A DNA stretch of 64,000 bases from Tubulanus polymorphus. Its lineage: Eukaryota > Animalia > Nemertea. A model generated the notes under the pieces. The model searched no databases. It worked only from the letters and a program-made list of their open reading frames with translations, and was not told the DNA's origin. How positions within the stretch are numbered: the first letter of the stretch is position 1; every line of letters begins with the position of its first letter. The stretch spans positions 7,534,451 through 7,598,450 of the forward strand of contig NC_134035.1 in assembly GCF_964204645.1 (NCBI RefSeq), given 5' to 3'. Shown piece after piece: positions 1 through 64,000 of this stretch. Both the position numbers and the translations under genes were made by a program.

Positions 1-188
1 ATTGTTAGATGACAAAATAATGCCATTACAACGATGGAACTTGTAATGAGTAAAATCTTAATGGCAGGACAAGCTCGATATAGTGTATTTTGTTGGCTAA
101 AGGTGGCGATTCCATCCATCCTCACAAACTTTGGAATGTGTCCTTTTCATCACATGCGCATGCATTGATTCGATATTTTTGTTTGCAG

Positions 189-2580
189 AGGTCTGTTCAT
201 CGTTGTGGAACGCCACTGACGATGAAAAACATATGGTTCGGGTAAGTACCACCACAAAGGGAGATTTCATCGACTGTAGCTGATTTGTTAGCGGTCAAAT
301 TCCTATCTAAAGGATTTGTTATATTCTTTAAGGTTTATAGTAATGGAACGGGTAGTGATTGTTCGAGTCTTTGTAACTGTCTTCCCGATGAGAAAATGGT
401 CTGTAGATATTTACCTTGTCCGCCGCCTGAACATTGTCGCGAAGGCAAAGTCGTTTACGGTAAGAATTTATCATTACCCTCTTATTCATTATATTCATTA
501 TATAGCTTTTTTGAATATAACGAATATGACGAATAAAATGGCTTATTAAGTTAAGGTAGAGTAAAAGGATTGCAACAATAATTAATTTTGGCGAAATGAT
601 GTCTTGGAAATGCTGAGTTAGTGGTAAATTTTTGTTTATAGAGACTAAACCACAGTCGTGTGGTTACCAACTACAAAATGAAATGCGCTGTACTGGAGAT
701 AACCATAGATAACGGACATATCTTACAGAAAAATATTTCTAATCACTATTCTCACTTATACAGGGCATGGGTCGGTTTTTAGTTCGGACGATCGAGGAAC
801 ATGTCACTGTGATAGAGGGGAAATCATCTGTGCCAAAGGATATCTAACGATAGGACAAAGTCGCGGTAAGATCTATCCTCTACGCAAGAGCTGTGTGAGA
901 GTTTTAGCCTCATCTCTGACTCGACTAACGAAACGAAGTATTTATCGGTTGTAGGTCTATTTTTGTACATCGGATATAGCCAGAATGATAAATTGATTAT
1001 GGAGACGTACGGCGTGCCGTTTGACTACGAACTTCTCGCTCGACGTTTAGTTCATCATCTCAACCTGAACCACGAACATCTGGTTAGTTTGAGATTGAAC
1101 CAAATACACCGGTGGCCAAATGAATCACATCTCACTTCTACTTTGCCTGGTCTGGGGCTGGAAGTTAACAAGATCATTCTGTTTTACAGGGTTGTGGTTT
1201 GAGAATGATATCTGCGTATCCCGGGAATTTTATCTTCAAGGTATTATCTTCTAAAACGCGAATCAGACAAATTGTTCCCAAGGTAAGATGACTTATGAAA
1301 GTAGACTCTATATTTGATCCTAAATACGAAAAAGCGCTGTGGCCTTTGAGGCCAAAGGTCGAAGGGTCGAAAAAATAAGGATAGAAATATTTCTAAAAGA
1401 GAGAAATAATTCAATATCTTTGAAAATGTATTAAGTATCAATTTCAAGAAGTGAGGAGTGAAATGGGGAATGACTTATTAAAAATATACAATTCTTAGAT
1501 TACATCAAATTTATGTCTATAGTATCTAAAATAAGTTTTGAAAATGGGGAGTAACTAATTATTGTTTTACGTTACTTTGTCTATATTTGTAATAACATAT
1601 TTTTGATTTTGTGTTAATTCGTTTTCTTTTTAAAATTCAAAATCGAACATTTTAGCAGCAGTTGTATCCTTTATCCTTTGGAAAAAGCTTACATCATTAT
1701 TTTCTGAATATTCTTTCAATTTATTAACGTATCTTTTAAATTATTTCAAATCATTCTACATTCCATCGTAAATTGATTTTGTGGGACTTCGTTGGGAAGG
1801 AAAGGGTCCGGACCCAGAGATCATTCCCCAAAAAGCCACCCATGACATGTGCTGCTCTTGTAGAACTATTCTCTGACTTACAGGATCTATAGTCGCACAT
1901 CGTTTCTTAGGCCGGTTTTTTTTTTATCTTAAAATAGGGATTGTCCTCGTTATTTATTTATTTGGTTGGTAAATTTCGTTTGATTTTTCGATTGAGTGTC
2001 CCTTACAGACCAACAACACCTGCCGGGAGCGAAACAGGGGGTTTGATTTTGAAATCAGAAATCGAAGTGCAGACATAGTTGTGTGATCGGCGGTCGAGTT
2101 AACAGAATTTTTTTTAAACGGAGTACATAATTGGAAATTCGGTTCCGGTTCATGCAAACAATCTTCCATTCAGTCTGAACCGTCAAGCGAGTGATTGGGA
2201 TGAATTTTTCTGGCTGCCTAATTCAGTACATTGAGATTCTGGAAAATAGCTAAGGTTGAGCCGCTTTTAACGCATGTACATTATTTCTACAGGAATGTAT
2301 ATTTCCGGCGATGATGCTGTGCCACCTGATCAACTCAAACGACGTGACCTTGACAACGGATCCGCTTCTATCGACTCTGAGAGCGGCAGCCGTTGACGTG
2401 TTGAGGAATATGCAAAACAGCGACCCTAATAGCGTGCTAACCGGACAAGTCGTTCACAACAGTGCCAGTACAGAATTTTCGAGTTTCCGAACTAGTATTA
2501 TCGTTGTTTTGTTGTGTTCTTTCTACGCGGCGATTTTTGAGAGGCCCCCACCGATCTATCCATCGTATGAAAACCGGTGA
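189..2580 (+). CDS. 3' exons of a multi-exon cysteine-rich (VWC-like) cell-surface protein with a RECK-like C-terminal domain and hydrophobic tail; 5' part not identified (probably upstream of the window)
   Basis: Phase-compatible GT-AG exons at about 189-241, 333-459, 764-865, 955-1082, 1190-1240 and 2293-2580. They give CSSLCNC..CRYLPCPPPEHC, TCHCDRGEIIC, GLFLYIGYS and ECIFPAMMLCHLINS..LLSTLRAAAVDV, ending in the hydrophobic IIVVLLCSFYAAIF. Confidence 0.55.
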
Positions 2581-4119
2581 CAGAATTTTAGCCAATCGCA
2601 TCCGGTGTATTCTGTTATGTTTCCTCGAACAGCAGAAAAGTGACGAGAATAATCATTCCGGAAAGTCGTATAACAGTTTCTACGGTTATCGGTGGCATTT
2701 GAAAATGTTGATGATAAGCAAATGGCGATTTTGTGGCAAAATCTCAAAACGATCATCGTTGAACAAAACGAACGTTTATCCGTCGTTGTTAGAGTTGGGT
2801 CGAATAATGGGACCGGACCAGCTGTGATTTATATATTGTTTTTAAAAATGTGCAAGCGGCGCGTGATGGATGAAGATTTAAAATATATACAGAAAGCTGC
2901 GTTCGATTCGATGCACTTTGGACGATTAGATTCGTTCACCGATTTAAATGATAATCGGTTTGATGATATACAATTCAATCAAATAAAATCTTTTAACAAA
3001 ATATCCGACTACTGGGTATAGTCTACTGTATTAACAATGTGTTATATATCGTTATTTTGTTACTTCAAATATAATGAACTATCTACGATAATGGACGTAA
3101 TTATTAACAATAATCAACTGTGATTTTGCTAAAAAGTAACTCTTCCATGTTTGTTGGAGATGATCTGCCATAAATACATGTATACATGTCTATATGTCTT
3201 GGATATGATATCATTAGTCTTCTGTTATAAATCATTAACGTGTTAATAAAAGAGACGTTTTTACATTTACCAATTGGATATTTCTCATTCAAACGTTATG
3301 TTCAGCTCATTTGGTTTATTGTGGGCTATCGAATTCACTTTTCATTTGTTGTCCATCTGTCTGCGAAGGCAGCAGAAAGCAGAAAACCCTAGTAATGGCT
3401 ACGAGCAGCAATAACGTGTTTTCGGTAAAACTTCACCTCTTAAATTCGAACTGATTCCATACATCTTTAGCTCAAACAGCTAAAATGGCGCCTGGAAACT
3501 GTGAAAAGGCTTATTTGACGATGCCTGGAAATCGGTTGTGTACGTTGCCTGTGGTGCGTAAGACACACTCGTCCATATGAATGCGTTCGCTGAAAGAAAT
3601 AGTTCCTGGAGGCCCACATGCATTATTTTCTACATGAACTCGATAATAGATTTTCTCCTCCTTGAGAACTGCTGTACAGATTTTTTTTTTCTGAGAAGGA
3701 TGAAAACAGCTGCATCTTTTGTGAAAGTAATACAGATTCACACAAATACAAAATCGATCACTAAAATACGCGTATCTAATAGTATAAAAGCTTAGTTACA
3801 ACAATAGTAAGACGAATACAATTGTGCTGCTTTATAAATACTGCTATATGAATGAATGATGAATGGGACCAACATTTTAGCCCTAATCTGCAGCGTGCTC
3901 GTGTTCTGGTATTTAGTTCTGTATCTTCATATCAACGACAGGCAACCGTCGGCGATGTTCTTCTTTGCCCGATTATTTGTAGACGGTCAAAACGATTCCG
4001 CTTTAACTACCGACCTCGACAAAACTAAAGGCAATACGACGAATATTTCAGTAATTGGTGATGATAATAGCTCTAGGATAAATAGCGCTGCTGTTGAAGT
4101 AGATGAACTAACGAAGGAT

Positions 4120-5211
4120 CTTAATATTCTAATGAAAAAACTTTATACCTATGGTATAAGGGGACAGGCACTAGCCTGGTTTGAAAATTATTTAAATAAT
4201 AGGGAAATGTATGTAAAATTTGACAATACAGAATCTATTGTCTACCCACTTAATTACGGAATTCCGCAAGGCTCTGTACTAGGACCTCTTTTGTTTTTAA
4301 TTTATACCAACGATATGTATCTCTGTTTGAAAAAGTGTAAACCAATTTTATTTGCGGATGACACTGATATATTCGTCACTGGTAAATCACTCACTAAATT
4401 ATTTAAGACCTTACACATGATTTGAAAACTCTATATAGTTGGTTCTCTGCAAACAATCTTACATTAAACCTAGGTAAAACTAAACTCGTCCTCTTTAAGC
4501 CTAAAAATGCTTAAAAAGCAGCCCATCAAAACTTTATGAAAATAAATGATTACCAGATCAACTTATCACACTCAGTTACCTTTCTTGGTCTTGAAATTGA
4601 TGAGCATTTAAATTTTAACGCGCATGTAAACTCAATTTGCAAAAAAATAGCTAAACAAATTTATTTGATGAATTCTCTTAAACATTTTGTACCAAGCTTT
4701 ACTCTGAAAATGCTGTATAGTAGCTATATATATTGTCTGATAACTTGGGGATCGTTAATTTCAAAATTTAACCAGAATAGGATTTTCAAACTGCAGAAAA
4801 AAGCAATCAGGATTATAGCTAAGGCTAAATACAATAGCCCAACTAATCTATTATTTAAAAAATTCAATGTCATAAAATTTGAAGATATGATCCAGCTTGA
4901 AGCTGCGAAATTTGGACATCTGCTTTCTAAAAATCTAATTCCTTAACCAATTAATGATATTTTTAAAAAAAATTCTTATAACCATAACTACTATACTCGC
5001 CAACGCAATTACCCTCGTATACCTCAACATACTAAAAGTATAATTAATAGAAGCTTCCTTTGTTCAATTCCCGCCACCTGGCAGAATCTTGGTAAACACC
5101 TTAAATCATCAAAATCAGTTTTGCAGTTAAAAAACAAATTCAAAATTGACATAATTAACCGTTACTAAATTTTATCCTACTGTTTAATGTGACTACATTT
5201 ACAAATACTAT

Positions 5212-5242
<31 letters not shown>

Positions 5243-5246
5243 TGTC

Positions 5247-5299
<53 letters not shown>

Positions 5300-5448
5300 G
5301 GTGACCCATAATTACAAGCAACTTTGCTTTTCATGGGCACCTTTCATTGATATTATGACATTTAATAATTAAAGTTACTTTGTACTTTGTATTAATATAC
5401 TTATATTATATGTTATAATTTCTTCGAAAAATAAAGATTATCATTATT
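4120..5448 (+). mobile_element. 5'-truncated non-LTR retrotransposon (CR1/L2-group-like RT C-terminal half plus 3' UTR)
   Basis: Motifs GIPQGSVLGPLLFLIYTND, LFADDT, FLGLEID and LQKKAIRII, with stops and frameshifts. AATAAA plus an (ATT/ATC) tail, and an AAGGAT duplication at 4114-4119 and 5449-5454. Confidence 0.85.
5212..5297. repeat. (TG)n/(AG)n microsatellite in the LINE 3' UTR
   Basis: Read directly. Confidence 0.95.
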
Positions 5449-8400
5449 AAGGATTTTAACATAAACGATGTAAAAAAAGGATCTCCCTAATACACGCGCT
5501 GAAAGCAAGATATTCGATGAATATAAAACTGGATTGGATTTGCATCAACGCCGGGCGTTCATGGGTCTGATTAAGGATTTCGATCGCTTTATGGCGAACA
5601 ACAAGTTGACGTACATGTTATACGGCGGGTCTCTTTTAGGATCGTACCGCCATCACGGGTTCATTCCGTGGGACGACGATTTTGACGTGTTCATGCCTTT
5701 GTCGCAAACCGACGATTTCCGTCGTATTTTCGACTGCTCCGAACGGGCGCACGGTTCCGTCGGTAATTTGACTTTGTGGAGCACGAGAGTGACGCATCTT
5801 TGGAAAGTTTACCGAACTGGTTCGATACCTTTCCGGCGCTATCCTTGGGCCTGGCCGTTTATCGACGTGTATTTCTATACGGATAATGGAGGTTTGATAT
5901 CCGACGTGACGGAAACACACGAATGGCGCGTCATGAATAAGCGCGATATCTTCCCACTGATAAAGGTACCTTTTGAAGAATTAAGGCTCCCCTGTCCGCG
6001 CAATTGGTATCGCGTTGTGGATTTCCTGTTCACCGAAAACGTTCGTCATCCGACTGACTGGTGTCAAATTCTGCCTTGGAATCACAAACTGGAAATCAGT
6101 GGCCGACGAGGAATGCATCGTTGCGCGCTGTTGAAATACAGATATCCATTCGTGCGGCGAGCATGCGTCGATGGAACCGTCGTAGAATCTCTGATGATCG
6201 GCGACGAAACATTACGTAATTGGACGTACGTGAAGAATTCGTCCGGTTCACCGATCGATCCTTCAATAACGTGTGCTTAGTTAACCATTGTTATTATTTT
6301 AGGTTAGTTATTGTTTTATTTCAGATACGAGGTTTCGCTACTTATGTTTGATTAGATACAGAAACGGCGTTATATTTTCCGAAATGTATTGTATCGTATT
6401 GAATGTACTGTATTTATAGAAATTTATTGTAATGAAATTAAGGACCACGATGGTCTATTTCAATAAACTTTCTCGGTATCTCTGTGTTTTTGTTTACACG
6501 TCGCTCTCGGTTTTGGTACGTATTTTAAACTGTGTCCGGTGGTCGATAAGGCATTCGGAAACGTCTCGAGCACGAGGCCTCCTCTGTCGAATGTGACTGC
6601 GGTTTCTAGAATACGTTGTGCCGCGCTTTGTCACCAGATCGAACTTTGTCGAGTGTTTATATTCGACAAACATCGACTTACTTGCGAACTATTACGATAA
6701 CACGTCATCGCGTCGGGCTCAAAATTGTGGATAACAGCATATGGAATACCACTTAGCCGTCCCATAAGCGGGTGAAAATTTAATCATTCATATATAATGA
6801 AGTAGTATATATTCAATCTTTACGATAACATTTATTTCCAACAGTGGCTTAGTGTCACTGATAGTCATTACGTGAACGCGAGGAATGAACTGCATTCTCC
6901 ACCAAATTGTCAAACAGTCGTTTTCTCAACTGCCAGCGTTCAACAAAAGTCGCATTGATTAGAATTCGGATTCTCGATGACACATTGATCGCATCTGAAA
7001 ATTCAGCAAATCTTTGCCATAAAAGTACATGGACAAATAACTTAAAACGGCTTTGACTTTAAAAGCAACAAGTTTGATGAATTTATGTCTCGCATATGGA
7101 CTCCTTCACTCAGCTATAACCGCCGTCAAAAATCCATCACCGTATGCACCGATAATAATGACCCAACCTGAATCTGATTGCAAATCCGGTTAGCTCTTTC
7201 CATCGGTCGATGGTACATGTAGTCTAAGCACCTCCGAGAACCAACTTTCAACATTGGTTTCTATAGAATATGGCCTAATTGAGAGTTATTGATGGGTTCA
7301 AGGCTGCTTGAAAAATAATTCGAAGATTGAAAACCGTCCTATTGTTCACCGTTAGTTTTTCTGTTCCATTCGAAACATTTCACCGCGATATTGATCAGGT
7401 CTTTGTGAACTTACGTGCAGAAATCTCCACTGAGCAAGCCTATGTACTCAGAATCGAGCCAAATACAATCTTGCATCTGCCAGTCCGTCCAAGGATCTTC
7501 GGATAGATAGCAGTTTTCCGTCGGACATGAGCCGAAACCACATTCCGTGCAGCCCTGCGGTAACTGGGTCGATGTTATCAAACCTTACGAAAGATTCAGT
7601 TTATACCGGTAACCTCATAGTGATAGATATTTCTAGATTACTAGTTTATCGAGTGTATGAACAGAATCGAAGCCAAGTTAAGCGAAAAGTAAAAAGTGTT
7701 GTAAAACGTATTTTTCATACGCAGTCTTCATGGGTTCAAGTCATAATTTTTTGCGTGCTTGCGTTACAGAACGGTTTGCACTGTAGCAGAAGAGATTGTC
7801 AGCTGACACCATTCCATATCATTCCAATTAGTATATCATATGCTGGTCAATGATAGCCAAGGGCGGATTTAAAGGCCTCTAATTATTTCCAAGATTTCAA
7901 TATTGCATTGCAATTTTGTTTAAAAATCACCATAGCTGCTCAAAAAGTTTCAGTTTTACAGATCCTCTTTGGGATGACCTCTTTCATGTCTATACAACCA
8001 GGCCTAAGAAGTTTCGGGTCCCCCAAAGCAGGGTCAATAAGTGAAGGTCGTGTAGTGTGTTCTTTGAGGGAAGATATTAAGAAATGAGCACATACCACCA
8101 ATAGCCGTTTCCTCTATGTTTATACAGACCATCCTTGAAGTCAATGGTTTAGTTTTATTTCGTCTACAGTTGATAAACGAACAGTTGATGAAGGCCATTA
8201 TCAACAGTAACGCTTTACCTGTCTGTAATAAAAATAATCGACAATAACGATTCAATATGCGAAATATACGGCCATATTCGATCGAATATCACGATAATCT
8301 GTAGTTAGCACAAATAACGAGGAAAACCACCCAGGAAAATGTAAATCTATGTTGAATTTCAAAAACTTCGATGGTTTTCCGGATGAATGAAAAGATTTGT

Positions 8401-10912
8401 AAAATAATTCTAAGATTTTCATTTTTACTCAACATGTACGTGTTTTCTGTCTGTAATGCTATGTAGCTATCGAAATGATGATTTTTTTTCTGTTCGTTTA
8501 TATATGAAAATATGTTTGGTCATTGAGAAAAAAAAACATAATAGTTTTGTTCTGATACGTTTAAACAACTGAATGAATGAAAATATTACAATTCGAGGTT
8601 TTTTGTTTTGTTTGATAGCGGAAAAATCATCAGGTAGAGAAAATGAAAGAGAAAATGTTCATACGACGGCAAATCTAGAGAATGGTCAAATCGTTGAAAT
8701 TGTTATGAACAGGAAAGTACGTCGTATGACTCGTATGTGCCTATATACTGTTTAAAAGTATTTACTCACGTTCGATGTCATTCTTGTCTTTACCGGTGTC
8801 GGTTCGTTTTCTGATTCAATTCATCATTCGGTATTAATTCAATAAGTTGTTATTTTATGTGTTTTTCTCCCTCAATTTAACTGTAGATAACTCGTTTGGA
8901 AACGTGTCGCATCTCCATAAACGGCACACGAATTTCATCGACGGAATAATAAAATCAGCAGAATTATCTCAAATATAATCAAATAAATGTCGCGCACAGT
9001 AATAAATATGAGTTTCAAATCATGATAATTGCGATTATGATTCTAACTATTCTAATACTATTGATAACGATAAAGCAACTGGAACGCATTTTCAGTAAAC
9101 TTCAAGATCGTAGTGCTTGGTCTCCCCGGGGAAACCTTCGCGGCATAACTGCATACAAAAAGAAAATCAGTTTTCTATGCAATCCTCATAATTACGGGAA
9201 CATATTGAACGAAGAGAACTGAATTTCCATCAGGGGGTCATTCCATTTTAAGAAGATGCGGAACCGTTTTGGAACCTTGTTTCACATCAAAGCCTAGCGA
9301 TTCTGTACACGAACACGTGAGTTATGGTGATCGGTTTAACAGGCATAACGTGCGGTGTATAAATCAGTGATAGATTTTGCTAGTACACCGCACTGTGGTG
9401 TATTGATGTAATTAGTAATTATCTCTCCTGGAAAATGGCAGCACCTGTCAAACATAGTGAAATATTAGTAACTAACGATACACTGCACCGCGGTGTAGAC
9501 GCACTATAGTGGTATTCCCGTTATTCAACACCCTAGGGTGGAATTCTTTAAAAATTTTCAAATTATCTCCAGCACTATAGGGTATTAATTAGTCAGCACT
9601 GAAAGGGTTTTAAATTACATTAGAAAATTACAAATGATAATATGGTGTAATATAAGTCGATGGATACCAGATGATAACCATAAATGTGTCTTTCGAGAAG
9701 GGAAATACATCCTATACATTAATATAGAAAGACTGTCATGCAATCAACATCTCAAGCATTGAGTTGTTCACCGTGTGATGTCTTGACGACCACTCTATGA
9801 AAGTTTGAGAATGTAATTTTTCATTCAAATAATTGAGAGGAAATCCTGAACCCTAGACAATCAAAATTTTATCATATATGGTGATAAAGTATCGGCAGGG
9901 GCTGGTCGGGTCTTGACAGCATCAGTAATCGGTAAAAATTCGACTCCAGGGCTCGAGACATCGGAAATACCCTCTACTGTAAAATGAAATAATTTTGACT
10001 CGGTCATACTCGACGGACAGCCGTGGTGCTGTGCTTCGATCGATACCCGGCGATAGTAGCTCAACTATTGGTGCTGATAGGTCAAAATGGAACGCAAATT
10101 CTGTCGAGGGATTCGAGGGATGACAATCTGACGAATCCGTCACGAGGTTTCTGACTGAGGAGTTTTAGAGGAACCGTGTTTACCCAGTGTTTATTCGGTA
10201 AACGCGAAGGCCGATAGGTTTCTGAAGGTATCGTATACAAACATAGCGTAATCAGGAAAATCTTCGTAAACATTTATCTTCGTAAATCATCTTATCTTCA
10301 TTCTTCTTCATAACACGAATTAATGAATAAATCATGCTGGATTAACATTCGGTACTAACATTTTAGAAATATCGATCGAACGCTTTTCTATACGGTTTTC
10401 AAATCGAAAATTCACAAACAAAAAAACACTTAAGTACCTCGTCGATTACGGGGTGAATGAAATTGATGTTTGAATGATTAATGACAACACTGCATCGTGT
10501 CATCGCCGATTCCATTTCAAACCGATCCATCAGCAATAAAACAAATGACAAAAAGCGATTCGGATGTAAAAATCATAAAATACAGCGTTTTTGTTTCCCG
10601 ATCACTTGTTATCGCATTTCACTCGACTCATTAGATATGTGTTTGATTCAAATACTGTCGAAACCACTGTGTTCAGCACAGGGCCCGATTCCACAGGGGA
10701 GATGGGAGATACTAAATACTAAGCTCGCAGAATTGTTAGTAACGTTCTACTGGTATGTGCCTGGTCGTAGGCCCTGAGTCCGTCCTGATCTCACTATAGT
10801 ATCCTGAATAAAGCATAGACAATCCAGTCAATAAGTCCAAACCTGTGACCACTACGCATCCAAAGCTGTGCACCTGCTTCTTGTGCAGTTGTTTTTGTTT
10901 TTTAATTCGTAA

Positions 10913-10992
10913 ATAATGATAATGATAATGATAATGATAATGATAATGATAATGATAATGATAATGATAATGATAATGATAATGATAATGAT
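10913..10992. repeat. (ATAATG)n microsatellite
   Basis: About 13 perfect hexamer units. Confidence 0.95.
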
Positions 10993-11559
10993 TTATGTTA
11001 AAAGACTGTGTGGTTGAAATTTGAACTCGAGTTCGGATGGAGTCGACTTTTTTAAATTGTTTCCAAAATCACAAACATGATGAATTGATTGTATTAAATG
11101 TCATGTGGCTCGGGTTTTCTGCATGAATTAACAACTTCATAAATATTAAATCGATGCTAATATGATATTTGCATGTTGAGAACGATAAACGAGTTACATT
11201 AGCAAAAGAGCGGAGTTTGTCGATTGCCACTGAATCGCGTGCTAGTTAAGTTACAAATTCAATATCAGCAAAATGAGATATTTGAGTTGCGAAACGTTCG
11301 AAAAAAACAATATGTCGGAAAATGTTTTGTCTATTTGACGTTTGATGAGTGATATTTGCACAAACGACGCGCTGTGTATATTCATCCAGCAACGACTGAA
11401 GGAAAAAACAACACGAATAACGCACGGTATTGGATGATAGATACACCTGCAAAACCGTACAAAGTATAAGCTGTTCGACTACGCCGGTGAAATCTATCAT
11501 TGGGTTTTGTCAAAAAGAAACCGTCAATTTTCAATACTGGACTAACGTGCGCTGTCGTA

Positions 11560-14500
11560 ATGGCAGATCCCTGGTACAGCAGGATGCGCAGAAACGCCAT
11601 GGAATACGCCGAAGGGTCGAACTTTCACGGGTTGAAGTTCATATTTTACGCGTCGTCTACATTTGCGAGGTTCGTATAACGTAACTAGAAGAACTCATCG
11701 GGAGCACTGTTCCATCGGTGCGGGTTACTTACATGGGCGGATCTAGGAAATATCGAAGGGCTGGGTTCGTTTTTTCTATCCGCTAGATAAATGAATGACC
11801 GACTGGTACCTCTACCTATACACGCCTCTCCGATCCATTTTCCGTATCATTTAAAGCGTGTGTCAATTGTTTATAGGTGTATGTGGCTGTTCGTTTTTCT
11901 GCTGGCCACGACCGGTTTCGTCTATCAAGTTCAGGATCGTATCGGGTACTATCTCGGCCTGCCGATCCGAGTCAATATCGAAGTCGAAGAAGCCAGCGAA
12001 CTGAAGTTTCCAGCGGTGACGATCTGCAATACGAACAGCTTCGTGTAGGTATTAATCATATACACGTTTATCAGTTGACGAGGAGGTGAGATGTTTGCTA
12101 TCACCTCATATTAAGTAAAATCACTCGCGGCCAATGTTTACAACGGCGAGCGAGAACAGCGAGGAACTGGATCCCGATTATCTTTTGTTGAGTCATGTAT
12201 AACAAGTCTCCCGGCACTGGTTAGAAAGACCTGATTGTTCGCAGGAAGGACATCACTCGTGCGATCTCTTTTGTTCGTTCGAAATGTATTTCCAATAATT
12301 CAACGAATGAAGTTCGGCGCAAACGTCCCGGGAAATAACAGAAAATAATATGAATCAACAAAAGTCAGTTCGTAAACAGTGCACTCGTTGAGATATTGAT
12401 CGCTGGATTTTATAGTGTATTTCTTTGACACGACTTTTCAAAGATTCGATTTTTAGAAAATCGATACGGTAACTATGGTGTCACAGATTCTGAAAAATAA
12501 AGCCCGCTCCTTGTAGCGGAGAATGTTTATTTTTCATGCGCGGAATTTTCAATTTTCTCGCGTCCGATTATCAGCCATTATACATTAATGTCAAATATAA
12601 GGGAATAGAGAATAGAGACAAATCGGACCAACCCTGTTGACGATTGGTTCTGTCCACTTGGTTACGATTGGTTAGCCCACTTCGAAAGGAAAGCAACCGC
12701 ACTACTAGAATTTAACTCTACACTCAATAATGTATGGAGGTTCCTGGACACTCAAAGCTTTAGATATTTCCGCTAATGAACTCCACGCTGAGCGGGATTC
12801 TGCCGTTGGAGAGTCTCAAGATGAACATTGAGAGTTTCAATCAGTTTCACTAGTTTCCAAAAGGGAAATGCGAATACTTATTTGCGCTTGAAGTCATCGA
12901 TTGAGAACCTTCGTGGCTGGTGGATTCTTAATTATTTTTTCAGTGACTAAAATAGGCCGCCATTGGCAACGAATAATTTATTTTGTTTTTCAAAGATGTC
13001 ACCGATCCGACGACGGCCCTTCAAATAGCAGTTTTCATGAGTGGATTTAAAAGATTGTGAAAATGCAATATCAATAAGGAAGTTTCCTTTTATCTTTATT
13101 TTGTAGGATGTCAACGGCTTATTGGGACGGATTGTTCTATAATCTAACGCGATACTACACCGCGACGAGAGTCGTTAGGAGCACAATGACAGAACTCGAC
13201 TCCATGAACGCAACTGAGATGGCGCTTCGGTTAGCTCACAAGAAAAAAGATATGATCAAATAGTAAGTATATGCAAAATTATGGGGGGGGGGGTTATCTC
13301 GAGTGTTTAACCATGTTTACTTTCCTTAAACTACATTTTGATATGTTAGAATATGTTGAATTTATATCTCAATGCTGATTTCATTCTTAGCCGCTGTCGA
13401 GAATTTTGAATTTTTCTACCTGTGAAACATAAACGCGAGTAATCCCACTATAATTAAGCCAAAAAATCAGTACGTTTTTAGCCGAAACGTCGCTCAAATT
13501 CATCACCAACCTGTAACAACATACAGACAGTCTATCCGATGTGTGTGTCTGATTGTTGCGTTGTGCTAATATTGTCTTTGCACGACCTCGGTGTTTGCGA
13601 GACATATTGTGTATCGTAATGATTGAAATTTCCCCAGTTTGACACGTTAGTCAGTGATATGATGAACGTATACACACAAAAACACGGAAGCAAACACCAT
13701 CGTCAGTTCTCGTAACTCGTAAACGCACACGTGACAGGGGTGTGAGTTGGGATCTTATAATGATCGGGTGATCTAATAACAATTGAATGTTTTTCTTCCA
13801 GTTGTTTTTTTCGTTCGACGCCATGCAGTTATCTGAATTTCACGACGCGTTTGACCGATTATGGAGTGTGTTATACTTTTAACGGAAATTCTCGCGAGCA
13901 GGAAATGACGACAAATACGGGTTCGTTTTCTAGAATGAGTGTAATTTTTCAGTCTTGATTTACTTAACTTAAATGCTCCGAGGTTGTTTAGTATATTCAA
14001 CGCAAATTTAAACAAAAATATAACATTTAAAAGCAGGAGGGAGATCCAACATAAGCTATCAGCTTGTTTTAGTAAGGCACCGTAGAAAGAAAATGATAAA
14101 GTAGTATTTATGTTAAGCCCGACGCACGCACATAACGCTGTGAAGCGCGGAAACGGGAAACTGAACCGTGTTCCCGAGCGTTACCTGCGTCGTCTCCGTT
14201 GGGCTTTTTGATCCAGGAAGAAAGACACTAAATATTTGGATGGATATATGAAAGCTGTGGGTACTGGAGTGTGTAATGGGTAGTGTAGTGTGATCTGTGT
14301 GCATTTGTGGCCAGCACACAGATCACACATTGTTCATTGGGGTTTGGTCCAGGACTCGCGAGATTTTCAACAACACGGAAGTAACGTGTAATAAATGATG
14401 ACTTGAATTGCCTGACTACCTACCACCCCTCATTATTGTTGGAAAACTAAACGTTCGGCACTGACTAAAAATTAGTAATAACATTTTAGAAATGGCCAGA

Positions 14501-17500
14501 ATTTTAACTTAGGTTCTATCTCATTCTTATTTTACAATTGCGATTGGTATAGTTTTTTTTAACGGCCGTTAAGGCTTCATGTTTCGTCTGCAATTCACTG
14601 CAAATAGTTACGCAACTACGCACATTTCAGTGTTTTTGGCAGCTGTACACTCAATCGGCACCGTTCATGACTAGCTTCACTTCGGAATTATCATTAATTA
14701 ACATCGCCATGTCACATCATCAACTTAAACTTGTGCCTTACAACCCTGACAGCCGAAATAATTGAAATGCACACACGATTTCTATCATTGAAAATTGAGA
14801 GAGTGGCCATGTTTGTGTTCTGCTGCTTCGCGTAAATACCGCGCGGTGGCGCAACCGCGCGGAGTGGGGGCACTTAGATACCTTATTTAAATATTGTGCG
14901 GCTAATGGTCTCACTGTAAACTCAGAGAAAACTAAAGTACTAGTATTTGCGCGAAGTAAATCCCGGATAAAAACGATTTCGAAATTTATGTTTGGTGATC
15001 AAGAGTTAGAGGTAGTTGAAGATTATGTTTATCTCGGAGTTAAATTTGATTGGAATGGTAACTTTGCTAAGGCAAAAAAGTATCTTTACGATAAAGCTAT
15101 GAGAGCAATGTTTTCGATCGTTCAAAAAGGCAGACGTTCGAAATTGCCCATAGATGTTATGTTTAAATTATTTGATACGTGTGTTGCTCCAATAGCCATG
15201 TATGGGTGTGAGATCTGGGGATACGAAAATCTTGATTTATTAGAAAATATTCACTGCTTCTTCTGTAAAATCTTATTGAAAGTGACTAAATATTCTCGCA
15301 ACTTAAAAGTTTTATCAGAGCTAGGACGTTATCCTTTGAATATAGATGTTAGACGCAGGATGATAAACTATTGGGTTAAAACAGTATCTGGAAAGCAAAC
15401 CAAACTTAATTCAATACTTTATAAAATATCTTTCAATTTTTTTTAAGGGATAAATTTAAGAGCCCTTGGTTATCATATATAAAGAAAACCTTTGATGACT
15501 GTGGTTTGTCCTGCATTTGGACGCAGCAATTCATGACTAACAGTAAATCTTTTTCAAAACGAATAAAACAGATACTCCGTGACCAGCACCTTCAAGAAAC
15601 CATATCTGCCATAAATACTAATCCGATATACACTAACTTTAGGCAATATAAAAATGATATTAGGTTAGAGAAGTATATAATAGAACTTGGTGATGACTTA
15701 GGAACTAGTCTATTTGAATTTAGGGTCGGGTCCTATGTTTTACCTGTGAACAAATTTTCAAACCTTCATTTAGACAGAGCCGATAGAATATGCCCCACTT
15801 GTAATACTTTAGGTGACGAATCCCATTTTCTGTTTGACTGTACCTTACTTAACGAACAACGCAAAAACTATTTGAATTTGAATACCTTTAATACCTTGAT
15901 ATTCTGAAAAACCAAACGGTCAAATTAGCTAAATTCATTAAGACCGGCTTAGATGTATATAGATCCCTCCAATAGTATATATAGTATTGTAAATAGTTGA
16001 TGTATATACATTTTGTTACGTTTTCATTCTCTAAATTTTGATCACTTCAGTGTTGTTTTGTTAATATTTGTATATACATGTGTAATAGTTTTCCTCCATA
16101 TACCATGGAAATGGTTGGAGTGTAAATAAAATCGTAATCGTAATCGTAATCGTAATCGGGCCGATACGTCTAGTTAGGAGAGTAAAAAGATTTCATGGAT
16201 TTAATTGTTCCTGTAGTACATCAACGGTATCCCCTTGAATGGGAAACAACTCTGTCCAATGATAATGAATATAATGAATCTAGCAATTTGTTTCATTTCA
16301 GGTTCAACCGATGGTTTGACTCTGTTGTTGAACGTCGAGCAATACCAATCAATGAGCGGAACGCACCCGAGCGCCGGCATCAAATTTCTTGTGCATTCTC
16401 CGGGAGATATTCCGCGAGTAACTGAACTAGGTTTGGCCGTCCCAGCCTCGATGAACGGCGTCGTTGGTCTAAAATACTCGTTAGTAAGTAAACATCCAAA
16501 ATGTATGGAAGCCCTGAAACGACATTACGAACTACGTTTTACGAATTACGTTTTACGAATTACGTCTTATGAGTTACGTTTTACGACTTACATTTTGGGC
16601 AACGATTTACCACTACATTTCAGTTCAATTTATCACAAGAGGTCAAGGTTGAGGTGCACTCTCCGTGTCGTGAATATTAAGCTTTGGGTAGCAGGCAGAA
16701 GGTAGCGCTGTAGTGTGATCGGTTGTAATTTTTTGCCGAATGCTTCACTAATAACGATGATGGATGACATTGCAGCCCAAACGCTTTGCTTTCAAATATG
16801 AATATATATTTTCATTTAAAAGCTAAGAATTGTTCTGATCATTTGTTACAATTGAAGAATTGTTTCTGCACCGATATGGAGTCCAAATCCTTTTTATCTC
16901 CATGAATCCCGAATAATTTCCAGTTTTGTATCGTCTTTATCATCGTCTATACTTTTAATCATTTGAAATTATCATAAGTCAATTTTTGACTTCCTTGGTC
17001 TCATTATTACTTGTAATTAAAATGCGTACGAAACTCCCTCAATTTCACGGATATATACATGTATATATTTCGAAATGCAAAATAAATTCAGTCAGATTCA
17101 TTCTTCGTCATGATTCGACTTCATTACAAAGCCCGTGTTTTTCCGAAAAACTTTTGAAGCAATAGCCAATAGGTCAATGGAAAACGTTCGTAAAACGTAA
17201 TTCGTAAAACGTAAGTCGTGAAACGTAATTCGTAAAACGTAAGTCGTAAAACGTAATTCGTAAAACTTAATTGTATAAGACCTTGACCTCGCGCGACATA
17301 CGAAATGTAGGGAGCTCATATGGTAAATCGTTAACCTAACTCGTAATTTGTAAAACGTAACTCGTAATTCGTAAAACGTAAAACGTAATTGGTAAAACGT
17401 AAAACGTAATTTTTAATGTCGTTTCATGGCTTCCATAAAAATGTCTTTAGTCTCTTGCATGCATTGATTGATAGTTTTAAAAAGCTTACAATGGCACTGA

Positions 17501-20500
17501 TTTGACTCATCATGTATATCCAAGTTCACTATATTTTATGCAGATTGATAACCTGCAGAAGCCATACGGCAGCTGTGTGGATGACTCGGAAAGCCAAAAC
17601 AACTGTATGATCCGGTTGAGCGTTTCGGAGGCAGCAGCTACTTGTAGATGTCGTCCTGGGTACGCTACGTGGTTGACCGAATGGCCCGTGTGTAATTTGA
17701 CAGCATCGAATAACTGTTTAGAACAAAAAATGGGAGGTATTTAAGAATTCGGTGTCACGCTGATTGTCATAGCACGTTTTGGTCTTTCAACCCAAACAGG
17801 CTCCATTTTGCCATCAGATTTTTTTCTGATTTTGAATCAAGAATCTGATAGAAATGGGTTATAATGTACCGGGAAAAGTTGCACGGTCGTGACTTGCGTC
17901 CAAAAGTGGTCCAAAAATCTTAAGATTAATCTTCATTTGTTTGATTGATATATTATAGGGCAATGGTCGTAGACTATGGTCTTGAATCTAAGTCATGACG
18001 ATGCAATTGGCCCAATGATCATAAGAGCAGGATTTTTTAGGAGCTCGTACATTTTGTCGTCCGACATAGAAACCTAAGTCATTTCATTGTATTGTTATTA
18101 ATCAATGTATTGTATCATGTTCTTAAATTTACATAAGTTATCCCATTTACTTATTTCGTCTCTAGTTACCGTTGGAACGGACCGATGTCCGCAGGATTGC
18201 TTCGTCGAAAGGTACGAGACGATGGTCACCTACTCGACGATGTCGCGGTATCAGGCTCGAAGGGACGCCATTATATACGAGCAAGACCAGGCGATTATCG
18301 GCAAGTTACGAAACGCAACCGACGTCTTGCATAGAATCGACGAACGACTGAGATACGACGACTACGCGGTGAGCGTCCAGTACAGCACCGCACTCAGTCG
18401 ACTCGTGCGACAAGGAACATTTCTTGAATGGCTTCCTAACAATTCCCTCGTGTCCAACGTCAGTGCGACGAGGCGATCGTTGACGGTAGCCTTCATCGCT
18501 GGTATTAGGTGTGTGAAGGGGATGCTTAAGAAGTTCAATAGGATATCAGAAGTAGATAAAATGGACGTAACGGTCATCGGTCCTTTGACGAAACTACTCG
18601 GTTTTATCGACGAGGCCTATTCGGTTAGTTTACTACGGGCGACGGAATGCCTGAAGAAAAACGGTAGTAACGGAGCTAAAAATGAATGTGCTGAGCCGTT
18701 TGAAATGAATTTCCTGGGGTTCATCAGATCTACGCGATTAGAAAACGACATCGCGAGGAATGTTTATTTGTCGAACGTGCATGCGGTACAAGCCAACATG
18801 TCGCTATTTTTCAAAGGTCCTATTGATAAAGGGGGCTACATAACCCTCAATCTGAACGGCTACAACGCTTCGTCCGTACATCTGACAGATCTACTGGACA
18901 ACGTTACACAAAGCGTAGCCAGATTACTCGATGACCCGACGAACACCGCAAAACTGTCGCGGGTATCGATGGTTATAGAAACCATGAAAACGTATGTCAG
19001 AACGCAAGTTCTACCATACGCGGGGTCGCTTACGTCCCAGATCGTTAATCTGCAGTCAAAATTGAGTGAAAGGTATACGGACTTAAATGATCAATACAAA
19101 TCACTTACCCCCCTCGCAAATGCGGCCATTAGAGCCCTAGCGAAGATTCAGAATCGTATCGGACGCATTCAGCGCATTATAACCGACGCCAAGTTCGTCA
19201 GACTTTCCGAGGACGTGAATAACATGTTCGACCACGGAGCGGTGAGGTCGATGTTGAAACTTCTAGAATTGAAGCCGATAATGGAAAGCGTGCATAGTGC
19301 GTTGTCGGCGAAAAAGATCTCGAGCTGGGCAAAAGAAATGGTGGATTTCAACGAACACCTGACAGATTTTACGAGCGAGGCGGCTCAGACAAAACAAAAC
19401 ACGGCATACCTCGAACCTTACTGCCCGGTGATCGCTCGGATTCACGATTCAATCGATAACATGAAAGGTTTGTTCGACCTTATCGACAGGAAATCTGGAG
19501 AATTGACGGAGCTCTCGTCTGATTACGACTCGTCCTACAGTCGTCTCATTTCAACACTCGAAACGTTCAACGCCAGTATGAAAATCGATGCAGATTTTAT
19601 CAAGTAAGAAAACGCTGGGTATGGAATAAAACTATAATGTTTTCAGATTCATATCTAAATATTACATTGCTTCAGACATTTTACATTTTTTTACATGTTA
19701 TCGAAATAGTACACTCCATTATTAAAACAGTATTTATCGCACGGTTGATGTGATGTGACGTTACGTTACTTCATAAGTTTTTCGCAGATTACTGTTTGGG
19801 CTATGCTCTAATGTAAGTCATTAACAACTTTGTAATATTGGCGTGGTCGCATCAAAAAAGTACAAAACCAATTGACGAGACTAGTGACCGGTGGCTTAAC
19901 CCACTCATTCATGTCCAGAAATTACACAGAACAGAAAGTCAGTAACTTCCGGAAGATAATTCTCCGGAATCATGCCGGAAATTTCCGGAGGATTTATTTC
20001 CGAAATAATTCTGGCCGAAGGTCAGATTTCCGGAGGATTATTCTCCGGCAGATTTCTGGCCGGGCTGAGGGGTGGGCAGAATTCCGGAGGATTTCTATCC
20101 GGGGTCATGCCGGAAAGTCCCGGAGGATTTATTTCCGGAATAATTCTGGCCGCCGGAGTGAGGGGTTGACAAAATTCTGGAGGATTTCTTTCCGGAGTCA
20201 TGCCGGAAATTTCCGGAGGAGTTTCGATAGTTATGGTTTAGATGTGTTAGGTTAGGGTTTAGGGGTTAGGGTTTCGATTGTAAGGATTTAGAGGGTTAGG
20301 GTTTGATACATTAAGGTTCAAGGGGTTAGGGTTTCGATGGTTTAGGGGTTAGGGTTTCGATGTGTTAGGGTTTAGGGTTGAGATGTCTCAATTTATAATG
20401 CGTAACTATTATTAACGATTAATGGATATTTCTTTTGATTCTACTTTTTCGTGTATTATAGACGCAATTTCGTCGTGTTAAACATATACTATACGACGAT

Positions 20501-21152
20501 GAGCTACGAAAAAATCCTTAAGTCGCGGGCGTATAATTTACTGGGGCTGATATGTAAGTAACGTTATATTTTCCTTTAGATTGAAACTTAAGATTCTTAA
20601 TCTTAAGATTCTTAATTCTTATCTTCTCCCCAATGCCAGTCGTTTAAGGTCCTTATTGGCTATGCTGTCCGTAATAGTAAATCTGTTTAGTCGCGAGAAG
20701 AATAATAAGAATAGCATTCAAATGTATGACCGATATCGAATAAAAGTTCAAAATTGAAAATTTTTCGAAACTAAAAGACACCTTTCAATAAGTGGTAAAT
20801 TCTTGGGCTGTTAATTACAACTTTGTGGCAAAGATTTCCTATTAGAAAATTGTCAACCTGATTAATTCAGAAATTTACCTCAAATTCCATTTAATCATCT
20901 GACAGCAACCCTGACCTCATTTCAGGTGATATAGGCGGTTCTGCAGGATTGTATTTAGGCGCGTCCCTTCTTACAATGTTAGAACTATTCTACTTCGTCG
21001 GAACTAAAGCCTCCATACAGGCAGAAGGTCACGGCAACCGAGTCGTCGAGATGTCCAGCGAAAATAAATGTTCTGTGAACTCTACCGAGGCGATCTGTGC
21101 AGACTGCCAGTCAAAGAAATTTATCCAACATACCGCAGATGGGAAATTCTAG
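11560..21152 (+). CDS. DEG/ENaC (ASIC/FaNaC-like) ion channel subunit, multi-exon, with a very large extracellular insertion; one expected exon not found
   Basis: Exons at about 11560-11669 (SNFHGLK, HG motif), 11877-12044 (TM1, FPAVTICNTN), 13107-13262, 16302-16483 (GLTLLLNVEQ, AGIKFLVH), 17544-17736 (KPYGSC, thumb Cys), 18166-19603 (CPQDC plus insertion), 20462-20553 (NFVVLNIYY) and 20926-21152 (CDIGGSAGLYLGASLLT, GAS filter). Confidence 0.85.
14872..16157 (+). mobile_element. 5'-truncated non-LTR retrotransposon (RTE-X-like), intronic
   Basis: Motifs YVYLGV, MYGCEIWG, ELGRYPL and the C-terminal zinc motif CPTCNTLGDESHFLFDC; AATAAA followed by an (AATCGT)n tail. Confidence 0.8.
16504..17437. 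mobile_element. Non-autonomous TIR DNA transposon (TATGG...CCATA termini, 6-bp TSD, IS3EU-like), with fold-back tandem repeats in the arms
   Basis: TIR TATGGAAGCC(C/A)TGAAACGACAT; TSD AAAATG at 16498-16503 and 17438-17443; internal TTACGTTTTACGAA repeats. Confidence 0.85.
19870..20392. repeat. Intronic repeat element made of CCGGAAATTTCCGGAGG units plus a degenerate (TTAGGG)n tract
   Basis: Tandem palindromic CCGG units at 19945-20220 and GGGTTAG repeats at 20245-20380. Confidence 0.7.
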
Positions 21153-23891
21153 CCCCCCCCCCAAAATAGATATCGATTAACGTTGAAGTTATATTTATTC
21201 GAAAATTTATCAGATAATCAATCGAATATCGTATTGAAGTTCTGTGAAGATTTTTTTCATTTTTCGCTGAATCTATCGATCCTCCTTTTACATCTATTCT
21301 CAGATGGTGGATTGAGACATTGATTGAACTCGAGCACTTTTTGTAGTGCTGTATATTGATTTTCAATTTTCAATCAGCATTTTCGAAAAAGTGCAGATTT
21401 TCGTAGCAAATCATTTGCTGACTGGACACTGGAATCCCACTTTGAAAATGAAATCGATGAAATCAATTTTGTCACGATGAAAATCATGGACCGATCTCTC
21501 CATAAAAAAATGATCACTTTCTTCGTATCATGTATCAATAGTCAAATCCATCCAATCAATTTGCACGAAATCGGAAAAAAAGTTAAGCTTCGCTCTTTTA
21601 CGGAGTCCGGAAACCTCTTTCTGATGACATCACACTGAAACATGATCGGAGTGACCCCAGTTATCTGTTCTGACATAACACATGTTTACTTCAGGAAGGT
21701 CCCGCTAGCAAGTCACAAGCCAGCGGCTACAGTAAGTCATAGAATAGGTGAGGTCTTTTCTTCTTTTTTTACACCCTCAATCCGCTAAGTGCCACACAGG
21801 GCATTATAGGCTGGTTCGATGTTTCTTTTTCCCAATGGGGCAGGGACCAGAGAAGAATCTTCGACCAAGAAACTCCGTCGCCACAAGGGTTTGAACCCAT
21901 AAACCCTAGATTGACGAGACAATAAAGAAGTTTCCAGTTTCTAGGCGCCATTTTGTGGCGGTCCCTCGAGGTCCCCATGATTGTTGCGGTAATTTGCGCA
22001 CATTTTTTAAACATACGTTTTTATTGAATATCGTATAGCTCTGCAGTACCTTGCTTGATTAACTTCATTAATACACCATTTTAAAGGAATTGGAATGCAG
22101 GTATTTGCCGGTGATTATTGGATTTTTTTAACGCAACAATTGGGAGCAGTGACGATGTGAAACCAAGGACCGCACATTTTAACCACGCTTCAAAAAAATG
22201 CGATTTTTATTAATTTTGAAATATCTTTGTGGTTATTAAAGCTATATTTCCCATTTTTACTGAGGTTAAAGAGCATAATTTGCAGTTTTGGCCTGCGTTG
22301 AAATTTCTTAAATGTCTTTCCTGACGATTGAACTGTAATCGATAGAGTTTGAGATATACAATAAAGTATTGAATAAAGTAATAATTAAGTATATTTGAAT
22401 AAGTATTGATAAAGTATATTTGACCTTGAATTGAGCCCACTAGGTGGTGGTATTGGAAGACACCAAGTGGTTTGGTCATCTTAATATGCTCCAGCGCCGC
22501 ATCTTCACCCGTCAAGGGATTCGAACCCACTACGCTAAAGCTGTTCTCCGGGCTGGTGGAAGCGAGTTCGGGAGTGATACCGACACCCCTGGCAAGCGAG
22601 AATGCAGCGCCGTGGCGCTGTCGCAAAAAAATGAAAAAAAAACATATACAATCAACAGAAACTAAAACTAAGAATATAAAATTAAATAATGATTCTAAAA
22701 TAAAAGATTACAATACATCAGAAAATATTAAAACTGATAATATTCAACGTGATATAATTGAAAGTAATAATAATACATCACATGAAAATACTAAATACTA
22801 GGTATAACTTTTGAGGCATCATAATAGGCGGAATATTATATTTTGTATTTTAATTTCTATTTAATGTAAATGGAATTCGAAGGTATAGCAGGTGTAGAAG
22901 ATTATGAAATGGATACTTACGAATAACCTGGTATAACTGATGAACAACCACCCGATTTTACTGACACAAGTTTTAGTAACGATAATGAAACAGCATATAA
23001 TTCTAATTTAGAAGGTCCTGATTCTAATAATCTAGTGGGATTTGATAGAATAAATAAATTGAGAATCAATCCTTAAAATGATATTCCAGATTTAGTAAAT
23101 GAATTAATTCATCATTTTAAACCTATATTTGAAAGATCTGGATATAATATAAATGATATAGGTGCGCAATATTTAGTACCAAAATTGAAATCTAGACTTT
23201 AAATATCCTAATCATTTGAAAGATGATTATTACATTAATATTAATATGTTAAAGTTAGACAGAGATGATAAAGTTATTGAAGAAATTGAATTTAAAAAAA
23301 AAGAAATGTAACTTTAGAAAAAGAAATTGATGATTTAAATTATATTTTTGAAGTGCAGAAAGAAGAAAAAATATATTACTAAAATCAGAAGCTAATAATT
23401 TGAAAGATTATAAGTTATTATTAAGGATTTATTGATAAAACCAAATTCTGAATTATCATTAAAAGATAGAATAAAATTATTATTCAAGTTAGAAGGTATC
23501 ACAATTCTTTCAATCTTAACAACTGTGACTATGGTATTTACAACAATTGGTTTAGCTATATCAAATTCATTTAAATCTACACCTACCCCTAATAAACCAG
23601 ATAAACTTCCAAATAATAATTCTATACAAGATAAAGTTAAAGATGGTTTAAAAAGATTAGCAAAATATTTATTGGAACTATCTAAAACATTAGCTGCTGC
23701 TCTACCTGGTGCTATAGCATCAATTGTTAGCATTGTTTTAAAATCTGCTGGTAATATTATTTGTTTTGCCGCTGAACATATAATATTATTCTAAATAATC
23801 GTTGTTATTATTTTTGTTATTATTATTATGCTATTATTTTTGGATTAGTGAATATGACAAAAAATAAATAAGTAATTTTTCTTCTTAATAA

Positions 23892-25084
23892 ATGGCGAGT
23901 GGAAGTTATATAAATCCCTCTAAGAATTCTAGAATATCGAATGCAATTAAAGCAGAACGTTGTCATCATATAATTACTCATAATCCTTCTAATATTAATC
24001 CAAATGAAACTTTATATGTTAGAATTCCTAGGTTAAATCAATATACTTTTTATGTGCCAAGTAGTATTTATTTATCGGCTGATATAGAAGTAACTGGTAA
24101 TGATAATTATTATTTTGTAGATAATGTTGGTAGATATTTAATCAAAAAAATAAACTACAAAGATTGGACCAGAAACAGTTTTAACATTAGATGATTATAA
24201 TTTATTCGCGCATTATAAAGATTTGTGGTTAACTAAAGAAAATAGAAATAATATGATATTTCAAGGCATCCACCAATCGGAAAATCAAACTAAATTAAGA
24301 TCAGGAGCTAATAACGCAGAAGTAACTAATGACGTAGATAATTTAATAAAAAAAGATTTACGGTAGTAAATATAAAATTCCATTACACTTTGAATTAATA
24401 GATAATAATACACCTTTGTATAAATATACAAGAAGTTGTTATATTTGAAATAACCTTTGCACCCGTAAATGAAATAGTATTGTGGAGTGTTTTTAAAGAT
24501 ATTGGCTATAAATTATCGAATTCATGTTTAAAGTATGATACAGTAACTGATGAAAATATTGCGAGTACAATTCTAACTCAATACAATCGAGGTTATTCAT
24601 TATTATATGATTATATTGACAAATTCAAAACTGTAACTAATTTTGCGGCTGATAAAATAATCAATGAAAATATTAACTTTCCTAGACGTTCAATGAAAGG
24701 TGTATTAATATTTTTTACTACAACATATTCTAATGGTGCAATGAAAGTTAAAAATAAAATATTTTGTCAGGGCATGCGAATGATTGATCAATGGGTTGAA
24801 ATTAAAAAACATTTTATGAATGAAAAAAATAAACTATCTGAAGATTGTAATATTAATCAAATTGATTATAATACTGGTAATAAATTTGCATGATGGTTAG
24901 ATTTTAGAACAACTGAAGATAACTTATTACATGGTTCTGGGAAGAAATTACGTAATACAAGAGATGGGATACAATTATTCATGAAAAAGAAAAAAGGAGG
25001 TCTCAACTATAAATGCATGTTTATGTTATATCGGATGCACAATTAAATACATCAAATTTTTAATTACATAGTATTCAATATTAA
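23892..25084 (+). pseudogene. Polinton major capsid protein pseudogene
   Basis: High similarity to 60550-61797 (ITHNPSNINP, NINFPRRS), broken by frameshifts. Confidence 0.9.
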
Positions 25085-25114
25085 GAATATAAAGTTAATA
25101 TTGATGATATATAA

Positions 25115-26220
25115 ATGGGGGATAAAAAATTTCAAAATACTAAAGAACAATATTTTAAGAAATGTATGTTATAACCCCGAGAGTTCGGTTGCTTATTCTT
25201 CTGCAAAAAAATATATGGAGTCAGGTTAAACAAGATAAATTGAATAAGATAATCCAACAAAATCTAGTTAAATATAAAGATATTGATGAATTTATGTTAG
25301 AACAACCAACATATACAACACATAAAAAAAATATAAAACCCGTAAAACTATGGTAAGTTACGTAGATCAACAAAGGCAGGGAGATTTAATTGATATGATA
25401 AATCTTAAAAAAAGATAATAATGATTATTGGTGGATATTAAAAATAATTGATATTTTTAGTCGTTATGTGTGGAGCTTCCCGCTCTACAGAAAAGATGCT
25501 GCACAAACTTCTTTCAGGTGGTAAACTAAAGCCAGAAAAAATACAATTTGATGATGGAAAGGAATTTGATAACTCATTTGTTCATGTACTCTTAGATTAT
25601 CATAATATTAGAAATTTTTCAACAAAATCAGATAAGAAAGCAGCATTTGTTGAACGATTTAATAGAACATTAAGAACAAGAATGTCAAAATATTTCACAG
25701 CAAATAATACTTATGAATGGATTGATGTCATACCAAAATTAATAGAAGGCTTTAATAATCCTTACCATTCATCAATTGGAATGAAACCTATTGAACTAGA
25801 AAACCTGAAAATGCTGAAATTGTTTGGAATTACGGGGCATTTCTTGTAGATGATTTTGATGAGCCTCAATTGGTGAGCCTAAATATAAGGTTGGTCAAAA
25901 TGTTAGAATTTCTAAGTATAAAAAAATACTTGATAAAGGATACGATCGTAACATTACAAGAGAAATATATAACATAAAAAAATAATAACAACATTACCAT
26001 ATGTCTAAAATTAGAAGATTTGGAAGGCGAAGAAGTTGATGGGTATTTTCATGAAGAAGAATTAAGTTTAACTACTAACAATCTAGAACAAGAATATAAA
26101 ATTGGAAATTATTGAAAACAAAAAATGTTAAAAAGAAAAAAATATTCTTTAGTAAAATGGGTTGGGTGGCCGGATAAATTTAATGAATGGATACTATCAA
26201 GTAAAATTAAAAATATATAA
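25115..26220 (+). pseudogene. Polinton integrase pseudogene
   Basis: Similar to 61828-62955 (QFDDGKEF, VERFNRTL), with frameshifts. Confidence 0.9.
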
Positions 26221-26829
26221 ATGAATAAAGAATTATTCATATTTGAACCTCATAATATGTTATTTTCTGGTGTCACGAATTGTGGAAAAATATGTTTTAT
26301 AATAAATTTATTTGAAACTTTTTATAAAAACTATTTTGATAATATAGTATTATTCTGTCCAACGTATGAATTCAATCGAACTTATGATAGAACTATTACT
26401 AGAAATAATGAATTTATTGTATTAGATCCTAATACAGTGAAAGAAAATTTAGATGATTGAATTAAAATAGCAATTGATATTTATAATGGAACAAATACAT
26501 TATTTATTATAGATGATTGTGCAAATTTACATGATTCAAAAGTTAGAGAAAGTGAGTTATGTTACCTAGCTTTCTCTGCTAGACATTTTAGAATTTCAAC
26601 GTCGGTTCTAAATCAAAAATATAATTCAATTGTAAAAGATTTTAGAGAGAATATAAGATTTTTGGTTTTATTCTATAATAAAGATAGAAAATCAATGAAA
26701 AATGCACTTGAGGAAATTGATATTATTCCACATGATTTACATAATGAATATATGGATAAATTGAAAGATAATAAACAATCAAAATTATTATTTCGATTAC
26801 AGCACCCATTTAAATATGAATTTATTTAA
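26221..26829 (+). pseudogene. Polinton packaging ATPase pseudogene
   Basis: Similar to 62956-63564, with an in-frame TGA at 26458-26460. Confidence 0.9.
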
Positions 26830-27036
26830 ACTCAACTAGCTTGTTAATCTATTATATTTTTAGTTACATTCTAGTTATCTTTTAGTTGTTGGTATTTGAA
26901 ACAAAAATCAAATAAAATTCAACAAGAAATAAATCAAAATTATAATAATTCAACTAGCTTGTTAATGTAGTATATTTTTAGTTACATTCTAGTTAAATTC
27001 TAGTTACAACAACACAACTAATTTTTTGTTATAAAA

Positions 27037-27920
27037 ATGGGTGGAGAAAAGAAAATAGAATCTAAAAATTGTGATGTTCCAATTGAAAAAACTTGATGAT
27101 TTAGGTATAACAGAAACAAAATTAACTCCAGCTAATGGTGCTTTAAATGATGTTACAACAAAAATTAATTATGAATATTATCTTTATTGCAAACATCAAT
27201 TAGAAATATTAATTGCATCTGGAGAATGTAAAACTTTTATTGGTCTTACTTATAATGAATTAGATACAATGAAATCAGATCAAATTATTAAATTGTTTAA
27301 GATTTATGAAACTGCAGGAATAGCTAGAATTAATGACGCGATATCAGAAAATGTAATAACATGTTATTCTAAGTTATGTAATTATGTGCTACCAATTGAA
27401 GATGAAAATAAATAATACTCCGATTTAAAAAATGATTCTTTAGTTATGACTGGATTAAATAAATGGATTGAATATCTATCATTACAATTAGGTGGATTTA
27501 TGACATTATTATCAACTGGAGTTATAACATTTTCATACATTGATAATAAAAGTTTTTCTATAATGAATGAGCGAGGTGGAAGAAGTGAAAGAATTAACTG
27601 TGAAGAAAAAACCTGGATCACAGAAACAAATTGAATGGTCTCGGCAGTTAGGAATCAAACCAAAAGAATTTAAAAATGCCAAAAAAGAAAAAATGAAATT
27701 TTTGATAATAAAGATGGAAATGATGTTATTTCTATTCCCTCTAAATCATTCAATAAATATTTTTATTAATCAAACGGTCTTGTAATTGTTATCATTTTGA
27801 TAGAATGTAGTTGCTATAAAAAATCTAATAAAAATTATGATGTTAATAATTCTGAAACTTATTCTGTTGAAAATGAAAAAACTTCTGAAATTCCAAAATT
27901 CACCATAAAAATGGATTAAT
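27037..27920 (+). pseudogene. Two decayed Polinton accessory genes (about 27037-27565 and 27567-27920)
   Basis: The first matches the ORF starting at 63870. The second begins MSEVEEVKELTVKKKPGSQKQIEWSRQLG. Both are frameshifted. Confidence 0.6.
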
Positions 27921-28232
27921 AACTTTCAAATTAACCAAAAAATCATTTTATTTATCTAAAAATATTTCTTTTTTTAATTAATTAAATATCTCACTACTTT
28001 TGTCTATCTATTAGGAGCAATTTAATTTTCCAGATAAGTCATTTCGGATTCTTGATATTTAATTAATTTCATTATTTTATTATTTTTATTATTACATTTT
28101 CTTTTTGCTTATTTTATTTTTTTATTATTTAATTTTTTCATTATTTTATGTTTTTATAATTATATTCTTTTACAATTTTATGTTTTTACTATTTTATGTT
28201 TTTTTTTCATTTTATTTGTTTAATTATTTTAT

Positions 28233-28551
28233 TTATTCAACAATTTCTAACTCATGATGACCGTGTTCATCTTTTCCGTGATAGAATATTTTAAAACGTT
28301 CTAAATCTTTTAATTCCTCTTTACTTAATGAAACCGATTCATCACAAAAAATCCTTTAAATTCTCGTGTTGTACTAACATTACAGTAACTCAAATTTGCT
28401 GATATTTTTTCTCCATATTCAGTTTTTATCTTTTCTAGTTTTGATATTTTATGTTCGATTTCTTTTGTAACATCGACTAACTTTTTTACTTCAAATTGTT
28501 TTTTGCTGGTTTTATTTTATTATTTATTGATGTTACTTTTCTCTCTCCCAT
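28233..28551 (-). pseudogene. Small terminal Polinton gene (possible OB-fold/ssDNA-binding protein), frameshifted
   Basis: TAAATG start 85 nt inside the right terminus; translation includes KISKLEKIKTEYGEKISANL...FKIFYHGK. The fold assignment is a guess. Confidence 0.45.
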
Positions 28552-28731
28552 TTATCAGGGGAAAAAATTAAAAGTGGTGTTGAGTGATATTCTGACCTCT
28601 CGACCTCTGGTATGAAAACCCACTTTTCCAATAACTGATATTCATATAAATGATATTCATATAAATGATATTCATATGAAATTCATATATATGAAATTAA
28701 AAATATGAAAAAATAATTCTAATTTCTAATC

Positions 28732-28820
28732 AATCTGAAACCTATTGAAAACTAAATTAATTGGGATCGAAGCGAACAGCGGTGCGACTAATTAATTTAA
28801 TTTTCAATAGGTTTCAGATT
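28732..28820. repeat. Hairpin with a ~32-bp stem and GC-rich loop
   Basis: AATCTGAAACCTATTGAAAA pairs perfectly with TTTTCAATAGGTTTCAGATT (20 bp), plus an inner imperfect stem. Confidence 0.9.
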
Positions 28821-29925
28821 CATTTATTCATTCATTTATTTATTTATTTCTTGAATAATTTACATCAATAGATACCAGATTCACAAAATGACAATGAAGT
28901 GCCGAGCACTGACACCATATTGAAGGATGCGGACAGCACCGTGATGGAAACTGTGCCGAGCACTGGTACCAGCCGCGATCACACGAACAAATTACGCCTA
29001 GGTCAAATTTGGCATGGAACAACTGTTCACACGGATGCCATATGGACCCGAGCCTGTTTGGCCCGGGCTGAATTTGGCCCGACCAAAAACGTCGGACCAG
29101 GCCCGAGCCAGATTTTAGCACCAGACAAATGATTGCGTTTGAATTGCTACTGGCACCGGAAATGATCCACTTCGCTTTGTTTGAGCATTGTTTAGTATCG
29201 ACTGAATGGTTTGCGTGTGAACGCGCTCTCTAATTGGGCACGGGCCAAATTTGGGCCGAGCTTGATCCATGCCAATTTGGCCCGAGCCAAATCGTGTCCG
29301 TGTGATCGCGGCTATTGGAGGAAGTGGATGGCACCGCGATTGAAACTGTGCCGAGCACCGATACCACATTGGAGGATACGGAATCTCCGTTTTTCATGGC
29401 TTGTTTTTTTCACGGATGTGTCTGATCTCAGCCGCCGTCTCTGGACCTATAGTTCTCGCTAATTGAGATACGCGCTCCCCATCGGGAAACTTCACACACC
29501 TATAGGCGACCCCTTTTTACCCGTTCTTTTCGGGAGCTTATAAACTCGTTGAAACTGAATACCTTCTGCGTCACTAACTTCAAACATATCTTTAAACACG
29601 GAACGAAGGAGGAGCGCACAATTTTTGCGGTTTGGATTTTTACTTTCAGTTTCGCCGGCTCCAACATCAAATCGCATCATATATATCATAGGACTCTAAG
29701 TTGTTAATTCGTTCCATATTTCTCTTGGTCATTTCCGCAATATCAGACACTGTGTTATTCATTTCCAGCATGTCGGCCCGCATACAATCATGTTTTAGTC
29801 GGGTATTTATAACATAATTGTTTGTATAGCAGTCATATCTTTTTTTTCTAATATATCGGTTCGTTTAGTTAATGGAAAGATGGAGGCGGAAATACTCCCG
29901 ACTGCAACATTGAGATCGGGTGAGA
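28821..29925 (-). mobile_element. Dispersed repeat (retroelement-like, LINE ORF1-like fragment) with a nested palindromic MITE at about 28971-29314
   Basis: A second copy lies at about 38405-39570. Minus-strand fragment NCALLLRSVFKDMFEV..IQFQRVYKL. MITE TIR AGCCGCGATCACACG. Confidence 0.65.
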
Positions 29926-30364
29926 AACATTGAGAAAATGATCGCTCAATTTAGATATAACTTAGACCAATTGCTTGTTGTTATTTGAAATATCAAATCA
30001 ATGAATTAAATGAATAGTTTATGAGAAGCTTTTTACAAGCTAGTTTGTTGCAATTTATGATATCAAATCAACAATGAAATGAATAGTTCACGACGATTTG
30101 ACGCACTAATTAGTTATAATTAATCGAATCAAGAGTTTGGTTGAAAGCATTAGATTAAAATTCTTGTTCTTCTTTTTTCTTATTCTTATGTGATCGGTTT
30201 GCCGGTTGATGACGCACATCCAATTTGATTGACAAACGTTTAAGTTTGATAAAATAAATTCCGCATCAGAAATGGTGTCTTCAAGTTGGGATTAAATTTG
30301 GTTTAAAATAGTTGAATACTTTTTGCTGTGCCCTCTTGGAAAAATGCTCTCCACGCCGTTTACG

Positions 30365-31640
30365 TGATATAATGATTCTCATAATATAATATATCTATAA
30401 CATCATTTGAATCATAATCTTTTGATAAATATAAAGGTTCTAATGTGTAATGTTTTGTATAATCACCTTTTGTATTTGGTAATTTAATCAAATCGAATAT
30501 ATTTATTTTTGTATTATTATCTCTTTCTATTTCTGGTATATCCTTATATCTAACGGGATACCTATCTATCTTATAATTATTTTCAAATGGTATATAATTT
30601 GATAATCGATAAATATGATGAGTTGCAGGATGTAAACAACTTATGATTGACCATAGAAAACAATTATCATCTTCGTTTTGTACATTTATAACAGCATTAG
30701 TTTTGAATGGTAAATTAATATAACTTGTTGCTTCAATATCTGGATCTTTATAATATGATAAATTTTTTTCATCTATTGGCTTTTTTCATCTATTGGCTTA
30801 GTTGATTTATTAATTTTTGTATTGTACACGTGTAACGTCATAAACATTATTTCATCGAATATCAAACCAGATCCTTTGTAATAAGTCTCTTCTATTTTAT
30901 TTTTTACATCATTATAACATTTATCTAATCTATCATCTATATGCCGTTTAGATGTAATATGTTATGAATGAGAATTTATATTATATATTGGTTGATCTTC
31001 AGATTTTATAAATTTAACTTTAGCAGATATACTAATTTTTGGTATTCTATATCTGTAATTATTTTTATTATATCTTTCATATTTTCTCATATTTTTTTAT
31101 TTTCTTCTAATGTTTTACCTTTATAAAGTTTAAATTCAATAGCAGCTTGACCAATATTTGATTTAAAAGCTTCAGTTATTTCTATTTCTTTTTTATCATC
31201 TAATGAATCAAATATAATTTCTAACATCTTCCATGTATGGTCTTTCATTGTTTAATTTATTTTTTATATTTCTTACTATCTTTTCTTTCTTATCATTATC
31301 TTTATCAAAATAATCTTCACCTAAAATATCATTGTTAATATTTCTAATATGACATTTAGATTTTAAATGTTGTAAATAATATATTTTGTTACTGAATGAT
31401 TGATTACATGTATCACATTTATATAGTTCTTTTTCATTCTTCAGTTCTTCTAATTTAGTTTCTAGTATATCATCTTTATATTCTAATTTCGATTTATTTT
31501 CTAAGTGAGATTTAGTTTTATTATGTCTTGCTTTTTGAGATTTATCTATATTCTTTTTACATGTGGGGCAGAAGTACTTCTTGTTTGCTTTAATATATAA
31601 TTTTTTATTAAAATTGATTTCATTATGATATATGTTATAT
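30365..31640 (-). pseudogene. Decayed 5' part of a paralogous Polinton pPolB (zinc fingers to the CFLWSII region)
   Basis: Translates to YFCPTCKK..RHNKTKSH, PYMEDVRNYI and AVINVQNEDDNCFLWSIISCLHPATHHIYRL, homologous to 48756-50010. Confidence 0.88.
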
Positions 31641-31665
31641 ATAAAATATTGTATATAAATATTAG

Positions 31666-32067
31666 AGTAAGTGTTTAATAGTTGTTTCAGGCTAGAGGTT
31701 GAAAGGTTGAGTGAATAAAAAAACAAATATAAAAAGTAATTTTAATTTCTAACCTTAATATATATTCATAGTCGTGTGTATTTTAAGGTAATTATTAAAG
31801 GAATAAATTAATATTACTAGAAAAGATTTAATTATATAAATCTATTCTATTGTGTTTAATATAAATTGGTCGCTCCGTTCCCAATTTATTCAATTTCAAT
31901 AAGCTTTGAAATTAAAATTACTAATATTTTAGAATAAATGTTTATACAATATATTTAAAAATACACACGACTATGAATATATATTATAGTTAGAAATTAA
32001 ATTACTTTTTATATTTGTTTTTTTATTCACTCGACCTCTGGCCTGAAACAACTATTATACACTTACT
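31666..32067. repeat. 402-bp fold-back with ~115-bp inverted arms that have Polinton-like AGT...ACT ends and a central hairpin
   Basis: Arms at 31666-31784 and 31958-32067; hairpin ATAAATTGG-TCGCTCCGTTC-CCAATTTAT at 31861-31889. Confidence 0.9.
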
Positions 32068-33091
32068 CCCGAGCCCCGAAACGATGACAGCTACAAATCC
32101 AGACGAGTGTGTGTCCGAACCCTCTTCGAATACACATATATACGAATAGATTTATCATTGCATTAACGGAGTGTAATAAGTACCCTAAATGATAAGGTCT
32201 ATATTTCCGTGCCAGGTTCGTCGGTAAAACCGCCGGTAGAAACGTGTTCACTAAATCTAATACGTACTCGGCCATGAATATTACGTTCAAAGCCAGTATT
32301 GTCATTGTGATTTGTCGACTTTGTTTGCTATGCATAGAATTCGATTCTTTTTCGCTTTTCTGCAGTGTCCGACGCGTTAAAGCCGCCGCCCGCACTAGGA
32401 AAACCATATGAACGTTACACGCCGAGACAATCAGACCGGGGATCGTTTTCAGAACTATTTGACCGAAAATGAAATCGTAATAAAACGCATATCGTCGATT
32501 CAGAAGCAACAGTTTCCGTTGGCCTGTGTACGTACACGGTTGATCGTGATGAACTGTATACGTCTCTTTATCCCAGATTGTCGGTATTTCAAAGGCGAAT
32601 GTTAGAATCCAAGCAATTGCTGAAATACGGAATGCAATACCGATTCTACATATTCTTCTGGCTGAAAGTGGGAACCTAATGGCTATGTAGCGATCAATAC
32701 TTAACGCGAAAAGAATCCAGGGACTCGTATTTGTGGTCATCTGGAATATTACGTCGACGTACAAGTGGACATAGTAGGCGTAAGCTCGATAGATGTAATC
32801 GTAGCGAATGAATTCAAACGGGTTGTACGATGATAAAATTCGCAAGTCACGTCCAAATACCCCGGTTAAACAGTTCGTTGCATCGGCTATAGCGAGCACC
32901 TGAAGATACACTATACTGCTGCCTCTAAGTGACATGGTGCGAAGAACTATGAACGCAAGGGTGTTGGAGATGATACCAATGGAGTAAAGTATCGCACGAG
33001 CGATCGTCATCAAGACAGCATATGAGTACGTACCGGTACCGAACTTTCCATCACAGATCGAACTGCAGCATACGTCGGTGTAGTTTGCCAT
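32063..33091 (-). CDS. Intronless class A GPCR, FMRFamide/peptide-receptor-like
   Basis: Seven hydrophobic segments; SNTLAF (TM1), LAIAD (TM2), SIDRYIAIRFPL, INLFVY (TM7). Likely start MANYT, which carries an N-glycosylation site. Confidence 0.88.
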   Translation of the reverse strand: MANYTDVCCSSICDGKFGTGTYSYAVLMTIARAILYSIGIISNTLAFIVLRTMSLRGSSIVYLQVLAIADATNCLTGVFGRDLRILSSYNPFEFIRYDYIYRAYAYYVHLYVDVIFQMTTNTSPWILFALSIDRYIAIRFPLSARRICRIGIAFRISAIAWILTFAFEIPTIWDKETYTVHHDQPCTYTGQRKLLLLNRRYAFYYDFIFGQIVLKTIPGLIVSACNVHMVFLVRAAALTRRTLQKSEKESNSMHSKQSRQITMTILALNVIFMAEYVLDLVNTFLPAVLPTNLARKYRPYHLGYLLHSVNAMINLFVYMCIRRGFGHTLVWICSCHRFGARE

Positions 33092-33661
33092 AATCGTCGA
33101 CGTAATTCCTCGATTCGTTATATGCAAGGATCGTGAAATTACCTCCAGAGAGTGATGAAATTGATGGAAGATTACACGCGATTATGCGATTGCTACACGT
33201 GAACTACGTCCATTTTCTTGGCGTCTTTCTCATGGAAGCAAGCCGATCAATAATCATTATACATCATATTTCTGTAGCTTGCCGCCGACAATGGATATCA
33301 CTCGATAGTTTCTTAAGTTCAGTCCGTAGTTTTCCGATAGAACATTATGATTCACTGTTTCAAATGCACGTAAAAGGTCATAAAATTTTCCTAACGGCAT
33401 TTTATATCAATGGTTCTTCCTGAATAGAATCCAAATCGATATGGAGACGGTATTATATACTTTAACCTCATGTGTTTATTACCTTTTCTAAGATCGTAGA
33501 AACACACGGGAGGAGAGATGATGCCGGTCTGTTCTAGATTTAGCCAGAGGTATTATATTCGATGATTTTAAAGATTCGGGTATTTGCTAATGTAGACAAA
33601 TATATACTGAAAATATGAACTAACGGCAGACACAGAAATAGCACGAGGATCTTTGGACTGA

Positions 33662-34601
33662 TATGGGCGGCCATCCCCGCCAAACAGACGTTTAAGTCAT
33701 TACGTGAAGGATAAACCCATAACGTGAAGCATAAACTCATAACATGAAGGATAATGTCATGGCGTGATGGACCAACTCTCGTTATCAAGGATAAACCTGT
33801 TATGTCACCAGATGGCATGCCAGTCGGTCGAAATCAATTTTTTGTTCGCAGGCGTCATGACATGTGAACTTTAATGACTCCAGCATGAGCGTTACTGTAG
33901 TTTCTATTAGTTTGATAATAGTTTCTGTAGTTTGATCCTTATTTCAAATTGATGACCACAATGTCGCTGATTTATTCTATTAGGAGTGCTATTAATCCCA
34001 AAAATTATTCATAGATGTGAGTCTCGATTGACTCTGTTTTGCTCACAACTGCGGACGGACCAGGATCAGGCATTCTTCGTTTTTTGTCGATAATTGCTTA
34101 AGAAGATCTTTCGCATTTTTGGATAACGGGTTATGTCTTGCAGTAAGCTAAGAATTTGAGATATATAGCGGTGTAAGAATAAATCCTAACATATTTTTCT
34201 ATTACACAATTTTGGGATTCGAACCTGATAGCACATACACATATATACTGGGGCCTTCAAAGTTTATTATTTCATACTTGAGATAAGAAACCTTTTACGC
34301 GGCAAACAAAGAAAACTAGCGATACTTCATAATTTGCGGGATTCGAACCTAATACGCAGAAACTTATTTACGTTACCATGTCATGACGCCTGCGCACAAC
34401 TGAACATATTTCTGATCGACTGGCACGCCATCTGGTGACATAATAGGTTTATCCATGATGACGTGAGTTGATCCTTCACGTCATGACATTAACCTTCATG
34501 TTGTGAGTTAATCCTTCACGTTACTACATTAAACTTCACGTTATAGGTTTATCCTTCACGTTATGACTTAAGTGTCTGTTTGGCGGGGATGGCCGCCCAT
34601 A
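33662..34601. mobile_element. Non-autonomous TIR DNA transposon (TATGG...CCATA termini, 6-bp TSD GACTGA, IS3EU-like)
   Basis: Long TIR TATGGGCGGCCATCCCCGCCAAACAGAC..., with GACTGA on both sides. Confidence 0.88.
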
Positions 34602-35330
34602 GACTGATATTACAGACCATCATGACCAGCGTTATTTCTGAGACAATATTGTTTCAATTTCTAATGAATCTGTAGGCAAGAAAAATAAATAATATTTTGT
34701 TTTGGCGTACCAAAAAAAGGAGAAAAACACTTGTTAGTCGGGAAAATATTATAACCGCCATTGAATTTGGACCCGCTTGTGCAAAGCTGTTTATAAATTC
34801 ATTGGCTATACTAAGAATATTTGTGCATGTACGACCATTCAGATTCTGTTCAAAAACATCAGGAAATTTAGTGCATTTGAGATGCTGCATAGGTGAAAAA
34901 CAGTTTATGGTTTGAACCAGTAAATTAAGTGGCCCAGATGTTGAATTAAGCATCTAAATTCCTTCATAGTTTCATTACATTAAATATAAGAGGTTTGTTC
35001 GTCGTTCTTGCACTCTGTCAGACGATGAATTACAGGTAATTCGTTCTATAGTCTTTTGTCGCTCAGTCTTCGACAAAGCTACTATGCATTAGTAGCGGGT
35101 ATCTTAAAAAACGGGCACTGTTCTGTTCAAAATCTCGTGCACTGGGTCCATTCAAGGTTTCGTGACAGTCTCGATCCTATCCAGGTTCGAATCCTACCGA
35201 GTGATCAGATGCCACAAGCATCAAATTCGCCGTAAACTGACAACCATTGATAAGTAAAAGCTTATTGCGTTTATGTTGATTCTAATTTGAATATATTTGT
35301 AATTGAAGATTTATTTTGGCTTGTCAACAA

Positions 35331-38300
35331 CTACTTAATGGATATTGGATCGACACAGACCGCCTGTATCCTACAACCCTGACTGTAGTGAGTACATGCA
35401 GCAGACGTTACACACGTTTTCGCTCCGGATTTGATTGGTTTTATTCTATGTATGGTGTAACGGTGCGAGTATCTGAAAACATAAAACATTCAAAGTATGA
35501 TGCCCGAAATTGGGGACTGCAACAAAACGTTAGATCCTACGAGCATAAAAGCGCCTTTTAGAAATATTGTGTGAAGTACCACGCACCCGAGAATGATCTG
35601 AATCAAAAATCGGTAGCGATTGGACCATTGGTATATCACCGAGTTGAATCGGGGAAAAAATGTTTTCGATCAAAGCTATGTTTAAGTAAAAATCTGTTGG
35701 GTGGTCTAGCGCGTTGACCGTTACCAGGCGAGGAAGGCTGTAATATAAATACTCACCTGTTAACTATGCCGCAAGATCTGACAACCAGATCGCCGGGACA
35801 GGTGATTGTCGGGGATACGGAAAACGTTCTCGTTTCGACAACGGCATAGATATTCTGACAGGTGGGATCAATACACTGACAAATGGCGATCGGCTGAAAA
35901 TAACAACCTCAAAAACTATTATCAACATAAAATGGCCCCCTCTCGCAGTGGCTTATGGAGAAAATCTAGTGCGTATAGTTAAGCCATCAATCTCCTGTGT
36001 CTGTACATCCCTCAGACAATCTACTGTCTGTACCCAGCACTCCCTCAGACAATCTACTGTCTGTACCCAGCACTCCCTCAGACAATCTGCTGTCTGTACC
36101 CTACACCCTCTCAGACAACCTGCTGTCTGTACGCAACTCTCCATCAGACAATCTGCTGTCTTTCCCCTGCACCCTCTCAGACAACCTGCTATCTGTACCC
36201 AGCACTCCCTCGGACAATCTGCTGTCTGTACCCAGCACTCCCTCAGACAATCTGGTCTGTACCCTGTATCCCTCAGACATTCTGCTGTCTGTGCCCTTCG
36301 TCCCTCAGACAATCTGCTGTCTGTACCCTGTATCCCCTCCGACAACCTGCTGTCTGTAACCTGCATCCTTTCCGACAATCTGCCGTCTGTATCCTGCACC
36401 CTCTCAGACAATGTGCTGTCTGTACGCATCACTCCCTCAGACAATCTGCTGTCTGTACCCTGCACCCTTTCAGACAACCTGCTATCTGTACCCAGCACTC
36501 CCTCAGACAATCTGCTGTCTGTACCCAGCACTCCCTCAGACAATCTGGTCTGTACCCTGTATCCCTCAGACATTCTGCTGTCTGTGCCCTTCGTCCCTCA
36601 GACAATCTGCTGTCTGTACCCTGTATCCCCTCCGACAACCTGCTGTCTGTAACCTGCATCCTTTCCGACAATCTGCTGTCTGTATCCTGCACCCTATTAG
36701 ACAATATCTGCTGATTAGATTGACGTTTCGTCAGTTTTAAGAATGGTGATTGCCTGAAGGGGTGTGTTTATTTGTGAACCTGCAAATAATTAATCAAATA
36801 TCCCTACGATAGAATGTCACTCTATGGTTTTCTATAACAATCAGTTATTACCTTGACTGGAACTGTTCTCAAGGTATGCGTCACTCTACAAGTGTCGTTT
36901 TTAATCACCATATTCGAGTCACAGTGTTTGTCATTTGAACAACGGCACTGAGTAACGACATAACCAGCCGGGCACGTGACCTCGCTGATGGCATCGTCCC
37001 TAGTCGAAGTTGCTAGCCCTGTCTTCTCAATCGTTATTCCGCCAAGCACATCACTTACAGAAAGGATTCCTTCACGTAAATGAAATTATATTCATTCCTT
37101 TAGTATATAATGCATTTGATACGATAGTTTTAAGTGTTTGATGCGCAAATGTGCAATATCAAGACTGTAACCCAGGCAAACAGAGAATTAGTTTTTTCCA
37201 CTCTTTGTATAGATTTACAAATACTGGGACTGAGTCGAGTGCTGACAAAACATTGAAATCATTGAAATCATCATTTATTTGATGCCACGAACCCAATGAC
37301 ATCATGAGACTCTACCACAGTACAAATCCCGGCCCTTAGTAGACACATCCTCCCTCAGCAGGGAGTTGAACCTCATGACATCATGAAATTCCTGCCACAA
37401 TATATAAACTCTGTCATGGTAGAGACGTCCTCCCTCAGCAGGGATTTGATGACATCATGAGACTCTGTCACAGTACAAACCCCGCCTATAAACATATTTT
37501 CCTTCAGCAGGGATTTGAATCCAAAAGAATAGTGAAACTTTGACAAGTAAGAGGATGAATGACACTTGGCGTGTATTCATACATACCGATTATTGCTACG
37601 ACGAGAAATTTCATCTGAAAATATATAAATTAATTTGATTCAATGAAAAATACACGCTAAGAAAGCCGTCGAAAATAGATAAATGTATAGCCCTCCGCAC
37701 ACGGCATCGAAAAAGCGTTTTCGATGCATTTTGTTATGCCGTGTGCGGGGGTCAATTCGTTCGTATTTTTAGGCTGATCTTCCGGTACATACGTGAAAAT
37801 ACCACAATTAAATATTCCCCTTCCTTCCAAGATTAATTTCACAACAGAATGTATCAATATATTTTTGGAAGAATCATTCCTGCCATGGCACTCATCAAAA
37901 TCATTGATGAAATTTCTTAGTATAGAGATAAAAATCCGACTAGCAGTGTTTATTTGAATTTAACGAAAACCTTTGATAATCGTGAAAATCCGATTCTAAT
38001 GGAAAATAGTCAAGCACTCTGCAGCTGCTGACGAAATCATTTGGAAAACAGACAAGTTCAAATTGAAAATTGTAAGTCGCGATTTTTGAATATATCTTCT
38101 GGCGTGCTAATACGATTCAATATTGCTACTTCAAAAACGTGCGGTTCAAATAGTAATGAATTCAAATTATCTAGAAGACTCGAAATACTTTAGAATTAAA
38201 GGAATGGACAATTTACAGTTCGGATGATTCATGTTTAATAATAACAAATCCATGGCACAGTTATGTTTGTGTAAATCCTTATCAGAGTTGTGTATGGTGG

Positions 38301-41300
38301 GGCCTCAGCAGTATTCCGTTATGACCTTCCACTCATCTGGATTAGATGTATTCCAGTGTAACTTTACTACCTTTTTAGCATTAATAAACAGTTAAAACGT
38401 GCAGAAATACATTTATTTATTCATTGATTTATTTTCATGAATAATTTATATCAATAAATACCAGATTCACAAAATGACAATGAATAAGTGTCGAGCACTG
38501 ACACCATATTGGAGGATGCGGAAAGCACCGCGATGGTTCACTTGGGTCCCCATTATTCTAAATCCCGTTAGCTTGTCTTCCTCCGCTTGATACTTCCATT
38601 CGCTCACTCATTTACTCACTCATTCCTTGATTAAACTTTGATTTCCTTGCCTTTGGTTTTAGTCTGACTGCCACTTAGTTTGTCCCCGCATTATAATCAC
38701 TCTGGTTACGGGCTTCGTTTTTGAATTACATTTAACTCGCATTACTTTACCCCCAGTTTGTCGTTTGCCTTCATTGTTGTCTCCCTTTGTTCCGGTTTTT
38801 GTTGTTTAATTACTTTAATCTTCATCCGTTGTCTGATTCTTATATAAATATTCTGTTATTTCATTATGTTCTCAGTACGCCGGATGATGGCTAATAGCAT
38901 TTTGCCGAAACGTTGCTCAAAATATATTCCTTTTAATATAGAACTTTTCATTTTTGACTGAATTTATTGTGGGATTTCTCTCGTTATCATCATGCACGGA
39001 TATTGTGTATCTTCTCGTCGCGCCGTGATGGAAACTGTGCCGAGCACTGATACCTTATTGGGGGATGCGGAATGTCCGTTTTTATGGCTTGTTTTTTGCG
39101 GATGTTTCTGATCTCAGCCACTGTCGAGATACGCGCTCTCCATCGGCAAGCGGCACGCACAGGCGACCGGTTCTTCTCGAGAGCCTATAAACTCGTTGAA
39201 ACTGAAACTTTCTGCATCACTAACTTCAAGCATATGTTTAAACACGGAACGTAGGATGAGCGCACAATTTCTGCGGTTTGGATTATAACTTTAAGTTTCT
39301 TCGACCCCGTAGAATATCAAATCGCTTCATAGATCATAGGTTTTACAAGTTGTTGATTCGTTCTATATTTCGCATGGTCATTTCCGCAATATCACACACG
39401 GTGTTATTCATTTCCAACATGTCGGCCCGCATACAATCATGTTTTAGTCGGGTATTTATAACAGCGGTCATATAGCAATGTAGCAGTCATATCTTTTTCT
39501 AATACACCGATGCGTTTAATAGAAAGATGGACGCGGAAATACTCCCGACTGCAGCATTGAGATCGGGTAAAATGTTTACTTTTTCCAGAACACTCGATTG
39601 CATTGTTTCAAGTTTAGAGCAACCGGGAAAGCCTCATAATTGACTTTCTAAACAATCATCCGGTGTCCATGTTAAGATATTCTTAAGCCCCACACACTCC
39701 TATGGGGGAGGGCTTCACTGACGAAGCCTTTGTTTACATGTCTTGGCGCTTGGATCGATGTCATCATAAACGGTTAGATATATAGATAGATTGTTTCAAT
39801 ATTTCAAATTCGATGTATGAGAAAAAATTAGTCTCGTGTAAAACTTGGACGGATTTATTTCGGGCTTTTTAAATGCACCGTCGGAATAAGGCACGGAGAA
39901 TGCATTTCTCCGATTCTCGTCAATTTATATGTTAATGATATGGAGGAGTATATCATTGCAACTGGTCATAATGGAATAAATAGTCTGCGAGTTGTTCAAA
40001 CTTTAAGCAGAAAAATCCCTTATTCAAACTGGTTTACTTCAAAAGACGGTATTATTTGTTTCAAATCCTCGGCCTGGTTCCACGTTTTAGCGAGATTTTG
40101 ATAAACATGTGCCTAGCTTCCATAATGATCAAAGTTTGAATACGGTGTTCATTTTACTTACATTTATATCGTGCGCCGATAACCAAAAAGAACGTTATTA
40201 CATAAATACCTTACTCTGGTGTCACAAATTTTCAGTGTGTTTGCTTCTGGGTTGTGTCAGCCAAGAAATGCGACCTATCGCGTTGAAAGCAGTTGCCAAA
40301 ATGCGAAGAGTTGCTGAACATAAATAGCGCTGAAAACAGGTGACGGGAACAAGATTCATTGCGTTTGAAGAGAACTGTCTCAAGGAGTAATGAAATTAGC
40401 TGTTAACAGTATTGAAGTACCGTGTACTTGCAAGTATTTCTGAAGTTTCTCATATAGCTAATGTTACCATATTGACTTAATCATTAACAATTGCAATCTA
40501 AGATCGAAATAATAGATTCAGTCGCTCTAGAGTTCTAGCCGAACAGCTGTTCTTCGCTTATATTTTCGAACACGGATATACTTTATACCTAAAACGCATT
40601 AGAATTTCGATCTTATTCGGCATAAAGATGAAACTAAAACTTAAAAATAACCAACGCATATAGAAGACTTATTTTCTACATTTTGAGAGTAACAAAAATA
40701 TGTTTTACAACCGTCAAATCTTTGCAAAATCTAGGTTTTTATTTTTTCGTTTCTGTAAATGCACTCTTTGCATATTAAGTGATATAATATTTCATGTAGA
40801 GCTTTCATTTTTATTATGAAAATATGAAAAGGAATGGTTTATCATTTGACCAGACTAGGTCATGATGTCATCCAAGATGGCCAACTTAGGATTGTGAAAT
40901 TATACATTTTGGATATCACTTCAAATAGTATTCCATATAGACCTTTCATATGGATATGTGTGACTAAAACTTTACTTAATTGGAGGCGGAGAACAACGCA
41001 TAACACTCGGACATGCATTGAACTTATACCTCCCTCCCGCCCACTCTCCCTGGCCTCTCTCCTTCTCTCCCTCTCATCGGATCATAGAGAGCCGATGATA
41101 CTGCTGGAATAATGGACTTCGCAGCTGGCACTTTAACGCACTAGTGGTGACAAAATATGTACACTTTTTATATATGTATATCTATGTACACATATACATG
41201 TATTTTTCATTTGAACCATATTTTCCCCTTCTGGCTACTGCATGTTGGTTTGAAAGAAGCGAGCCTTTTTCAGGAAGAAGCTGCTAGTTTCGCAGCGAGG

Positions 41301-44300
41301 AAAACTACCATGGTCGAAAATTACCAGTCAGTAAGTCGCTGAGGAATTTTTTCGTTTTTTGGACAATCATTCAACGTTTTTTACTTGCTTGTATAGTTAT
41401 ACACGAAACATATACGTGCCAACAAACCAATATAACCAACTTAAGTAAATCCTTCGGTGAACGCAACTTGTCATTTTATTGAAAGGAAAATATATCGAAT
41501 CTGATCATCTTTAATATGTATACCAACGGCGCATACAGCTGAGGTCTCGACCAGTAAATCTACCGTCGTGTCTACACGTTCGCCTTGTGTTTCCTCGAAT
41601 AATTATGTCATCCCAATGTCTACACTCGTACACGGCTGTATCACCATCGAAATATTCCATCTGAGTTGTCACCAGTCTGGTGGATCTTCTCGGCCACGGT
41701 GGACGTCCACAACGAGCTCGTTGAACCCTGCGAGCTATCAGAGAAGGCACGAAATAATGAATACCGCTCATCTTCGAAGAAGTCCCACAATTCGAATTGC
41801 TATATTATATAATCAATTGAAACCACAACGTTTCAGCCGTCGACTAACAGCCCTCGTGGAACGACTAGAAACAGATCATCATAACAATTCGAATTTCAAT
41901 GTGATTTCTTCGATTATCTACAGTGTGTACACGTATTATAGTTTATTAGACTACCGCGGCATATCTTGATTGAACCGAGACTAAATAATGTCATAGGAAA
42001 ACGAAACACTCACGTGCAACGCTGAGAAAACTAGATATCCAGGGACATCATGTCAACTTGGGAAGTGGTTTCAAATGCTCAACATCCTAACAGTTTCAGT
42101 AATCAATGTCCCCTGGTGACCATATACAAAACCTAGTGACCTTGCAACTCACCAAAAAAATGATAGAATATGTCAAGAGCTACAACTTAGCAATTGATTG
42201 TGGTTACATAATATGCATAGGTACCAATATTGTATGGAAATACTAAGTTATCCTACTATTAAACGCCCCTGTTGACCATATGCAAAAAGAAAATACCTTT
42301 AAACTTACTACAATCATAAAACATGAGTTACCAATAATAATATGGAAATGCTAGGTAATTATACTATTCAACGCCCCCTGGTGACCATAAACAAACGCCA
42401 ATATGAGCTTGGAGCTCACCACAACCATAGAACATGCCATGTGTAGAATTTTGCAATTCAATGTGGTAACAAAATATGCCTAGGTACCAATATAATATGG
42501 AAATACTAAGTTATTCTACCATTCAACGCCACCTGGTGATCATATATATATATATATTGTATATTATTTGATATCTTACTCCCCTTGGTGGCAAGACCAA
42601 AGAATCGTCGATCCCAAATTCCATATGAGGAGATTTATCATATGACTGTGCTAATAATTATCGAATATGAAGACTTTAAATTCAAACCTGCTGTTGTTTT
42701 CCTCAGAAAATTTCCACCTAGTATGAGTACTGATGACACTAAGATGGCCGTCAATTGCGTGATAAGTGGCTGATCGAAAATACCTTCACATCCATTAAAG
42801 ATCCCTTTTCATGGAATACCCACCACAAATTGCGATAAAAATGACAAACCATTAGGAAGCTACAGGACTCAGAATTCAGGCCAACATTGACATTTTTGGG
42901 CACAAAAAAGGTCTCAGGACAGCCATCATGAGTCCGACACCCCCAATTTTTTTCTAATGCCGATAGGCCCTTGGGGATACAAATATATGTGAACGATCAA
43001 GGTAATTGATTAAAGCGTCTTCAAAATTTCCCTTGAAAACTTCAAAAATGTGTAAAAAGTGCCGATTTCGGCGAACAAAAATGGCTGCCAGTCGGCCATC
43101 TTGAATCTGACCAGGCAGATTTTTGGGCTGAAGATGTGTCTGGGGTAGATGCATGTATAAACCAAATATCAAGACATTACCTTGTAGCGTCTTCAAAACT
43201 TCCCAAAATAACGGACGGACAAACGGACGAAAAGTGAACGCAATAGCTCGCTGGGACTAAAGTCCCAAGTGGGCTAAAAGGAATACGTATATATAGTGGA
43301 TCCCGCTTGTCTCAGATCTTGGAGTAGTCAAATGATTACTCCCAAGGTAAGTGTATTCCGGGTAGGCAGTCACCATTATTGTACGTACTAAATTCTATTC
43401 TACTTTATCACATGTCTAAGAGTATAGGGACATTTTTAACGTTTTGTCTGAGGAAATCGGCTACGTGGAGTCTACCGTGTATAACCTTACCTTCACACGT
43501 TGGGGGAAAGGCATCGTACGTCCCGGCAGAAGTACATGTTATCTCCAGTGAGCCGCTGACGAGGATATATCCCGGCAAGCACTGATATTCCACGACAGCA
43601 CCTGCTGTATACTCCCACGGGTCACCTGTCTTACGAGCGTTAACTCCATCACCAGGACGAGTACACGTTGGTTCTTCCTGCGACGGCAGAGCGTCGTTCT
43701 CCGTATCCGCATGGCTCACAGTGTTTTGTTCCTCCGCTGAAAAGAAAGCGTATCCCAGCATTATCGGTATTCTAATAAACAGTTGTAAGTTGATGTATTT
43801 CAACTATCGAGTATATACGTAAATGAATCGTAGATTTACCCAAACCGCATACAGGGGGACTTCCAGAAAACGCCCTGTCAGCCTGACATATACGTTGCAA
43901 GTCGCCACTCAGTAAAACCGTATCACTTGATGAACATTTGTAAGTAACGACTGCCCTTTCCTTCCCGTCGTGGAAAATTAGTGGATTCGCGTCAATTCTC
44001 GTAACACCAACGCCACCCTCAGGATCACCGCAACTCGATTCTAAACGAATAATTAGGAGATTATTTTTACTCTAAAGTATTTATTAGCGTTATGCCGGGC
44101 GTATTGTACTGGTAACTAAACTGTTTTCAAATTGTATGTGACTAAAAGGTTTCATCGTAATACGTACGGCATATGGGTAAGTTACAGTAAAGCCATCTGA
44201 TTTGCTCTCTGGTAGTGTAACACCATGGTGTCTTTGAGTTGGATGGGTTCCTGCAGTAGTTTCCCTCAACATATGTAAAGTGATGGCTATGTGGAAAAGT

Positions 44301-47300
44301 AGAACTCCACTCCTGGCATCGAATACCAAATGTCTCGCTCATATTTCCTCGATACCCAGTACCTGACACGCGTAACTTACAGTAATTCACTGCCTGGCTC
44401 GCATCTGTTAGAAAACGATTCTGACATTTAGCGAGACGCTACTTCGACAAATATCAGCGATTAGTATATTGCATCATCATAACTTATTGTTAGTTTTTTT
44501 TTTTATTGATTCCCAGCTTTTTTGCTAATATACCCCTCAGGGTATTTTTGTCCCTTTTCTTTGCTACAGTAGCAATGAATTCGTGTAACTTATTCATTTC
44601 ACTAAAAAATAAGCTTATTGAGAAATAATCTGAAATATTGAAATAATAATGAGAAATATTGTTTTGTCTCGTGTTTTCGTATGTCTTTGCACGTCAGGTT
44701 TCAGTGAGCACTCACCTTTACAGACCGGTAAATTGTTTGTCACCCATTTCGCCTCGGTTGAACACGATACTTGAGTGTTTCCAGCGACCAGGTAGAACGT
44801 ATCATCGCACTGATACTGAATGCTTTCACCTGCTTTAACCACTCCCTTCGCGTCTGTTTGAGCATTTTCGATTGTCGGTGGCTTCGGACAGACATCTTAA
44901 AAATGACAAACGTAACGTAAATTGTTCATATAGCACTAGCGAGATGAGTCAAAGCGACGTTTTATTTTTGGATGAAAAAATACTCTTTTAATCAGAGAAC
45001 AGGATATGGGTACTAACAGTAAATGGACCACAGCCACACCGACCAAACCAAATTACAAACTCTGTCCAATACTGGTCAGAGAATTCACACCTAGACCTTG
45101 ATTGGCCATAACGTCAGTCAGGTGACTGGTGACTAGTCACTACGTACATCTGACTGGCCACCAGTCACTACAATCACCGGACAAACTTACAAACTGTCCA
45201 ACACTACTGGTCTATGGTCTAGTTGTTAGTGTGCTCAGTTGGCGTACTGAATGTTGCAGGTTCGAGACCTGCTAGGGTTAGGGTTACGTTCGAGCTAGGC
45301 TTAGGTTTACGGTGGAGCTAGGGTTAGGGTTAGCGGCGCTTTGGGTTTAATTTCTCGTGCAGCTAAGGTTAGGAAGATTTTCTTTTTGAAACTAAGAACT
45401 AACAATGACAATTCCTGGCTGTGGGTCCGAAACAAATATTGGACGTTTACTGAAGTAAACAGTCTGAGTTGCTACTGCTGACAAAATAATGCGTGATGAC
45501 GTAAAAACGTCACGAACAATGACATCGACTTCCTATTTTATGTCACATATACGAATATGTGCCGATTGAAATCATTAACAGAAATCAATCTGTTTTGAGC
45601 CTTGTGTTAAAATTAGTTCATTTTCAATTATTTTATCCAAGAGTCATAAACTCAAGTGGATCTGCCGACACTTAAAAGTGCGTATGACCGAACTACAGTG
45701 CATTTCAGTTATTAGCTCCGACCATTGTCAGCTAAAAATACGAAAATCGAAGTTCGACCTGGATGTAATTGCAAAATCCCACCTCTACCAGCCTAACGAG
45801 TATGGTTCATTGAGGTGTATATTCTGTATTTTTTCATTGCGCAGTTAGGAATGATTCGTTAAAGATAATCCAACATTCTGTATTGTGATACTAAACCAAT
45901 CCTTTGGAACGAATTCTTTTCGGGGAATAATTCATTTTCAGATATACTTATTTATGCTTTTTCATGATAAGCTACTCCATCTATAAATGAGCCTGTTACC
46001 AATAATTTACCTTCACAATTAAGGTTATTTGTCGAGTAGACACCGGTAGATAGACAAGTCGACATGACAACTTTATTAGCTATGCTGCTACACTGGTACT
46101 CGACAATGTCGCCTTCAACGTAGACATTTTTCCGATTCGTTATAGTAGCACCGTTGACCTCTTCCGGCGGTCCACAACTCACTGTTATAAAAGACGTAAG
46201 CCATTGTGCATTCATGATTAGATCTAATCTATCTTATTTTAGATATCATATTTGATCTATTTTCTATCTTGTTTTCTTATCAGAGCGTAGTGGGCCTTCA
46301 GGTGTGCAGCCATTTTGTCGTCCAATTTTACATCCTGTCACATGGAACATTTTATTTCAACAAAGCTGAAAATTCTTGTTCTCTGACGAATAAACTTTGG
46401 TTTAATATACTGTACTATAAACCATTATTATATAGACTACCGAACAAAAACAAAACAGGTGTTTGCCTAAAAACATTTCTATTTCCGTACAATTGCTAGA
46501 GATATTATCAATTTGTGAGTGAATTAATTTCTGTGAAGCTCTATTGATGACGATAGGAACGTTTATTCAGATCATTCTGAAACAGAGATAGTTTTATTAT
46601 TTATTATTTCATACTCACTTTTACAACGTGGTATGTTACAGAAAACTGGGTTCCCTCCGATTTTGGTATAACACCACGGTCTTTCTGCCGGGTTCGTACC
46701 CGGATTTCGACAGTAGTTAGAAGCCGCTTCGATCGACCCGTCCAGGTTGCTCCAGTGTTCAGACGACGAATACGCGTGACTGAAAGACGACCACGCGATA
46801 CACTTTTCTCCACTATCAGTAACGGCTCGGTTTCCCAAATATTCGACCCCTTTGTTAGAAATCAGACAATTTCTTACGGCTGTCGGATGGTCTGAAAAAA
46901 ACACTAACTACATCAGTTACATATATAACGATCCTAAGTGGACAAGTATCAATATATGAATTCGCCAGAAAAACGATTTTCGTATAAATCAGTTCATTTT
47001 GAAATAATTTTGTTCATCTTTTCAAAATGATCGCATCAATGAAATCAAGTTTAATGAACTAAGATATCAAGAAGATAAGAACAGCATGAGCCTCTGTCTA
47101 TTATTTTGTTGTTGCTGACCCATTTCCAAAATGAAAATGCGATGTTTCTTACCATAACACGAAGGAACTGAGCTTTGCCAGAGGTTCTGATTGCCAAAAC
47201 ATACTAGTGAACGTTGAGCTTGTACATCGTGTGAGTAATGTCCGGCACTGCAAGCAACAATTGCCGTATTTCCAGTTTGGTAGGAAGTTTTCGGATCCAC

Positions 47301-48436
47301 CAATAACATACCAGTGCCAATAACCGGTGCGAGGCATGTATTAACTGTTATTTCTATTGATTATACCAAAAAACAAACTGGTAAATATGATGCGTTATGT
47401 ACGATATTCTGAATTCAAAATCGTAAAGAATATTCAATGGATAAATCTCTACAGTAACTACACAAAAACGTCTCAGTCGTTTTCTTGTATTTCGCCGAAT
47501 AAAATTTGATACAATGATCATGAATAATGTTTCTGTTTAATCGAGAATGATTTTTTGAAAGGAAATAACGAAAGACCACATTTAGGCCACATATAATGTC
47601 CCCGGACGATTTGTGGTTGTCCATTGTATATTGTAAATGTTATGTTTATAATAAAATTCCAATAGTTAAAAAAATAAAAAAATAAAAATAACGAATGTCA
47701 TCGGGACGCTTCCGAAATTATCCGCAGCTAAGGATCATATACATATATACAACTGTATTACTTACTGTAGCATTCTGGCTTTTGACCCTCAAATTTTCCG
47801 TCGTTCTGGCATTGACGATTCAGCTTTCCTGTATATAATTGATAGCCATCCAGACAGCTGAGATCCAACATATCACCGGTTTTATAACTCGACTTTAATT
47901 CCAGTAACTTCGTACCTTGACCCAATACTGGTGTGCCACAACTAATACCTACAGTTGGTATGTAAATAAGGAAGGCAATTCCGTATGAGCGCGGGATTGA
48001 GATGAATCAAACTATGCCCCTAACGTAGTAATATATCGCAAATTACATCATAAATTTTGGAAACTATTTCAAGGTAATCCTGTTACAAATGTAATTCGTT
48101 AATTCTTCGTTTCAATTGCACGCAATTCCATGAATATGAGACTCAATTGTTTGAAATTGTTTTTCTTTTGCTTACTGCAAACTGGAATAGAGCACTCTTG
48201 CCATCTCTGAGCCGGATCAGCTGTATAACACCAAACAGTCGTGTGGTTGCCCATAGGATTGCGACAGTAATTCACTGCCGCCGCGACGGACCCGCTAGGA
48301 AAGTAGCTATCGACGTTGTAGACGTGCGCATGCGGTGTTTGCGAAGCCCACGGCTGACAGACGAGTCCGGTTTTAGTGACCGCTACCGTACCCGTGTACG
48401 TGTCGCCCTTGACCGTCGGCAAACAATGGTTTTGAT
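35331..48436 (-). CDS. Multi-exon mosaic protein with kringle and sushi/CCP repeats plus C-terminal Cys-rich (resistin/PCSK9-like) modules; 5' exons lie beyond the Polinton
   Basis: Kringle exons (NYCRNP, PWCY) at about 48176-48436, 46617-46892 and 44164-44405. Sushi exons at about 47765-47950, 47152-47345, 46011-46183, 44715-44896, 43840-44041, 43491-43737 and 41525-41740. Cys-rich exons at about 36852-37058, 35757-35894 and 35331-35472 (stop). Boundaries are approximate. Confidence 0.8.
35990..36710. repeat. ~32-bp minisatellite (CTCAGACAATCTGCTGTCTGTACCCAGCACTC), intronic
   Basis: More than 20 tandem units; it accounts for the spurious repetitive ORFs. Confidence 0.95.
37295..37520. repeat. 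~75-bp tandem repeat, 3 units
   Basis: TGACATCATGAGACTC...CCCTCAGCAGGGA recurs. Confidence 0.75.
37880..38400 (+). mobile_element. Highly degraded LINE RT remnant
   Basis: Remnants of DLTKxFD- and LQKRAV-like motifs. Confidence 0.45.
38405..39570 (-). mobile_element. Second copy of the 28821-29925 repeat, interrupted by a Penelope-like fragment (about 38536-39020)
   Basis: Long sequence identity with 28821-29925; the insert carries GGATGATGGC...GCCGAAACGTTG. Confidence 0.65.
42030..43279 (+). mobile_element. Probable non-autonomous Helentron/HINE-like repeat
   Basis: Internal tandem units, a (GGAC)n microsatellite at 43210-43230, and a 3' hairpin TGGGACT-AA-AGTCCCA followed by an A-run. 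Confidence 0.4.
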
Positions 48437-48755
48437 CTATTGATAGAAAATGAAACGATGAAAACCCCGTTAACAATTGAACCTGGTATGAGTATACGGT
48501 ATTACGCTCATTCGACAACTGCTCAATCCAAGGTCAGACAAACAAAAAAGAAGTATTAGGTCTAATTCAAAAAATGTCGAGTAACGAGAGAAATCCAACA
48601 ATAAATTCAGCCAAAAATGAAAAAAGTCGACAAAAATCCACTATATAAAAGAAAAACTATCTGATAGTTTAGTAATTAGAAAAGTGGGGTTTCAGATCAG
48701 AGGACGAGAGGACGAGACACCACTCATCACCACAAGTAATTTTTTTTCCTTATAA

Positions 48756-51700
48756 ATGGGGGAGAATGAACACCAACCAGAAAACAATAATGTTAATAAA
48801 AATCAATATTATTGCACATATTGTAAAAAATACGTTGATACATCTAATAAAACACGACATGAAAAAACTGCAAATCATATAAAAAATGTAATAGATTTTG
48901 AAACTCCAGAAAATTCTAATGAAAGAAAAGAACGATTAGAAAATATGAATGTGGATGAAATAAAATGTGAAGTTTGTAATGAATTTATAGTAAAAAGGAA
49001 TTATAATAGACATCTCGAATCACAAAAACATTATAAAAATTTAAATAAAAATGTTTTAGGATTAGAATATTTTGATAATAAACCTCAACAAGTAAAAGAA
49101 TCAACTTCAAAAACTAAATCCATTTCAAATAAACCCTACATGGAAAATGTTAGAAATTATATTGATTCACTAGAAATAAAAGATACAATTGAAATCTTAG
49201 AAACATTACATAGTAAAATTGGTCCTGCAGCTATTATATTTAGATTTTTTAAAGGTACAACAATAGAAGATTATAGTAAATTTAATGAAATAATAGAAAA
49301 AATACTAGATTTGATAACAGATGTTGAATATCCAAAAATTAGTATCTCTGGGAAAGTAAGTTTTATAAAGTCAGAAGAAAAAATGGATTATAATATTCAA
49401 ACACTCTCTGAAGAAATAATTTCAAAAACACAAATAAAAGATAAGTTAGAAAAAATAGTAAATGAATTTGAACGTCATATTGAAGAAAGATATTTTGAGG
49501 GTTCTGGCTTAACATTGAATGAAATTATATATTTAGATTTAAATGTTTATAATACAAAAAGGAATAAAACATCAAAAAGTAATAAAATGTTTAAAAATGA
49601 TTCAAACTTTACAACAGAAAAGGATATTAAAGCATCATCTTATATTAAATTACCATTTATAACAAAAGCAGTAATAAATATTCAAAATGAAGATAATAAA
49701 TGTTTTCTATGGTCAATTATTAGTTGCTTACATCCAACACAGGAAAAATGTTTGTAGAATAACAGATTATCGGAAATATGAAACATTATATAAAATTGAT
49801 CAATATCCAGTAACTATAAAAATGATTCCTAAAATAGAAAAAGTTAATAATTTAAAAATAAATGTATTCGAATTAATGCAATTACCAAAAACAAAAGGTG
49901 AAAATATTAAAGATTATACATTGGAAGCTTTATATTTAACAGAATATTATGATGATGAAAATGCTATAGATTTGTTATATTATAAAAAAGATGAAAATGA
50001 ACATTATATGTGGTTAAAACAAATTGATTTATTCTTTAGAACAACAGAAAGTGATCATCATCGTAAAATTTATCTATGTAGAAAATGTTTATCTAAATTT
50101 ATGACTGAGAATACATTATTAAAACATAAAGAATTATGTGATAATAAAGATTTTTGTAAATTAATAATGCCAACAGAAAAAGATTATAAATTGAAATTTA
50201 CTAATCATAAATTTAAAAATATTATTCCATTTGTAATTTATGGGGATTTTGAATCGTTGAATAAAGAATTAACTGATCAAGATAGAAAAGAAATATATAA
50301 CAAAAAGCAATTATTAAAATCAATGGATAAAGGAAATGAATTAAATGAAGACACAATACAAGACCCACCAATTATAAATACAATTAAAAAAGTTCATCAA
50401 AGAGCTGCTGCTTATGGAATTTACATCAAATCAAATTATCCCGAATTATATGAAAGTCAATATATTTCTTTTAGAGGTGAAAATGTAGTTAATGATTTTT
50501 GTGATAAAATGATTGAATTAGAAAGTGATTTTACAAAATTATTAAACAAAAATAAAAGAATAGTTATGACAAAAGAAGATGAAATTGATTTTAATTATGC
50601 AACTCATTGTTGTTATTGTGAAAAACGTTTTTATTCATTTGATAAAAGAGTTAGAGATCATGATCATTTGAATTCAAAATATCGTGGAGCTGCTCATGAA
50701 GATTGTAATTTACAAGCTAAAAAAGTAAATTTCGTACCAATATTATTTCATAATTTATCAGGATATGATACCCATCTATTTATAAAACAATTATCGGGAA
50801 AATTGGGTGCAATTAATCAAGAAATAGAAGAATATAATGCTATGAATGAAGCAAATGTAAGAAAATATGATTTTAAACTATTAGCTAAAACATCTGAAAA
50901 TTATATTTCATTTCAATTTGGTTGCATTAGATTTTTAGATTCTTATAGATTTCTAGCAAGTTCATTAGATAATTTATCAAAATCATTAGTTGATAATGAT
51001 TTTATTATAACTCGATATTATTATCCAAATGAACAAGATTTTAAATTATTGAGATATAAAGGCGCAATTCCTTATTCATTTTATAAAACACATGATGATT
51101 TTAATGTAACAGAATTATTAAAAGATCAATTTTATGATCAATTAAAAGAGGAGTATGTGAAAGACGAAGTTTTTAATAGAACATTTAATATTTGGAACCA
51201 TTTTAATATGAAAAATCATGGTGAATTAGTTGATTTATATTTAAAATCAGATGTTATGATATTGGCAGATATATTTGAAAAGTTTAGAGAAGTTAATCTA
51301 AACCATTTTTATGTTGACCCTTGTTATTGTTATTCAAGTCCTGGTTTAACCTGGCAATGTGGTTTAAAATATACAAATGTAGAATTAGATTTATCAAAAG
51401 AACCAGATATGGTTTTATTATTTGAAAAATCAATTAGAGGTGGAATTAGTGGTGTTATGGGAGATAGGTATTTTAAAGCAAATGATGAATATAAATTATT
51501 ATATATTGACGCCAATAATTTATATGGTTGGGCAATGATGCAACCTCAACCATACAAAAATTTTATATTAACAGAAGTTGAAAATGATGATAAAACTGAT
51601 TGGGAAAGCGCAATTACGAGTTTAAAAGATGAAGCACCAATTGGTTATTTCTTTGTAGTTGATTTGGAATATCCCGAAAATATTAAATTTAAAACAAGAA

Positions 51701-53823
51701 ACTTGCCATATTGCCCGGAACATTTAGCCGTAGATGATAGTTATTTAAGTGAATACCAGAAGAAAGTAAAACCGAAAGATCATGTTTTTACGGAAAAATT
51801 AATACTTACTCAAAATAATAAATACAATTATATTGTTCATTATAGAATGTTAAAATTTTATCTAAAACAAGGAATGAAATTAAAGAAAGTACATAGATAT
51901 ATTGAATTTAATCAATCGAAGTGGTTAGAAAAATATATAGATTTCAATACTCAACAGAGAACCATATCAAAAACAGATTTTGAAAAAGATTTCTTCAAAT
52001 TAATGAATAATAGTTTTTATGGTAAAACTTGTGAGAATATTCGTAATAGAAACGATATTGAATTAGTAAATAATTCTGAAAGATTAAGACATTTACAATC
52101 AATTCCTAGACATTTAGGAAATAAAAGATTTGAAGATTATTTAACAGCAGTTAAATTAAAAAGAACATCAATGAAATTTAATAAACCTATATTTATTGGT
52201 TCGACTGTTTTAGAAGTATCAAAATTATTAATGTATGATTTTTATTATAATGTTTTACAACCACTTTTTGGAGAAAAACATATAGAAATATTATATTTTG
52301 ATTCTGTTACAGCAGACACCCCAATATTATTAAAATACAATAATAAAATATTGGTAAGAAGAATTTCAGAAATAATTCCTAATCAAAATAAATCTTATAT
52401 TTCATATGGTGAAAAAGAATTAATACAAATAAATGGATTAATAGATGTTTGGACAAGAAATGGATGGAAAAAATTAAATAATATTATTAGACATAAAACA
52501 AATAAGAAAATCTATAGAGTTAGAACTAAATTAGGATTTGTAGATGTTACAGAAGATCATAGTTTAATTAAACAAAATGGTGATGAAATAAAACCAACTG
52601 ATATAAAAATTGGAGATGAATTATTACATAAAAGATTTTACCCAAGAATGAATCATATGTCATTTGATGAAATAATTGATAATATTTATAATATAGAACC
52701 CAAAACATTAGAAGAAAAAGAATATTTTATCAAAGGATTTTTCATAGGTGATGGTTCAGCAGGTGTGTATAATTATGTTAGTGGAACTAAATATTGTTGG
52801 TATTTATGCAATCAAGACTTAAAATTATTAGATAGAATTAAGAAATTTTGCGAAGAAGTTTATTCACATAAAACATTTAGAATCATGGATGTTATGAAAT
52901 CATCAGCAGTTTATAGAATACTTGTAAATAATCCTAAAGATTTTGCTATAGAATATAATGATGAATTCTATATTCATGCAATAGTGAAAAGTAATACTTC
53001 AACAAAAGAAAAGATAGTTCCAGATTATGTATTAAATGCAAAAAATAATTTAAGAAAATGGTTCTTCATTGGGTTCTACGCAGCCGATGGTACTAAAAAA
53101 TTTACAAAGGATAAAAAGATAACCTTTGCACAGAAAGGAAAAGTTGCTATATCAGGGTTAAATATATTATGTAATTCATTAGGCTTCAATATGAATATTG
53201 GATTGATTAAATCTAAACCAAATTGTTTTAATCTAAGCCACACAGAAAAAGATTTAACTGAAGAAGTTAAAGATTTATTTGAAATATATAACCCAACAGA
53301 TTATGTTTATGATTTATCAACAGATGATGGAACATTCAATTCTGGGTTCCCATTAATCCAAAAAAATACTGATGCATACATACTAAAAATCAAGACAAAT
53401 GATATAACAAAAGACTTAAAAACATTAAAACATCATTTTGATTTTAGCAATTATCCTAAAGATCATGAACTATTTAGCAATGATAATAAAAAGATTCCTG
53501 GTAAATTTAAAGATGAATTAGGAGGTGATGAAATGATTGAATTTGTTGGGATAAGAAGTAAAATGTATTCATATAAAACTAAAGATCATGAATCTAAAAA
53601 GTTAAAAGGAATAACAAAACATGTGGTTGATAAACATATAGAATTTCAAGATTATATAAAGTGTTTATATAAATCAATTGTAATGAAACACAAAATGAAT
53701 TGTTTAAGATCAGAAAATCATGAAATGTATATAAATGAAATTGAAAAAACTAGTTTAAATCCATTTGATGATAAAAGGCATATTTTAGATGATGGTATAA
53801 AAACATTACCTTATGGTCATTAA
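48756..53823 (+). CDS. polB: Protein-primed family B DNA polymerase (N-terminal zinc fingers, exonuclease with endonuclease VII-like insert, intein); one 1-nt frameshift at about 49742-49748
   Basis: Motifs YGDFES, RDHDH..YRGAAH..CN, FHNLSGYD, YIDANNLYGWAM, KLMNNSFYGK, YFD/TD, PGKFKDE, RSKMY and DDKR. Confidence 0.93.
52303..53367 (+). mobile_element. Intein (355 aa) with LAGLIDADG homing endonuclease, inside pPolB motif C
   Basis: YFD|SVTADTP (block A), VDVTEDHSL (block B), FIKGFFIGDG and FFIGFYAADG (LAGLIDADG), YVYDLST (block F), IQKN|T (block G, +1 Thr). Confidence 0.95.
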
Positions 53824-55120
53824 AACATAAAATCAAAATCATCATACTCGAAATCACTACTGGTTTCTTTAATTTTATTTAATTGTTCAGGTTCTTCTTC
53901 AATTCCATTTTTCTCATTTAAATAAAGTTCTATCTTGTTCCACATTTCATCTCGCTCTCTTTGTTTCTTTTTGTTTGTTAATTCGTCAAATGGAATTATA
54001 ATATCTATGTTTAAATAATTTACAATCTTATTTAAAAAGAATTCATAATTTATTGAATCTGTTATTCTATTTTCCAAATGATACATTAATATTTGTTTGA
54101 ATATTTTTTTAATATTTTCCATATCTTCTTCTGTTAATTTAGGTTTTTCATAATAATCGTTAAATAATAAATATAAATACATTTTCTTTTGTTTTGTGTT
54201 AAATGTTGATGGAATAATTGTTTTTATAATATCTTTTTTAGTTATTTCACCATTTTTATTTTCTATTATTTTCATTTTTTCAAGCCATTGCATATATTCT
54301 GGTGTATGATCTTCTATAGAAAATGTTTTAAAAATTTCATCAAGATAATTTAATTTTGGTTCTAAGAGAAAATCTCTAGTTTTTTCTTCACCCCATAAAT
54401 TCTTTTGCCATCCACATTCAACACAAAATAACACAGCACCTTCTTGTCTTAAGGTCGCATAACTACATTGTGGGCATTTTCGTTTATAATTTATTGGTAA
54501 TAGATCTTCATTAAGCTCTTGGTATTTTCTTACGTTTTCTTTATGTTTTATTGTTCTATTATGTAGATTTGAATTACTTGTTGTAATAATCAATTTACAA
54601 TATTTACAATAATATGTTTTTCTTGTTAATTCATTATATTGTTTTTCTAACTTTTCAACTGTTTCTTTATTATCTGGTAACGTTTTCTCATATTTTATTT
54701 TTTCTAATAAATTATTTTTTCTTTCATTGAATTCAGTTTCAAATTTATTAGAAATTTTATCTATATGTGCTTTACGAAATTGATGATTCTCCCAATCTTC
54801 TATATTTTCAGGGTTATATTTTATTCGACAAGGCTCACAGAAATGATCTTTTATATTATCCTTATCATAGAATAAGAAAGGTCTTTTCCAAATAACTTCA
54901 GGTTCAACTTCGGCAGATTTACTATCAACATTAGCCGTTGCGCCATTAATTCTACACTTCTCTGAATGTTTTTAACATAATTTCTTGAGAATAATTTATT
55001 ACATTTTGGACAGTTTATTTTAGGGGGTTTATAATTTTCATCATGTTTTTTCATATGTCGAGCCATATTACTTTTTCTGATAAGTTCACTACAAATTTCG
55101 CATGCTATCTTCTCATCCAT
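53820..55120 (-). CDS. Multi-zinc-finger protein fused to a poxvirus A2/VLTF3-like late transcription factor (~433 aa after restoring one base in the T5 run at 54969-54973)
   Basis: The frame is open from 54971 to 53820. Zinc ribbon CPQC..CVECG, then IFKQILMYHLENRITDSINYEFFLNKI and DEMW. Confidence 0.75.
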
Positions 55121-55188
55121 TTATTAAGGAAAAATTTTATTAAAATTAATTTTTAATGATGAGCGGTAATTTTTTTATGTTATAAATA

Positions 55189-55941
55189 ATGGTAGAATTA
55201 AAAGAATACAGAATATTTGTAGATTCTAGAAGGCTTACAAATTATAAATCTCATAATTTATTAATACAATTAGATAGAGAATTTAAGAATTGCGTTGATT
55301 TAAAATTAGTAAATATTAGTTTATGTAATTCTTTTTACAATGTAACGGATAAAAGTCTTGAACATTTAATTTTTTCAATCTTTTATAAAAAAAGGAATAA
55401 ATGGTTTTTTATATATTTAAAACCAGGATTATATAATTTAAATACATTAGCACAAGAAATTAATAGAAAAGCTCGAGCTAAATTAGGAAGTGATTCTGGA
55501 TTTAATATTAGAATTTTAAAAAGTGCTAGTTCTAATAAAATAAAGATTAGGTTAGACGAACAATTTAAATTTACAGTAAGAAAACCTTTAGGTAAACTGT
55601 TAGGAATTGCCCCTGATATTGTTACAACATATGCAGAAGGTAAATCAAACTTAATACCTTTTACACATTTTTATATTTATTGTAATTTAATCGATCCTAC
55701 AAAAACATTCGAAGCAACTAAAGATATAACTTGTAATTCTGGTTTACTAAACATTTTACCATTGAAGAATGTTAAAGAATTTGGAACGCAAATAAATTAT
55801 AATTTAACAGAATGTGATTTCAAACCATGCATTCCTAGTTTTAATAATTTTAAATTAGAAATAAGAAATCATAATGGATACTTAATTGATTTGAATAATT
55901 TCCCTGTAATTTATGAATTAGTTATAAGATGTAAAGAGTAA
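55189..55941 (+). CDS. Minor capsid (penton) protein
   Basis: Motifs IFVDSRR, NSFYNV, PGLYN, IYCNLI and EIRNHNGYLIDLNN..IYELVIR, the single jelly-roll pattern of Polinton pentons. Confidence 0.75.
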   Translation: MVELKEYRIFVDSRRLTNYKSHNLLIQLDREFKNCVDLKLVNISLCNSFYNVTDKSLEHLIFSIFYKKRNKWFFIYLKPGLYNLNTLAQEINRKARAKLGSDSGFNIRILKSASSNKIKIRLDEQFKFTVRKPLGKLLGIAPDIVTTYAEGKSNLIPFTHFYIYCNLIDPTKTFEATKDITCNSGLLNILPLKNVKEFGTQINYNLTECDFKPCIPSFNNFKLEIRNHNGYLIDLNNFPVIYELVIRCKE

Positions 55942-55957
55942 TTTTTCACCTATATAA

Positions 55958-56311
55958 ATGAATATAACTGTTGGACCGAGTATATGTTTTGGTTTTGATT
56001 TTAAACGTGAGAAAGAAATGAAATTTAATATGAATGATGTAATTACACATATCAAAAATATTGCATTTTCTAATGAAACAACATTTGAGTATGAAACAAC
56101 AATAGATAAAGAAACTTTTAATGTAGAAAAGATTACTAATTTAATTAGAGAATCTTTAAGATTTTATGAATTAGATGAAGATTTTATCATCGATGATATC
56201 AAAAAAATAATAATTGAAATATATACAAATGAAACTAGTAATAAAATAAATGTTGAATTAATCATAAATAAGTTAACTAAATATTTTGAAGATAGTAATT
56301 TTTTTGATTAA
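55958..56311 (+). CDS. Polinton hypothetical protein (117 aa)
   Basis: Intact ORF with the T-run/TAAATG start. Confidence 0.7.
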   Translation: MNITVGPSICFGFDFKREKEMKFNMNDVITHIKNIAFSNETTFEYETTIDKETFNVEKITNLIRESLRFYELDEDFIIDDIKKIIIEIYTNETSNKINVELIINKLTKYFEDSNFFD

Positions 56312-56314
56312 TAA

Positions 56315-56536
56315 ATGAGTGATAATAAGTGGATAATAACTGGATTATATAATGGAGCATTACTATCAGTTGGAACGGTTGGTTATTCAATGGTATTAAA
56401 AAAAGTATTCAAAATGGGAAGCGTTAATGTTGATAGATTTGATATAAATGATATTTTAAAGTTAACGTTAACAATTACTTTATCTAATTTAACAATTGAT
56501 TATTTGGAAAAACAAAAATATATTCCTCCCATATAA
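56315..56536 (+). CDS. Small hydrophobic protein (73 aa)
   Basis: TAAATG start; two hydrophobic segments. Confidence 0.7.
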   Translation: MSDNKWIITGLYNGALLSVGTVGYSMVLKKVFKMGSVNVDRFDINDILKLTLTITLSNLTIDYLEKQKYIPPI

Positions 56537-56560
56537 ATGAATAATTTTTTTGCTAAATAA

Positions 56561-56983
56561 ATGGCTTCTGCAATTATAACTATTATAGGATCAGCAATTG
56601 TTAACGCTTTAGCATTTACAGGTGGTGGTTATTTATTTAAACATATTGATAAAAATAGTTCATTAGGAGAACAAAGAAGACATAACTTAGCGTTAGAGAA
56701 ATATAATAAAGATGCAGAAGAATATAGAGAAAAGAGACAAAACTATATGGATTACATCAATAAAGAATTATATGATCAGAAGATTTCACATAGAGATTTT
56801 CAATCAGTTGATGATGCAATGAGTTTATATAACGCGGTAACCAATAAAGAAAAATTACATCTATACAAACCTAAATTATCAGATTATTATACCCCAAGTA
56901 AAGAACAACAGAAATATGAAATAATATGGATTTTAGGTGGAACAGTTATTGTTATATTTGTTGCTTATAAGTTTACTAATTAG
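56561..56983 (+). CDS. Membrane-associated protein (140 aa; N-terminal hydrophobic helix, coiled coil, C-terminal TM)
   Basis: MASAIITIIGSAIVNALAFTGGGYLF..RHNLALE; ends in IIWILGGTVIVIFVAY. Confidence 0.8.
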   Translation: MASAIITIIGSAIVNALAFTGGGYLFKHIDKNSSLGEQRRHNLALEKYNKDAEEYREKRQNYMDYINKELYDQKISHRDFQSVDDAMSLYNAVTNKEKLHLYKPKLSDYYTPSKEQQKYEIIWILGGTVIVIFVAYKFTN

Positions 56984-57002
56984 TAATTTTTATTCTAAAT
57001 AA

Positions 57003-57437
57003 ATGGAAGATAAAGTTGATAGTATTGATATCATTCCTCATGATATAAATAAAACTAAATTAAAAATATATTTAGAAAAACAAATATTAGAATTTGAAAG
57101 TGACCTAAAGATAAAAAAGAAAAAATATTTAAAAAGTAAAATTATATATTATTTGATTATAAGTGGTTCGGTTACAATTAGTTCTGTAATAACATTTCTA
57201 GCAATATTCAGTCCATTAACACCTTTAGCTATATCAATTGGTGTATTAGGATTAAGTTCAAGTGTTTTAACTGGTATAAGTTCAAAATTAAATATAAAAA
57301 GTAATAAAGAAAAAATAAAATCTAATATAAAAGAAATTAATAAATTAAAGAATACACTAGATTATATAATAAGTTTAAATGGTCATATAACAGTTGAAGA
57401 ACAAGATAAATTATTAAAAGAATTAATAAATTATTAA
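57003..57437 (+). CDS. Two-TM coiled-coil protein (144 aa)
   Basis: Hydrophobic hairpin flanked by Lys-rich helices. Confidence 0.75.
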   Translation: MEDKVDSIDIIPHDINKTKLKIYLEKQILEFESDLKIKKKKYLKSKIIYYLIISGSVTISSVITFLAIFSPLTPLAISIGVLGLSSSVLTGISSKLNIKSNKEKIKSNIKEINKLKNTLDYIISLNGHITVEEQDKLLKELINY

Positions 57438-57453
57438 TTTTTTAATTATATAA

Positions 57454-58842
57454 ATGGTAGATAGTTTTCCAAAAGCTTTCCAATATAATAAATCAATTAA
57501 ATATAATATTCCAGCAATAGATTTTAATAAAGATATTACATATAGAAATGAAGTTTTAAATTCATTAATTGATTTATATATTTATGTTACTGAAACTAAT
57601 AATTTTAATGCAAAGATGGAAAATATATTTCATGTATATTTAATTGATTTTAAAAAATTGAAAGATGAAAAACAATGGTTATTAAAATCTAATATGAAGT
57701 ATTGGCAGAATCAATTAAATTTTGCTGTTTATTGTGCAACAACAGGATGTGGAATTAGTTGGAATGATCATTTGAATAATTCTAAATATAAACTAATTCA
57801 AAGTTTATTTAGATTTCATACATACTTTCAAATCAGAATAATATTAAATGAATTAGAGTGTGCTTTACCAGGATCTAGATATTTTAAAGAATTGGATAAT
57901 AATATTAATTTATCTAAGTTTTATAAAATTTGCAATGAATTTAATATAGATATAAATAATTCTGATTTTAGAATAAAAATTGGAACAATAAGATCACTTC
58001 CATGCCCTAGAAAGATTGCAGAATATTGTGCACTTCCTATACCATCTAATAGTTTTTATAATATCTATAATAAAAAATTAGGTTATGGTAAAATAGAAAC
58101 AAAGGATTTAGAAACATTAAATTTCAATAAATTACCGAAATTTTATGATAATTTAAAACAAGAAAACAATAATGGTTGGGTATATTTTATTTTAGAAAAT
58201 AGTGAAGGTTTTACTAAATCAGGTATAGAAAGAATAAATCAATCTATTAGAACTTATTTGATATGTATTTTAGGCGCGCAAGTTGAAACAAGATCACCGA
58301 TAATTGGAAATTTGAATACATCATTCGATACACAAAAACAATTCAAAGTTTTATTTGAAGATTCAATTCATAATGATAAAAATAGATCGATTCCAGAAAA
58401 CATTATAAGATATCAAAATTATTTAGATAAATCTCATGTAAGACTTAATTATTGTATAGGCCCTAATCTATTAATTATTTCTAATGATTTAGTATTAAAG
58501 ATGGGAAATATAATTGGTTATAATAATCTAAGTAAAACTGCGACAATAAATAATTCATTTGGATTAAATGATATAAATAAAAAGATTATTACTGCTCCAA
58601 AATTAATGGAAGGTGAAAAAAATAAAAAACATATTCAATCAACTGAAACTAAAACTAAGAATATTAAATTGGATAATGATTCCAAAATAAAAGATTACAA
58701 TACATCAGAAGATATAAAAACTGATAATATTCAACATGATATAATTAAACAAAATGACGATAATAAATCCCATGAAAATACTAAATTAGCTATAACTTGT
58801 ATAGGAATTGTAATCGGAGGAATATTATATTTTAAATTTTAA
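57454..58842 (+). CDS. Polinton protein of unknown function with C-terminal TM anchor (462 aa)
   Basis: WQNQLNFAVYCATTGCGISW motif; ends in LAITCIGIVIGGILYF; tail conserved in the decayed copy. Confidence 0.85.
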   Translation: MVDSFPKAFQYNKSIKYNIPAIDFNKDITYRNEVLNSLIDLYIYVTETNNFNAKMENIFHVYLIDFKKLKDEKQWLLKSNMKYWQNQLNFAVYCATTGCGISWNDHLNNSKYKLIQSLFRFHTYFQIRIILNELECALPGSRYFKELDNNINLSKFYKICNEFNIDINNSDFRIKIGTIRSLPCPRKIAEYCALPIPSNSFYNIYNKKLGYGKIETKDLETLNFNKLPKFYDNLKQENNNGWVYFILENSEGFTKSGIERINQSIRTYLICILGAQVETRSPIIGNLNTSFDTQKQFKVLFEDSIHNDKNRSIPENIIRYQNYLDKSHVRLNYCIGPNLLIISNDLVLKMGNIIGYNNLSKTATINNSFGLNDINKKIITAPKLMEGEKNKKHIQSTETKTKNIKLDNDSKIKDYNTSEDIKTDNIQHDIIKQNDDNKSHENTKLAITCIGIVIGGILYFKF

Positions 58843-58858
58843 TTTTTTTATTATGTAA

Positions 58859-58996
58859 ATGGATGTAAAAGGTGTAGAAGATATTCCATTGGATCCTTTA
58901 GATGAACCTGGTATAAGTGATGAACAACAACCTGATTTTGATGAAACAAGTTTCAGTAATGATAATAAAACGGTATATAATACTAATTTAGGTGAA

Positions 58997-59029
<33 letters not shown>

Positions 59030-60478
59030 TATGATGATCCCGAATTACATGAAAAATTAAATAAAATTAAAATTAAAATAACAGTTACAATTGTTAACGA
59101 AATATTGCCAAAAGATGTAATAGATGAAATTGGTTCAGAAGAAATTGTAAAACAAATTTTAAAAGATGATCCATTTTTCATGAATAATTTAAAATTAAAA
59201 AATAATGTGTGGTATTATAATGTTGAATTAAATAACAAAATTGTATCAGTTCAATTATCTAAAATGAGACAAGAAAATCTGTTCCATATAGAAATGCGAG
59301 CAAGATCTACAATTGAAGGTTCAAAAGGCGGTAGAGAATTTCTCAGAATTATATGGAATGCAATCAATAGAATAAATGAAGAAGAACCAATTCCTAATAT
59401 TGATATAAACAAATATTCACCATTTAAAAATCCAAATCCAAATCCTACTGATTTTGATCCAGAGATGGAAGAGAATAGAAATCGATTAGATAGATTAAGA
59501 TCTTCAACACCCGAAACATCTAGAAGAGATATTCAACAAATTGATAATGATTCAAATCAATTACAATTAGGAAAACATTTTGATAGCATGTTAGATGCAA
59601 TTCATTCATTTGACGAAGAGATGAATAGTATTTTAGATACACCCAGTACTGAAACTGAAATAAATCGAATACAATCTTTACTAGAAAAAGGATTACTTGA
59701 TTTAACTGATGAAGAATTAAAAGAATTTCCTGAACAAGCACGTAGAGAAATTAAAGGAATGCAAGAATCAGCTGGTGAAATTGCTAATATTAAGATGAGA
59801 TTTTCTAAAATAACCATATTAGAAAAAGAATTAGTTAATGTAGATGAAGAATTAAAACAATTAGAATTAAATAGAGATCTTCAATTAATCGAGGAAGCTG
59901 ATTATGAAAGCAGAAAGTTAGCTTTAGAAAAAGAAATAGATGATTTAGAATATAACATAAAATTACAAAAAGAAGAAAGAGATACATTATTAAAATCATA
60001 TGATCTTAATCATATTAAAAAATTAAAAGTTATTTTTAAAGATTTGTTGATAAAACCAGATTCTAAAATATCATTGAAAGATAGAATAAAATTATTATTT
60101 AAATTAGAAGGAATAACAATTCTTTCAATTCTAACAGCTGTAACTATGGTATTTACAACAATTGGTTTAGCTATATCAAATGCTTTAAAATCTACTCCTA
60201 CTCCCACTCCAAATAAACCAGATAAACCTCCAGGCAATAATTCTATACAAGATAAAGTTAAGGATGGTTTAAAGAAATTAGCAAAATATTTATGGGAACT
60301 ATCTAAAAAATCTGCTGCAGCTTTACCAGGAGTTATTGCATCAATTGTTGGTTTTATATTGAAATCTGCAGGAAACATTATTAACTTTGCTGCTGAACAT
60401 ATTATTTTATTTTTAATTACAGTTGTAAGTGCTATTATTTTTGGTTTAGTAAATATGATATCAAAAAATATCAAGTAA
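58859..60478 (+). CDS. Acidic/coiled-coil protein with multiple C-terminal TM helices (539 aa)
   Basis: Intact ORF; C-terminal hydrophobic helices conserved in the copy at 23.4-23.9 kb. Confidence 0.85.
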
Positions 60479-60549
60479 ACCATGATATCAAAAAATATCA
60501 AGTAAACCATGATATCAAAAAATAAATAATTAATTTTTTTGTTAAATAA

Positions 60550-61797
60550 ATGAGTGGGAGTTATATAAGTCCTTTGAAGAATCATAGAATATCTAATGCT
60601 ATTAAAGCAGAAAGATCACATCATATAATTACTCATAACCCTTCTAATATTAATCCCGATGAAACTTTATACGTTAGAATCCCTCGATTAACACAAAATA
60701 CTTTTTATGTTCCAAACAGTATTTATTTATCAACCGATATAAAAGTAACTGGCCATGATAACAATTATGTTGTTGATAATGTTGGAAGATATTTGATTAA
60801 AAAATTAACTATAAAGATTGGTCCGGAAACAGTTTTCTCATTAGATGATTATAATTTATTTATGCATTATAAAGATTTATGGTTAACTAAAGAAAATAGA
60901 AATAATATGATATTTCAAGGCATCCAATCGGAAAACCATAATAAATTAAGATCTGAAGCCAATAATGCAGTAGTAACTCGTGCCACAGATAATTTGATTA
61001 AAAAGATTTATGGAAGCAAATATAAAATTCCATTAGACTTTGAATTGATAAATAATAATGCACCTTTATATAAATACGCAATTCAAGAAGATATTATATT
61101 TGAGATAACATTTGCTCCTGTAAATGAAATTGTATTATCTAGCGTTGTTAAAGATATGGGTTATAAATTATCGAATATATGTTTAGAATATAACACAGTA
61201 ACTAATGAAAATATTGCTAGCACAATTCAAACTCAATACAATCAAGGATTTTCATTATTATATGATTATATTGATAAATTTAAAACTGTAACTATTAATG
61301 CAAATGATGAAATAATTAATGAGAATATTAACTTTCCTAGAAGATCTATTAAAGGTATATTAATATTTTTTACTATTGCAACATATTCTAATGGTGCAAT
61401 AAATGTTGATAATTATTATAATCCTGAAATAACAAAAGTAGAAATAACTATCGAAGGTATAGCGAATAAAATATTTTGTCAAGGAATGAGAATGATAGAT
61501 CAATGGCCAGAAATTAGAAAACATTTTATGAATGAAAAAGTAAAATCATTTGAAAATTGTAATATTAATCAAATTGATTATTATACTGGTAATAAATATG
61601 CATTATGGTTAGATTTTAGAACAACTGAAGATAACTTATTACATGGTTCTGGAAAAAAACTACAAAATACAAAAGATGGAATACAATTATTCATGAAAAA
61701 GAATAAAGGAATCAAAAATTTTAAAATGCACATTTATATTATATCTGATGCGCAATTAAATATTGTAAATTCACAATTAGATAGTATTCAATATTAG
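60550..61797 (+). CDS. Major capsid protein (double jelly-roll, inferred)
   Basis: 415 aa, beta-rich; NPSNINPDETLYVRIP, ALWLDFRT..LHGSG; located next to the integrase and ATPase. Confidence 0.8.
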   Translation: MSGSYISPLKNHRISNAIKAERSHHIITHNPSNINPDETLYVRIPRLTQNTFYVPNSIYLSTDIKVTGHDNNYVVDNVGRYLIKKLTIKIGPETVFSLDDYNLFMHYKDLWLTKENRNNMIFQGIQSENHNKLRSEANNAVVTRATDNLIKKIYGSKYKIPLDFELINNNAPLYKYAIQEDIIFEITFAPVNEIVLSSVVKDMGYKLSNICLEYNTVTNENIASTIQTQYNQGFSLLYDYIDKFKTVTINANDEIINENINFPRRSIKGILIFFTIATYSNGAINVDNYYNPEITKVEITIEGIANKIFCQGMRMIDQWPEIRKHFMNEKVKSFENCNINQIDYYTGNKYALWLDFRTTEDNLLHGSGKKLQNTKDGIQLFMKKNKGIKNFKMHIYIISDAQLNIVNSQLDSIQY

Positions 61798-61827
61798 AAA
61801 TATAAAGTTAAAATTAAGTGTATATAA

Positions 61828-62955
61828 ATGGGTGGTAAAAAATCTCCTAATACTAAAGAACAATATTTAAGAAATTTATATTACAACCCTGAGAGTTCGG
61901 TTGCTTATTCTTCTACTAAAAATATATGGCGTAAAGTAAAACAAGATAAATTAGATAAGATAATCCCACAAAATTTAGTTAAATATAAAGATATAAATGA
62001 ATTTATGTTAGAACAACCAACGTATACAACACATAAAAAAATTGTTAGAAAATATAAAACTCGTAAAACTATGGTAAGTTATGTAGATCAACAGTGGCAA
62101 GGAGATTTAATTGATATGAAAAATGTTAAGAAAGATAATGATGATTATTGGTGGTTATTGAATATAATTGATATTTTTAGTCGTTATGTATGGAGCTTCC
62201 CACTTTATAGAAAAGATGCTGTACAAACATCAAATGTTTTAAGAAAATTTCTTTCGGATGATAAACTAAAACCAGAAAAAATACAATTTGATGATGGAAA
62301 AGAATTTGATAATTCACTTGTTCATGAACTCTTAGATAATCATAATATTAAATATTTTTCAACAAAATCAGATAAAAAAGCAGCAGTTGTTGAACGATTT
62401 AATAGAACATTAAGAACAAGAATGTGGAAATATTTTACAGCAAATAATACTTTTAAATGGATTGATATTTTACCAAAATTGATAGAAGGATATAATAATT
62501 CTTATCATTCTTCTATTGGAATGAAACCTATTGATGCTAGAAAACCTGAAAATGCTGAAATTGTTTGGAATAATTTATATGGAGCATTTCTTATAGATGA
62601 TTTTGGCGAACCTAAATTTAAAGTTGGTCAAAATGTTAGAATTTCTAAGTATAAAAAGATATTTGATAAAGGATACGATCGAAATTTTACTAGAGAAATA
62701 TATAAAATAAAAAAGGTAATAACAACAAAACCATATGTCTATAAATTAGAAGATTTAGATGGTGAAGAAGTTGATGGCTACTTTTACGAAGAAGAATTAA
62801 GTTTAACTACTGAAAATCTAGAACAAGAATATAAAATTGAAAAAGTAATAAAAACAAAAACTATTAAAAGAAAAAAATATTCTTTAGTAAAATGGGTTGG
62901 ATGGCCAGATAAATTTAATGAATGGATATTATCAAGTAAAATTAAAAATATATAA
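61828..62955 (+). CDS. Retroviral-like (rve) DDE integrase with C-terminal chromodomain
   Basis: WQGD, IDIFSRY, QFDDGKEF, VVERFNRTL; chromodomain YKIEKVI..LVKWVGWPDKFNEWI. Confidence 0.95.
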   Translation: MGGKKSPNTKEQYLRNLYYNPESSVAYSSTKNIWRKVKQDKLDKIIPQNLVKYKDINEFMLEQPTYTTHKKIVRKYKTRKTMVSYVDQQWQGDLIDMKNVKKDNDDYWWLLNIIDIFSRYVWSFPLYRKDAVQTSNVLRKFLSDDKLKPEKIQFDDGKEFDNSLVHELLDNHNIKYFSTKSDKKAAVVERFNRTLRTRMWKYFTANNTFKWIDILPKLIEGYNNSYHSSIGMKPIDARKPENAEIVWNNLYGAFLIDDFGEPKFKVGQNVRISKYKKIFDKGYDRNFTREIYKIKKVITTKPYVYKLEDLDGEEVDGYFYEEELSLTTENLEQEYKIEKVIKTKTIKRKKYSLVKWVGWPDKFNEWILSSKIKNI

Positions 62956-63564
62956 ATGAATAAGGAATTATTCATATTTGAGCCTCATAATATGTTAATT
63001 TCTGGTGTAACAAATTGTGGAAAAACTTATTTTATATTACATTTATTAGAAACTGTTTACGAAAACTATTTTGATAATATAGTATTATTTTGTCCAACAT
63101 ATGAATTTAATCAAACTTATGATAGAAACATTACTAGAAATAATAAATTTATTATATTAGATCCTAAAACAGTAAAAGAAAATTTAGATAATTGTATAAA
63201 AATAGCAATTGATATTTATAAAGGATCAAATACATTATTTATCATAGATGATTGTGCTAATCTACATGATTCAAAAGTTAGAGAAAGTGAGTTATGTTAT
63301 TTAGCTTTCTCTGGAAGACATTTTGGGATAACAACTTGGGTTTTAAATCAAAAATATAATTCAATTGTTAAAGATTTTAGAGAAAACATTAGATTTCTAG
63401 TTTTATTCTACAATAAAGATAGAAAATCAATGAAAAATGCACTTGAGGAAAATGATATTATTCCACATGATTTACATAATGAATATATGGATGAGTTGAA
63501 AAATATTAAAAGATCAAAATTACTATTTAGATTACAACACCCATTTAAATATGAATTTATTTAA
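62956..63564 (+). CDS. A32-like DNA packaging ATPase
   Basis: Walker A GVTNCGKT, Walker B FIIDD, GRH motif, LNQ. Confidence 0.92.
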   Translation: MNKELFIFEPHNMLISGVTNCGKTYFILHLLETVYENYFDNIVLFCPTYEFNQTYDRNITRNNKFIILDPKTVKENLDNCIKIAIDIYKGSNTLFIIDDCANLHDSKVRESELCYLAFSGRHFGITTWVLNQKYNSIVKDFRENIRFLVLFYNKDRKSMKNALEENDIIPHDLHNEYMDELKNIKRSKLLFRLQHPFKYEFI

Positions 63565-63860
63565 ATTCAACTAGTTTGTTAATCTAATTGAATTCTAGTT
63601 ACATTCTAGTTGAATTCTAGTTGTTAGTAGTTGAAACAAAAATCAATTAGATTTAACAATATTTCAACTAGCTTGTTAATCTATTTTAATTCTAGTTACA
63701 TTCTAGTTGAATTCTAATTGTTAGTAGTTGAAACAAAAATCAACTAGAATGTAACTAGAAATAAACAAAAACAACAATATTTCAACTAGCTTGTTAATCT
63801 AGTTGAATTCTAGTTACATTCTAGTTGAATTCTAGTTGCAACAACACAACTAATTTGTTT
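63565..63860. repeat. Intergenic CTAG-rich direct and inverted repeat array
   Basis: Units of TTCTAGTTACATTCTAGTTGAATTCTAG; a homologous array lies at about 26830-27025. Confidence 0.85.
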
Positions 63861-63869
63861 GTTATATAA

Positions 63870-64000
63870 ATGGGAGGTGAAAAGAAAATAAAATCTAAAA
63901 ATGGTGATGTTACAATTGAAAAAACTTTAGATGATTTAGGAATAACAGAAACAAAATTAACTCCAGATGATGGTGCTTTAAATAATGTTACAACAAATAA
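63870..64000 (+). CDS. Polinton accessory gene, 5' part (runs off the window)
   Basis: TAAATG start; MGGEKKIKSKNGDVTIEKTLDDLG, homologous to the ORF at 27037. Confidence 0.75.
   Translation, partial: MGGEKKIKSKNGDVTIEKTLDDLGITETKLTPDDGALNNVTTN

Follow-up and report, generated by a model that had tools for sequence, protein, structure and literature searches.

Animal Mavericks/Polintons may be transposons, viruses in their own right, or virophages that depend on a helper, a long-standing question since no trigger is known for any of them. Several described systems, as presented in the accessible portions of the reports cited here, come close to the element that we analyzed. The entomopoxvirus-associated Polinton-like viruses (PLVs) AHEV_PLV1/2, CBEV_PLV1, and Ca_PLV1 (Barth et al. 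2024, PMC11296320) are likewise small and are proposed parasites of animal poxviruses; they come from occlusion bodies, encode an adenovirus-type protease, and mostly carry a tyrosine recombinase or no integrase, and a beetle genome contains one integrated relative. By contrast, our element, compared with them here by description, is a multi-copy rve element, and it is its promoter wiring that points to a helper. Mavirus and the EMALEs of Cafeteria (Hackl et al. 2021, PMC8547959) are also integrated elements with a protein-primed PolB (pPolB) and an rve integrase, and their types differ in promoter motif, one sharing the late promoter of its helper. However, they have a protist host, a true virophage capsid, the CroV motif TCTA, and a known helper with demonstrated reactivation, whereas the present element has an animal host, a TAAAT initiator, and a helper that we infer. 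Coral polintoviruses and MELD viruses (PMC11131425, PMC8502044) are animal-integrated Polintons as well, with a VLTF3 homolog ascribed to exchange with giant viruses; the MELD VLTF3 was labelled mimivirus-like, while that of our element appears to be pox-type on a small sample. The yeast cytoplasmic linear plasmids pGKL1/2 (PMC6211774) share the pPolB and have a TAAAN initiator that gives 5' poly(A) leaders by slippage, but these plasmids supply their own pox-related RNA polymerase and capping enzyme, lack a capsid, and are non-integrating. Finally, the Tetraselmis PLVs (10.1101/2025.10.09.676808) are integrated and are awakened by the giant virus TetV-2, with VLTF3 among their gene labels; in their case the host is an alga, reactivation was shown by experiment, and the accessible text describes no poxvirus-type promoter.

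In view of these reports, the claim of a new system made in an earlier note on this DNA was overstated, as both poxvirus-associated PLVs (PMC11296320) and VLTF3-bearing coral polintons (PMC11131425, PMC8502044) are already published. What appears to be new here is the TAAATG promoter wiring of a Polinton, which we did not find in the literature searched: the terms promoter, TAAAT, VLTF, intein, and motif do not occur in the accessible text of PMC11296320, and "promoter" gave 0 matches in that of PMC11131425 and PMC8502044.

The element, an integrated Polinton/PLV with a protein-primed PolB, an rve integrase, a double jelly-roll capsid, and an A32 ATPase, extends from position 48671 of the window (the whole 64-kb stretch of DNA analyzed) past position 64000, so that its right end lies beyond the window. 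Its left boundary, placed correctly in the earlier note, is fixed by 449 reads with diverse flanks, which indicates many integration sites; free ends do not pile up at this terminus. The terminus itself (48671..48755; this and all features below are on the plus strand unless stated otherwise) begins 5'-AGT, is likely a terminal inverted repeat, and holds the T-run and TAAATG promoter of the first gene. It matches, inverted and at 86-88%, the right end (28636-28542) of a second family member (22607..28636; 83% nucleotide identity), which is decayed and truncated at its 5' end; in this decayed copy, the right arm and the terminal repeat on that side are visible, and TAAATG is retained at the gene starts. 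A further fragment lies in the same neighbourhood. Read depth over the element is about 50-fold above that of the flanking host DNA, and a copy number of about 50 implies that the germline was entered many times, which would call for either frequent infection of germ cells by a helper or a route that needs none. The DEG/ENaC, rhodopsin-type GPCR, and Sushi exons in the window support the animal host proposed earlier, although "invertebrate" can only be presumed. Capsid relatives were absent from the viral-contig and phage collections; the genome-contig collection held 3 distant capsid-bearing contigs, all motif-less.

The PolB gene is split by a frameshift into an N-terminal part with zinc fingers (48756..49757), which by comparison with PMC11161782 probably includes the terminal-protein/vOTU region, and a remainder with an endonuclease VII-like insert (49687..53823), whose ATG is internal and not the true start; a full-length relative (P0139) is a single 1693-aa ORF. 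The DNA_pol_B_2 match in the remainder (Pfam, E 2.5e-19) supplies the protein-primed PolB expected of a Maverick/Polinton. A 355-aa intein with a LAGLIDADG domain sits in polymerase motif C, the pol-c site (52303..53367). On the minus strand follows a zinc-finger-fused VLTF3/A2-like factor (53820..55120), with a frameshift in its 5' part and the VLTF3 domain at about 54494-53823. Because PolB and the VLTF3-like gene are both frameshift-broken, this copy could act only with the help of other copies; the earlier note mentioned neither these breaks nor the decayed copy. Downstream lie a 250-aa ORF (55189..55941), likely a minor capsid protein from its position and a weak DUF5901 match; three small ORFs of 117, 73, and 140 aa with no known family (55958..56983), the latter two conserved in relatives; a 144-aa ORF with two membrane helices (57003..57437) that is SLATT-like below the cut-offs (SLATT_fungal, Pfam E 0.0056; SLATT_4, NCBIfam E 2.8e-5, 24 of 55 bits); and two conserved ORFs without assigned function (57454..60478), one of 462 aa, which had no usable match in the ESM Atlas, and one of 539 aa with a hydrophobic C terminus. 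The five ORFs without a family are each shorter than 540 aa. The double jelly-roll major capsid protein (60550..61797) is intact and has 763 homologs; its model (pLDDT 90) retrieved capsids with Foldseek (E 3e-20), with named virophage capsids at ranks 32 and 43, below other capsids, and since the best matches carry no Maverick label, the model hints at a PLV-type capsid. An rve integrase with a chromodomain (61828..62955; Pfam rve E 2.6e-10) and an A32-type packaging ATPase (62956..63564; Pfam) are likewise intact and are followed by three 86-nt direct repeats with internal palindromes (63566..63866) and by the start of a further ORF with TAAATG (63870..64000). No adenovirus-type maturation protease was present among the ORFs seen, the right arm being visible only in the decayed copy and in loci L001, L002, and L005. 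As previously remarked for the window, there is no recognizable RNA polymerase or capping enzyme of the element's own, either among 14 ORFs searched with Pfam and 13 with NCBIfam or in the right arm of the decayed copy; a lone RNAP A'' model match falls inside the intein, at 30 bits against a cut-off of 783 (NCBIfam).

The proposal of poxvirus-late-like promoters on nearly all genes held up well, with TAAATG at 12 of 13 true gene starts against a background of 46 of the 622 ATGs in the element. At the 13th start, that of the 250-aa ORF (55189), TAAAT stands 3 nt ahead of the ATG and the T-run is displaced along with it. At 9 of 12 plus-strand starts, the T-run sets in 13 nt ahead of the T of TAAAT, and since this register is kept at the gene with the displaced ATG, the T-run follows the initiator and not the start codon. 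The window contains 8 instances of the pattern AATTTTTN{4,9}TAAATGG, whereas 100 shuffles gave an expectation of 0.13, and each instance lies at a start: 6 in the element, 2 in the decayed relative, and none in host DNA. The first gene and the divergent genes bear the motif though they have no upstream ORF, and the VLTF3 gene and PolB carry the same promoter. According to the accessible portions of PMC4542343 and PMC6211774, late transcription of poxviruses initiates, and poly(A) slippage occurs, at TAAAT; judged by sequence, the element's starts fit a poxvirus post-replicative promoter, with a TAAAT initiator overlapping the start codon and an A/T-rich upstream element.

This wiring is specific to one clade. 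In clade A (15 capsid rows, SH 99), TAAATG is found at 32 of 35 homologous starts across GC contents of 20-44% and capsid identities of 50-76%, whereas relatives outside the clade have it at 0 of 111 starts and carry A or G at position -3 in 98 of these; the VLTF3-like match is absent from 18 motif-less relatives of at least 8 kb. Divergent gene pairs share back-to-back promoters of 19-30 nt in L002 and L009-L013, as they likewise do in the entomopoxvirus-like genome L081. The upstream T-run, found at 37 of 62 starts in clade A, is not shared by a single pox sample that did not include chordopoxvirus DNA (1 of 8) or by TAAATG-rich giant-virus bins (4 of 19), a point against the helper reading given below.

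The VLTF3-like region consists of a zinc ribbon and a TFIIB/cyclin-like helical core. Its Pfam match is marginal (26 bits against a cut-off of 25 for a 157-aa ORF, and absent with two longer queries), a word-based homolog search with the region gave no match, and a PDB sequence search with its alignment returned zinc fingers only. Nevertheless, the ESM Atlas (0.96), a full HMMER scan, and Foldseek back the poxvirus A2/VLTF3-like factor named in the earlier note, frameshift-split as it is. HMMER over 1.84 billion proteins gave 4 matches, the sole family-typical VLTF3 among them (P0329) being 63% identical to the VLTF3 gene of L081. The VLTF3s of cowpox virus and two entomopoxviruses took Foldseek ranks 1, 3, and 5, by a small margin over non-pox matches (E 8e-7 versus 2e-5). 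In a tree of 11 rows, 2 of them pox, with long branches and AT-rich proteins and with asfarvirus, egovirus, mriyavirus, and PLV rows left out, the element and pox rows fell on one side and 5 giant-virus rows on the other (100/99). A profile built from element sequences only scored 47 and 41 bits on pox VLTF3s versus at most 3.7 on those of giant viruses. On this small sample, the gene appears to group with pox-type and not Megaviricetes-type sequences. As a marker of cytoplasmic life, however, VLTF3 fails, since mriyaviruses, which retain VLTF2/3 without an RNA polymerase, are proposed to be nuclear and coral polintoviruses have VLTF3, too.

The intein had been called giant-virus-type. It does lie at the pol-c site and belongs to the same family, but its closest relatives are the inteins of five other protein-primed PolBs (6 rows, SH 99-100), the Polinton-type grouping that the earlier note itself had named as counting against its reading. 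Allelic pol-c inteins occur in T4-like as well as giant-virus polymerases, and when 114 inteins were ranked against that of the element, the one from bin G002, which is rich in TAAATG, came 99th. We thus discarded the intein as a pointer to a helper; as far as its sequence affinities go, it says nothing on the current one. Of three signals presented as independent, one strong and one moderate signal remain.

Taken together, we consider it rather probable that this multi-copy integrated Polinton/PLV is an endogenous virophage whose genes are transcribed by the RNA polymerase of a large DNA virus, most likely a poxvirus-like one, that infects the same cell. The idea of helper dependence survived the controls applied and is strengthened by the clade specificity of the motif and the pox-type placement of VLTF3; it loses the intein, VLTF3 as a marker of cytoplasmic life, and the exclusiveness of the motif to poxviruses. 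In this scenario, the element would be silent in uninfected cells; the late machinery of the helper, and not host RNA polymerase II, would transcribe it, initiating within TAAAT and adding a nontemplated 5' poly(A) leader. A leader made by slippage would explain why there is no room for a templated one and why position -3 is a T. The element's own VLTF3-like factor may bias or sustain the helper polymerase at TAAAT promoters, after which PolB, capsid, ATPase, and integrase would copy, package, and reinsert the element. Precedents, again from the accessible portions of the reports, are the EMALE types, whose promoter motifs differ by helper (PMC8547959), and the PLVs found in entomopoxvirus occlusion bodies (PMC11296320). 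A difficulty for this reading is how a cytoplasmic polymerase would gain access to a chromosomal copy.

That the motif arises from AT bias, translation context, or stop-start overlap is largely refuted. While the element has a GC content of 24% and is so tightly packed that the integrase stop abuts the ATPase start, the motif is clade-specific, absent from all 23 starts in AT-rich sister loci, and present at 36-44% GC, and the upstream stop codon is the TAA of the motif in only 2 of 70 cases; it therefore reflects neither AT bias nor stop-start coupling, and the position of the T-run and the motif at genes without an upstream ORF argue likewise. More substantial is the alternative of an autonomous nuclear element in which a captured, TFIIB-like VLTF3 redirects host RNA polymerase II to TAAAT and no helper is needed. 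We regard this as unlikely, although the VLTF3 model resembles the TFIIB fold (with a weak Z score of 6.9 for the best PDB match), the mriyavirus precedent exists, VLTF3 and the motif go together by clade among the loci seen, and there are many integrated copies without a pileup of free ends. Against it, the shared promoter of the VLTF3 gene and PolB leaves no early gene to start the loop, and a transcript started at the ATG would have no leader unless poly(A) slippage supplied one. AATAAA, moreover, is not depleted in clade A coding strands (184 observed versus 191 expected; this element has 56 in 12.5 kb), a weak test given that sister elements are only slightly depleted (0.85-0.89).

Less probable still is that the promoters are relicts of an ancestor that parasitized a large virus in another host, the family being now or formerly a transposon with an inactive motif. 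The two broken genes, the decayed copy, and the fragment nearby would fit such a history, as would the apparent crossing of hosts by clade members, one cluster of which lies in assemblies labelled Bartonella. Yet the motif has been kept across the divergence of clade A and in the 83%-identical decayed copy, and transposition would still require transcription from TAAATG starts.

Returning to an endogenous virophage, its helper need not be a poxvirus, because an excess of TAAATG starts is likewise seen in three giant-virus bins that are not pox (G001-G003: 3/18, 11/39, and 4/12 versus a background of 3-4.5%, counted in stretches not selected for the motif), whose VLTF3s are not pox-type; five other bins showed no enrichment (2/60, 5/46). 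Granted a virophage, we lean toward a pox-like helper, with another nucleocytovirus using a TAAAT initiator given somewhat less than an even chance. A clade-specific helper-polymerase promoter would allow elements to be sorted from their sequence by predicted lifestyle, and it points to a trigger that can be tested. Should the helper be pox-like, the elements would be footprints of poxvirus relatives in animal groups without sampled poxviruses and candidates for an animal form of virophage-style immunity. The fullest version of this idea, which we put forward as doubtful but possible, is that a whole clade of animal Polintons consists of endogenous virophages whose helpers belong to an unsampled poxvirus-like lineage of hosts other than insects and vertebrates. 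These Polintons would have captured the late factor of the helper and rewired every gene to its initiator, and would serve in animal germlines as an inherited antiviral system set off by infection, the role that mavirus has in a protist.

Two further sequence statistics were set aside. AATAAA together with splice-site depletion does not discriminate between nucleus and cytoplasm, and TTTTTNT, although depleted in clade A coding strands (24 versus 60 expected), is also depleted in giant-virus bins (0.58), and A-runs show depletion as well (0.61-0.78), so it was rejected as a pox signal. A scan of viral contigs for back-to-back promoters gave at least 120 loci, 80 of them with flanks; among the matches listed, most were due to chance and no poxvirus genome was recognized, and two loci were rich in the motif, L189 from a Polinton and L203 from a giant-virus bin.

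Our analysis bore out the poxvirus-late-like promoters that the earlier note had read on nearly all genes of the integrated Polinton beginning at 48671: TAAATG stands at 12 of 13 gene starts, compared with 46 of 622 ATGs overall in the element. Of 12 plus-strand starts, 8 have a T-run starting at -16; in the single gene whose TAAAT lies 3 nt upstream of the ATG it starts at -19, and a shorter A/T variant precedes the integrase, the ATPase and the last ORF. The extended promoter pattern matches the window 8 times against 0.13 expected by chance, with no match in host DNA. According to PMC4542343, PMC3061580 and PMC6211774, poxviruses use TAAAT(G) to initiate intermediate/late transcription, and slippage there generates 5' poly(A) leaders. 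Since the promoter is present on all gene classes, PolB and the VLTF3-like gene included, the element would have neither an early gene nor a leader, and this wiring, together with a probably pox-type VLTF3 (the poxvirus A2-type late transcription factor family), fits an element that would wait for the late machinery of a helper virus. We predict such helper dependence with moderate confidence, from one strong signal, the promoters, and one moderate signal, the pox-type VLTF3, rather than from the three independent signals first counted.

Past 48.7 kb, the GC content of the window falls from about 38% to 19-26%. ORF and family searches identified a major capsid protein, for which structure prediction and comparison gave a confident double jelly-roll fold, an rve integrase and an A32 packaging ATPase. 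The element also encodes a likely minor capsid protein, a protein-primed PolB and, on the minus strand, the VLTF3-like factor, the last two split by frameshifts in the main copy, besides five ORFs with no family assigned. A SLATT-like two-helix protein (57003-57437), below family cut-offs, would be a candidate effector if the element were defensive. In both the main and the decayed copy, 86-nt palindrome-rich repeats, possibly an origin or terminator array, separate the ATPase from the ORF that follows it (63566-63866 and 26826-27010).

The genes predicted in the flanks show the host to be an animal: a multi-exon Sushi/kringle-like gene adjoins the insertion (41000-48450, minus strand), and farther out are DEG/ENaC channel exons (11800-19600), an intronless GPCR (32063-33091) and a LicD-family gene (5561-6280). 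Raw DNA reads under the same species label (about 12% of run X6, span 46001-62800) reached a depth of 37-883 (median 311) in 25 element bins, about 50 times the 3-10 seen in 4 host bins. At 48671, 449 reads with diverse flanks begin, and no free-end pile-up appears there among the read ends listed. The element family thus sits at many integration sites. On the host side of the left end, hundreds of reads start or stop at 48582-48623 with other flanks, and this is a separate high-copy repeat end. The decayed copy (22607-28636) is 5'-truncated and 83% identical to the main copy; its right arm holds three small ORF families shared with the related loci L001, L002 and L005 and ends in a terminal repeat that matches the main copy's left end and contains the promoter. 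The window also holds the 5' part of a Polinton PolB that is more distantly related (30336-32068, minus strand; 40-73% protein identity in pieces), the end region of which is duplicated in inverted sense at 31665-32068.

Neither the main copy, as far as it is seen, nor the decayed copy yielded a recognizable RNA polymerase, capping enzyme or protease, which upholds the earlier view that the element brings no RNA polymerase or capping enzyme of its own in the window; PMC4642659 gives protease absence as a PLV trait. Self-activation of the element in the nucleus seems to us unlikely. Relict wiring, with the promoters as remnants, is more doubtful still: TAAATG is retained at the starts of the decayed copy. 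The breaks in PolB and the VLTF3-like gene look rare or private to the main copy, as most family reads differ from it at both sites. Helper dependence remains our preferred reading.

The VLTF3-like identity is supported cumulatively. The Pfam assignment is marginal; ESM Atlas gave a score of 0.96 with 28 of 30 matches in the VLTF3 set, a recognition below the tool's threshold; and a full HMMER scan returned 4 matches, of which three are element-like proteins; the fourth, P0329, is a typical VLTF3 that shares 63% identity with the gene of L081, a 232-kb genome. P0326 corresponds to an ORF at the end of the clade-A locus L001. With the model (pLDDT 74), BFVD ranks 1, 3 and 5 are cowpox and two entomopoxvirus VLTF3s, giant-virus proteins following close behind, and PDB matches are TFIIB/cyclin folds (Z up to 6.9). 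A tree of 11 rows and a profile built from the element proteins only, both thinly sampled, place the protein with pox rows. The A2/VLTF3-like factor of the earlier note is kept as probably pox-type, though frameshift-split and marginal in Pfam. Among 18 motif-less relatives of at least 8 kb, all incomplete, none showed a VLTF3-like gene. Mriyaviruses retain VLTF3 without RNA polymerase.

The intein, at the pol-c site with ends that look intact, answers less well to the giant-virus type first claimed. Giant-virus bins do carry it, as do a T4-like and a delta-like polymerase, but among the best 120 of 384 matches (112 had junctions that could be used) the intein of the element groups, at SH 99-100, with those of the five protein-primed PolBs P0139, P0140, P0141, P0144 and P0145, in a set of 6 rows. 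A single acquisition from a large DNA virus, followed by spread through Polintons, is the probable history; a passage in PMC11161782 ascribes such inserts to intein invasion. The inteins of the T4-like polymerases P0146 and P0148 are allelic to those found in PolBs of giant viruses and Polintons.

As to the helper, L081 has entomopoxvirus-like content (NAD-dependent ligase, MSV199, VLTF3), TAAATG at 9 of 22 ORFs and the element's back-to-back arrangement. This favors the proposed poxvirus type. The giant-virus bins L084-L086 (2/60) and G004-G005 (5/46) are not enriched, but three other non-pox giant-virus bins are, which speaks against the pox reading: the extended-promoter scan gave 32 loci, three of them in giant-virus bins with 4/10, 4/10 and 5/11 TAAATG starts, and fresh stretches of bins G001-G003 (L096, L106, L115) had 3/18, 11/39 and 4/12 (background 3-4.5%). 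The VLTF3s of G001-G003 are not pox-type; these bins may be Pimascovirales-like. The element's T-run register is matched by neither L081 (1/8) nor G001-G003 (4/19). Frequent TAAATG starts with back-to-back promoters occur in the non-pox giant-virus bins of L096, L106, L115 and L203, and the initiator may be more widespread in nucleocytoviruses than usually stated.

Among relatives, we used the best 80 of 234 from a capsid-alignment metagenome scan, scoring six conserved genes only where the ORF N-terminus aligned to the query and dropping duplicates. A capsid tree (57 rows, ORFs of at least 330 aa) yielded a 15-row clade A (SH 99) with TAAATG at 32/35 starts and GC of 20-44%; a second lineage (L059, L060) had 4/4, and all other relatives 0/111, including 0/23 in loci below 40% GC. 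The rows are related, so these counts are not independent trials. On the tree as reconstructed, the wiring must have arisen or been lost at least twice. The TAA doubles as upstream stop in 2/70 cases. About 50 capsid clusters from a protein search join clade A on capsid sequences alone, promoters unseen. L189, a distant PolB/rve element retrieved by promoter pattern (PolB 29% identical), has TAAATG at four main ORFs, three not pattern-selected.

Already known from the literature are poxvirus-associated PLVs (PMC11296320), animal Polintons that bear a published VLTF3, and the promoter types of EMALEs. What seems new, within the full-text literature searched, where most subscription journals were outside coverage, is the TAAAT wiring of animal Polintons, of which we found no report.

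The L189 integrase ORF has an N-terminal extension, protease-like by eye. L054, L059, L060 and L061 belong to the second capsid lineage, which has 33-36% identity, lies outside the main clade in the tree, and shows TAAATG and back-to-back promoters. L001 carries a deoxynucleoside kinase gene with a TAAATG start (10343-10981), a type common in large DNA viruses. AT-rich, motif-less L017, L019, L032, L033, L042 and L046 show frequent T-A(4-7)-ATG starts, a pattern that may reflect either an intermediate-type initiator or no more than Kozak context. The P0046 cluster comprises clade-A capsids deposited as Bartonella, likely host-animal contamination, and P0095, from the bivalve Mactra antiquata, falls within the motif-less sister group.

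Follow-up and report, generated by a model that had tools for sequence, protein, structure and literature searches.

Most genes of an endogenous Polinton in the ribbon worm Tubulanus polymorphus start at a compact two-part signal, TAATTTTT-N8-TAAAT(G). Judged from the DNA sequence, this signal is probably, on balance, a promoter, predicted to be read by a poxvirus-type helper virus through its post-replicative RNA polymerase and not by the host, and the Polinton would be a virophage-like parasite. The window is the whole stretch analysed, 64,000 nucleotides of contig NC_134035.1. The main element (23% GC) occupies 48.7-64 kb of it, with its right end beyond the window (Table 1).

Thirteen gene starts were scored: 48756, 55120 (minus strand), 55189, 55958, 56315, 56561, 57003, 57454, 58859, 60550, 61828, 62956 and 63870. 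Two ORFs, at 49687 and 54293, represent internal fragments of frameshifted genes; they were scored as non-starts. TAAATG is found at 12/13 starts versus 21/367 other plus-strand ATGs, or 34/608 on both strands (Fisher p 3e-13); under a stricter control, the first ATG after any stop in six frames, it is found at 34/411. The sole exception is the penton-candidate start, TAAATAATG, and TAAAT lies within 6 nt of the ATG in all 13. At nine starts, eight with TAAATG and that of the penton candidate, a T5-T8 run begins exactly 13 nt before TAAAT. The run accompanies TAAATG in 8/12 cases at starts versus 0/34 at non-starts (p 2e-6). The full motif TAATTTTT-N8-TAAAT, which extends beyond the one described in the earlier note, occurs nine times in the element, always at a gene start, against a mean of 0.14 and a maximum of 2 in 200 dinucleotide shuffles. 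Four starts deviate from it: those of the integrase and ATPase genes have the variant TAAAATTAA-N7, at 55120 the run is shifted by 2 nt, and at 63870 it is interrupted. T at -11 is present in 13/13. As a plain word TAAATG is not enriched in the element (46 versus a shuffle mean of 33 and maximum of 55), and no avoidance of cryptic promoters inside genes was found. The non-random feature is the placement of the TAAATG and T-run words at starts, not their number. The earlier note had claimed that nearly all the viral genes start at TAAATG and that nine have a T-run at this fixed distance, and had proposed a comparison with internal ATGs and shuffled sequence; the counts agree with both claims and the comparison came out in favour of the starts.

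Table 1. Features of the main element and of the decayed copy, in window positions
Feature	Position	Strand	Evidence or remark
Decayed second copy, right half of element	22625..28636	+	81-88% identity to main copy
Left end, putative terminal-inverted-repeat sequence; begins AG, holds first putative promoter motif	48672..48765	+	79% match to 28636-28542
Motif TAATTTTT-N8-TAAATG before first gene (pPolB N-terminal piece)	48737..48758	+	
pPolB region	48756..53823	+	PF03175 E 2.5e-19; PF14890 (below cut-off); PF14528; ORFs
VLTF3-like gene, one frameshift near start; TAAATG start, T-run 11 nt upstream	53820..55120	-	PF04947
Motif of penton-candidate gene, ATG 3 nt further from TAAAT (TAAATAATG)	55167..55191	+	
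Conserved 250-aa gene, penton (minor capsid) candidate	55189..55941	+	Family in 12 loci
Motif of 117-aa gene (55958-56311)	55939..55960	+	First TAA is upstream stop codon
Motif of 73-aa gene (56315-56536)	56296..56317	+	Core within upstream coding sequence
Motif of 140-aa gene (56561-56983)	56542..56563	+	
Motif of 144-aa two-helix membrane protein gene (57003-57437)	56984..57005	+	
Motif of 462-aa gene (57454-58842)	57435..57456	+	
Motif of 539-aa gene (58859-60478)	58840..58861	+	
Motif of major capsid protein gene	60531..60552	+	
Double jelly-roll major capsid protein gene	60550..61797	+	Model pLDDT 86; Foldseek PBCV-1 capsid E 1e-16
Variant motif TAAAATTAA-N7-TAAATG and rve integrase-chromodomain gene (61828-62955)	61809..62955	+	PF00665
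Variant motif TAAAATTAA-N7-TAAATG and A32-type packaging ATPase gene (62956-63564)	62937..63564	+	PF04665 E 1e-12
Interrupted motif (TAATTTGTTTG...TAAATG), gene running past window end	63851..63872	+	

The gene content is that of Mavericks/Polintons (Polintoviricetes, adintoviruses): pPolB, rve integrase, double jelly-roll capsid and A32 ATPase, with putative inverted ends and many copies in an animal. Unlike the usual members, this element carries a VLTF3-like gene and an intein, and no cysteine protease was seen: a Pfam scan of the ORFs of the window, whose end cuts the element, and of its relatives gave no match to the adenovirus-type enzyme that marks Maverick/Polinton group 1. Atlas look-alikes of the penton candidate are Preplasmiviricota/Nucleocytoviricota proteins, with recognition below threshold, and the 117-aa protein has no atlas match. 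The ATPase motif lies inside the integrase coding sequence, and its TAA is the integrase stop. No RNA polymerase subunit was seen among the 19 ORFs of the window, and no poxvirus-type subunit was recognised among these or about 25 ORFs of the relatives. Since the element, as far as it lies in the window, shows no RNA polymerase gene, the polymerase of a poxvirus-type helper would be the likeliest reader.

The signal is conserved in a clade of 14 related metagenomic loci (window excluded; GC 0.20-0.44), whose relationships come from a quick MCP tree with an arbitrary root. TAAATG is found there at 56/64 first ATGs and the motif spans at least 16 gene families. T at -9 is present in 56/61 start TAAATG versus 33/106 other TAAATG, T at -10 in 49/61 and a purine at +4 in 60/61 start TAAATG; p-values overstate independence because the loci and rows are related to each other. 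Where the ATG is detached, T at -9 is kept in 5/7 starts (one with the ATG 21 nt off), so the core tracks TAAAT; in the penton-candidate motif, too, the core spacing follows TAAAT and not the ATG. In three outside groups TAAATG is found at 0/26, 0/13 (GC 0.30) and 5/163 starts. Sister clades without it use a TATA-like word instead; in sister group F, TATA is present at 15/19 starts versus 36/710, and the core plus TATA at 6/19 versus 3/710. In one branch beyond the clade, 4/6 starts have TAAATG, with no clear core. The earlier note had argued that AT-richness alone was insufficient, and the shuffles, the conservation up to 44% GC and the 0/13 of the AT-rich sister clade bear this out. The likeness to poxvirus late promoters, seen in the fusion of TAAAT to ATG and the T-core throughout a clade reaching 44% GC and absent from the AT-rich sister, goes beyond what AT-richness gives.

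In vaccinia late promoters, TAAAT overlaps the start codon and a conserved T stands at the 10th upstream base among less conserved Ts (PMC11980589); this position is taken from the wording of a review and not from an alignment, and it could differ from -9 by one base. The element resembles them in three ways: TAAAT overlies the start codon, the T-rich core keeps one T best, roughly one helical turn upstream, and TAAATA is tolerated if an ATG follows downstream. In the vaccinia resolution site, which is also a late promoter, a T-run is followed by 8 nt and then TAAAT (PMC8956199 Table 1), the same 8-nt separation as here. Unlike in vaccinia, the signal belongs to an integrated Polinton, about 17 kb long, in which no RNA polymerase was seen, all element genes including polymerase and integrase use it with no early class seen, and the window core (TAATTTTT) is more rigid; the likeness here is one of DNA sequence, with published descriptions of vaccinia, and not a helper's own sequence, as the partner in the comparison. 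We propose that the T-rich core, with its best-kept T at -9, would position the polymerase and that initiation would occur within the AAA of TAAAT. Slippage there may add a 5' poly(A) leader, so that the mRNA would have A at -3 of the start codon, not the T of the DNA. A T at -3 runs counter to the eukaryotic purine preference. Each gene, including polymerase and integrase, would be a separate unit that is on only in helper-infected cells, as in mavirus and CroV.

The VLTF3-like protein has zinc fingers, a zinc ribbon and a TFIIB/cyclin-type helical domain. PF04947 was recognised on its C-terminal piece at 26 bits (cut-off 25) and missed on a longer piece. The top BFVD match of its model is cowpox VLTF-3 (E 9.5e-7) and the best matches are poxviral VLTF3 proteins; non-pox matches fall within about two orders of the best. 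The best PDB match of the domain is yeast TFIIB (Z 7.4, rmsd 3.6, 98 aligned), which is weak for a helical domain. A word-indexed search with the VLTF3-like piece found nothing, a full search found three relatives, and the VLTF3 profile found only the loci from which it was built; the remaining loci are mostly short, so absence there is not evidence. Because a VLTF3-like gene is also present in sister group F, which uses TATA and lacks TAAATG, VLTF3 does not explain or predict TAAATG, and the link between the two implied by the earlier note fails. The VLTF3-like protein may help to recruit or retune the helper polymerase; it would not itself fix the initiator sequence.

Several known systems resemble the proposed one. 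The virophages mavirus and Sputnik and the Polinton-like virus Gezel-14T/PgVV are likewise small, capsid-coding and integrating; their genes carry a promoter shared with a large cytoplasmic DNA virus, as predicted here, and mavirus promoters copy the late promoters of CroV (10.1101/068312). They are parasites of protist viruses of the Mimiviridae type, with known helpers, whereas this element sits in an animal host, its signal is of poxvirus type and its helper is predicted. Polinton-like viruses (PLVs) have also been found in entomopoxvirus occlusion bodies and are proposed to be poxvirus hyperparasites in animals (Barth et al. 2024, PMC11296320). Two of them have capsids related to group 2 Maverick-Polintons; the link rests on co-occlusion and shared genes, and the main text mentions no promoter, TAAAT, motif or VLTF3 (PMC11296320). 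A cysteine protease is among their genes and an rve integrase is not; this element carries rve, and the ORF scan showed no protease. Literature searches found no report of a TAAATG plus T-core promoter for Polintons. The yeast cytoplasmic linear plasmids pGKL1/2 are also pPolB-based; they have TAAAN initiators, and slippage gives them 5' poly(A) leaders (here predicted), but they are read by their own polymerase, have a capping enzyme and an early-type upstream element, and lack capsid and integrase (PMC6211774). TAAAT is also present at ranavirus polymerase genes (PMC5294985). TAAAT with a T-rich core is of low complexity and can have arisen by convergence, which is a counterpoint to the helper reading. 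Also against it, the chromodomain integrase and the many host-genome copies imply a nuclear stage, and the shortage of sense-strand T5NT (19 versus 43 expected; long A-runs are scarce too) fits early-type termination, not late transcription.

The main competitor, which we regard as unlikely, is an autonomous nuclear promoter read by host Pol II with the element's TFIIB-like VLTF3 protein and host TBP, TAAATG being the drifted initiator of the clade and a helper being unneeded. The TFIIB/cyclin-type fold, the integration and multicopy state of the element, and sister group F, which combines VLTF3-like genes with the two-part layout and TATA in place of TAAAT, are consistent with it. However, a Pol II start from a TATA-like word 2-8 nt before the ATG would fall within the gene. 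The motif also stands at the start of the VLTF3 gene, which leaves nothing to prime the cycle, and head-to-head TAAATG pairs in six loci have only 19-30 nt between them, too little room for ordinary Pol II promoters and their leaders. In the intronless coding DNA, AATAAA recurs at intervals of about 200 nt and is not avoided in the clade (67 in 13.1 kb versus 59 expected), which also speaks against Pol II; group H, without TAAATG, does not avoid it either (35 versus 23), so this test cannot tell the two apart. Quite improbable, in our view, is a gene-junction signal in place of a promoter, in which the T-run (poly(T)/T5NT) or a start-overlapping AATAAA ends the upstream transcript and TAA-ATG couples or insulates translation. 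ASFV transcripts do end at poly(T) (PMC7163114), sense-strand T5VT is scarce in coding DNA and its antisense form is not (observed/expected 10/15.0, 7/19.1 and 2/9.1 for the sense form), the purine at +4 is kept, and the first TAA is the upstream stop in 3/9 window motifs. But the TAA of TAAATG is an upstream stop in only 2/63 cases, the motif lies anywhere from 0 to 305 nt from the upstream stop although the distance from core to TAAAT is fixed, and six T5NT sites lie within the polymerase gene. The motif also precedes divergent genes and the first gene, both without an upstream partner; at the first gene the T-run therefore cannot be a terminator. The T-run may have a secondary terminator role. 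A trans-splice acceptor requires AG, which is under-represented at start TAAATG (8/61 versus 41/106 at other TAAATG).

A helper that is a cytoplasmic large DNA virus but not a poxvirus, perhaps of an egovirus-like or asfuvirus-like lineage, and that uses the same slippage-type initiator has a similarly low probability. VLTF3 is common to all these viruses, the non-pox structural matches are close, and basal egovirus-like polymerases have been reported from marine sediments, without promoter data (10.1101/2024.03.23.586382). Against this, late initiators there are described as TATA-type (ASFV, pacmanvirus) or TCTA-type (CroV). For poxviruses, as far down as salmon gill poxvirus, the literature describes TAAATG joined to the start codon. 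Hardly credible, and largely refuted as the main role, is a site that acts at the DNA level, in concatemer resolution or in module recombination, or mere chance in AT-rich sequence. T6-N7-9-YAAAW is formally matched at seven starts, gene order differs among relatives, and palindromes lie near the ends of decayed copies. This pattern is not enriched in the element (10 versus a mean of 6.8 and maximum of 15), the sites are tied to ATGs and gene orientation, and the polymerase is protein-primed; chance is excluded by the shuffles and the AT-rich control group. Poxvirus resolution sites stand one beside each terminal hairpin, inverted about the junction, unlike the matches here, which are spread along the element at gene starts. 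Thus, where the earlier note saw both a poxvirus late initiator and a concatemer-resolution consensus, the first part stands as a clade-wide motif likeness and the second is abandoned. AT-richness, stop-start coupling, trans-splice acceptor, TATA box and resolution site were all rejected as main explanations.

The reading of the signal as a promoter for a poxvirus-type helper bears on the expression of animal Mavericks and on the lack of observed virions: if the genes wait for the late polymerase of a helper, silence in healthy animals is expected. If true, it predicts a poxvirus-type virus in Nemertea (none is among the literature matches listed), it would provide a sequence rule for pairing Polinton clades with helper viruses, and a 30-bp reporter would make the helper idea directly testable. 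More broadly and tentatively, animal Mavericks may be endogenous virophages with promoters as helper barcodes, the marine clade for an undiscovered poxvirus lineage of ribbon worms and other invertebrates and the T-core plus TATA sisters for asfarvirus-type helpers. VLTF3 would adapt the helper polymerase, and gene-start motifs would predict unseen virus groups.

Scans of viral contigs found no relative with the capsid or VLTF3 and two distant loci with the ATPase, and a scan of prokaryote genomes gave none. A scan of viral contigs with the motif pattern gave single matches per contig among the matches listed, which is uninformative about a helper. In the window, the left end of the main copy is similar to the decayed copy's right end read in inverted orientation, and the full element size of about 17 kb is estimated from these two copies. 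The decayed copy retains the intact motif at 23873-23894 (+) and at 28549-28570 (minus strand, right inverted repeat), in agreement with the earlier claim that the spacing is kept at 23892 (+) and 28551 (minus); the sites at 22870, 25115 and 27037 are eroded. A fourth contig set, guessed to be an RNA run, has next to nothing on the tested part of the element, and the other three of the four sets cover all 30 bins of it with thousands of pieces that are 85-100% alike. The element belongs to a multicopy family in the host genome.

Two AT-rich islands (GC 0.235 and 0.243) lie within the window, which is animal DNA (GC ~0.39). A host GPCR in it is identical over 85% of its length to a database protein, and 8 paralogues are named from the ribbon worm Tubulanus polymorphus (Nemertea), which is very probably the host. 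One of the islands extends to the end of the window and represents an integrated Polinton/Maverick: it encodes a protein-primed PolB (pPolB) with an intein, an rve integrase with a chromodomain, an A32-type ATPase and a double jelly-roll capsid protein, whose model (pLDDT 86) matches the PBCV-1 capsid in Foldseek (E 1e-16). One frameshift each splits its polymerase gene and its VLTF3-like gene.

An earlier note claimed that nearly every gene of this element starts at TAAATG and that a T-run lies at a fixed distance upstream, and both claims were borne out. TAAATG is present at 12/13 gene starts vs 21/367 other plus-strand ATGs; in a stricter control, it is present at 34/411 other first ATGs after a stop. 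TAATTTTT-N8-TAAAT occurs nine times in the element, every time at a gene start, whereas 200 dinucleotide shuffles gave a mean of 0.14 and a maximum of 2. When spacings of 3-14 were scanned, the peak was at 8 (10 observed vs 1.5), and spacing 11 equalled the shuffle maximum (6). As a bare word, TAAATG is not enriched in the element (46 vs 33), nor is T6-N7-9-YAAAW, the poxvirus concatemer-resolution consensus (10 vs 6.8). The idea that the spacing goes beyond AT-richness was upheld by the shuffles and the clade data, but the reading as a resolution site was not.

An alignment of 35 capsid proteins was used to retrieve 68 metagenomic loci (L001-L068). In a rapid tree built from 52 rows of the capsid alignment, the window element, L001-L013 (51-76% identical) and L016 form one clade (SH-aLRT 99). 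The tally took in 45 of the 68 loci, omitting L015 (a duplicate of L014) and the short or fragmentary L021, L022, L041, L042, L048 and L052-L068; near-duplicates within it are L003 of L002 and L012 of L011. For each of the longest ORFs that do not overlap, with pieces of frameshifted genes also counted, the first ATG was taken as the start. TAAATG was found at 41/47 starts in the window's subclade (31/34 without the window), at 9/9 and 7/10 in two further subclades and at 9/11 in L006-L008 (GC 0.36-0.44), vs 2-5% of the other ATGs of the same clade loci. Outside the clade, it was found at 0/26 starts of L014 and L020, 0/13 of L017, L018, L039 and L043 (GC 0.30), 0/4 of L032 and 5/163 of 22 loci, many of them decayed; a separate branch, L035 and L037, had it at 4/6. 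Because the rows of these tallies are related, p-values are upper bounds on confidence. We compared 61 start TAAATG with 106 non-start TAAATG from the window and 12 loci: T at -9 from TAAAT was seen in 56/61 vs 33/106, A at -15 in 50/61 vs 32/106, a purine at +4 in 60/61 vs 58/106, and AG within the last 10 nt in 8/61 vs 41/106. The signal is present across at least 16 gene families and persists through gene-order changes. We conclude from the counts inside and outside the clade, the contrast of start and non-start sites and this span of families and gene orders that the start signal is under selection, is specific to the clade and does not result from base composition. In L001, a close relative, a deoxynucleoside kinase gene (10340-10981) lies under the same motif.

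The TAAAT signal fits a putative compact transcription initiator. The distance from core to TAAAT is constant, whereas the gap to the upstream stop ranges over 0-305 nt; the motif also precedes the first gene and divergent genes; the TAA of TAAATG is the upstream stop in 2/63 cases; and head-to-head TAAATG pairs are 19-30 nt apart in six loci. Eleven starts are not fused to TAAAT; four resemble frameshift pieces, and among the remaining seven, one of which has its ATG 16 nt from TAAAT, T is present at -9 of a nearby TAAAT in five and absent in two, so that the core follows TAAAT. A terminator, a splice acceptor and a translation context are opposed by all these points, and also by T at -3, the disfavoured base for scanning ribosomes, which a poly(A) leader made by slippage would replace. 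In codon shuffles, AATAAA was not avoided by the clade (67/59.4, 126/127.5 and 18/24.0), nor by group H, L023-L051 (35/23.3). Sense T5VT is rare (19 vs 43) but its antisense form is not (191 vs 206); long A-runs are rare too, and six T5NT lie inside the polymerase gene. The signal may have a second role in termination.

A sister group, L014 and L020 (and L015; GC 47-49%), has its own two-part signal, ATTT-N11-13-TATA(G/C), 0-14 nt before the ATG. In L014 and L020 the TATA word is found at 15/19 starts vs 36/710, with a T-core ~15 nt upstream, and resembles the TATA-type late initiators of ASFV (PMC7163114) and pacmanvirus (PMC11788076). In group H, divergent gene pairs have in common an AT-rich block containing the palindrome CAATTG and then a TATA-like word, a putative third promoter style.

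Pfam PF04947 matches the C-terminal piece of the VLTF3-like gene with 26 bits (cut-off 25) and gives no match on the longer piece. When its zinc ribbon and helical domain were modelled (7 sequences, pLDDT 76), cowpox VLTF-3 was the best match (E 9.5e-7); entomopoxvirus VLTF-3 ranked 3rd and 7th, and other large-virus VLTF3s came close after, although rank is not phylogeny. L014, L015 and L020 encode a short VLTF3-like protein too (L014 Pfam E 6e-4, below the cut-off). The contrast of VLTF3-lacking with VLTF3-bearing families that had been proposed for TAAATG therefore fails. Since these three loci use TATA, the predicted VLTF3 is associated with the two-part layout and not with TAAATG.

In vaccinia late promoters, TAAAT overlaps the start codon and a T is conserved at the tenth base upstream, other Ts being weaker (PMC11980589; PMC5294985). 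Conservation of TAAATG, the template of the poly(A) leader, extends as far as salmon gill poxvirus (PMC4542343). The resolution site of vaccinia doubles as a late promoter, and its table entry reads as a T7 run, 8 nt and TAAAT (PMC8956199). TAAAN of yeast linear elements is read by their own polymerase (PMC6211774), and the promoters of mavirus (10.1101/068312) and PgVV (10.1101/2022.07.28.501842) are copied from the helper's. Barth et al. proposed PLVs as poxvirus hyperparasites, the available text containing no promoter analysis (PMC11296320). Mimicry of a helper's promoter is thus known from other systems, and hyperparasites of poxviruses have already been proposed. A term search of the available text of PMC8502044, PMC10748475, 10.64898/2026.10.13.758929, 10.64898/2026.06.19.733378 and 10.1101/2024.03.23.586382 did not find 'promoter', and no report of a TAAAT-type Polinton start signal was found in the literature, subscription journals and supplements being outside the scope. 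What appears new, and was not found in print, is a predicted clade-wide poxvirus-type promoter in animal Mavericks whose sister clades have a different initiator.

Since the element is ~17 kb and no RNA polymerase gene was seen in it, an outside polymerase would be needed. The best fit, which we hold to be somewhat probable, is that a poxvirus-type post-replicative polymerase from a co-infecting helper reads the predicted promoters. What the sequence shows directly is the motif, how well it is conserved and which genes the element carries; we infer initiation at the signal, poly(A) leaders, dependence on a helper and the existence of that helper. Host Pol II, guided by the TFIIB-like factor that the element encodes, is a less likely reader; TFIIB is the closest solved structure to the VLTF3-like model (Z 7.4), and the best model match is poxviral. 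Another cytoplasmic large DNA virus could be the helper, and other large-virus VLTF3s do resemble the model, but we consider this improbable given a TAAATG start of the poxvirus type. Similarly doubtful is a junction signal. A DNA-level site or chance is very improbable. A helper-read promoter would surprise specialists and is cheaply testable; its basis is the sequence likeness of an AT-rich motif.

The integrase and ATPase genes have in common an A-rich variant, TAAAATTAA-N7-TAAATG, which is found before the ATPase in L001-L003 as well. The upstream part of vaccinia intermediate promoters is A-rich too (PMC11980589; PMC5294985), so the variant may mark a second temporal class, but in the case of the ATPase it also belongs to coding sequence.

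Features of the window and their positions
Feature	Position	Strand	Remark
Integrated Polinton/Maverick	~48,670 to window end		AT-rich island
Decayed copy	22.6-28.6 kb		right half of an element
Third, inverted remnant	30381-31346		5' part of polymerase gene, 70% identical
Host GPCR gene	32063-33091	-	intronless; family with at least 8 named Tubulanus polymorphus paralogues
pPolB intein	52300-53370		LAGLIDADG-like domain
A-rich variant, integrase	61809-61830
A-rich variant, ATPase	62937-62958
97-bp tandem repeat	63566-63838		CTAG-rich, self-complementary; between ATPase and next gene
97-bp repeat, decayed copy	26832-27005		CTAG-rich
Palindrome, ~99 bp	28728-28824		adjoins decayed-copy end
Palindrome, ~404 bp	31665-32068		adjoins decayed-copy end

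Contigs of three public runs match part of the element as thousands of diverged pieces, and the Polinton family is therefore multicopy. One contig of run X1 bridges the intein, so intein-free copies may exist. In the same run, summed contig depth, which is not copy number, is several-fold greater over the structural genes (55000-61800) than over the polymerase. The two palindromes have related GC-rich centres, and their arms resemble the motif of the terminal repeats; they may be fold-back ends or miniature derivatives.

Follow-up and report, generated by a model that had tools for sequence, protein, structure and literature searches.

The protein-primed DNA polymerase B (pPolB) of a Polinton in the nuclear DNA of the nemertean Tubulanus polymorphus is interrupted by an intact intein at the Pol-c site, and intein-filled and empty alleles of this polymerase coexist in the species. 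The window, as the whole stretch of DNA analysed is called here, spans 64,000 nucleotides (contig NC_134035.1, positions 7,534,451 to 7,598,450); its features are collected in Table 1. The element is estimated to be present in about 40–55 copies, about one third of them filled, a rough figure that derives from 12% of one sequencing run with a host flank depth of 3–16×. The evidence laid out below makes it probable that the intein excises itself by protein splicing and is maintained by homing into sister copies that lack it.

Table 1. Features of the Polinton, its intein and the flanking host gene, in window coordinates.
Feature	Position	Strand	Evidence
Host sushi (CCP) exon, same gene as the kringle exon (stop-to-stop frame)	47758..48006	-	Sushi E 5e-9
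Host kringle exon with AG acceptor and GT donor	48176..48436	-	Kringle E 7e-21; splice sites read
Likely left end of the element, ~90-bp terminal inverted repeat starting AGTA	48671..48760	.	Loose read ends in run X6; depth jump
N-terminal part of pPolB (zinc fingers), in a frame different from that of 49687-53823	48756..49757	+	Reading frames, profile matches
N-extein of pPolB: Exo I-III, endonuclease VII-like (HNH) insert, Pol A, Pol B, first Asp of motif C	49687..52302	+	PF03175 E 2.5e-19; PF02945 E 0.021; motif positions
Intein, 355 aa: Hint splicing domain (~aa 1-115 and 320-355) with nested two-motif LAGLIDADG endonuclease	52303..53367	+	Profiles, model, exact 1065-nt read skip
N-terminal splicing motifs: Ser1 (52303), NX motif Arg63-His64 (52489-52494), block B Thr83/His86 (52549, 52558)	52303..52560	+	161-intein alignment
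LAGLIDADG endonuclease core: motif 1 Asp150 (52750), Lys237 (53011), motif 2 Asp262 (53086)	52729..53094	+	Alignment; I-DmoI structural matches
C-terminal splicing motifs: block F Asp337 (53311), block F His absent, Lys354-Asn355, extein Thr+1 (53368)	53302..53370	+	Alignment
C-extein of pPolB: TD of motif C, KxY and KGI motifs, stop	53368..53823	+	Motif positions
Putative major capsid protein (weak)	60550..61797	+	Pfam Capsid_N E 0.013, below cut-off
rve integrase with chromodomain	61828..62955	+	PF00665 above cut-off; PF00385 E 8e-4
A32-type packaging ATPase	62956..63564	+	PF04665 E 1e-12

In translation, the stop-free insert starts with SVTADTP, ends with LIQKN and is flanked by YFD and TDA within a 1378-residue open reading frame. 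It scores above the profile cut-offs for the intein N-terminal region (TIGR01445, 32.7 bits against 24.5) and for LAGLIDADG_3 (PF14528, 30.4 against 22.5), and matches Intein_splicing (PF14890) at an E value of 3e-7, below the cut-off of that profile. The insert is confirmed as a class-1 intein of the Ser/Asn/Thr type with a two-motif LAGLIDADG endonuclease. Ser1, Asn355 and the extein Thr+1 occupy the junctions, block B contributes Thr83 and His86, and position 4 of block F is Asp337. The NX motif, a His after Arg or Lys, is typical of Ser1 inteins according to PMC10189870; Arg63–His64 corresponds to it, as judged by its position ahead of block B and by an alignment to 2cw7 and 9hth. The endonuclease has two LAGLIDADG helices with the acidic Asp150 and Asp262, and the basic EN2 residue Lys237. 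An AlphaFold model of the intein (71-row alignment, mean pLDDT 94.9) predicts a Hint fold. The best PDB matches of this model are PI-PkoII, TliVMA, PhoVMA, PI-PfuI, PI-SceI and I-DmoI, with 2cw7 at the top (E 9e-17), and its best viral matches are the PolB inteins of phycodnaviruses, pandoraviruses, marseilleviruses and megavirus. Matches to tissue factor were rejected as chance.

The insert separates the first Asp of motif C from the Thr that follows it (YFD/TDA) and its relatives lie at xxD/TD, which is the Pol-c site, given as YGD/TDS of motif C in PMC549080 and occupied by the Mimivirus R322 intein. The boundaries are fixed independently, since 45 raw reads skip exactly 1065 nt at this site and since the filled polymerase P0007 has an empty counterpart, P0143, whose flanks are the same. 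In these alleles, as in the empty motif C of P0369–P0381, the host protein is contiguous without the insert. The original prediction, made from the DNA letters, had described an in-frame 355-residue insert splitting motif C of a Polinton pPolB in animal DNA at the YGD/TD site of archaeal and nucleocytovirus PolB inteins, with Ser1, TxxH, two LAGLIDADG aspartates, a block F Asp, a terminal Lys-Asn lacking the penultimate His, and Thr+1. The reading frame, the profiles, the spliced exons in the flank and an alignment of 161 inteins bear out this description. It had overlooked that the block F His is also absent, that the pPolB frame is broken near 49.74–49.76 kb, and that the element is multicopy with filled and empty alleles.

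The set of 161 inteins was derived from 368 proteins, in which 202 inteins were delimited; 181 had clean D/TD ends and a length of 300–450 residues, and dereplication at 92% left the final set. The splicing residues are invariant or nearly so: Ser1, His86, Asp337 and Asn355 are found in all 161 inteins, His64 in 160 and Thr83 in 159. Among the endonuclease residues, Lys237 is present in 161, Asp or Glu at position 150 in 155, and Asp262 in 153; the catalytic residues are intact in the pPolB inteins aligned. Two histidines are missing from the window intein, namely the penultimate one, replaced by Lys354, and that of block F:13, where Gly343/Thr344 are found. The penultimate residue is His in 90 of the 161 inteins and Lys in 51, and all but one of the 49 scorable Lys-type inteins also lack the block F His, counts that ignore relatedness. 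Many of the Lys-type members sit in replicative polymerases of large viruses. The notion that the missing penultimate His signals decay was therefore rejected, the Lys variant being common in the family and co-varying with absence of the block F His. Neither His is needed in every intein (PMC4031507, section 6), and because the catalytic residues are also kept, the window intein is predicted to splice.

The same evidence bears on the idea that the insert is dead or capable of cleavage only, so that it inactivates the polymerase and filled copies are non-autonomous and copied by empty helpers. The loss of both histidines and the frameshift upstream in the window copy would agree with this. However, the Lys type makes up nearly a third of the family and almost always lacks both histidines, neither His is obligatory according to PMC4031507, and open-frame filled pPolBs of 1476–1693 residues exist, which renders a dead insert improbable to a high degree.

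The element combines pPolB with an rve integrase and a packaging ATPase, the set of genes by which a Polinton/Maverick is recognised. The candidate for the double jelly-roll capsid protein found no match in PHROGs or PDB sequence searches, and its single-sequence fold was uninformative (pLDDT 29.5). No maturation protease was found within the 64-kb window, which ends inside the element; the element runs past the window end and its right terminus lies outside. The GC content drops from ∼37% to ∼23% at 49 kb. The pPolB gene of the window copy is broken by a frameshift near 49.74–49.76 kb. This break seems particular to the window copy or its assembly, because the majority of sister-copy reads do not agree with the window sequence at that point; with its polymerase frameshifted, the window copy is likely inactive on its own. 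The endonuclease VII-like (HNH) insert of the N-extein, at 50578–50715, scores below the cut-off here and above it in P0011 and P0143. According to 10.1101/2023.08.22.554363, in the text available, the HNH insert is limited to nematode and oomycete pPolB2.

A second, decayed Polinton lies at 22625–31730. Its capsid module, on the plus strand, is 81–88% like the 58.6–64.0 kb region, and its pPolB N-terminal part is found on the minus strand (30.4–31.3 kb, 70%), so the gene arrangement differs. This copy stops short of motif C. A unit of ∼100 bp directly follows the ATPase gene in both Polinton copies, three times at 63566–63866 and twice at 26831–27034, and a long imperfect palindrome (31665–32068) is located at the end of the second copy.

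The Polinton end lies ∼235 bp before the acceptor of the kringle exon, likely in the upstream intron. Other frames in the window match an ASC channel, LicD and a rhodopsin-type GPCR; these frames and the spliced kringle and sushi exons identify the host as an animal. Copies were judged from reads, for which runs X1, X2, X4, X5, X6 and X8, out of eleven listed, were aligned. X6 is raw Illumina DNA from a separate study with the same species label, of which ∼12% was read; X1 may be the source sample itself; X8, RNA by guess, had no reads that aligned to the window. In X6, 597 reads carry unlike flanks before position 48671 (agreement 0.36), and 330 reads share one other continuation behind 48760 (0.91), which together point to a likely terminal repeat and to many insertion sites. 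Flanked by a spliced animal gene and inserted at many sites, the element resides in the animal nuclear genome. A 42-bp repeat just outside the Polinton end (48582–48623; also 38945–38986) has hundreds of loose read ends on both sides and is a separate short high-copy repeat.

The junction of the window copy at 48671 is not bridged by any listed record, read or contig, so the predicted integration into an animal chromosome is established by reads for the element family and by assembly only for this locus. The unbridged junction, and the presence of small pieces in a marine metagenome (X5), would be expected of an assembly chimera or a contaminant, with the intein or the element coming from a symbiont or a free virus. 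Against such a source, host flank, extein and intein are all represented among the reads of a separate study that bears the same species name, and in these reads the element end is joined to hundreds of different sequences; contigs from X1 and X4 cross the extein–intein border; and the second, decayed Polinton lies in the same window. An artefact of this kind has hardly any probability left.

Filled and empty alleles both occur in the reads. At 88% likeness, the extein depth in X6 is 40 (mean) to 55 (median) times that of the host flank, and the intein depth is 23–33 times; at 80% likeness, the intein depth is 0.32 of that of the adjacent extein. The 45 X6 reads with the exact skip have 30 different starts, and 47 plus 11 further reads have a net skip of 1065 nt with a few substituted letters just after the site. 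Three reads are off by one at the skip and 119 depart from the window at 52302. Contigs of X1 and X4 contain empty-site joins as well. That reads skip the 1065 nt, some of them with altered letters there, shows that intein-free alleles are present in the DNA and differ among themselves at the target. The intein-free copies for which the original prediction had proposed a search are therefore at hand, at about two thirds of all copies.

Sequence differences between the window copy and sister reads are enriched for synonymous changes in the intein. Among the 40 best-supported of 406 difference rows, 32 fall in the intein; 16 of these 32 are synonymous, against an expected fraction of 0.19–0.29 depending on transition bias (p 8e-5 to 0.01), and none creates a stop. 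In the endonuclease part (residues 120–320), 11 of 17 such differences are synonymous. Some reads have compensating indels near 52905–52910 and X4 has small indels, which suggests that a minority of copies is decaying.

Searches with the intein yielded 272 longer proteins (best 120 listed), 35 of similar length and 2090 representatives (best 150 listed). The closest relatives among the matches listed are inteins of other pPolBs: P0003 is 64% identical, P0004 49%, P0005–P0007 46–47%, and P0011–P0012 42%. Fragments of pPolB inteins reach 75% identity, and viral or metagenomic matches at most 41–42%. Among the loci retained from scans of IMG/VR and JGI (37 of 37; best 80 of 514), all relatives were of the RNA-primed type, at no more than 42%, and no pPolB locus was recognised. 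In an unrooted tree of 61 inteins, comprising the 55 most similar of the 161 and six chosen outliers, the 11 pPolB inteins form one clade (support 100/100). A unique one-off insertion was rejected on the basis of this clade and of relatives 41–64% identical over the full length. The sister group consists of 14 inteins of RNA-primed PolBs (99/89), ten of them large-virus-like and four phage-like; P0018 in this group is 99.8% identical to a giant-virus MAG contig, and the phage-like P0013 is closest to T4-like gp43 (∼30%). Deeper rows, as far as classified, have RNA-primed PolB or topoisomerase-like hosts, except for the long row P0331, whose placement is unsure. An origin of the pPolB inteins from large viruses would be the simplest reading of this unrooted tree, in which T4-like phage polymerases within the sister clade leave the donor class unsettled.

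Several members of the wider family sit in unexpected hosts. The T4-like gp43 polymerases P0013, P0014, P0017 and P0176 have inteins nested among those of large eukaryotic-virus PolBs, which suggests exchange between phages and eukaryotic viruses. P0083, named Chloropicon primus DNA polymerase delta by NCBI, has the same intein allele in motif C and, if the name is right, would be a cellular eukaryotic replicative polymerase with a Pol-c intein. The type II topoisomerase-like proteins P0008, P0095, P0108, P0113–P0115, P0119 and P0120 carry the same intein family at D/TDG; the family hence uses a D-T-D target in unrelated proteins.

Inteins recur in pPolBs and occupy a minority of them, so the concern that they might be common in Polinton polymerases holds only in part. 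Of 5837 matches to the polymerase core of the N-extein, the best 120 include 4 filled, 101 empty and 15 unscored pPolBs, the last being three truncated proteins and 12 with variant motifs that look empty. The three closest polymerases among the matches listed, 71–72% identical, are all empty. The filled state is scattered on an N-extein tree of 51 rows (11 filled, deliberately enriched, and 40 empty, 22 of which are random): it requires 8 changes against a mean of 10.1 in shuffled data, 31 of 500 shuffles being as low, and at least 6 changes are forced by the starred branches, on a tree whose bootstrap has not converged and which carries a long-branch warning.

Among eight related filled pPolBs, the identities of inteins and exteins correlate (Mantel rho 0.58, p 0.009). 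The GC3 of the intein (0.14) is close to that of the extein (0.11–0.12), and both observations argue for long residence of the intein in pPolBs. Because intein and polymerase have mostly diverged together, the intein was likely gained long ago rather than in a recent transfer from one of this animal's viruses. P0006 breaks the pattern: its intein is 42–50% identical to the others (46% to the window intein), its exteins only 11–28%, and its N-extein has no significant BLASTP match to that of the window (best E 0.94). The same intein on an unrelated extein indicates a lateral jump between pPolB classes.

These results bear directly on the proposal, put forward in the original prediction, that the intein homed recently from a large DNA virus co-infecting this animal. 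Giant-virus MAG polymerases do occur in the sister clade, Mimivirus uses the same site (PMC549080), and the noted likeness to giant-virus inteins stands insofar as these are among the nearest outside relatives; the nearest of all are other pPolB inteins (41–64%). Moreover, the best viral and metagenomic matches reach 41–42%, compared with 64% for the intein of another pPolB, the 11 pPolB inteins group in a single clade, intein and extein co-diverge, and the base composition of the intein matches that of the extein. Recent direct homing is accordingly very improbable.

Evidence on homing itself comes from families in which filled and empty alleles can be compared. The P0004 cluster has 136 members, of which 15 are listed, on contigs of 57 kb to 1 Mb; these 15 comprise 7 filled, 6 empty and 2 fragments, and the filled inteins are 95–99% alike. 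All 10 fixed differences between filled and empty alleles, among 900 ungapped columns, are found from −7 to +44 residues of the intein. Such clustering would be the footprint expected of co-conversion during homing, and tight linkage with recombination elsewhere would fit it too. Comparison of the filled flank with a neighbouring family as the source gave no direction (4.1 vs 3.3, 3.2 vs 4.7, 3.3 vs 3.3). In two families other than that of the window, filled alleles scarcely differ from empty ones outside the surroundings of the insertion site.

Cys replaces the near-invariant Thr of motif C in 46 of the 101 empty pPolB alleles, 41 of which read YMDCDS (P0381–P0486; also P0129 and P0131). The closest polymerases, P0369–P0381, all keep the Thr. 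As judged from these alleles, the Cys-type motif C may represent escape from the endonuclease.

The intein could instead be a splicing passenger whose endonuclease no longer homes in this species, filled and empty copies being separate subfamilies spread by transposition with occasional recombination. Co-divergence and the excess of empty copies, about two thirds of the total, also fit such passive inheritance, and the empty alleles vary right at the site, so many of them may be uncuttable. Opposed to this are the intact endonuclease catalytic residues of the aligned pPolB inteins, the prevalence of synonymous differences in residues 120–320, and the two families whose filled and empty alleles hardly differ away from the site. 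Loss of homing is thus unlikely, though it keeps more weight than the other alternatives discussed above.

We therefore favour a self-splicing intein that homes, which would work as follows. In class-1 oxyester splicing, an N–O shift at Ser1, aided by His64, Thr83, His86 and Asp337, would be followed by transfer to Thr+1 and by cyclisation of Asn355 without the two usual histidines. Splicing would restore the D-T-D active site, whereby filled elements would keep a working polymerase. The endonuclease would cut motif C where it lacks the intein, and repair templated by a filled copy would transfer the intein together with some flanking codons; this could happen while excised or virion-borne elements replicate, or from one chromosomal copy to another. 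The intein lineage probably entered pPolBs once, long ago, from the RNA-primed PolB of a large DNA virus, in a Polinton ancestor. Afterwards it would have co-diverged with one pPolB group, made at least one jump into an unrelated pPolB class, and cycled within pPolB families. A bolder version, which we put forward tentatively and hold to be somewhat doubtful as a whole, is an active Polinton intein gene drive in animal genomes that converts empty copies across dozens of elements, chromosomal or reactivated, drives escape at motif C (YFDTDA, YTDCDS, YMDCDS), crosses Polinton classes, splices naturally in animal cells and offers a possible doorway into host genes.

Both the chemistry and the site have precedents; what appears to be new is the class of host protein and the genomic setting. 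The Pol-c inteins of giant-virus and archaeal PolBs (Mimivirus R322, PMC549080; HaV01, pandoravirus and phycodnavirus; PI-PkoII) share with the window intein the motif-C site, Ser1/Asn/Thr+1, the Hint domain with a two-motif LAGLIDADG endonuclease, and a length of ∼350 residues. Unlike them, the window intein has a Polinton protein-primed polymerase as its host, not an RNA-primed PolB, is multicopy in animal nuclear DNA and belongs to a clade of its own with a GFPL C-terminal signature. For Klebsormidium, Tetrabaena and Hondaea, nuclear scaffolds that encode intein-bearing viral-like DNA polymerases are described (PMC10710043, section 8). In those cases, too, an endogenous viral polymerase has brought an intein into a eukaryotic nucleus. 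The organisms concerned are algae and a labyrinthulomycete, whereas the present intein occurs in an animal, is carried by a Polinton with an integrase, and has filled alleles side by side with empty ones.

HNH and VSR nuclease inserts are known from Polinton pPolB2 (10.1101/2023.08.22.554363, in whose available text the word 'intein' is absent), and the HNH-type inserts of polinton pPolBs have been speculated to be the outcome of intein invasions (PMC11161782). Those inserts resemble the window pPolB, with its additional weak endonuclease VII-like insert, in that a nuclease domain is embedded in a Polinton polymerase. The available text mentions no splicing domain in the pPolB2 inserts, whereas the window insert is a complete Hint/LAGLIDADG intein that splits a catalytic motif. 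Inteins of invertebrate iridoviruses (Chilo iridescent virus, PMC549080 and PMC4031507; Iridoviridae, Table 1 of PMC5784728) likewise occur in DNA viruses replicating in animal cells, but these are free large viruses and not integrated multicopy elements in animal DNA. The Hedgehog/Hint autoprocessing domains of animals have the Hint fold in common with the window intein. To our knowledge, they possess no endonuclease, no pair of C-terminal Asn and +1 nucleophile for extein ligation, and no empty alleles.

A survey across eukaryotes places inteins in fungi, some other microbial eukaryotes, plastids and large DNA viruses, the viral ones being from large-virus families and unclassified viruses (PMC5784728), and a 2021 review bases an argument for antimicrobial drugs on the absence of inteins from metazoan genomes (PMC8529194). 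No report of a Hint-type intein in a Polinton, a protein-primed polymerase or an animal genome was found in the full-text literature searched, a scope that includes the available parts of PMC8502044 ('intein' absent), PMC12220804, PMC13768754, PMC3671162, PMC5718144 and 10.1101/299784; subscription journals, Repbase and InBase fall outside it, and the SI appendix and datasets S1–S2 of PMC10710043 may list further endogenous viral inteins.

An intact, multicopy and polymorphic intein in animal DNA qualifies the rule that inteins are absent from metazoans, with the reservation that its carrier is an integrated viral element rather than a gene of the host itself. Protein-primed polymerases are added to the known hosts of the Pol-c allele. 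The intein family would also document that genes have passed between Polintons and large DNA viruses, and from one Polinton class to a distant other, so that the partners would have to encounter each other within a single cell. With both allele states in the same genome, homing, co-conversion and target escape become measurable from sequence. Finally, the family is a source of Ser1/Thr+1 inteins that presumably work in animal cells, and of a natural C-terminal variant that lacks the usual histidines.

Follow-up and report, generated by a model that had tools for sequence, protein, structure and literature searches.

A gene on the minus strand (53820..55120) of the 64,000-nucleotide stretch of Tubulanus polymorphus DNA analyzed here (the window) was found to encode, from N- to C-terminus, four zinc fingers, a C4 zinc ribbon and a helical VLTF3 domain. 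Judged from sequence, this gene, named ZnF4-VLTF3, belongs to an animal-genome element of the Polinton/Maverick type, which may, in our tentative judgement, be a satellite of a poxvirus-like helper, with its own VLTF3 steering the helper RNA polymerase to TAAATG promoters of the element.

Structure of the ZnF4-VLTF3 gene

The gene is made up of two overlapping ORFs on the minus strand, ORF A (55120-54851, 89 aa) and ORF B (54971-53820, 383 aa between stops), with a single break between them at a run of five A (54969..54973, minus strand). The corresponding ORF is undivided in two relatives, P0001 (locus L001) and P0002 (locus L002), which identifies ORFs A and B as one gene, as the sequence-only reading had supposed, split by one frame change in the window copy. 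Either this copy has probably lost activity or its assembly is in error at the break. Programmed frameshifting was rejected because the relatives are uninterrupted and no canonical slippery heptamer was seen.

Four fingers upstream of the VLTF3 part, some of them resembling those at the N-terminus of the protein-primed DNA polymerase B (pPolB), had also been proposed, and both points held. Finger 1 (55043..55102, minus strand; C-x2-C-x11-H-x3-H) gave weak Pfam C2H2 matches, all below the cut-off. Finger 2 (54954..55012, minus strand) has its CxxC (55012-55001) in frame A and its H-x3-C in frame B and is therefore cut by the break; in P0001 it is whole, as C-x2-C-x11-H-x3-C. Finger 3 (54765..54839, minus strand; C-x2-C-x14-H-x5-H) has a P0002 counterpart which matches zf-C2H2_jaz above the cut-off. 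Finger 4 (54543..54608, minus strand; C-x2-C-x11-H-x5-H) is of the U1 type (Pfam zf-U1, 29.1 bits, cut-off 22) and provides the sole family-level finger match above cut-off in the window protein. Fingers 3 and 4 have the H-x5-H spacing in common and are separated by 52 residues. Based on tblastn within the window, finger 4 is 43% identical over 35 aa (E 1.7e-4) and finger 1 45% identical over 29 aa (E 1e-3) to the two N-terminal fingers of pPolB. The arrangement is not that of a Kruppel-type array: the fingers do not form a tandem C2H2 series joined by short, conserved linkers, and zf-C2H2 stayed below the Pfam cut-off.

P0001 and P0002 are two of five matches and have the four fingers and the VLTF3 domain in one ORF, which identifies the fusion as real at the level of sequence. 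P0003 is a distant partial match, and P0005, an unrelated zinc-ribbon repeat protein, was dropped. When the whole of ORF B was used, an alignment search returned only P0002 and a word-indexed search no homologue. No relatives were found in IMG/VR by protein, alignment, capsid or pPolB, nor in prokaryote genomes, phages or PHROGs, and the decayed copies contain no VLTF3 remnant. The single-sequence model of P0002 (pLDDT 35.6) was unusable.

The VLTF3 domain

The motifs noted earlier were confirmed in ORF B, which contains the C4 ribbon CPQC-x13-CVEC (54414..54476, minus strand), KLNYL and IFKQILMYHLENRITDSINYEFFLNKI; the vaccinia A2 motif compared with them is a true chordopoxvirus-type A2 motif, matched by 37 records with ORFs of 224-232 aa. 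The ribbon was aligned by hhalign to the entomopoxvirus ribbon, and all four poxvirus-invariant Cys are present in all three element proteins; a domain-only search gave no Pfam A2L_zn_ribbon match to it. The helical domain follows (53901..54365, minus strand) and was assigned from Pfam, hhalign, Foldseek and VIA comparisons; it appears cyclin/TFIIB-like in the model, where pLDDT is mostly 75-87.

Querying Pfam with the whole of ORF B gave no match to Pox_VLTF3. With the domain alone the match reached 24.5 bits (E 2.4e-5), 0.5 under the cut-off of 25, and it was confined to the window domain, one of three elements, those of L001 and L002 being without match. Comparison with entomopoxvirus VLTF-3 by hhalign gave 96.7% (E 3.9e-10) over 181 columns, from the ribbon to the last helix. 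The ESM Atlas look-alike score was 0.96, with 220 of 256 features in common. Against BFVD, eight of the 13 Foldseek matches at E<=0.001 were named VLTF3 or late transcription factor, and the target-normalised TM to cowpox A2 was 0.57; structure prediction thus bore out the VLTF3 assignment, while the best E-value belonged to a Megaviridae VLTF3. In the PDB no Foldseek match reached E<=0.001; Rap94 and TFIIB chains ranked first. The VIA list was led by TFIIB, ORC6-type and cyclin chains (Z 5.7-6.5), and TFIIB, cyclin and Rb chains recurred at Z 5-6.5, rmsd 3-5 A and 84-110 aligned residues, Z values usual for common helical arrangements. Sequence matches in the PDB (HIV capsid fragments, E>=0.026) were regarded as chance. 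The VLTF3 identity, significant by four methods (Pfam, hhalign, ESM Atlas and Foldseek) with Pfam just under its cut-off, was upheld, and these sequence and model comparisons identify the helical part as a VLTF3 domain.

Profiles were built from 17 poxvirus and 25 giant-virus sequences. The window VLTF3 scored 59.4 bits on the poxvirus profile versus 9.0 on the giant-virus profile, and the poxvirus profile matched the three element proteins with E-values of 2e-20, 7e-17 and 4e-17. In an unrooted tree with long branches, which left out asfarvirus, iridovirus, mriyavirus and PLV VLTF3s, the element VLTF3s fell on the poxvirus side of a 100/100 branch. They were not nested in Poxviridae, whose 11 chordopoxvirus and six entomopoxvirus rows form a separate 99/94 branch. 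Identity to the poxvirus proteins is 20-22%, about as distant as chordo- from entomopoxviruses (24.5%). Seven of the 13 poxvirus-invariant columns are kept in the second helical half; in the first, one of 13 is shared unchanged by the three element proteins, in an alignment so weak (about 20% identity) that the apparent losses may be alignment error. According to ESM Atlas, short VLTF3s are also present in Preplasmiviricota clusters. Relative to the giant-virus set sampled, the label "poxvirus-type" holds. The sequence-only reading was upheld on both points that could have refuted it, the VLTF3 match and the union of the two ORFs in intact relatives, and was partly supported as a whole.

The Polinton/Maverick element

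The likely left end of the element (48671..48725, plus strand) starts with AGT and resembles both the L001 end and, near 28640, the right terminus of a decayed copy. The element extends beyond the window end, so that its right end lies outside. The GC content is 23.5% versus 38.9% in the host. The gene for pPolB (48756..53823, plus strand; DNA_pol_B_2, 2.5e-19) encodes two N-terminal U1-type fingers, changes frame within a run of five A (49744-49748) and contains an intein at 52303-53367. A probable minor capsid protein (55189..55941, plus strand) was assigned from size, position, strand-rich sequence and a weak DUF5901 match. It is followed by six genes (55958..60478, plus strand) for products of 117, 73, 140, 144 (SLATT-like), 462 and 539 aa, each with a T-run and TAAATG. 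The probable double-jelly-roll major capsid protein (60550..61797, plus strand), also with T-run and TAAATG, gave a weak Pfam Capsid_N match; its Atlas look-alikes score 0.97-0.98, with Capsid_N on 14-24% of their members. Genes for a retroviral-type integrase with chromodomain (61828..62955, plus strand; Pfam rve, 2.6e-10) and an A32-type packaging ATPase (62956..63564, plus strand; Pfam Pox_A32, 9.8e-13) follow, each with an A-rich core and TAAATG. Together, pPolB, the rve integrase, the probable double-jelly-roll capsid protein and the ATPase place the element among Polintons/Mavericks (Polintoviricetes). No RNA polymerase was found among the element genes visible in the window. The adenovirus-type cysteine protease present in most group 1 members had no Pfam match among 14 ORFs and five right-end fragments of the element, which is incomplete in the window.

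L001 shows the same arrangement of the ZnF4-VLTF3 gene facing pPolB, and the Polinton context is established for these two elements. Between them ZnF4-VLTF3 is 52% identical (dN 0.36) and the polymerase core 89% (dN 0.06); dN/dS is unreliable at the AT content of the element.

Promoter-like motifs

TAAATG was found at 12 of the 13 element gene starts versus 34 of 609 other ATGs, a background that is somewhat low because first ATGs of ORFs are near stops by definition. A T-run precedes ten of the 13 starts in the layout T-run at -16 to -10, 6-nt spacer, TAAATG; vaccinia late promoters consist of T residues, 5-7 bp and TAAAT(G/A) (PMC5294985). At the motif level, the genes of the element thus match the layout of helper-type, that is poxvirus late, promoters. 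The motif of the minor capsid gene is TAAATAATG. The ZnF4-VLTF3, integrase and ATPase genes have an A-rich core instead of the T-run; for ZnF4-VLTF3 (55118..55145, minus strand) the motif is AATAAAA, 11 nt and TAAATG over the start codon, likewise in L001 and L002.

In leave-one-out scoring, 12 of the 13 starts scored above all 609 other ATGs, and none of 1441 host ATGs reached 8 bits on the motif matrix. The motif was found at both starts examined in L001 and is kept in L001, L002 and a decayed copy despite protein identities of 33-49%. At two entomopoxvirus loci TAAATG is present at six of 15 starts, none of the 14 scored exceeding 5.2 bits on the element matrix. The T-run is not mainly explained as a poxvirus early terminator (T5NT), for it also stands ahead of genes without an upstream neighbour, and T5NT is not consistently depleted within ORFs. 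The promoter motif lends independent support to the idea of a helper put forward earlier.

Comparison with known systems

A C4 ribbon followed by a helical domain of about 150 aa with an INYEFFL-type C-terminal motif also makes up poxvirus VLTF-3 (vaccinia A2, entomopoxvirus VLTF-3; PF04947 and PF08792). In contrast to the chordopoxvirus-type proteins of 224-232 aa (n=37), the element protein has about 200 extra residues and four fingers ahead of its VLTF3 part, is encoded without an RNA polymerase and branches outside Poxviridae.

That Polintons may carry VLTF3 is already known. Stony corals have polintoviruses with a VLTF3 (PMC11131425), and MELD/PLV genome maps include VLTF genes (PMC8502044, 10.64898/2026.06.19.733378, 10.1101/2022.07.28.501842); the figure keys list a SLATT gene as well. 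The available portions of these sources give no domain architecture, poxvirus affinity or promoter analysis for the VLTF3-bearing elements. Starrett describes the affinity as mimivirus-like. We found no published description of a zinc-finger fusion to VLTF3 or of the TAAATG promoter motif. Medusavirus (PMC8400408) and CpV-BQ1 (PMC12085832), which have no RNA polymerase, carry a VLTF3 as well.

The PLVs present in occlusion bodies of entomopoxviruses (Barth et al. 2024, PMC11296320) are, like the present element, small capsid-encoding dsDNA elements of animals; they were proposed to be poxvirus parasites. Unlike it, they are about 12 kb and encode a cysteine protease but no rve integrase. The main text of that paper does not mention promoter, VLTF, TAAAT or transcription factor. 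Virophages have promoters in common with their helper (10.1101/2022.07.28.501842): Sputnik, mavirus and PLV Gezel-14T have motifs of the helper nucleocytovirus, with extensive use of the late class in Sputnik and mavirus. Those systems involve protist hosts and mimivirus-type helpers, whereas here the host is an animal, the motif is poxvirus-type and the late factor is encoded by the element.

Proposed transcription of the element

A VLTF3 gene together with a late-promoter motif at nearly all genes makes use of the transcription machinery of a poxvirus-like helper likely. ZnF4-VLTF3 would be the element's own late transcription factor, and the motif a promoter of the poxvirus post-replicative class, read in the cytoplasm by the polymerase of the putative helper. 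Helper factors would first turn on the genes with A-rich cores (ZnF4-VLTF3, integrase, ATPase), after which the ribbon and helical domain may serve the structural genes, at their T-run promoters, in the manner of TFIIB. The fingers, of the same type as at the pPolB N-terminus, are predicted to hold the protein on element nucleic acid; such tethering would bias transcription towards the element, a slower helper being a side effect. The earlier suggestion had been that the protein recruits or competitively inhibits the helper complex. Recruiting is tentatively favoured since the element's own genes carry these promoters. In a broader form of this proposal, in which we have somewhat less confidence, a lineage of animal Polintons would be virophages of a novel, deep-branching poxvirus-like virus, with an intermediate-like and then a late-like programme on the helper polymerase, and their own finger-tethered VLTF3 would take over late transcription.

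It is less likely that the protein is a TFIIB-like nuclear factor which, together with host TBP, brings the host's RNA polymerase II to the element promoters without need for a helper. The putative TFIIB/cyclin-like fold of the model would suit this role, viruses without their own polymerase retain VLTF3, host TBP has been reported to participate in vaccinia late transcription, the gene lies outside the Poxviridae sampled, and possession of an integrase implies that the element reaches the nucleus. However, TAAAT lies over the start codon in 12 of the 13 genes, and if it is the initiator the transcripts would have no templated leader; addition of a poly(A) leader is the way in which the poxvirus polymerase circumvents this absence. 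The VLTF3 gene bears the motif too, so something other than VLTF3 must start it, and the protein is poxvirus-like relative to the giant-virus set sampled.

It is improbable that the protein is a decoy whose ribbon and C-terminal half bind the helper polymerase with initiation incomplete, blocking helper late transcription and protecting the host. Invariant residues are indeed kept in the ribbon (4/4) and second helical half (7/13) and not in the first (1/13), and the protein has changed faster than the polymerase core between the window and L001. Against this, the first-half losses may be an artefact of alignment, the domain is complete and aligns collinearly with VLTF-3 of entomopoxviruses, and the capsid and packaging genes of the element have the same promoter class, so that a plain inhibitor would silence them.

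More improbable still is that the motif is a by-product of genes packed closely in AT-rich DNA (stop beside start, 3'-end signals) and the gene unrelated accessory cargo: intergenic gaps are short, TAA at -19 is the preceding stop in three cases and the TAA of TAAATG in one, and AATAAA lies within five of 13 motifs, but the motif stands in the same register at the pPolB and ZnF4-VLTF3 genes, which have no same-strand upstream neighbour, follows gaps of 71 and 305 nt as well, and is conserved in the diverged copies.

One strict motif that recurs at nearly all genes, spaced as in poxvirus late promoters and found beside a poxvirus-type late factor, makes animal Polinton transcription and its need for a helper directly testable. 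The finding also bears on the direction of VLTF3 transfer, from nucleocytoviruses to Polintons or the reverse. If the helper reading is true, a novel poxvirus-like virus is predicted in these hosts; if the virophage reading is true, the element would be a satellite with its own version of a general transcription factor of its helper.

VLTF3 gene and its frame break

The minus-strand gene at 53820..55120 is real, and the sequence-only reading of it as a VLTF3 domain fused to four zinc fingers was correct. It consists of two overlapping frames, ORF A (55120-54851, minus) and ORF B (54971-53820, minus), with the frame change in a five-A run (54969-54973). The motifs quoted in that reading are present in the ORF B region, and the four fingers (F1 to F4) and C4 ribbon were found, finger 2 being split by the frame change. 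When the last 234 residues were run with phmmer against 1.84 billion representatives, five matches came back, including P0001 (697 aa, E 1.6e-48; a cluster of three near-identical members) and P0002 (446 aa, E 2.8e-24), in which the four fingers, ribbon and helical domain all lie within a single ORF. The fusion is therefore genuine, and the break is a feature of the window copy only. Within the P0002 ORF a GC-rich insert (DAAGGSGA; L002:660-690 and 1502-1530) occurs twice in frame, in otherwise AT-rich DNA.

The contigs of these homologs, L001 and L002, were two loci out of 593 candidates. In L001 the VLTF3 gene faces the protein-primed DNA polymerase B gene (pPolB), the same arrangement as in the window, while L002 was too short to give gene context. 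The window element has a second frame change, which affects pPolB and again falls within five A (49744-49748); such runs make up 5.9% of coding bases, and L001 is uninterrupted in both genes. The position of both frame changes fits homopolymer assembly error or slippage.

Identity and affinity of the VLTF3 domain

With Pfam, Pox_VLTF3 was not matched by whole ORF B or by the L001 and L002 domains, and the isolated window domain reached 24.5 bits (E 2.4e-5; cut-off 25). Using hhalign, the three element domains scored 96.7% against five entomopoxvirus-type VLTF-3 proteins (E 3.9e-10, 181 columns), and Atlas gave Pox_VLTF3 clusters at 0.96. A model built with AlphaFold, averaging pLDDT 64 and mostly 75-87 within the domain, was compared by Foldseek with BFVD, where eight of the 13 matches at E<=0.001 were VLTF3 proteins; the top Foldseek E-value belonged to a Megaviridae protein. 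These four lines support the VLTF3 identity, the last three being stronger than the Pfam match. Among solved structures no Foldseek match was significant, Rap94 and TFIIB chains standing on top. TFIIB, cyclin and Rb chains were returned by VIA at Z 5-6.5, a resemblance of the modelled domain which is suggestive only.

Motif searches supplied the VLTF3s for comparison: 37 chordopox-type records, of which 11 were retained at <85% identity, six entomopox-type proteins, and at least 120 giant-virus stretches (at least 119 ORFs, at least 73 complete; 25 kept at <62%), the last picked by a single motif. The window domain scored 33.0 bits with the chordopox profile, 32.8 with the entomopox profile, 59.4 with both combined and 9.0 with the giant-virus profile. 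In an unrooted, long-branched tree confined to 46 poxvirus, giant-virus and element VLTF3s, a 100/100 branch placed the element proteins (own grouping 79/89) together with the poxviruses, but outside the chordo- and entomopoxviruses (99/94). Their identity to poxviruses was 20-22%, versus 24.5% between the two subfamilies. The description "poxvirus-type" therefore holds against the sampled giant-virus set, but the proteins fall outside the sampled chordo- and entomopoxviruses. Across 17 poxvirus proteins 31 columns are nearly invariant; those kept in all three element proteins were 4/4 in the ribbon, 0/1 in the linker, 1/13 in the first helical half and 7/13 in the second.

Zinc fingers

The zf-U1 and zf-C2H2_jaz families are known chiefly for binding RNA or protein. 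F4 was above the Pfam zf-U1 cut-off, as was the first pPolB finger, and the F3 counterpart in P0002 matched zf-C2H2_jaz; F1 and F2, both short and of C2H2/C2HC type, fall under every cut-off. Comparison within the window bore out the likeness to the pPolB N-terminal fingers proposed earlier, the finger type being common to both proteins. The VLTF3 and pPolB genes are convergent, with stops overlapping or adjacent (window 53820-53823; L001:2135-2140) and no room for a terminator. Speculatively, read-through could yield dsRNA, a possible ligand for U1/JAZ-type fingers.

Host element

The gene lies in an AT-rich element spanning ~48671 to the window end (GC 23.5% vs 38.9% in the host part), its right end falling beyond the window. 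Kringle and sushi exons of a host animal gene (44000-48530) adjoin it, and a host rhodopsin-family GPCR is at 32063-33181. A RhoGAP-like exon (L001:6418-6507) beside the L001 element end indicates that L001 is likewise integrated in a eukaryote. From gene content (pPolB, rve integrase, A32 ATPase, smaller genes) the element is a Polinton/Maverick, which probably also encodes a double-jelly-roll capsid protein. No RNA polymerase was found in the 14 scanned ORFs or five right-end fragments (four from a decayed sister copy). Of its decayed relatives, one is an 83%-identical right part (22600-28640) that ends near 28640; another, at 30300-31740, is a stretch from the N-terminus of pPolB at 70% identity. 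An 86-nt, partly palindromic repeat occurs three times after the ATPase gene (63566-63866), with a match in the decayed copy near 26830-27010.

A 355-aa LAGLIDADG intein (52303-53367, plus) interrupts the pPolB active-site motif (YFD|S...N|TD); the L001 polymerase is without it, its flanks being 79-81% identical. As inteins would not normally be expected in the nuclear genes of animals, its presence hints at contact with intein-bearing large DNA viruses.

Promoter motif

TAAATG starts 11 of 12 genes (first ATG of each ORF), the twelfth being TAAATAATG. Counting a start at 63870, which was found via the motif and is not an independent thirteenth case, TAA+ATG occurs at 12/13 starts vs 34/609 other ATGs, a background slightly low because first ATGs lie close to stops. 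A T-run occupies -16 to -10, with a 6-nt gap to TAAAT. In leave-one-out matrix scoring, 12/13 starts exceeded all 609 other ATGs, and none of 1441 host ATGs reached 8 bits. The two L001 starts and the two decayed-copy starts tested likewise outscored all 609, while the L002 start was weaker (2/609 score as high).

At the VLTF3 gene (55120, minus), integrase (61828) and ATPase (62956) the T-run gives way to an A-rich core that lies 11 nt upstream of TAAATG; the ten remaining genes are of the T-run class. The A-rich form before the VLTF3 gene is conserved in L001 (L001:44) and L002 (L002:243). Judged by the spacing of intermediate versus late poxvirus promoters, and in small numbers, the A-core and T-run sub-classes appear to resemble those two classes. 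According to a review (PMC5294985), vaccinia late promoters consist of T residues, 5-7 bp and TAAAT(G/A) over the start site, and A2L is listed as an intermediate gene. TAAATG starts 6/15 ORFs in two entomopoxvirus loci, but no T-run was seen at those starts (<=5.2 bits on the element matrix), so that the match is to a promoter class, not to a known helper.

Transcription of the element

VLTF3 has been reported in polintoviruses of stony corals (PMC11131425, which cites Krupovic and Koonin 2016 and the supplements of which may bear on the architecture), appears in figure keys (PMC8502044; 10.64898/2026.06.19.733378; 10.1101/2022.07.28.501842) and is treated as a nucleocytovirus signature (PMC11253617); helper promoters were described in Gezel-14T, Sputnik and mavirus (10.1101/2022.07.28.501842). 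The main text of PMC11296320, on PLVs in entomopoxvirus occlusion bodies, does not mention promoter, VLTF or TAAAT, nor does the searched text of 10.1101/2024.03.23.586382 mention promoter; VLTF and promoter are not mentioned in PMC10748475 or 10.64898/2026.10.13.758929. For a Polinton/Maverick with a poxvirus-like or late-promoter motif, literature searches over accessible main text yielded only protist-virophage papers and general reviews.

The best explanation, which we hold tentatively at somewhat under even confidence, is that the polymerase of a poxvirus-like helper and the element's own VLTF3 drive the element promoters. It is based on the full-length, poxvirus-type VLTF3 with fingers, the strict motif that has poxvirus late spacing and stands at almost every gene, and no polymerase in view. 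The helper polymerase would read the element's promoters, helper factors switching on A-core genes first; the element VLTF3 would then serve T-run genes, its fingers perhaps holding it on element nucleic acid. Recruitment of host Pol II is less likely, but has in its favor that VLTF3 is retained by polymerase-less viruses (PMC8400408; PMC12085832). That the protein is a decoy is doubtful: uneven conservation of the near-invariant columns and fast change (52% identity vs 89% for the polymerase core, window vs L001) favor it, but the element's own genes would be silenced. Least probable is that TAAATG is an artefact of gene packing, since the motif also occurs where no gene lies upstream and such isolated starts would be left unexplained. 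The promoter motif is the added value of this analysis, as it makes the helper question testable.
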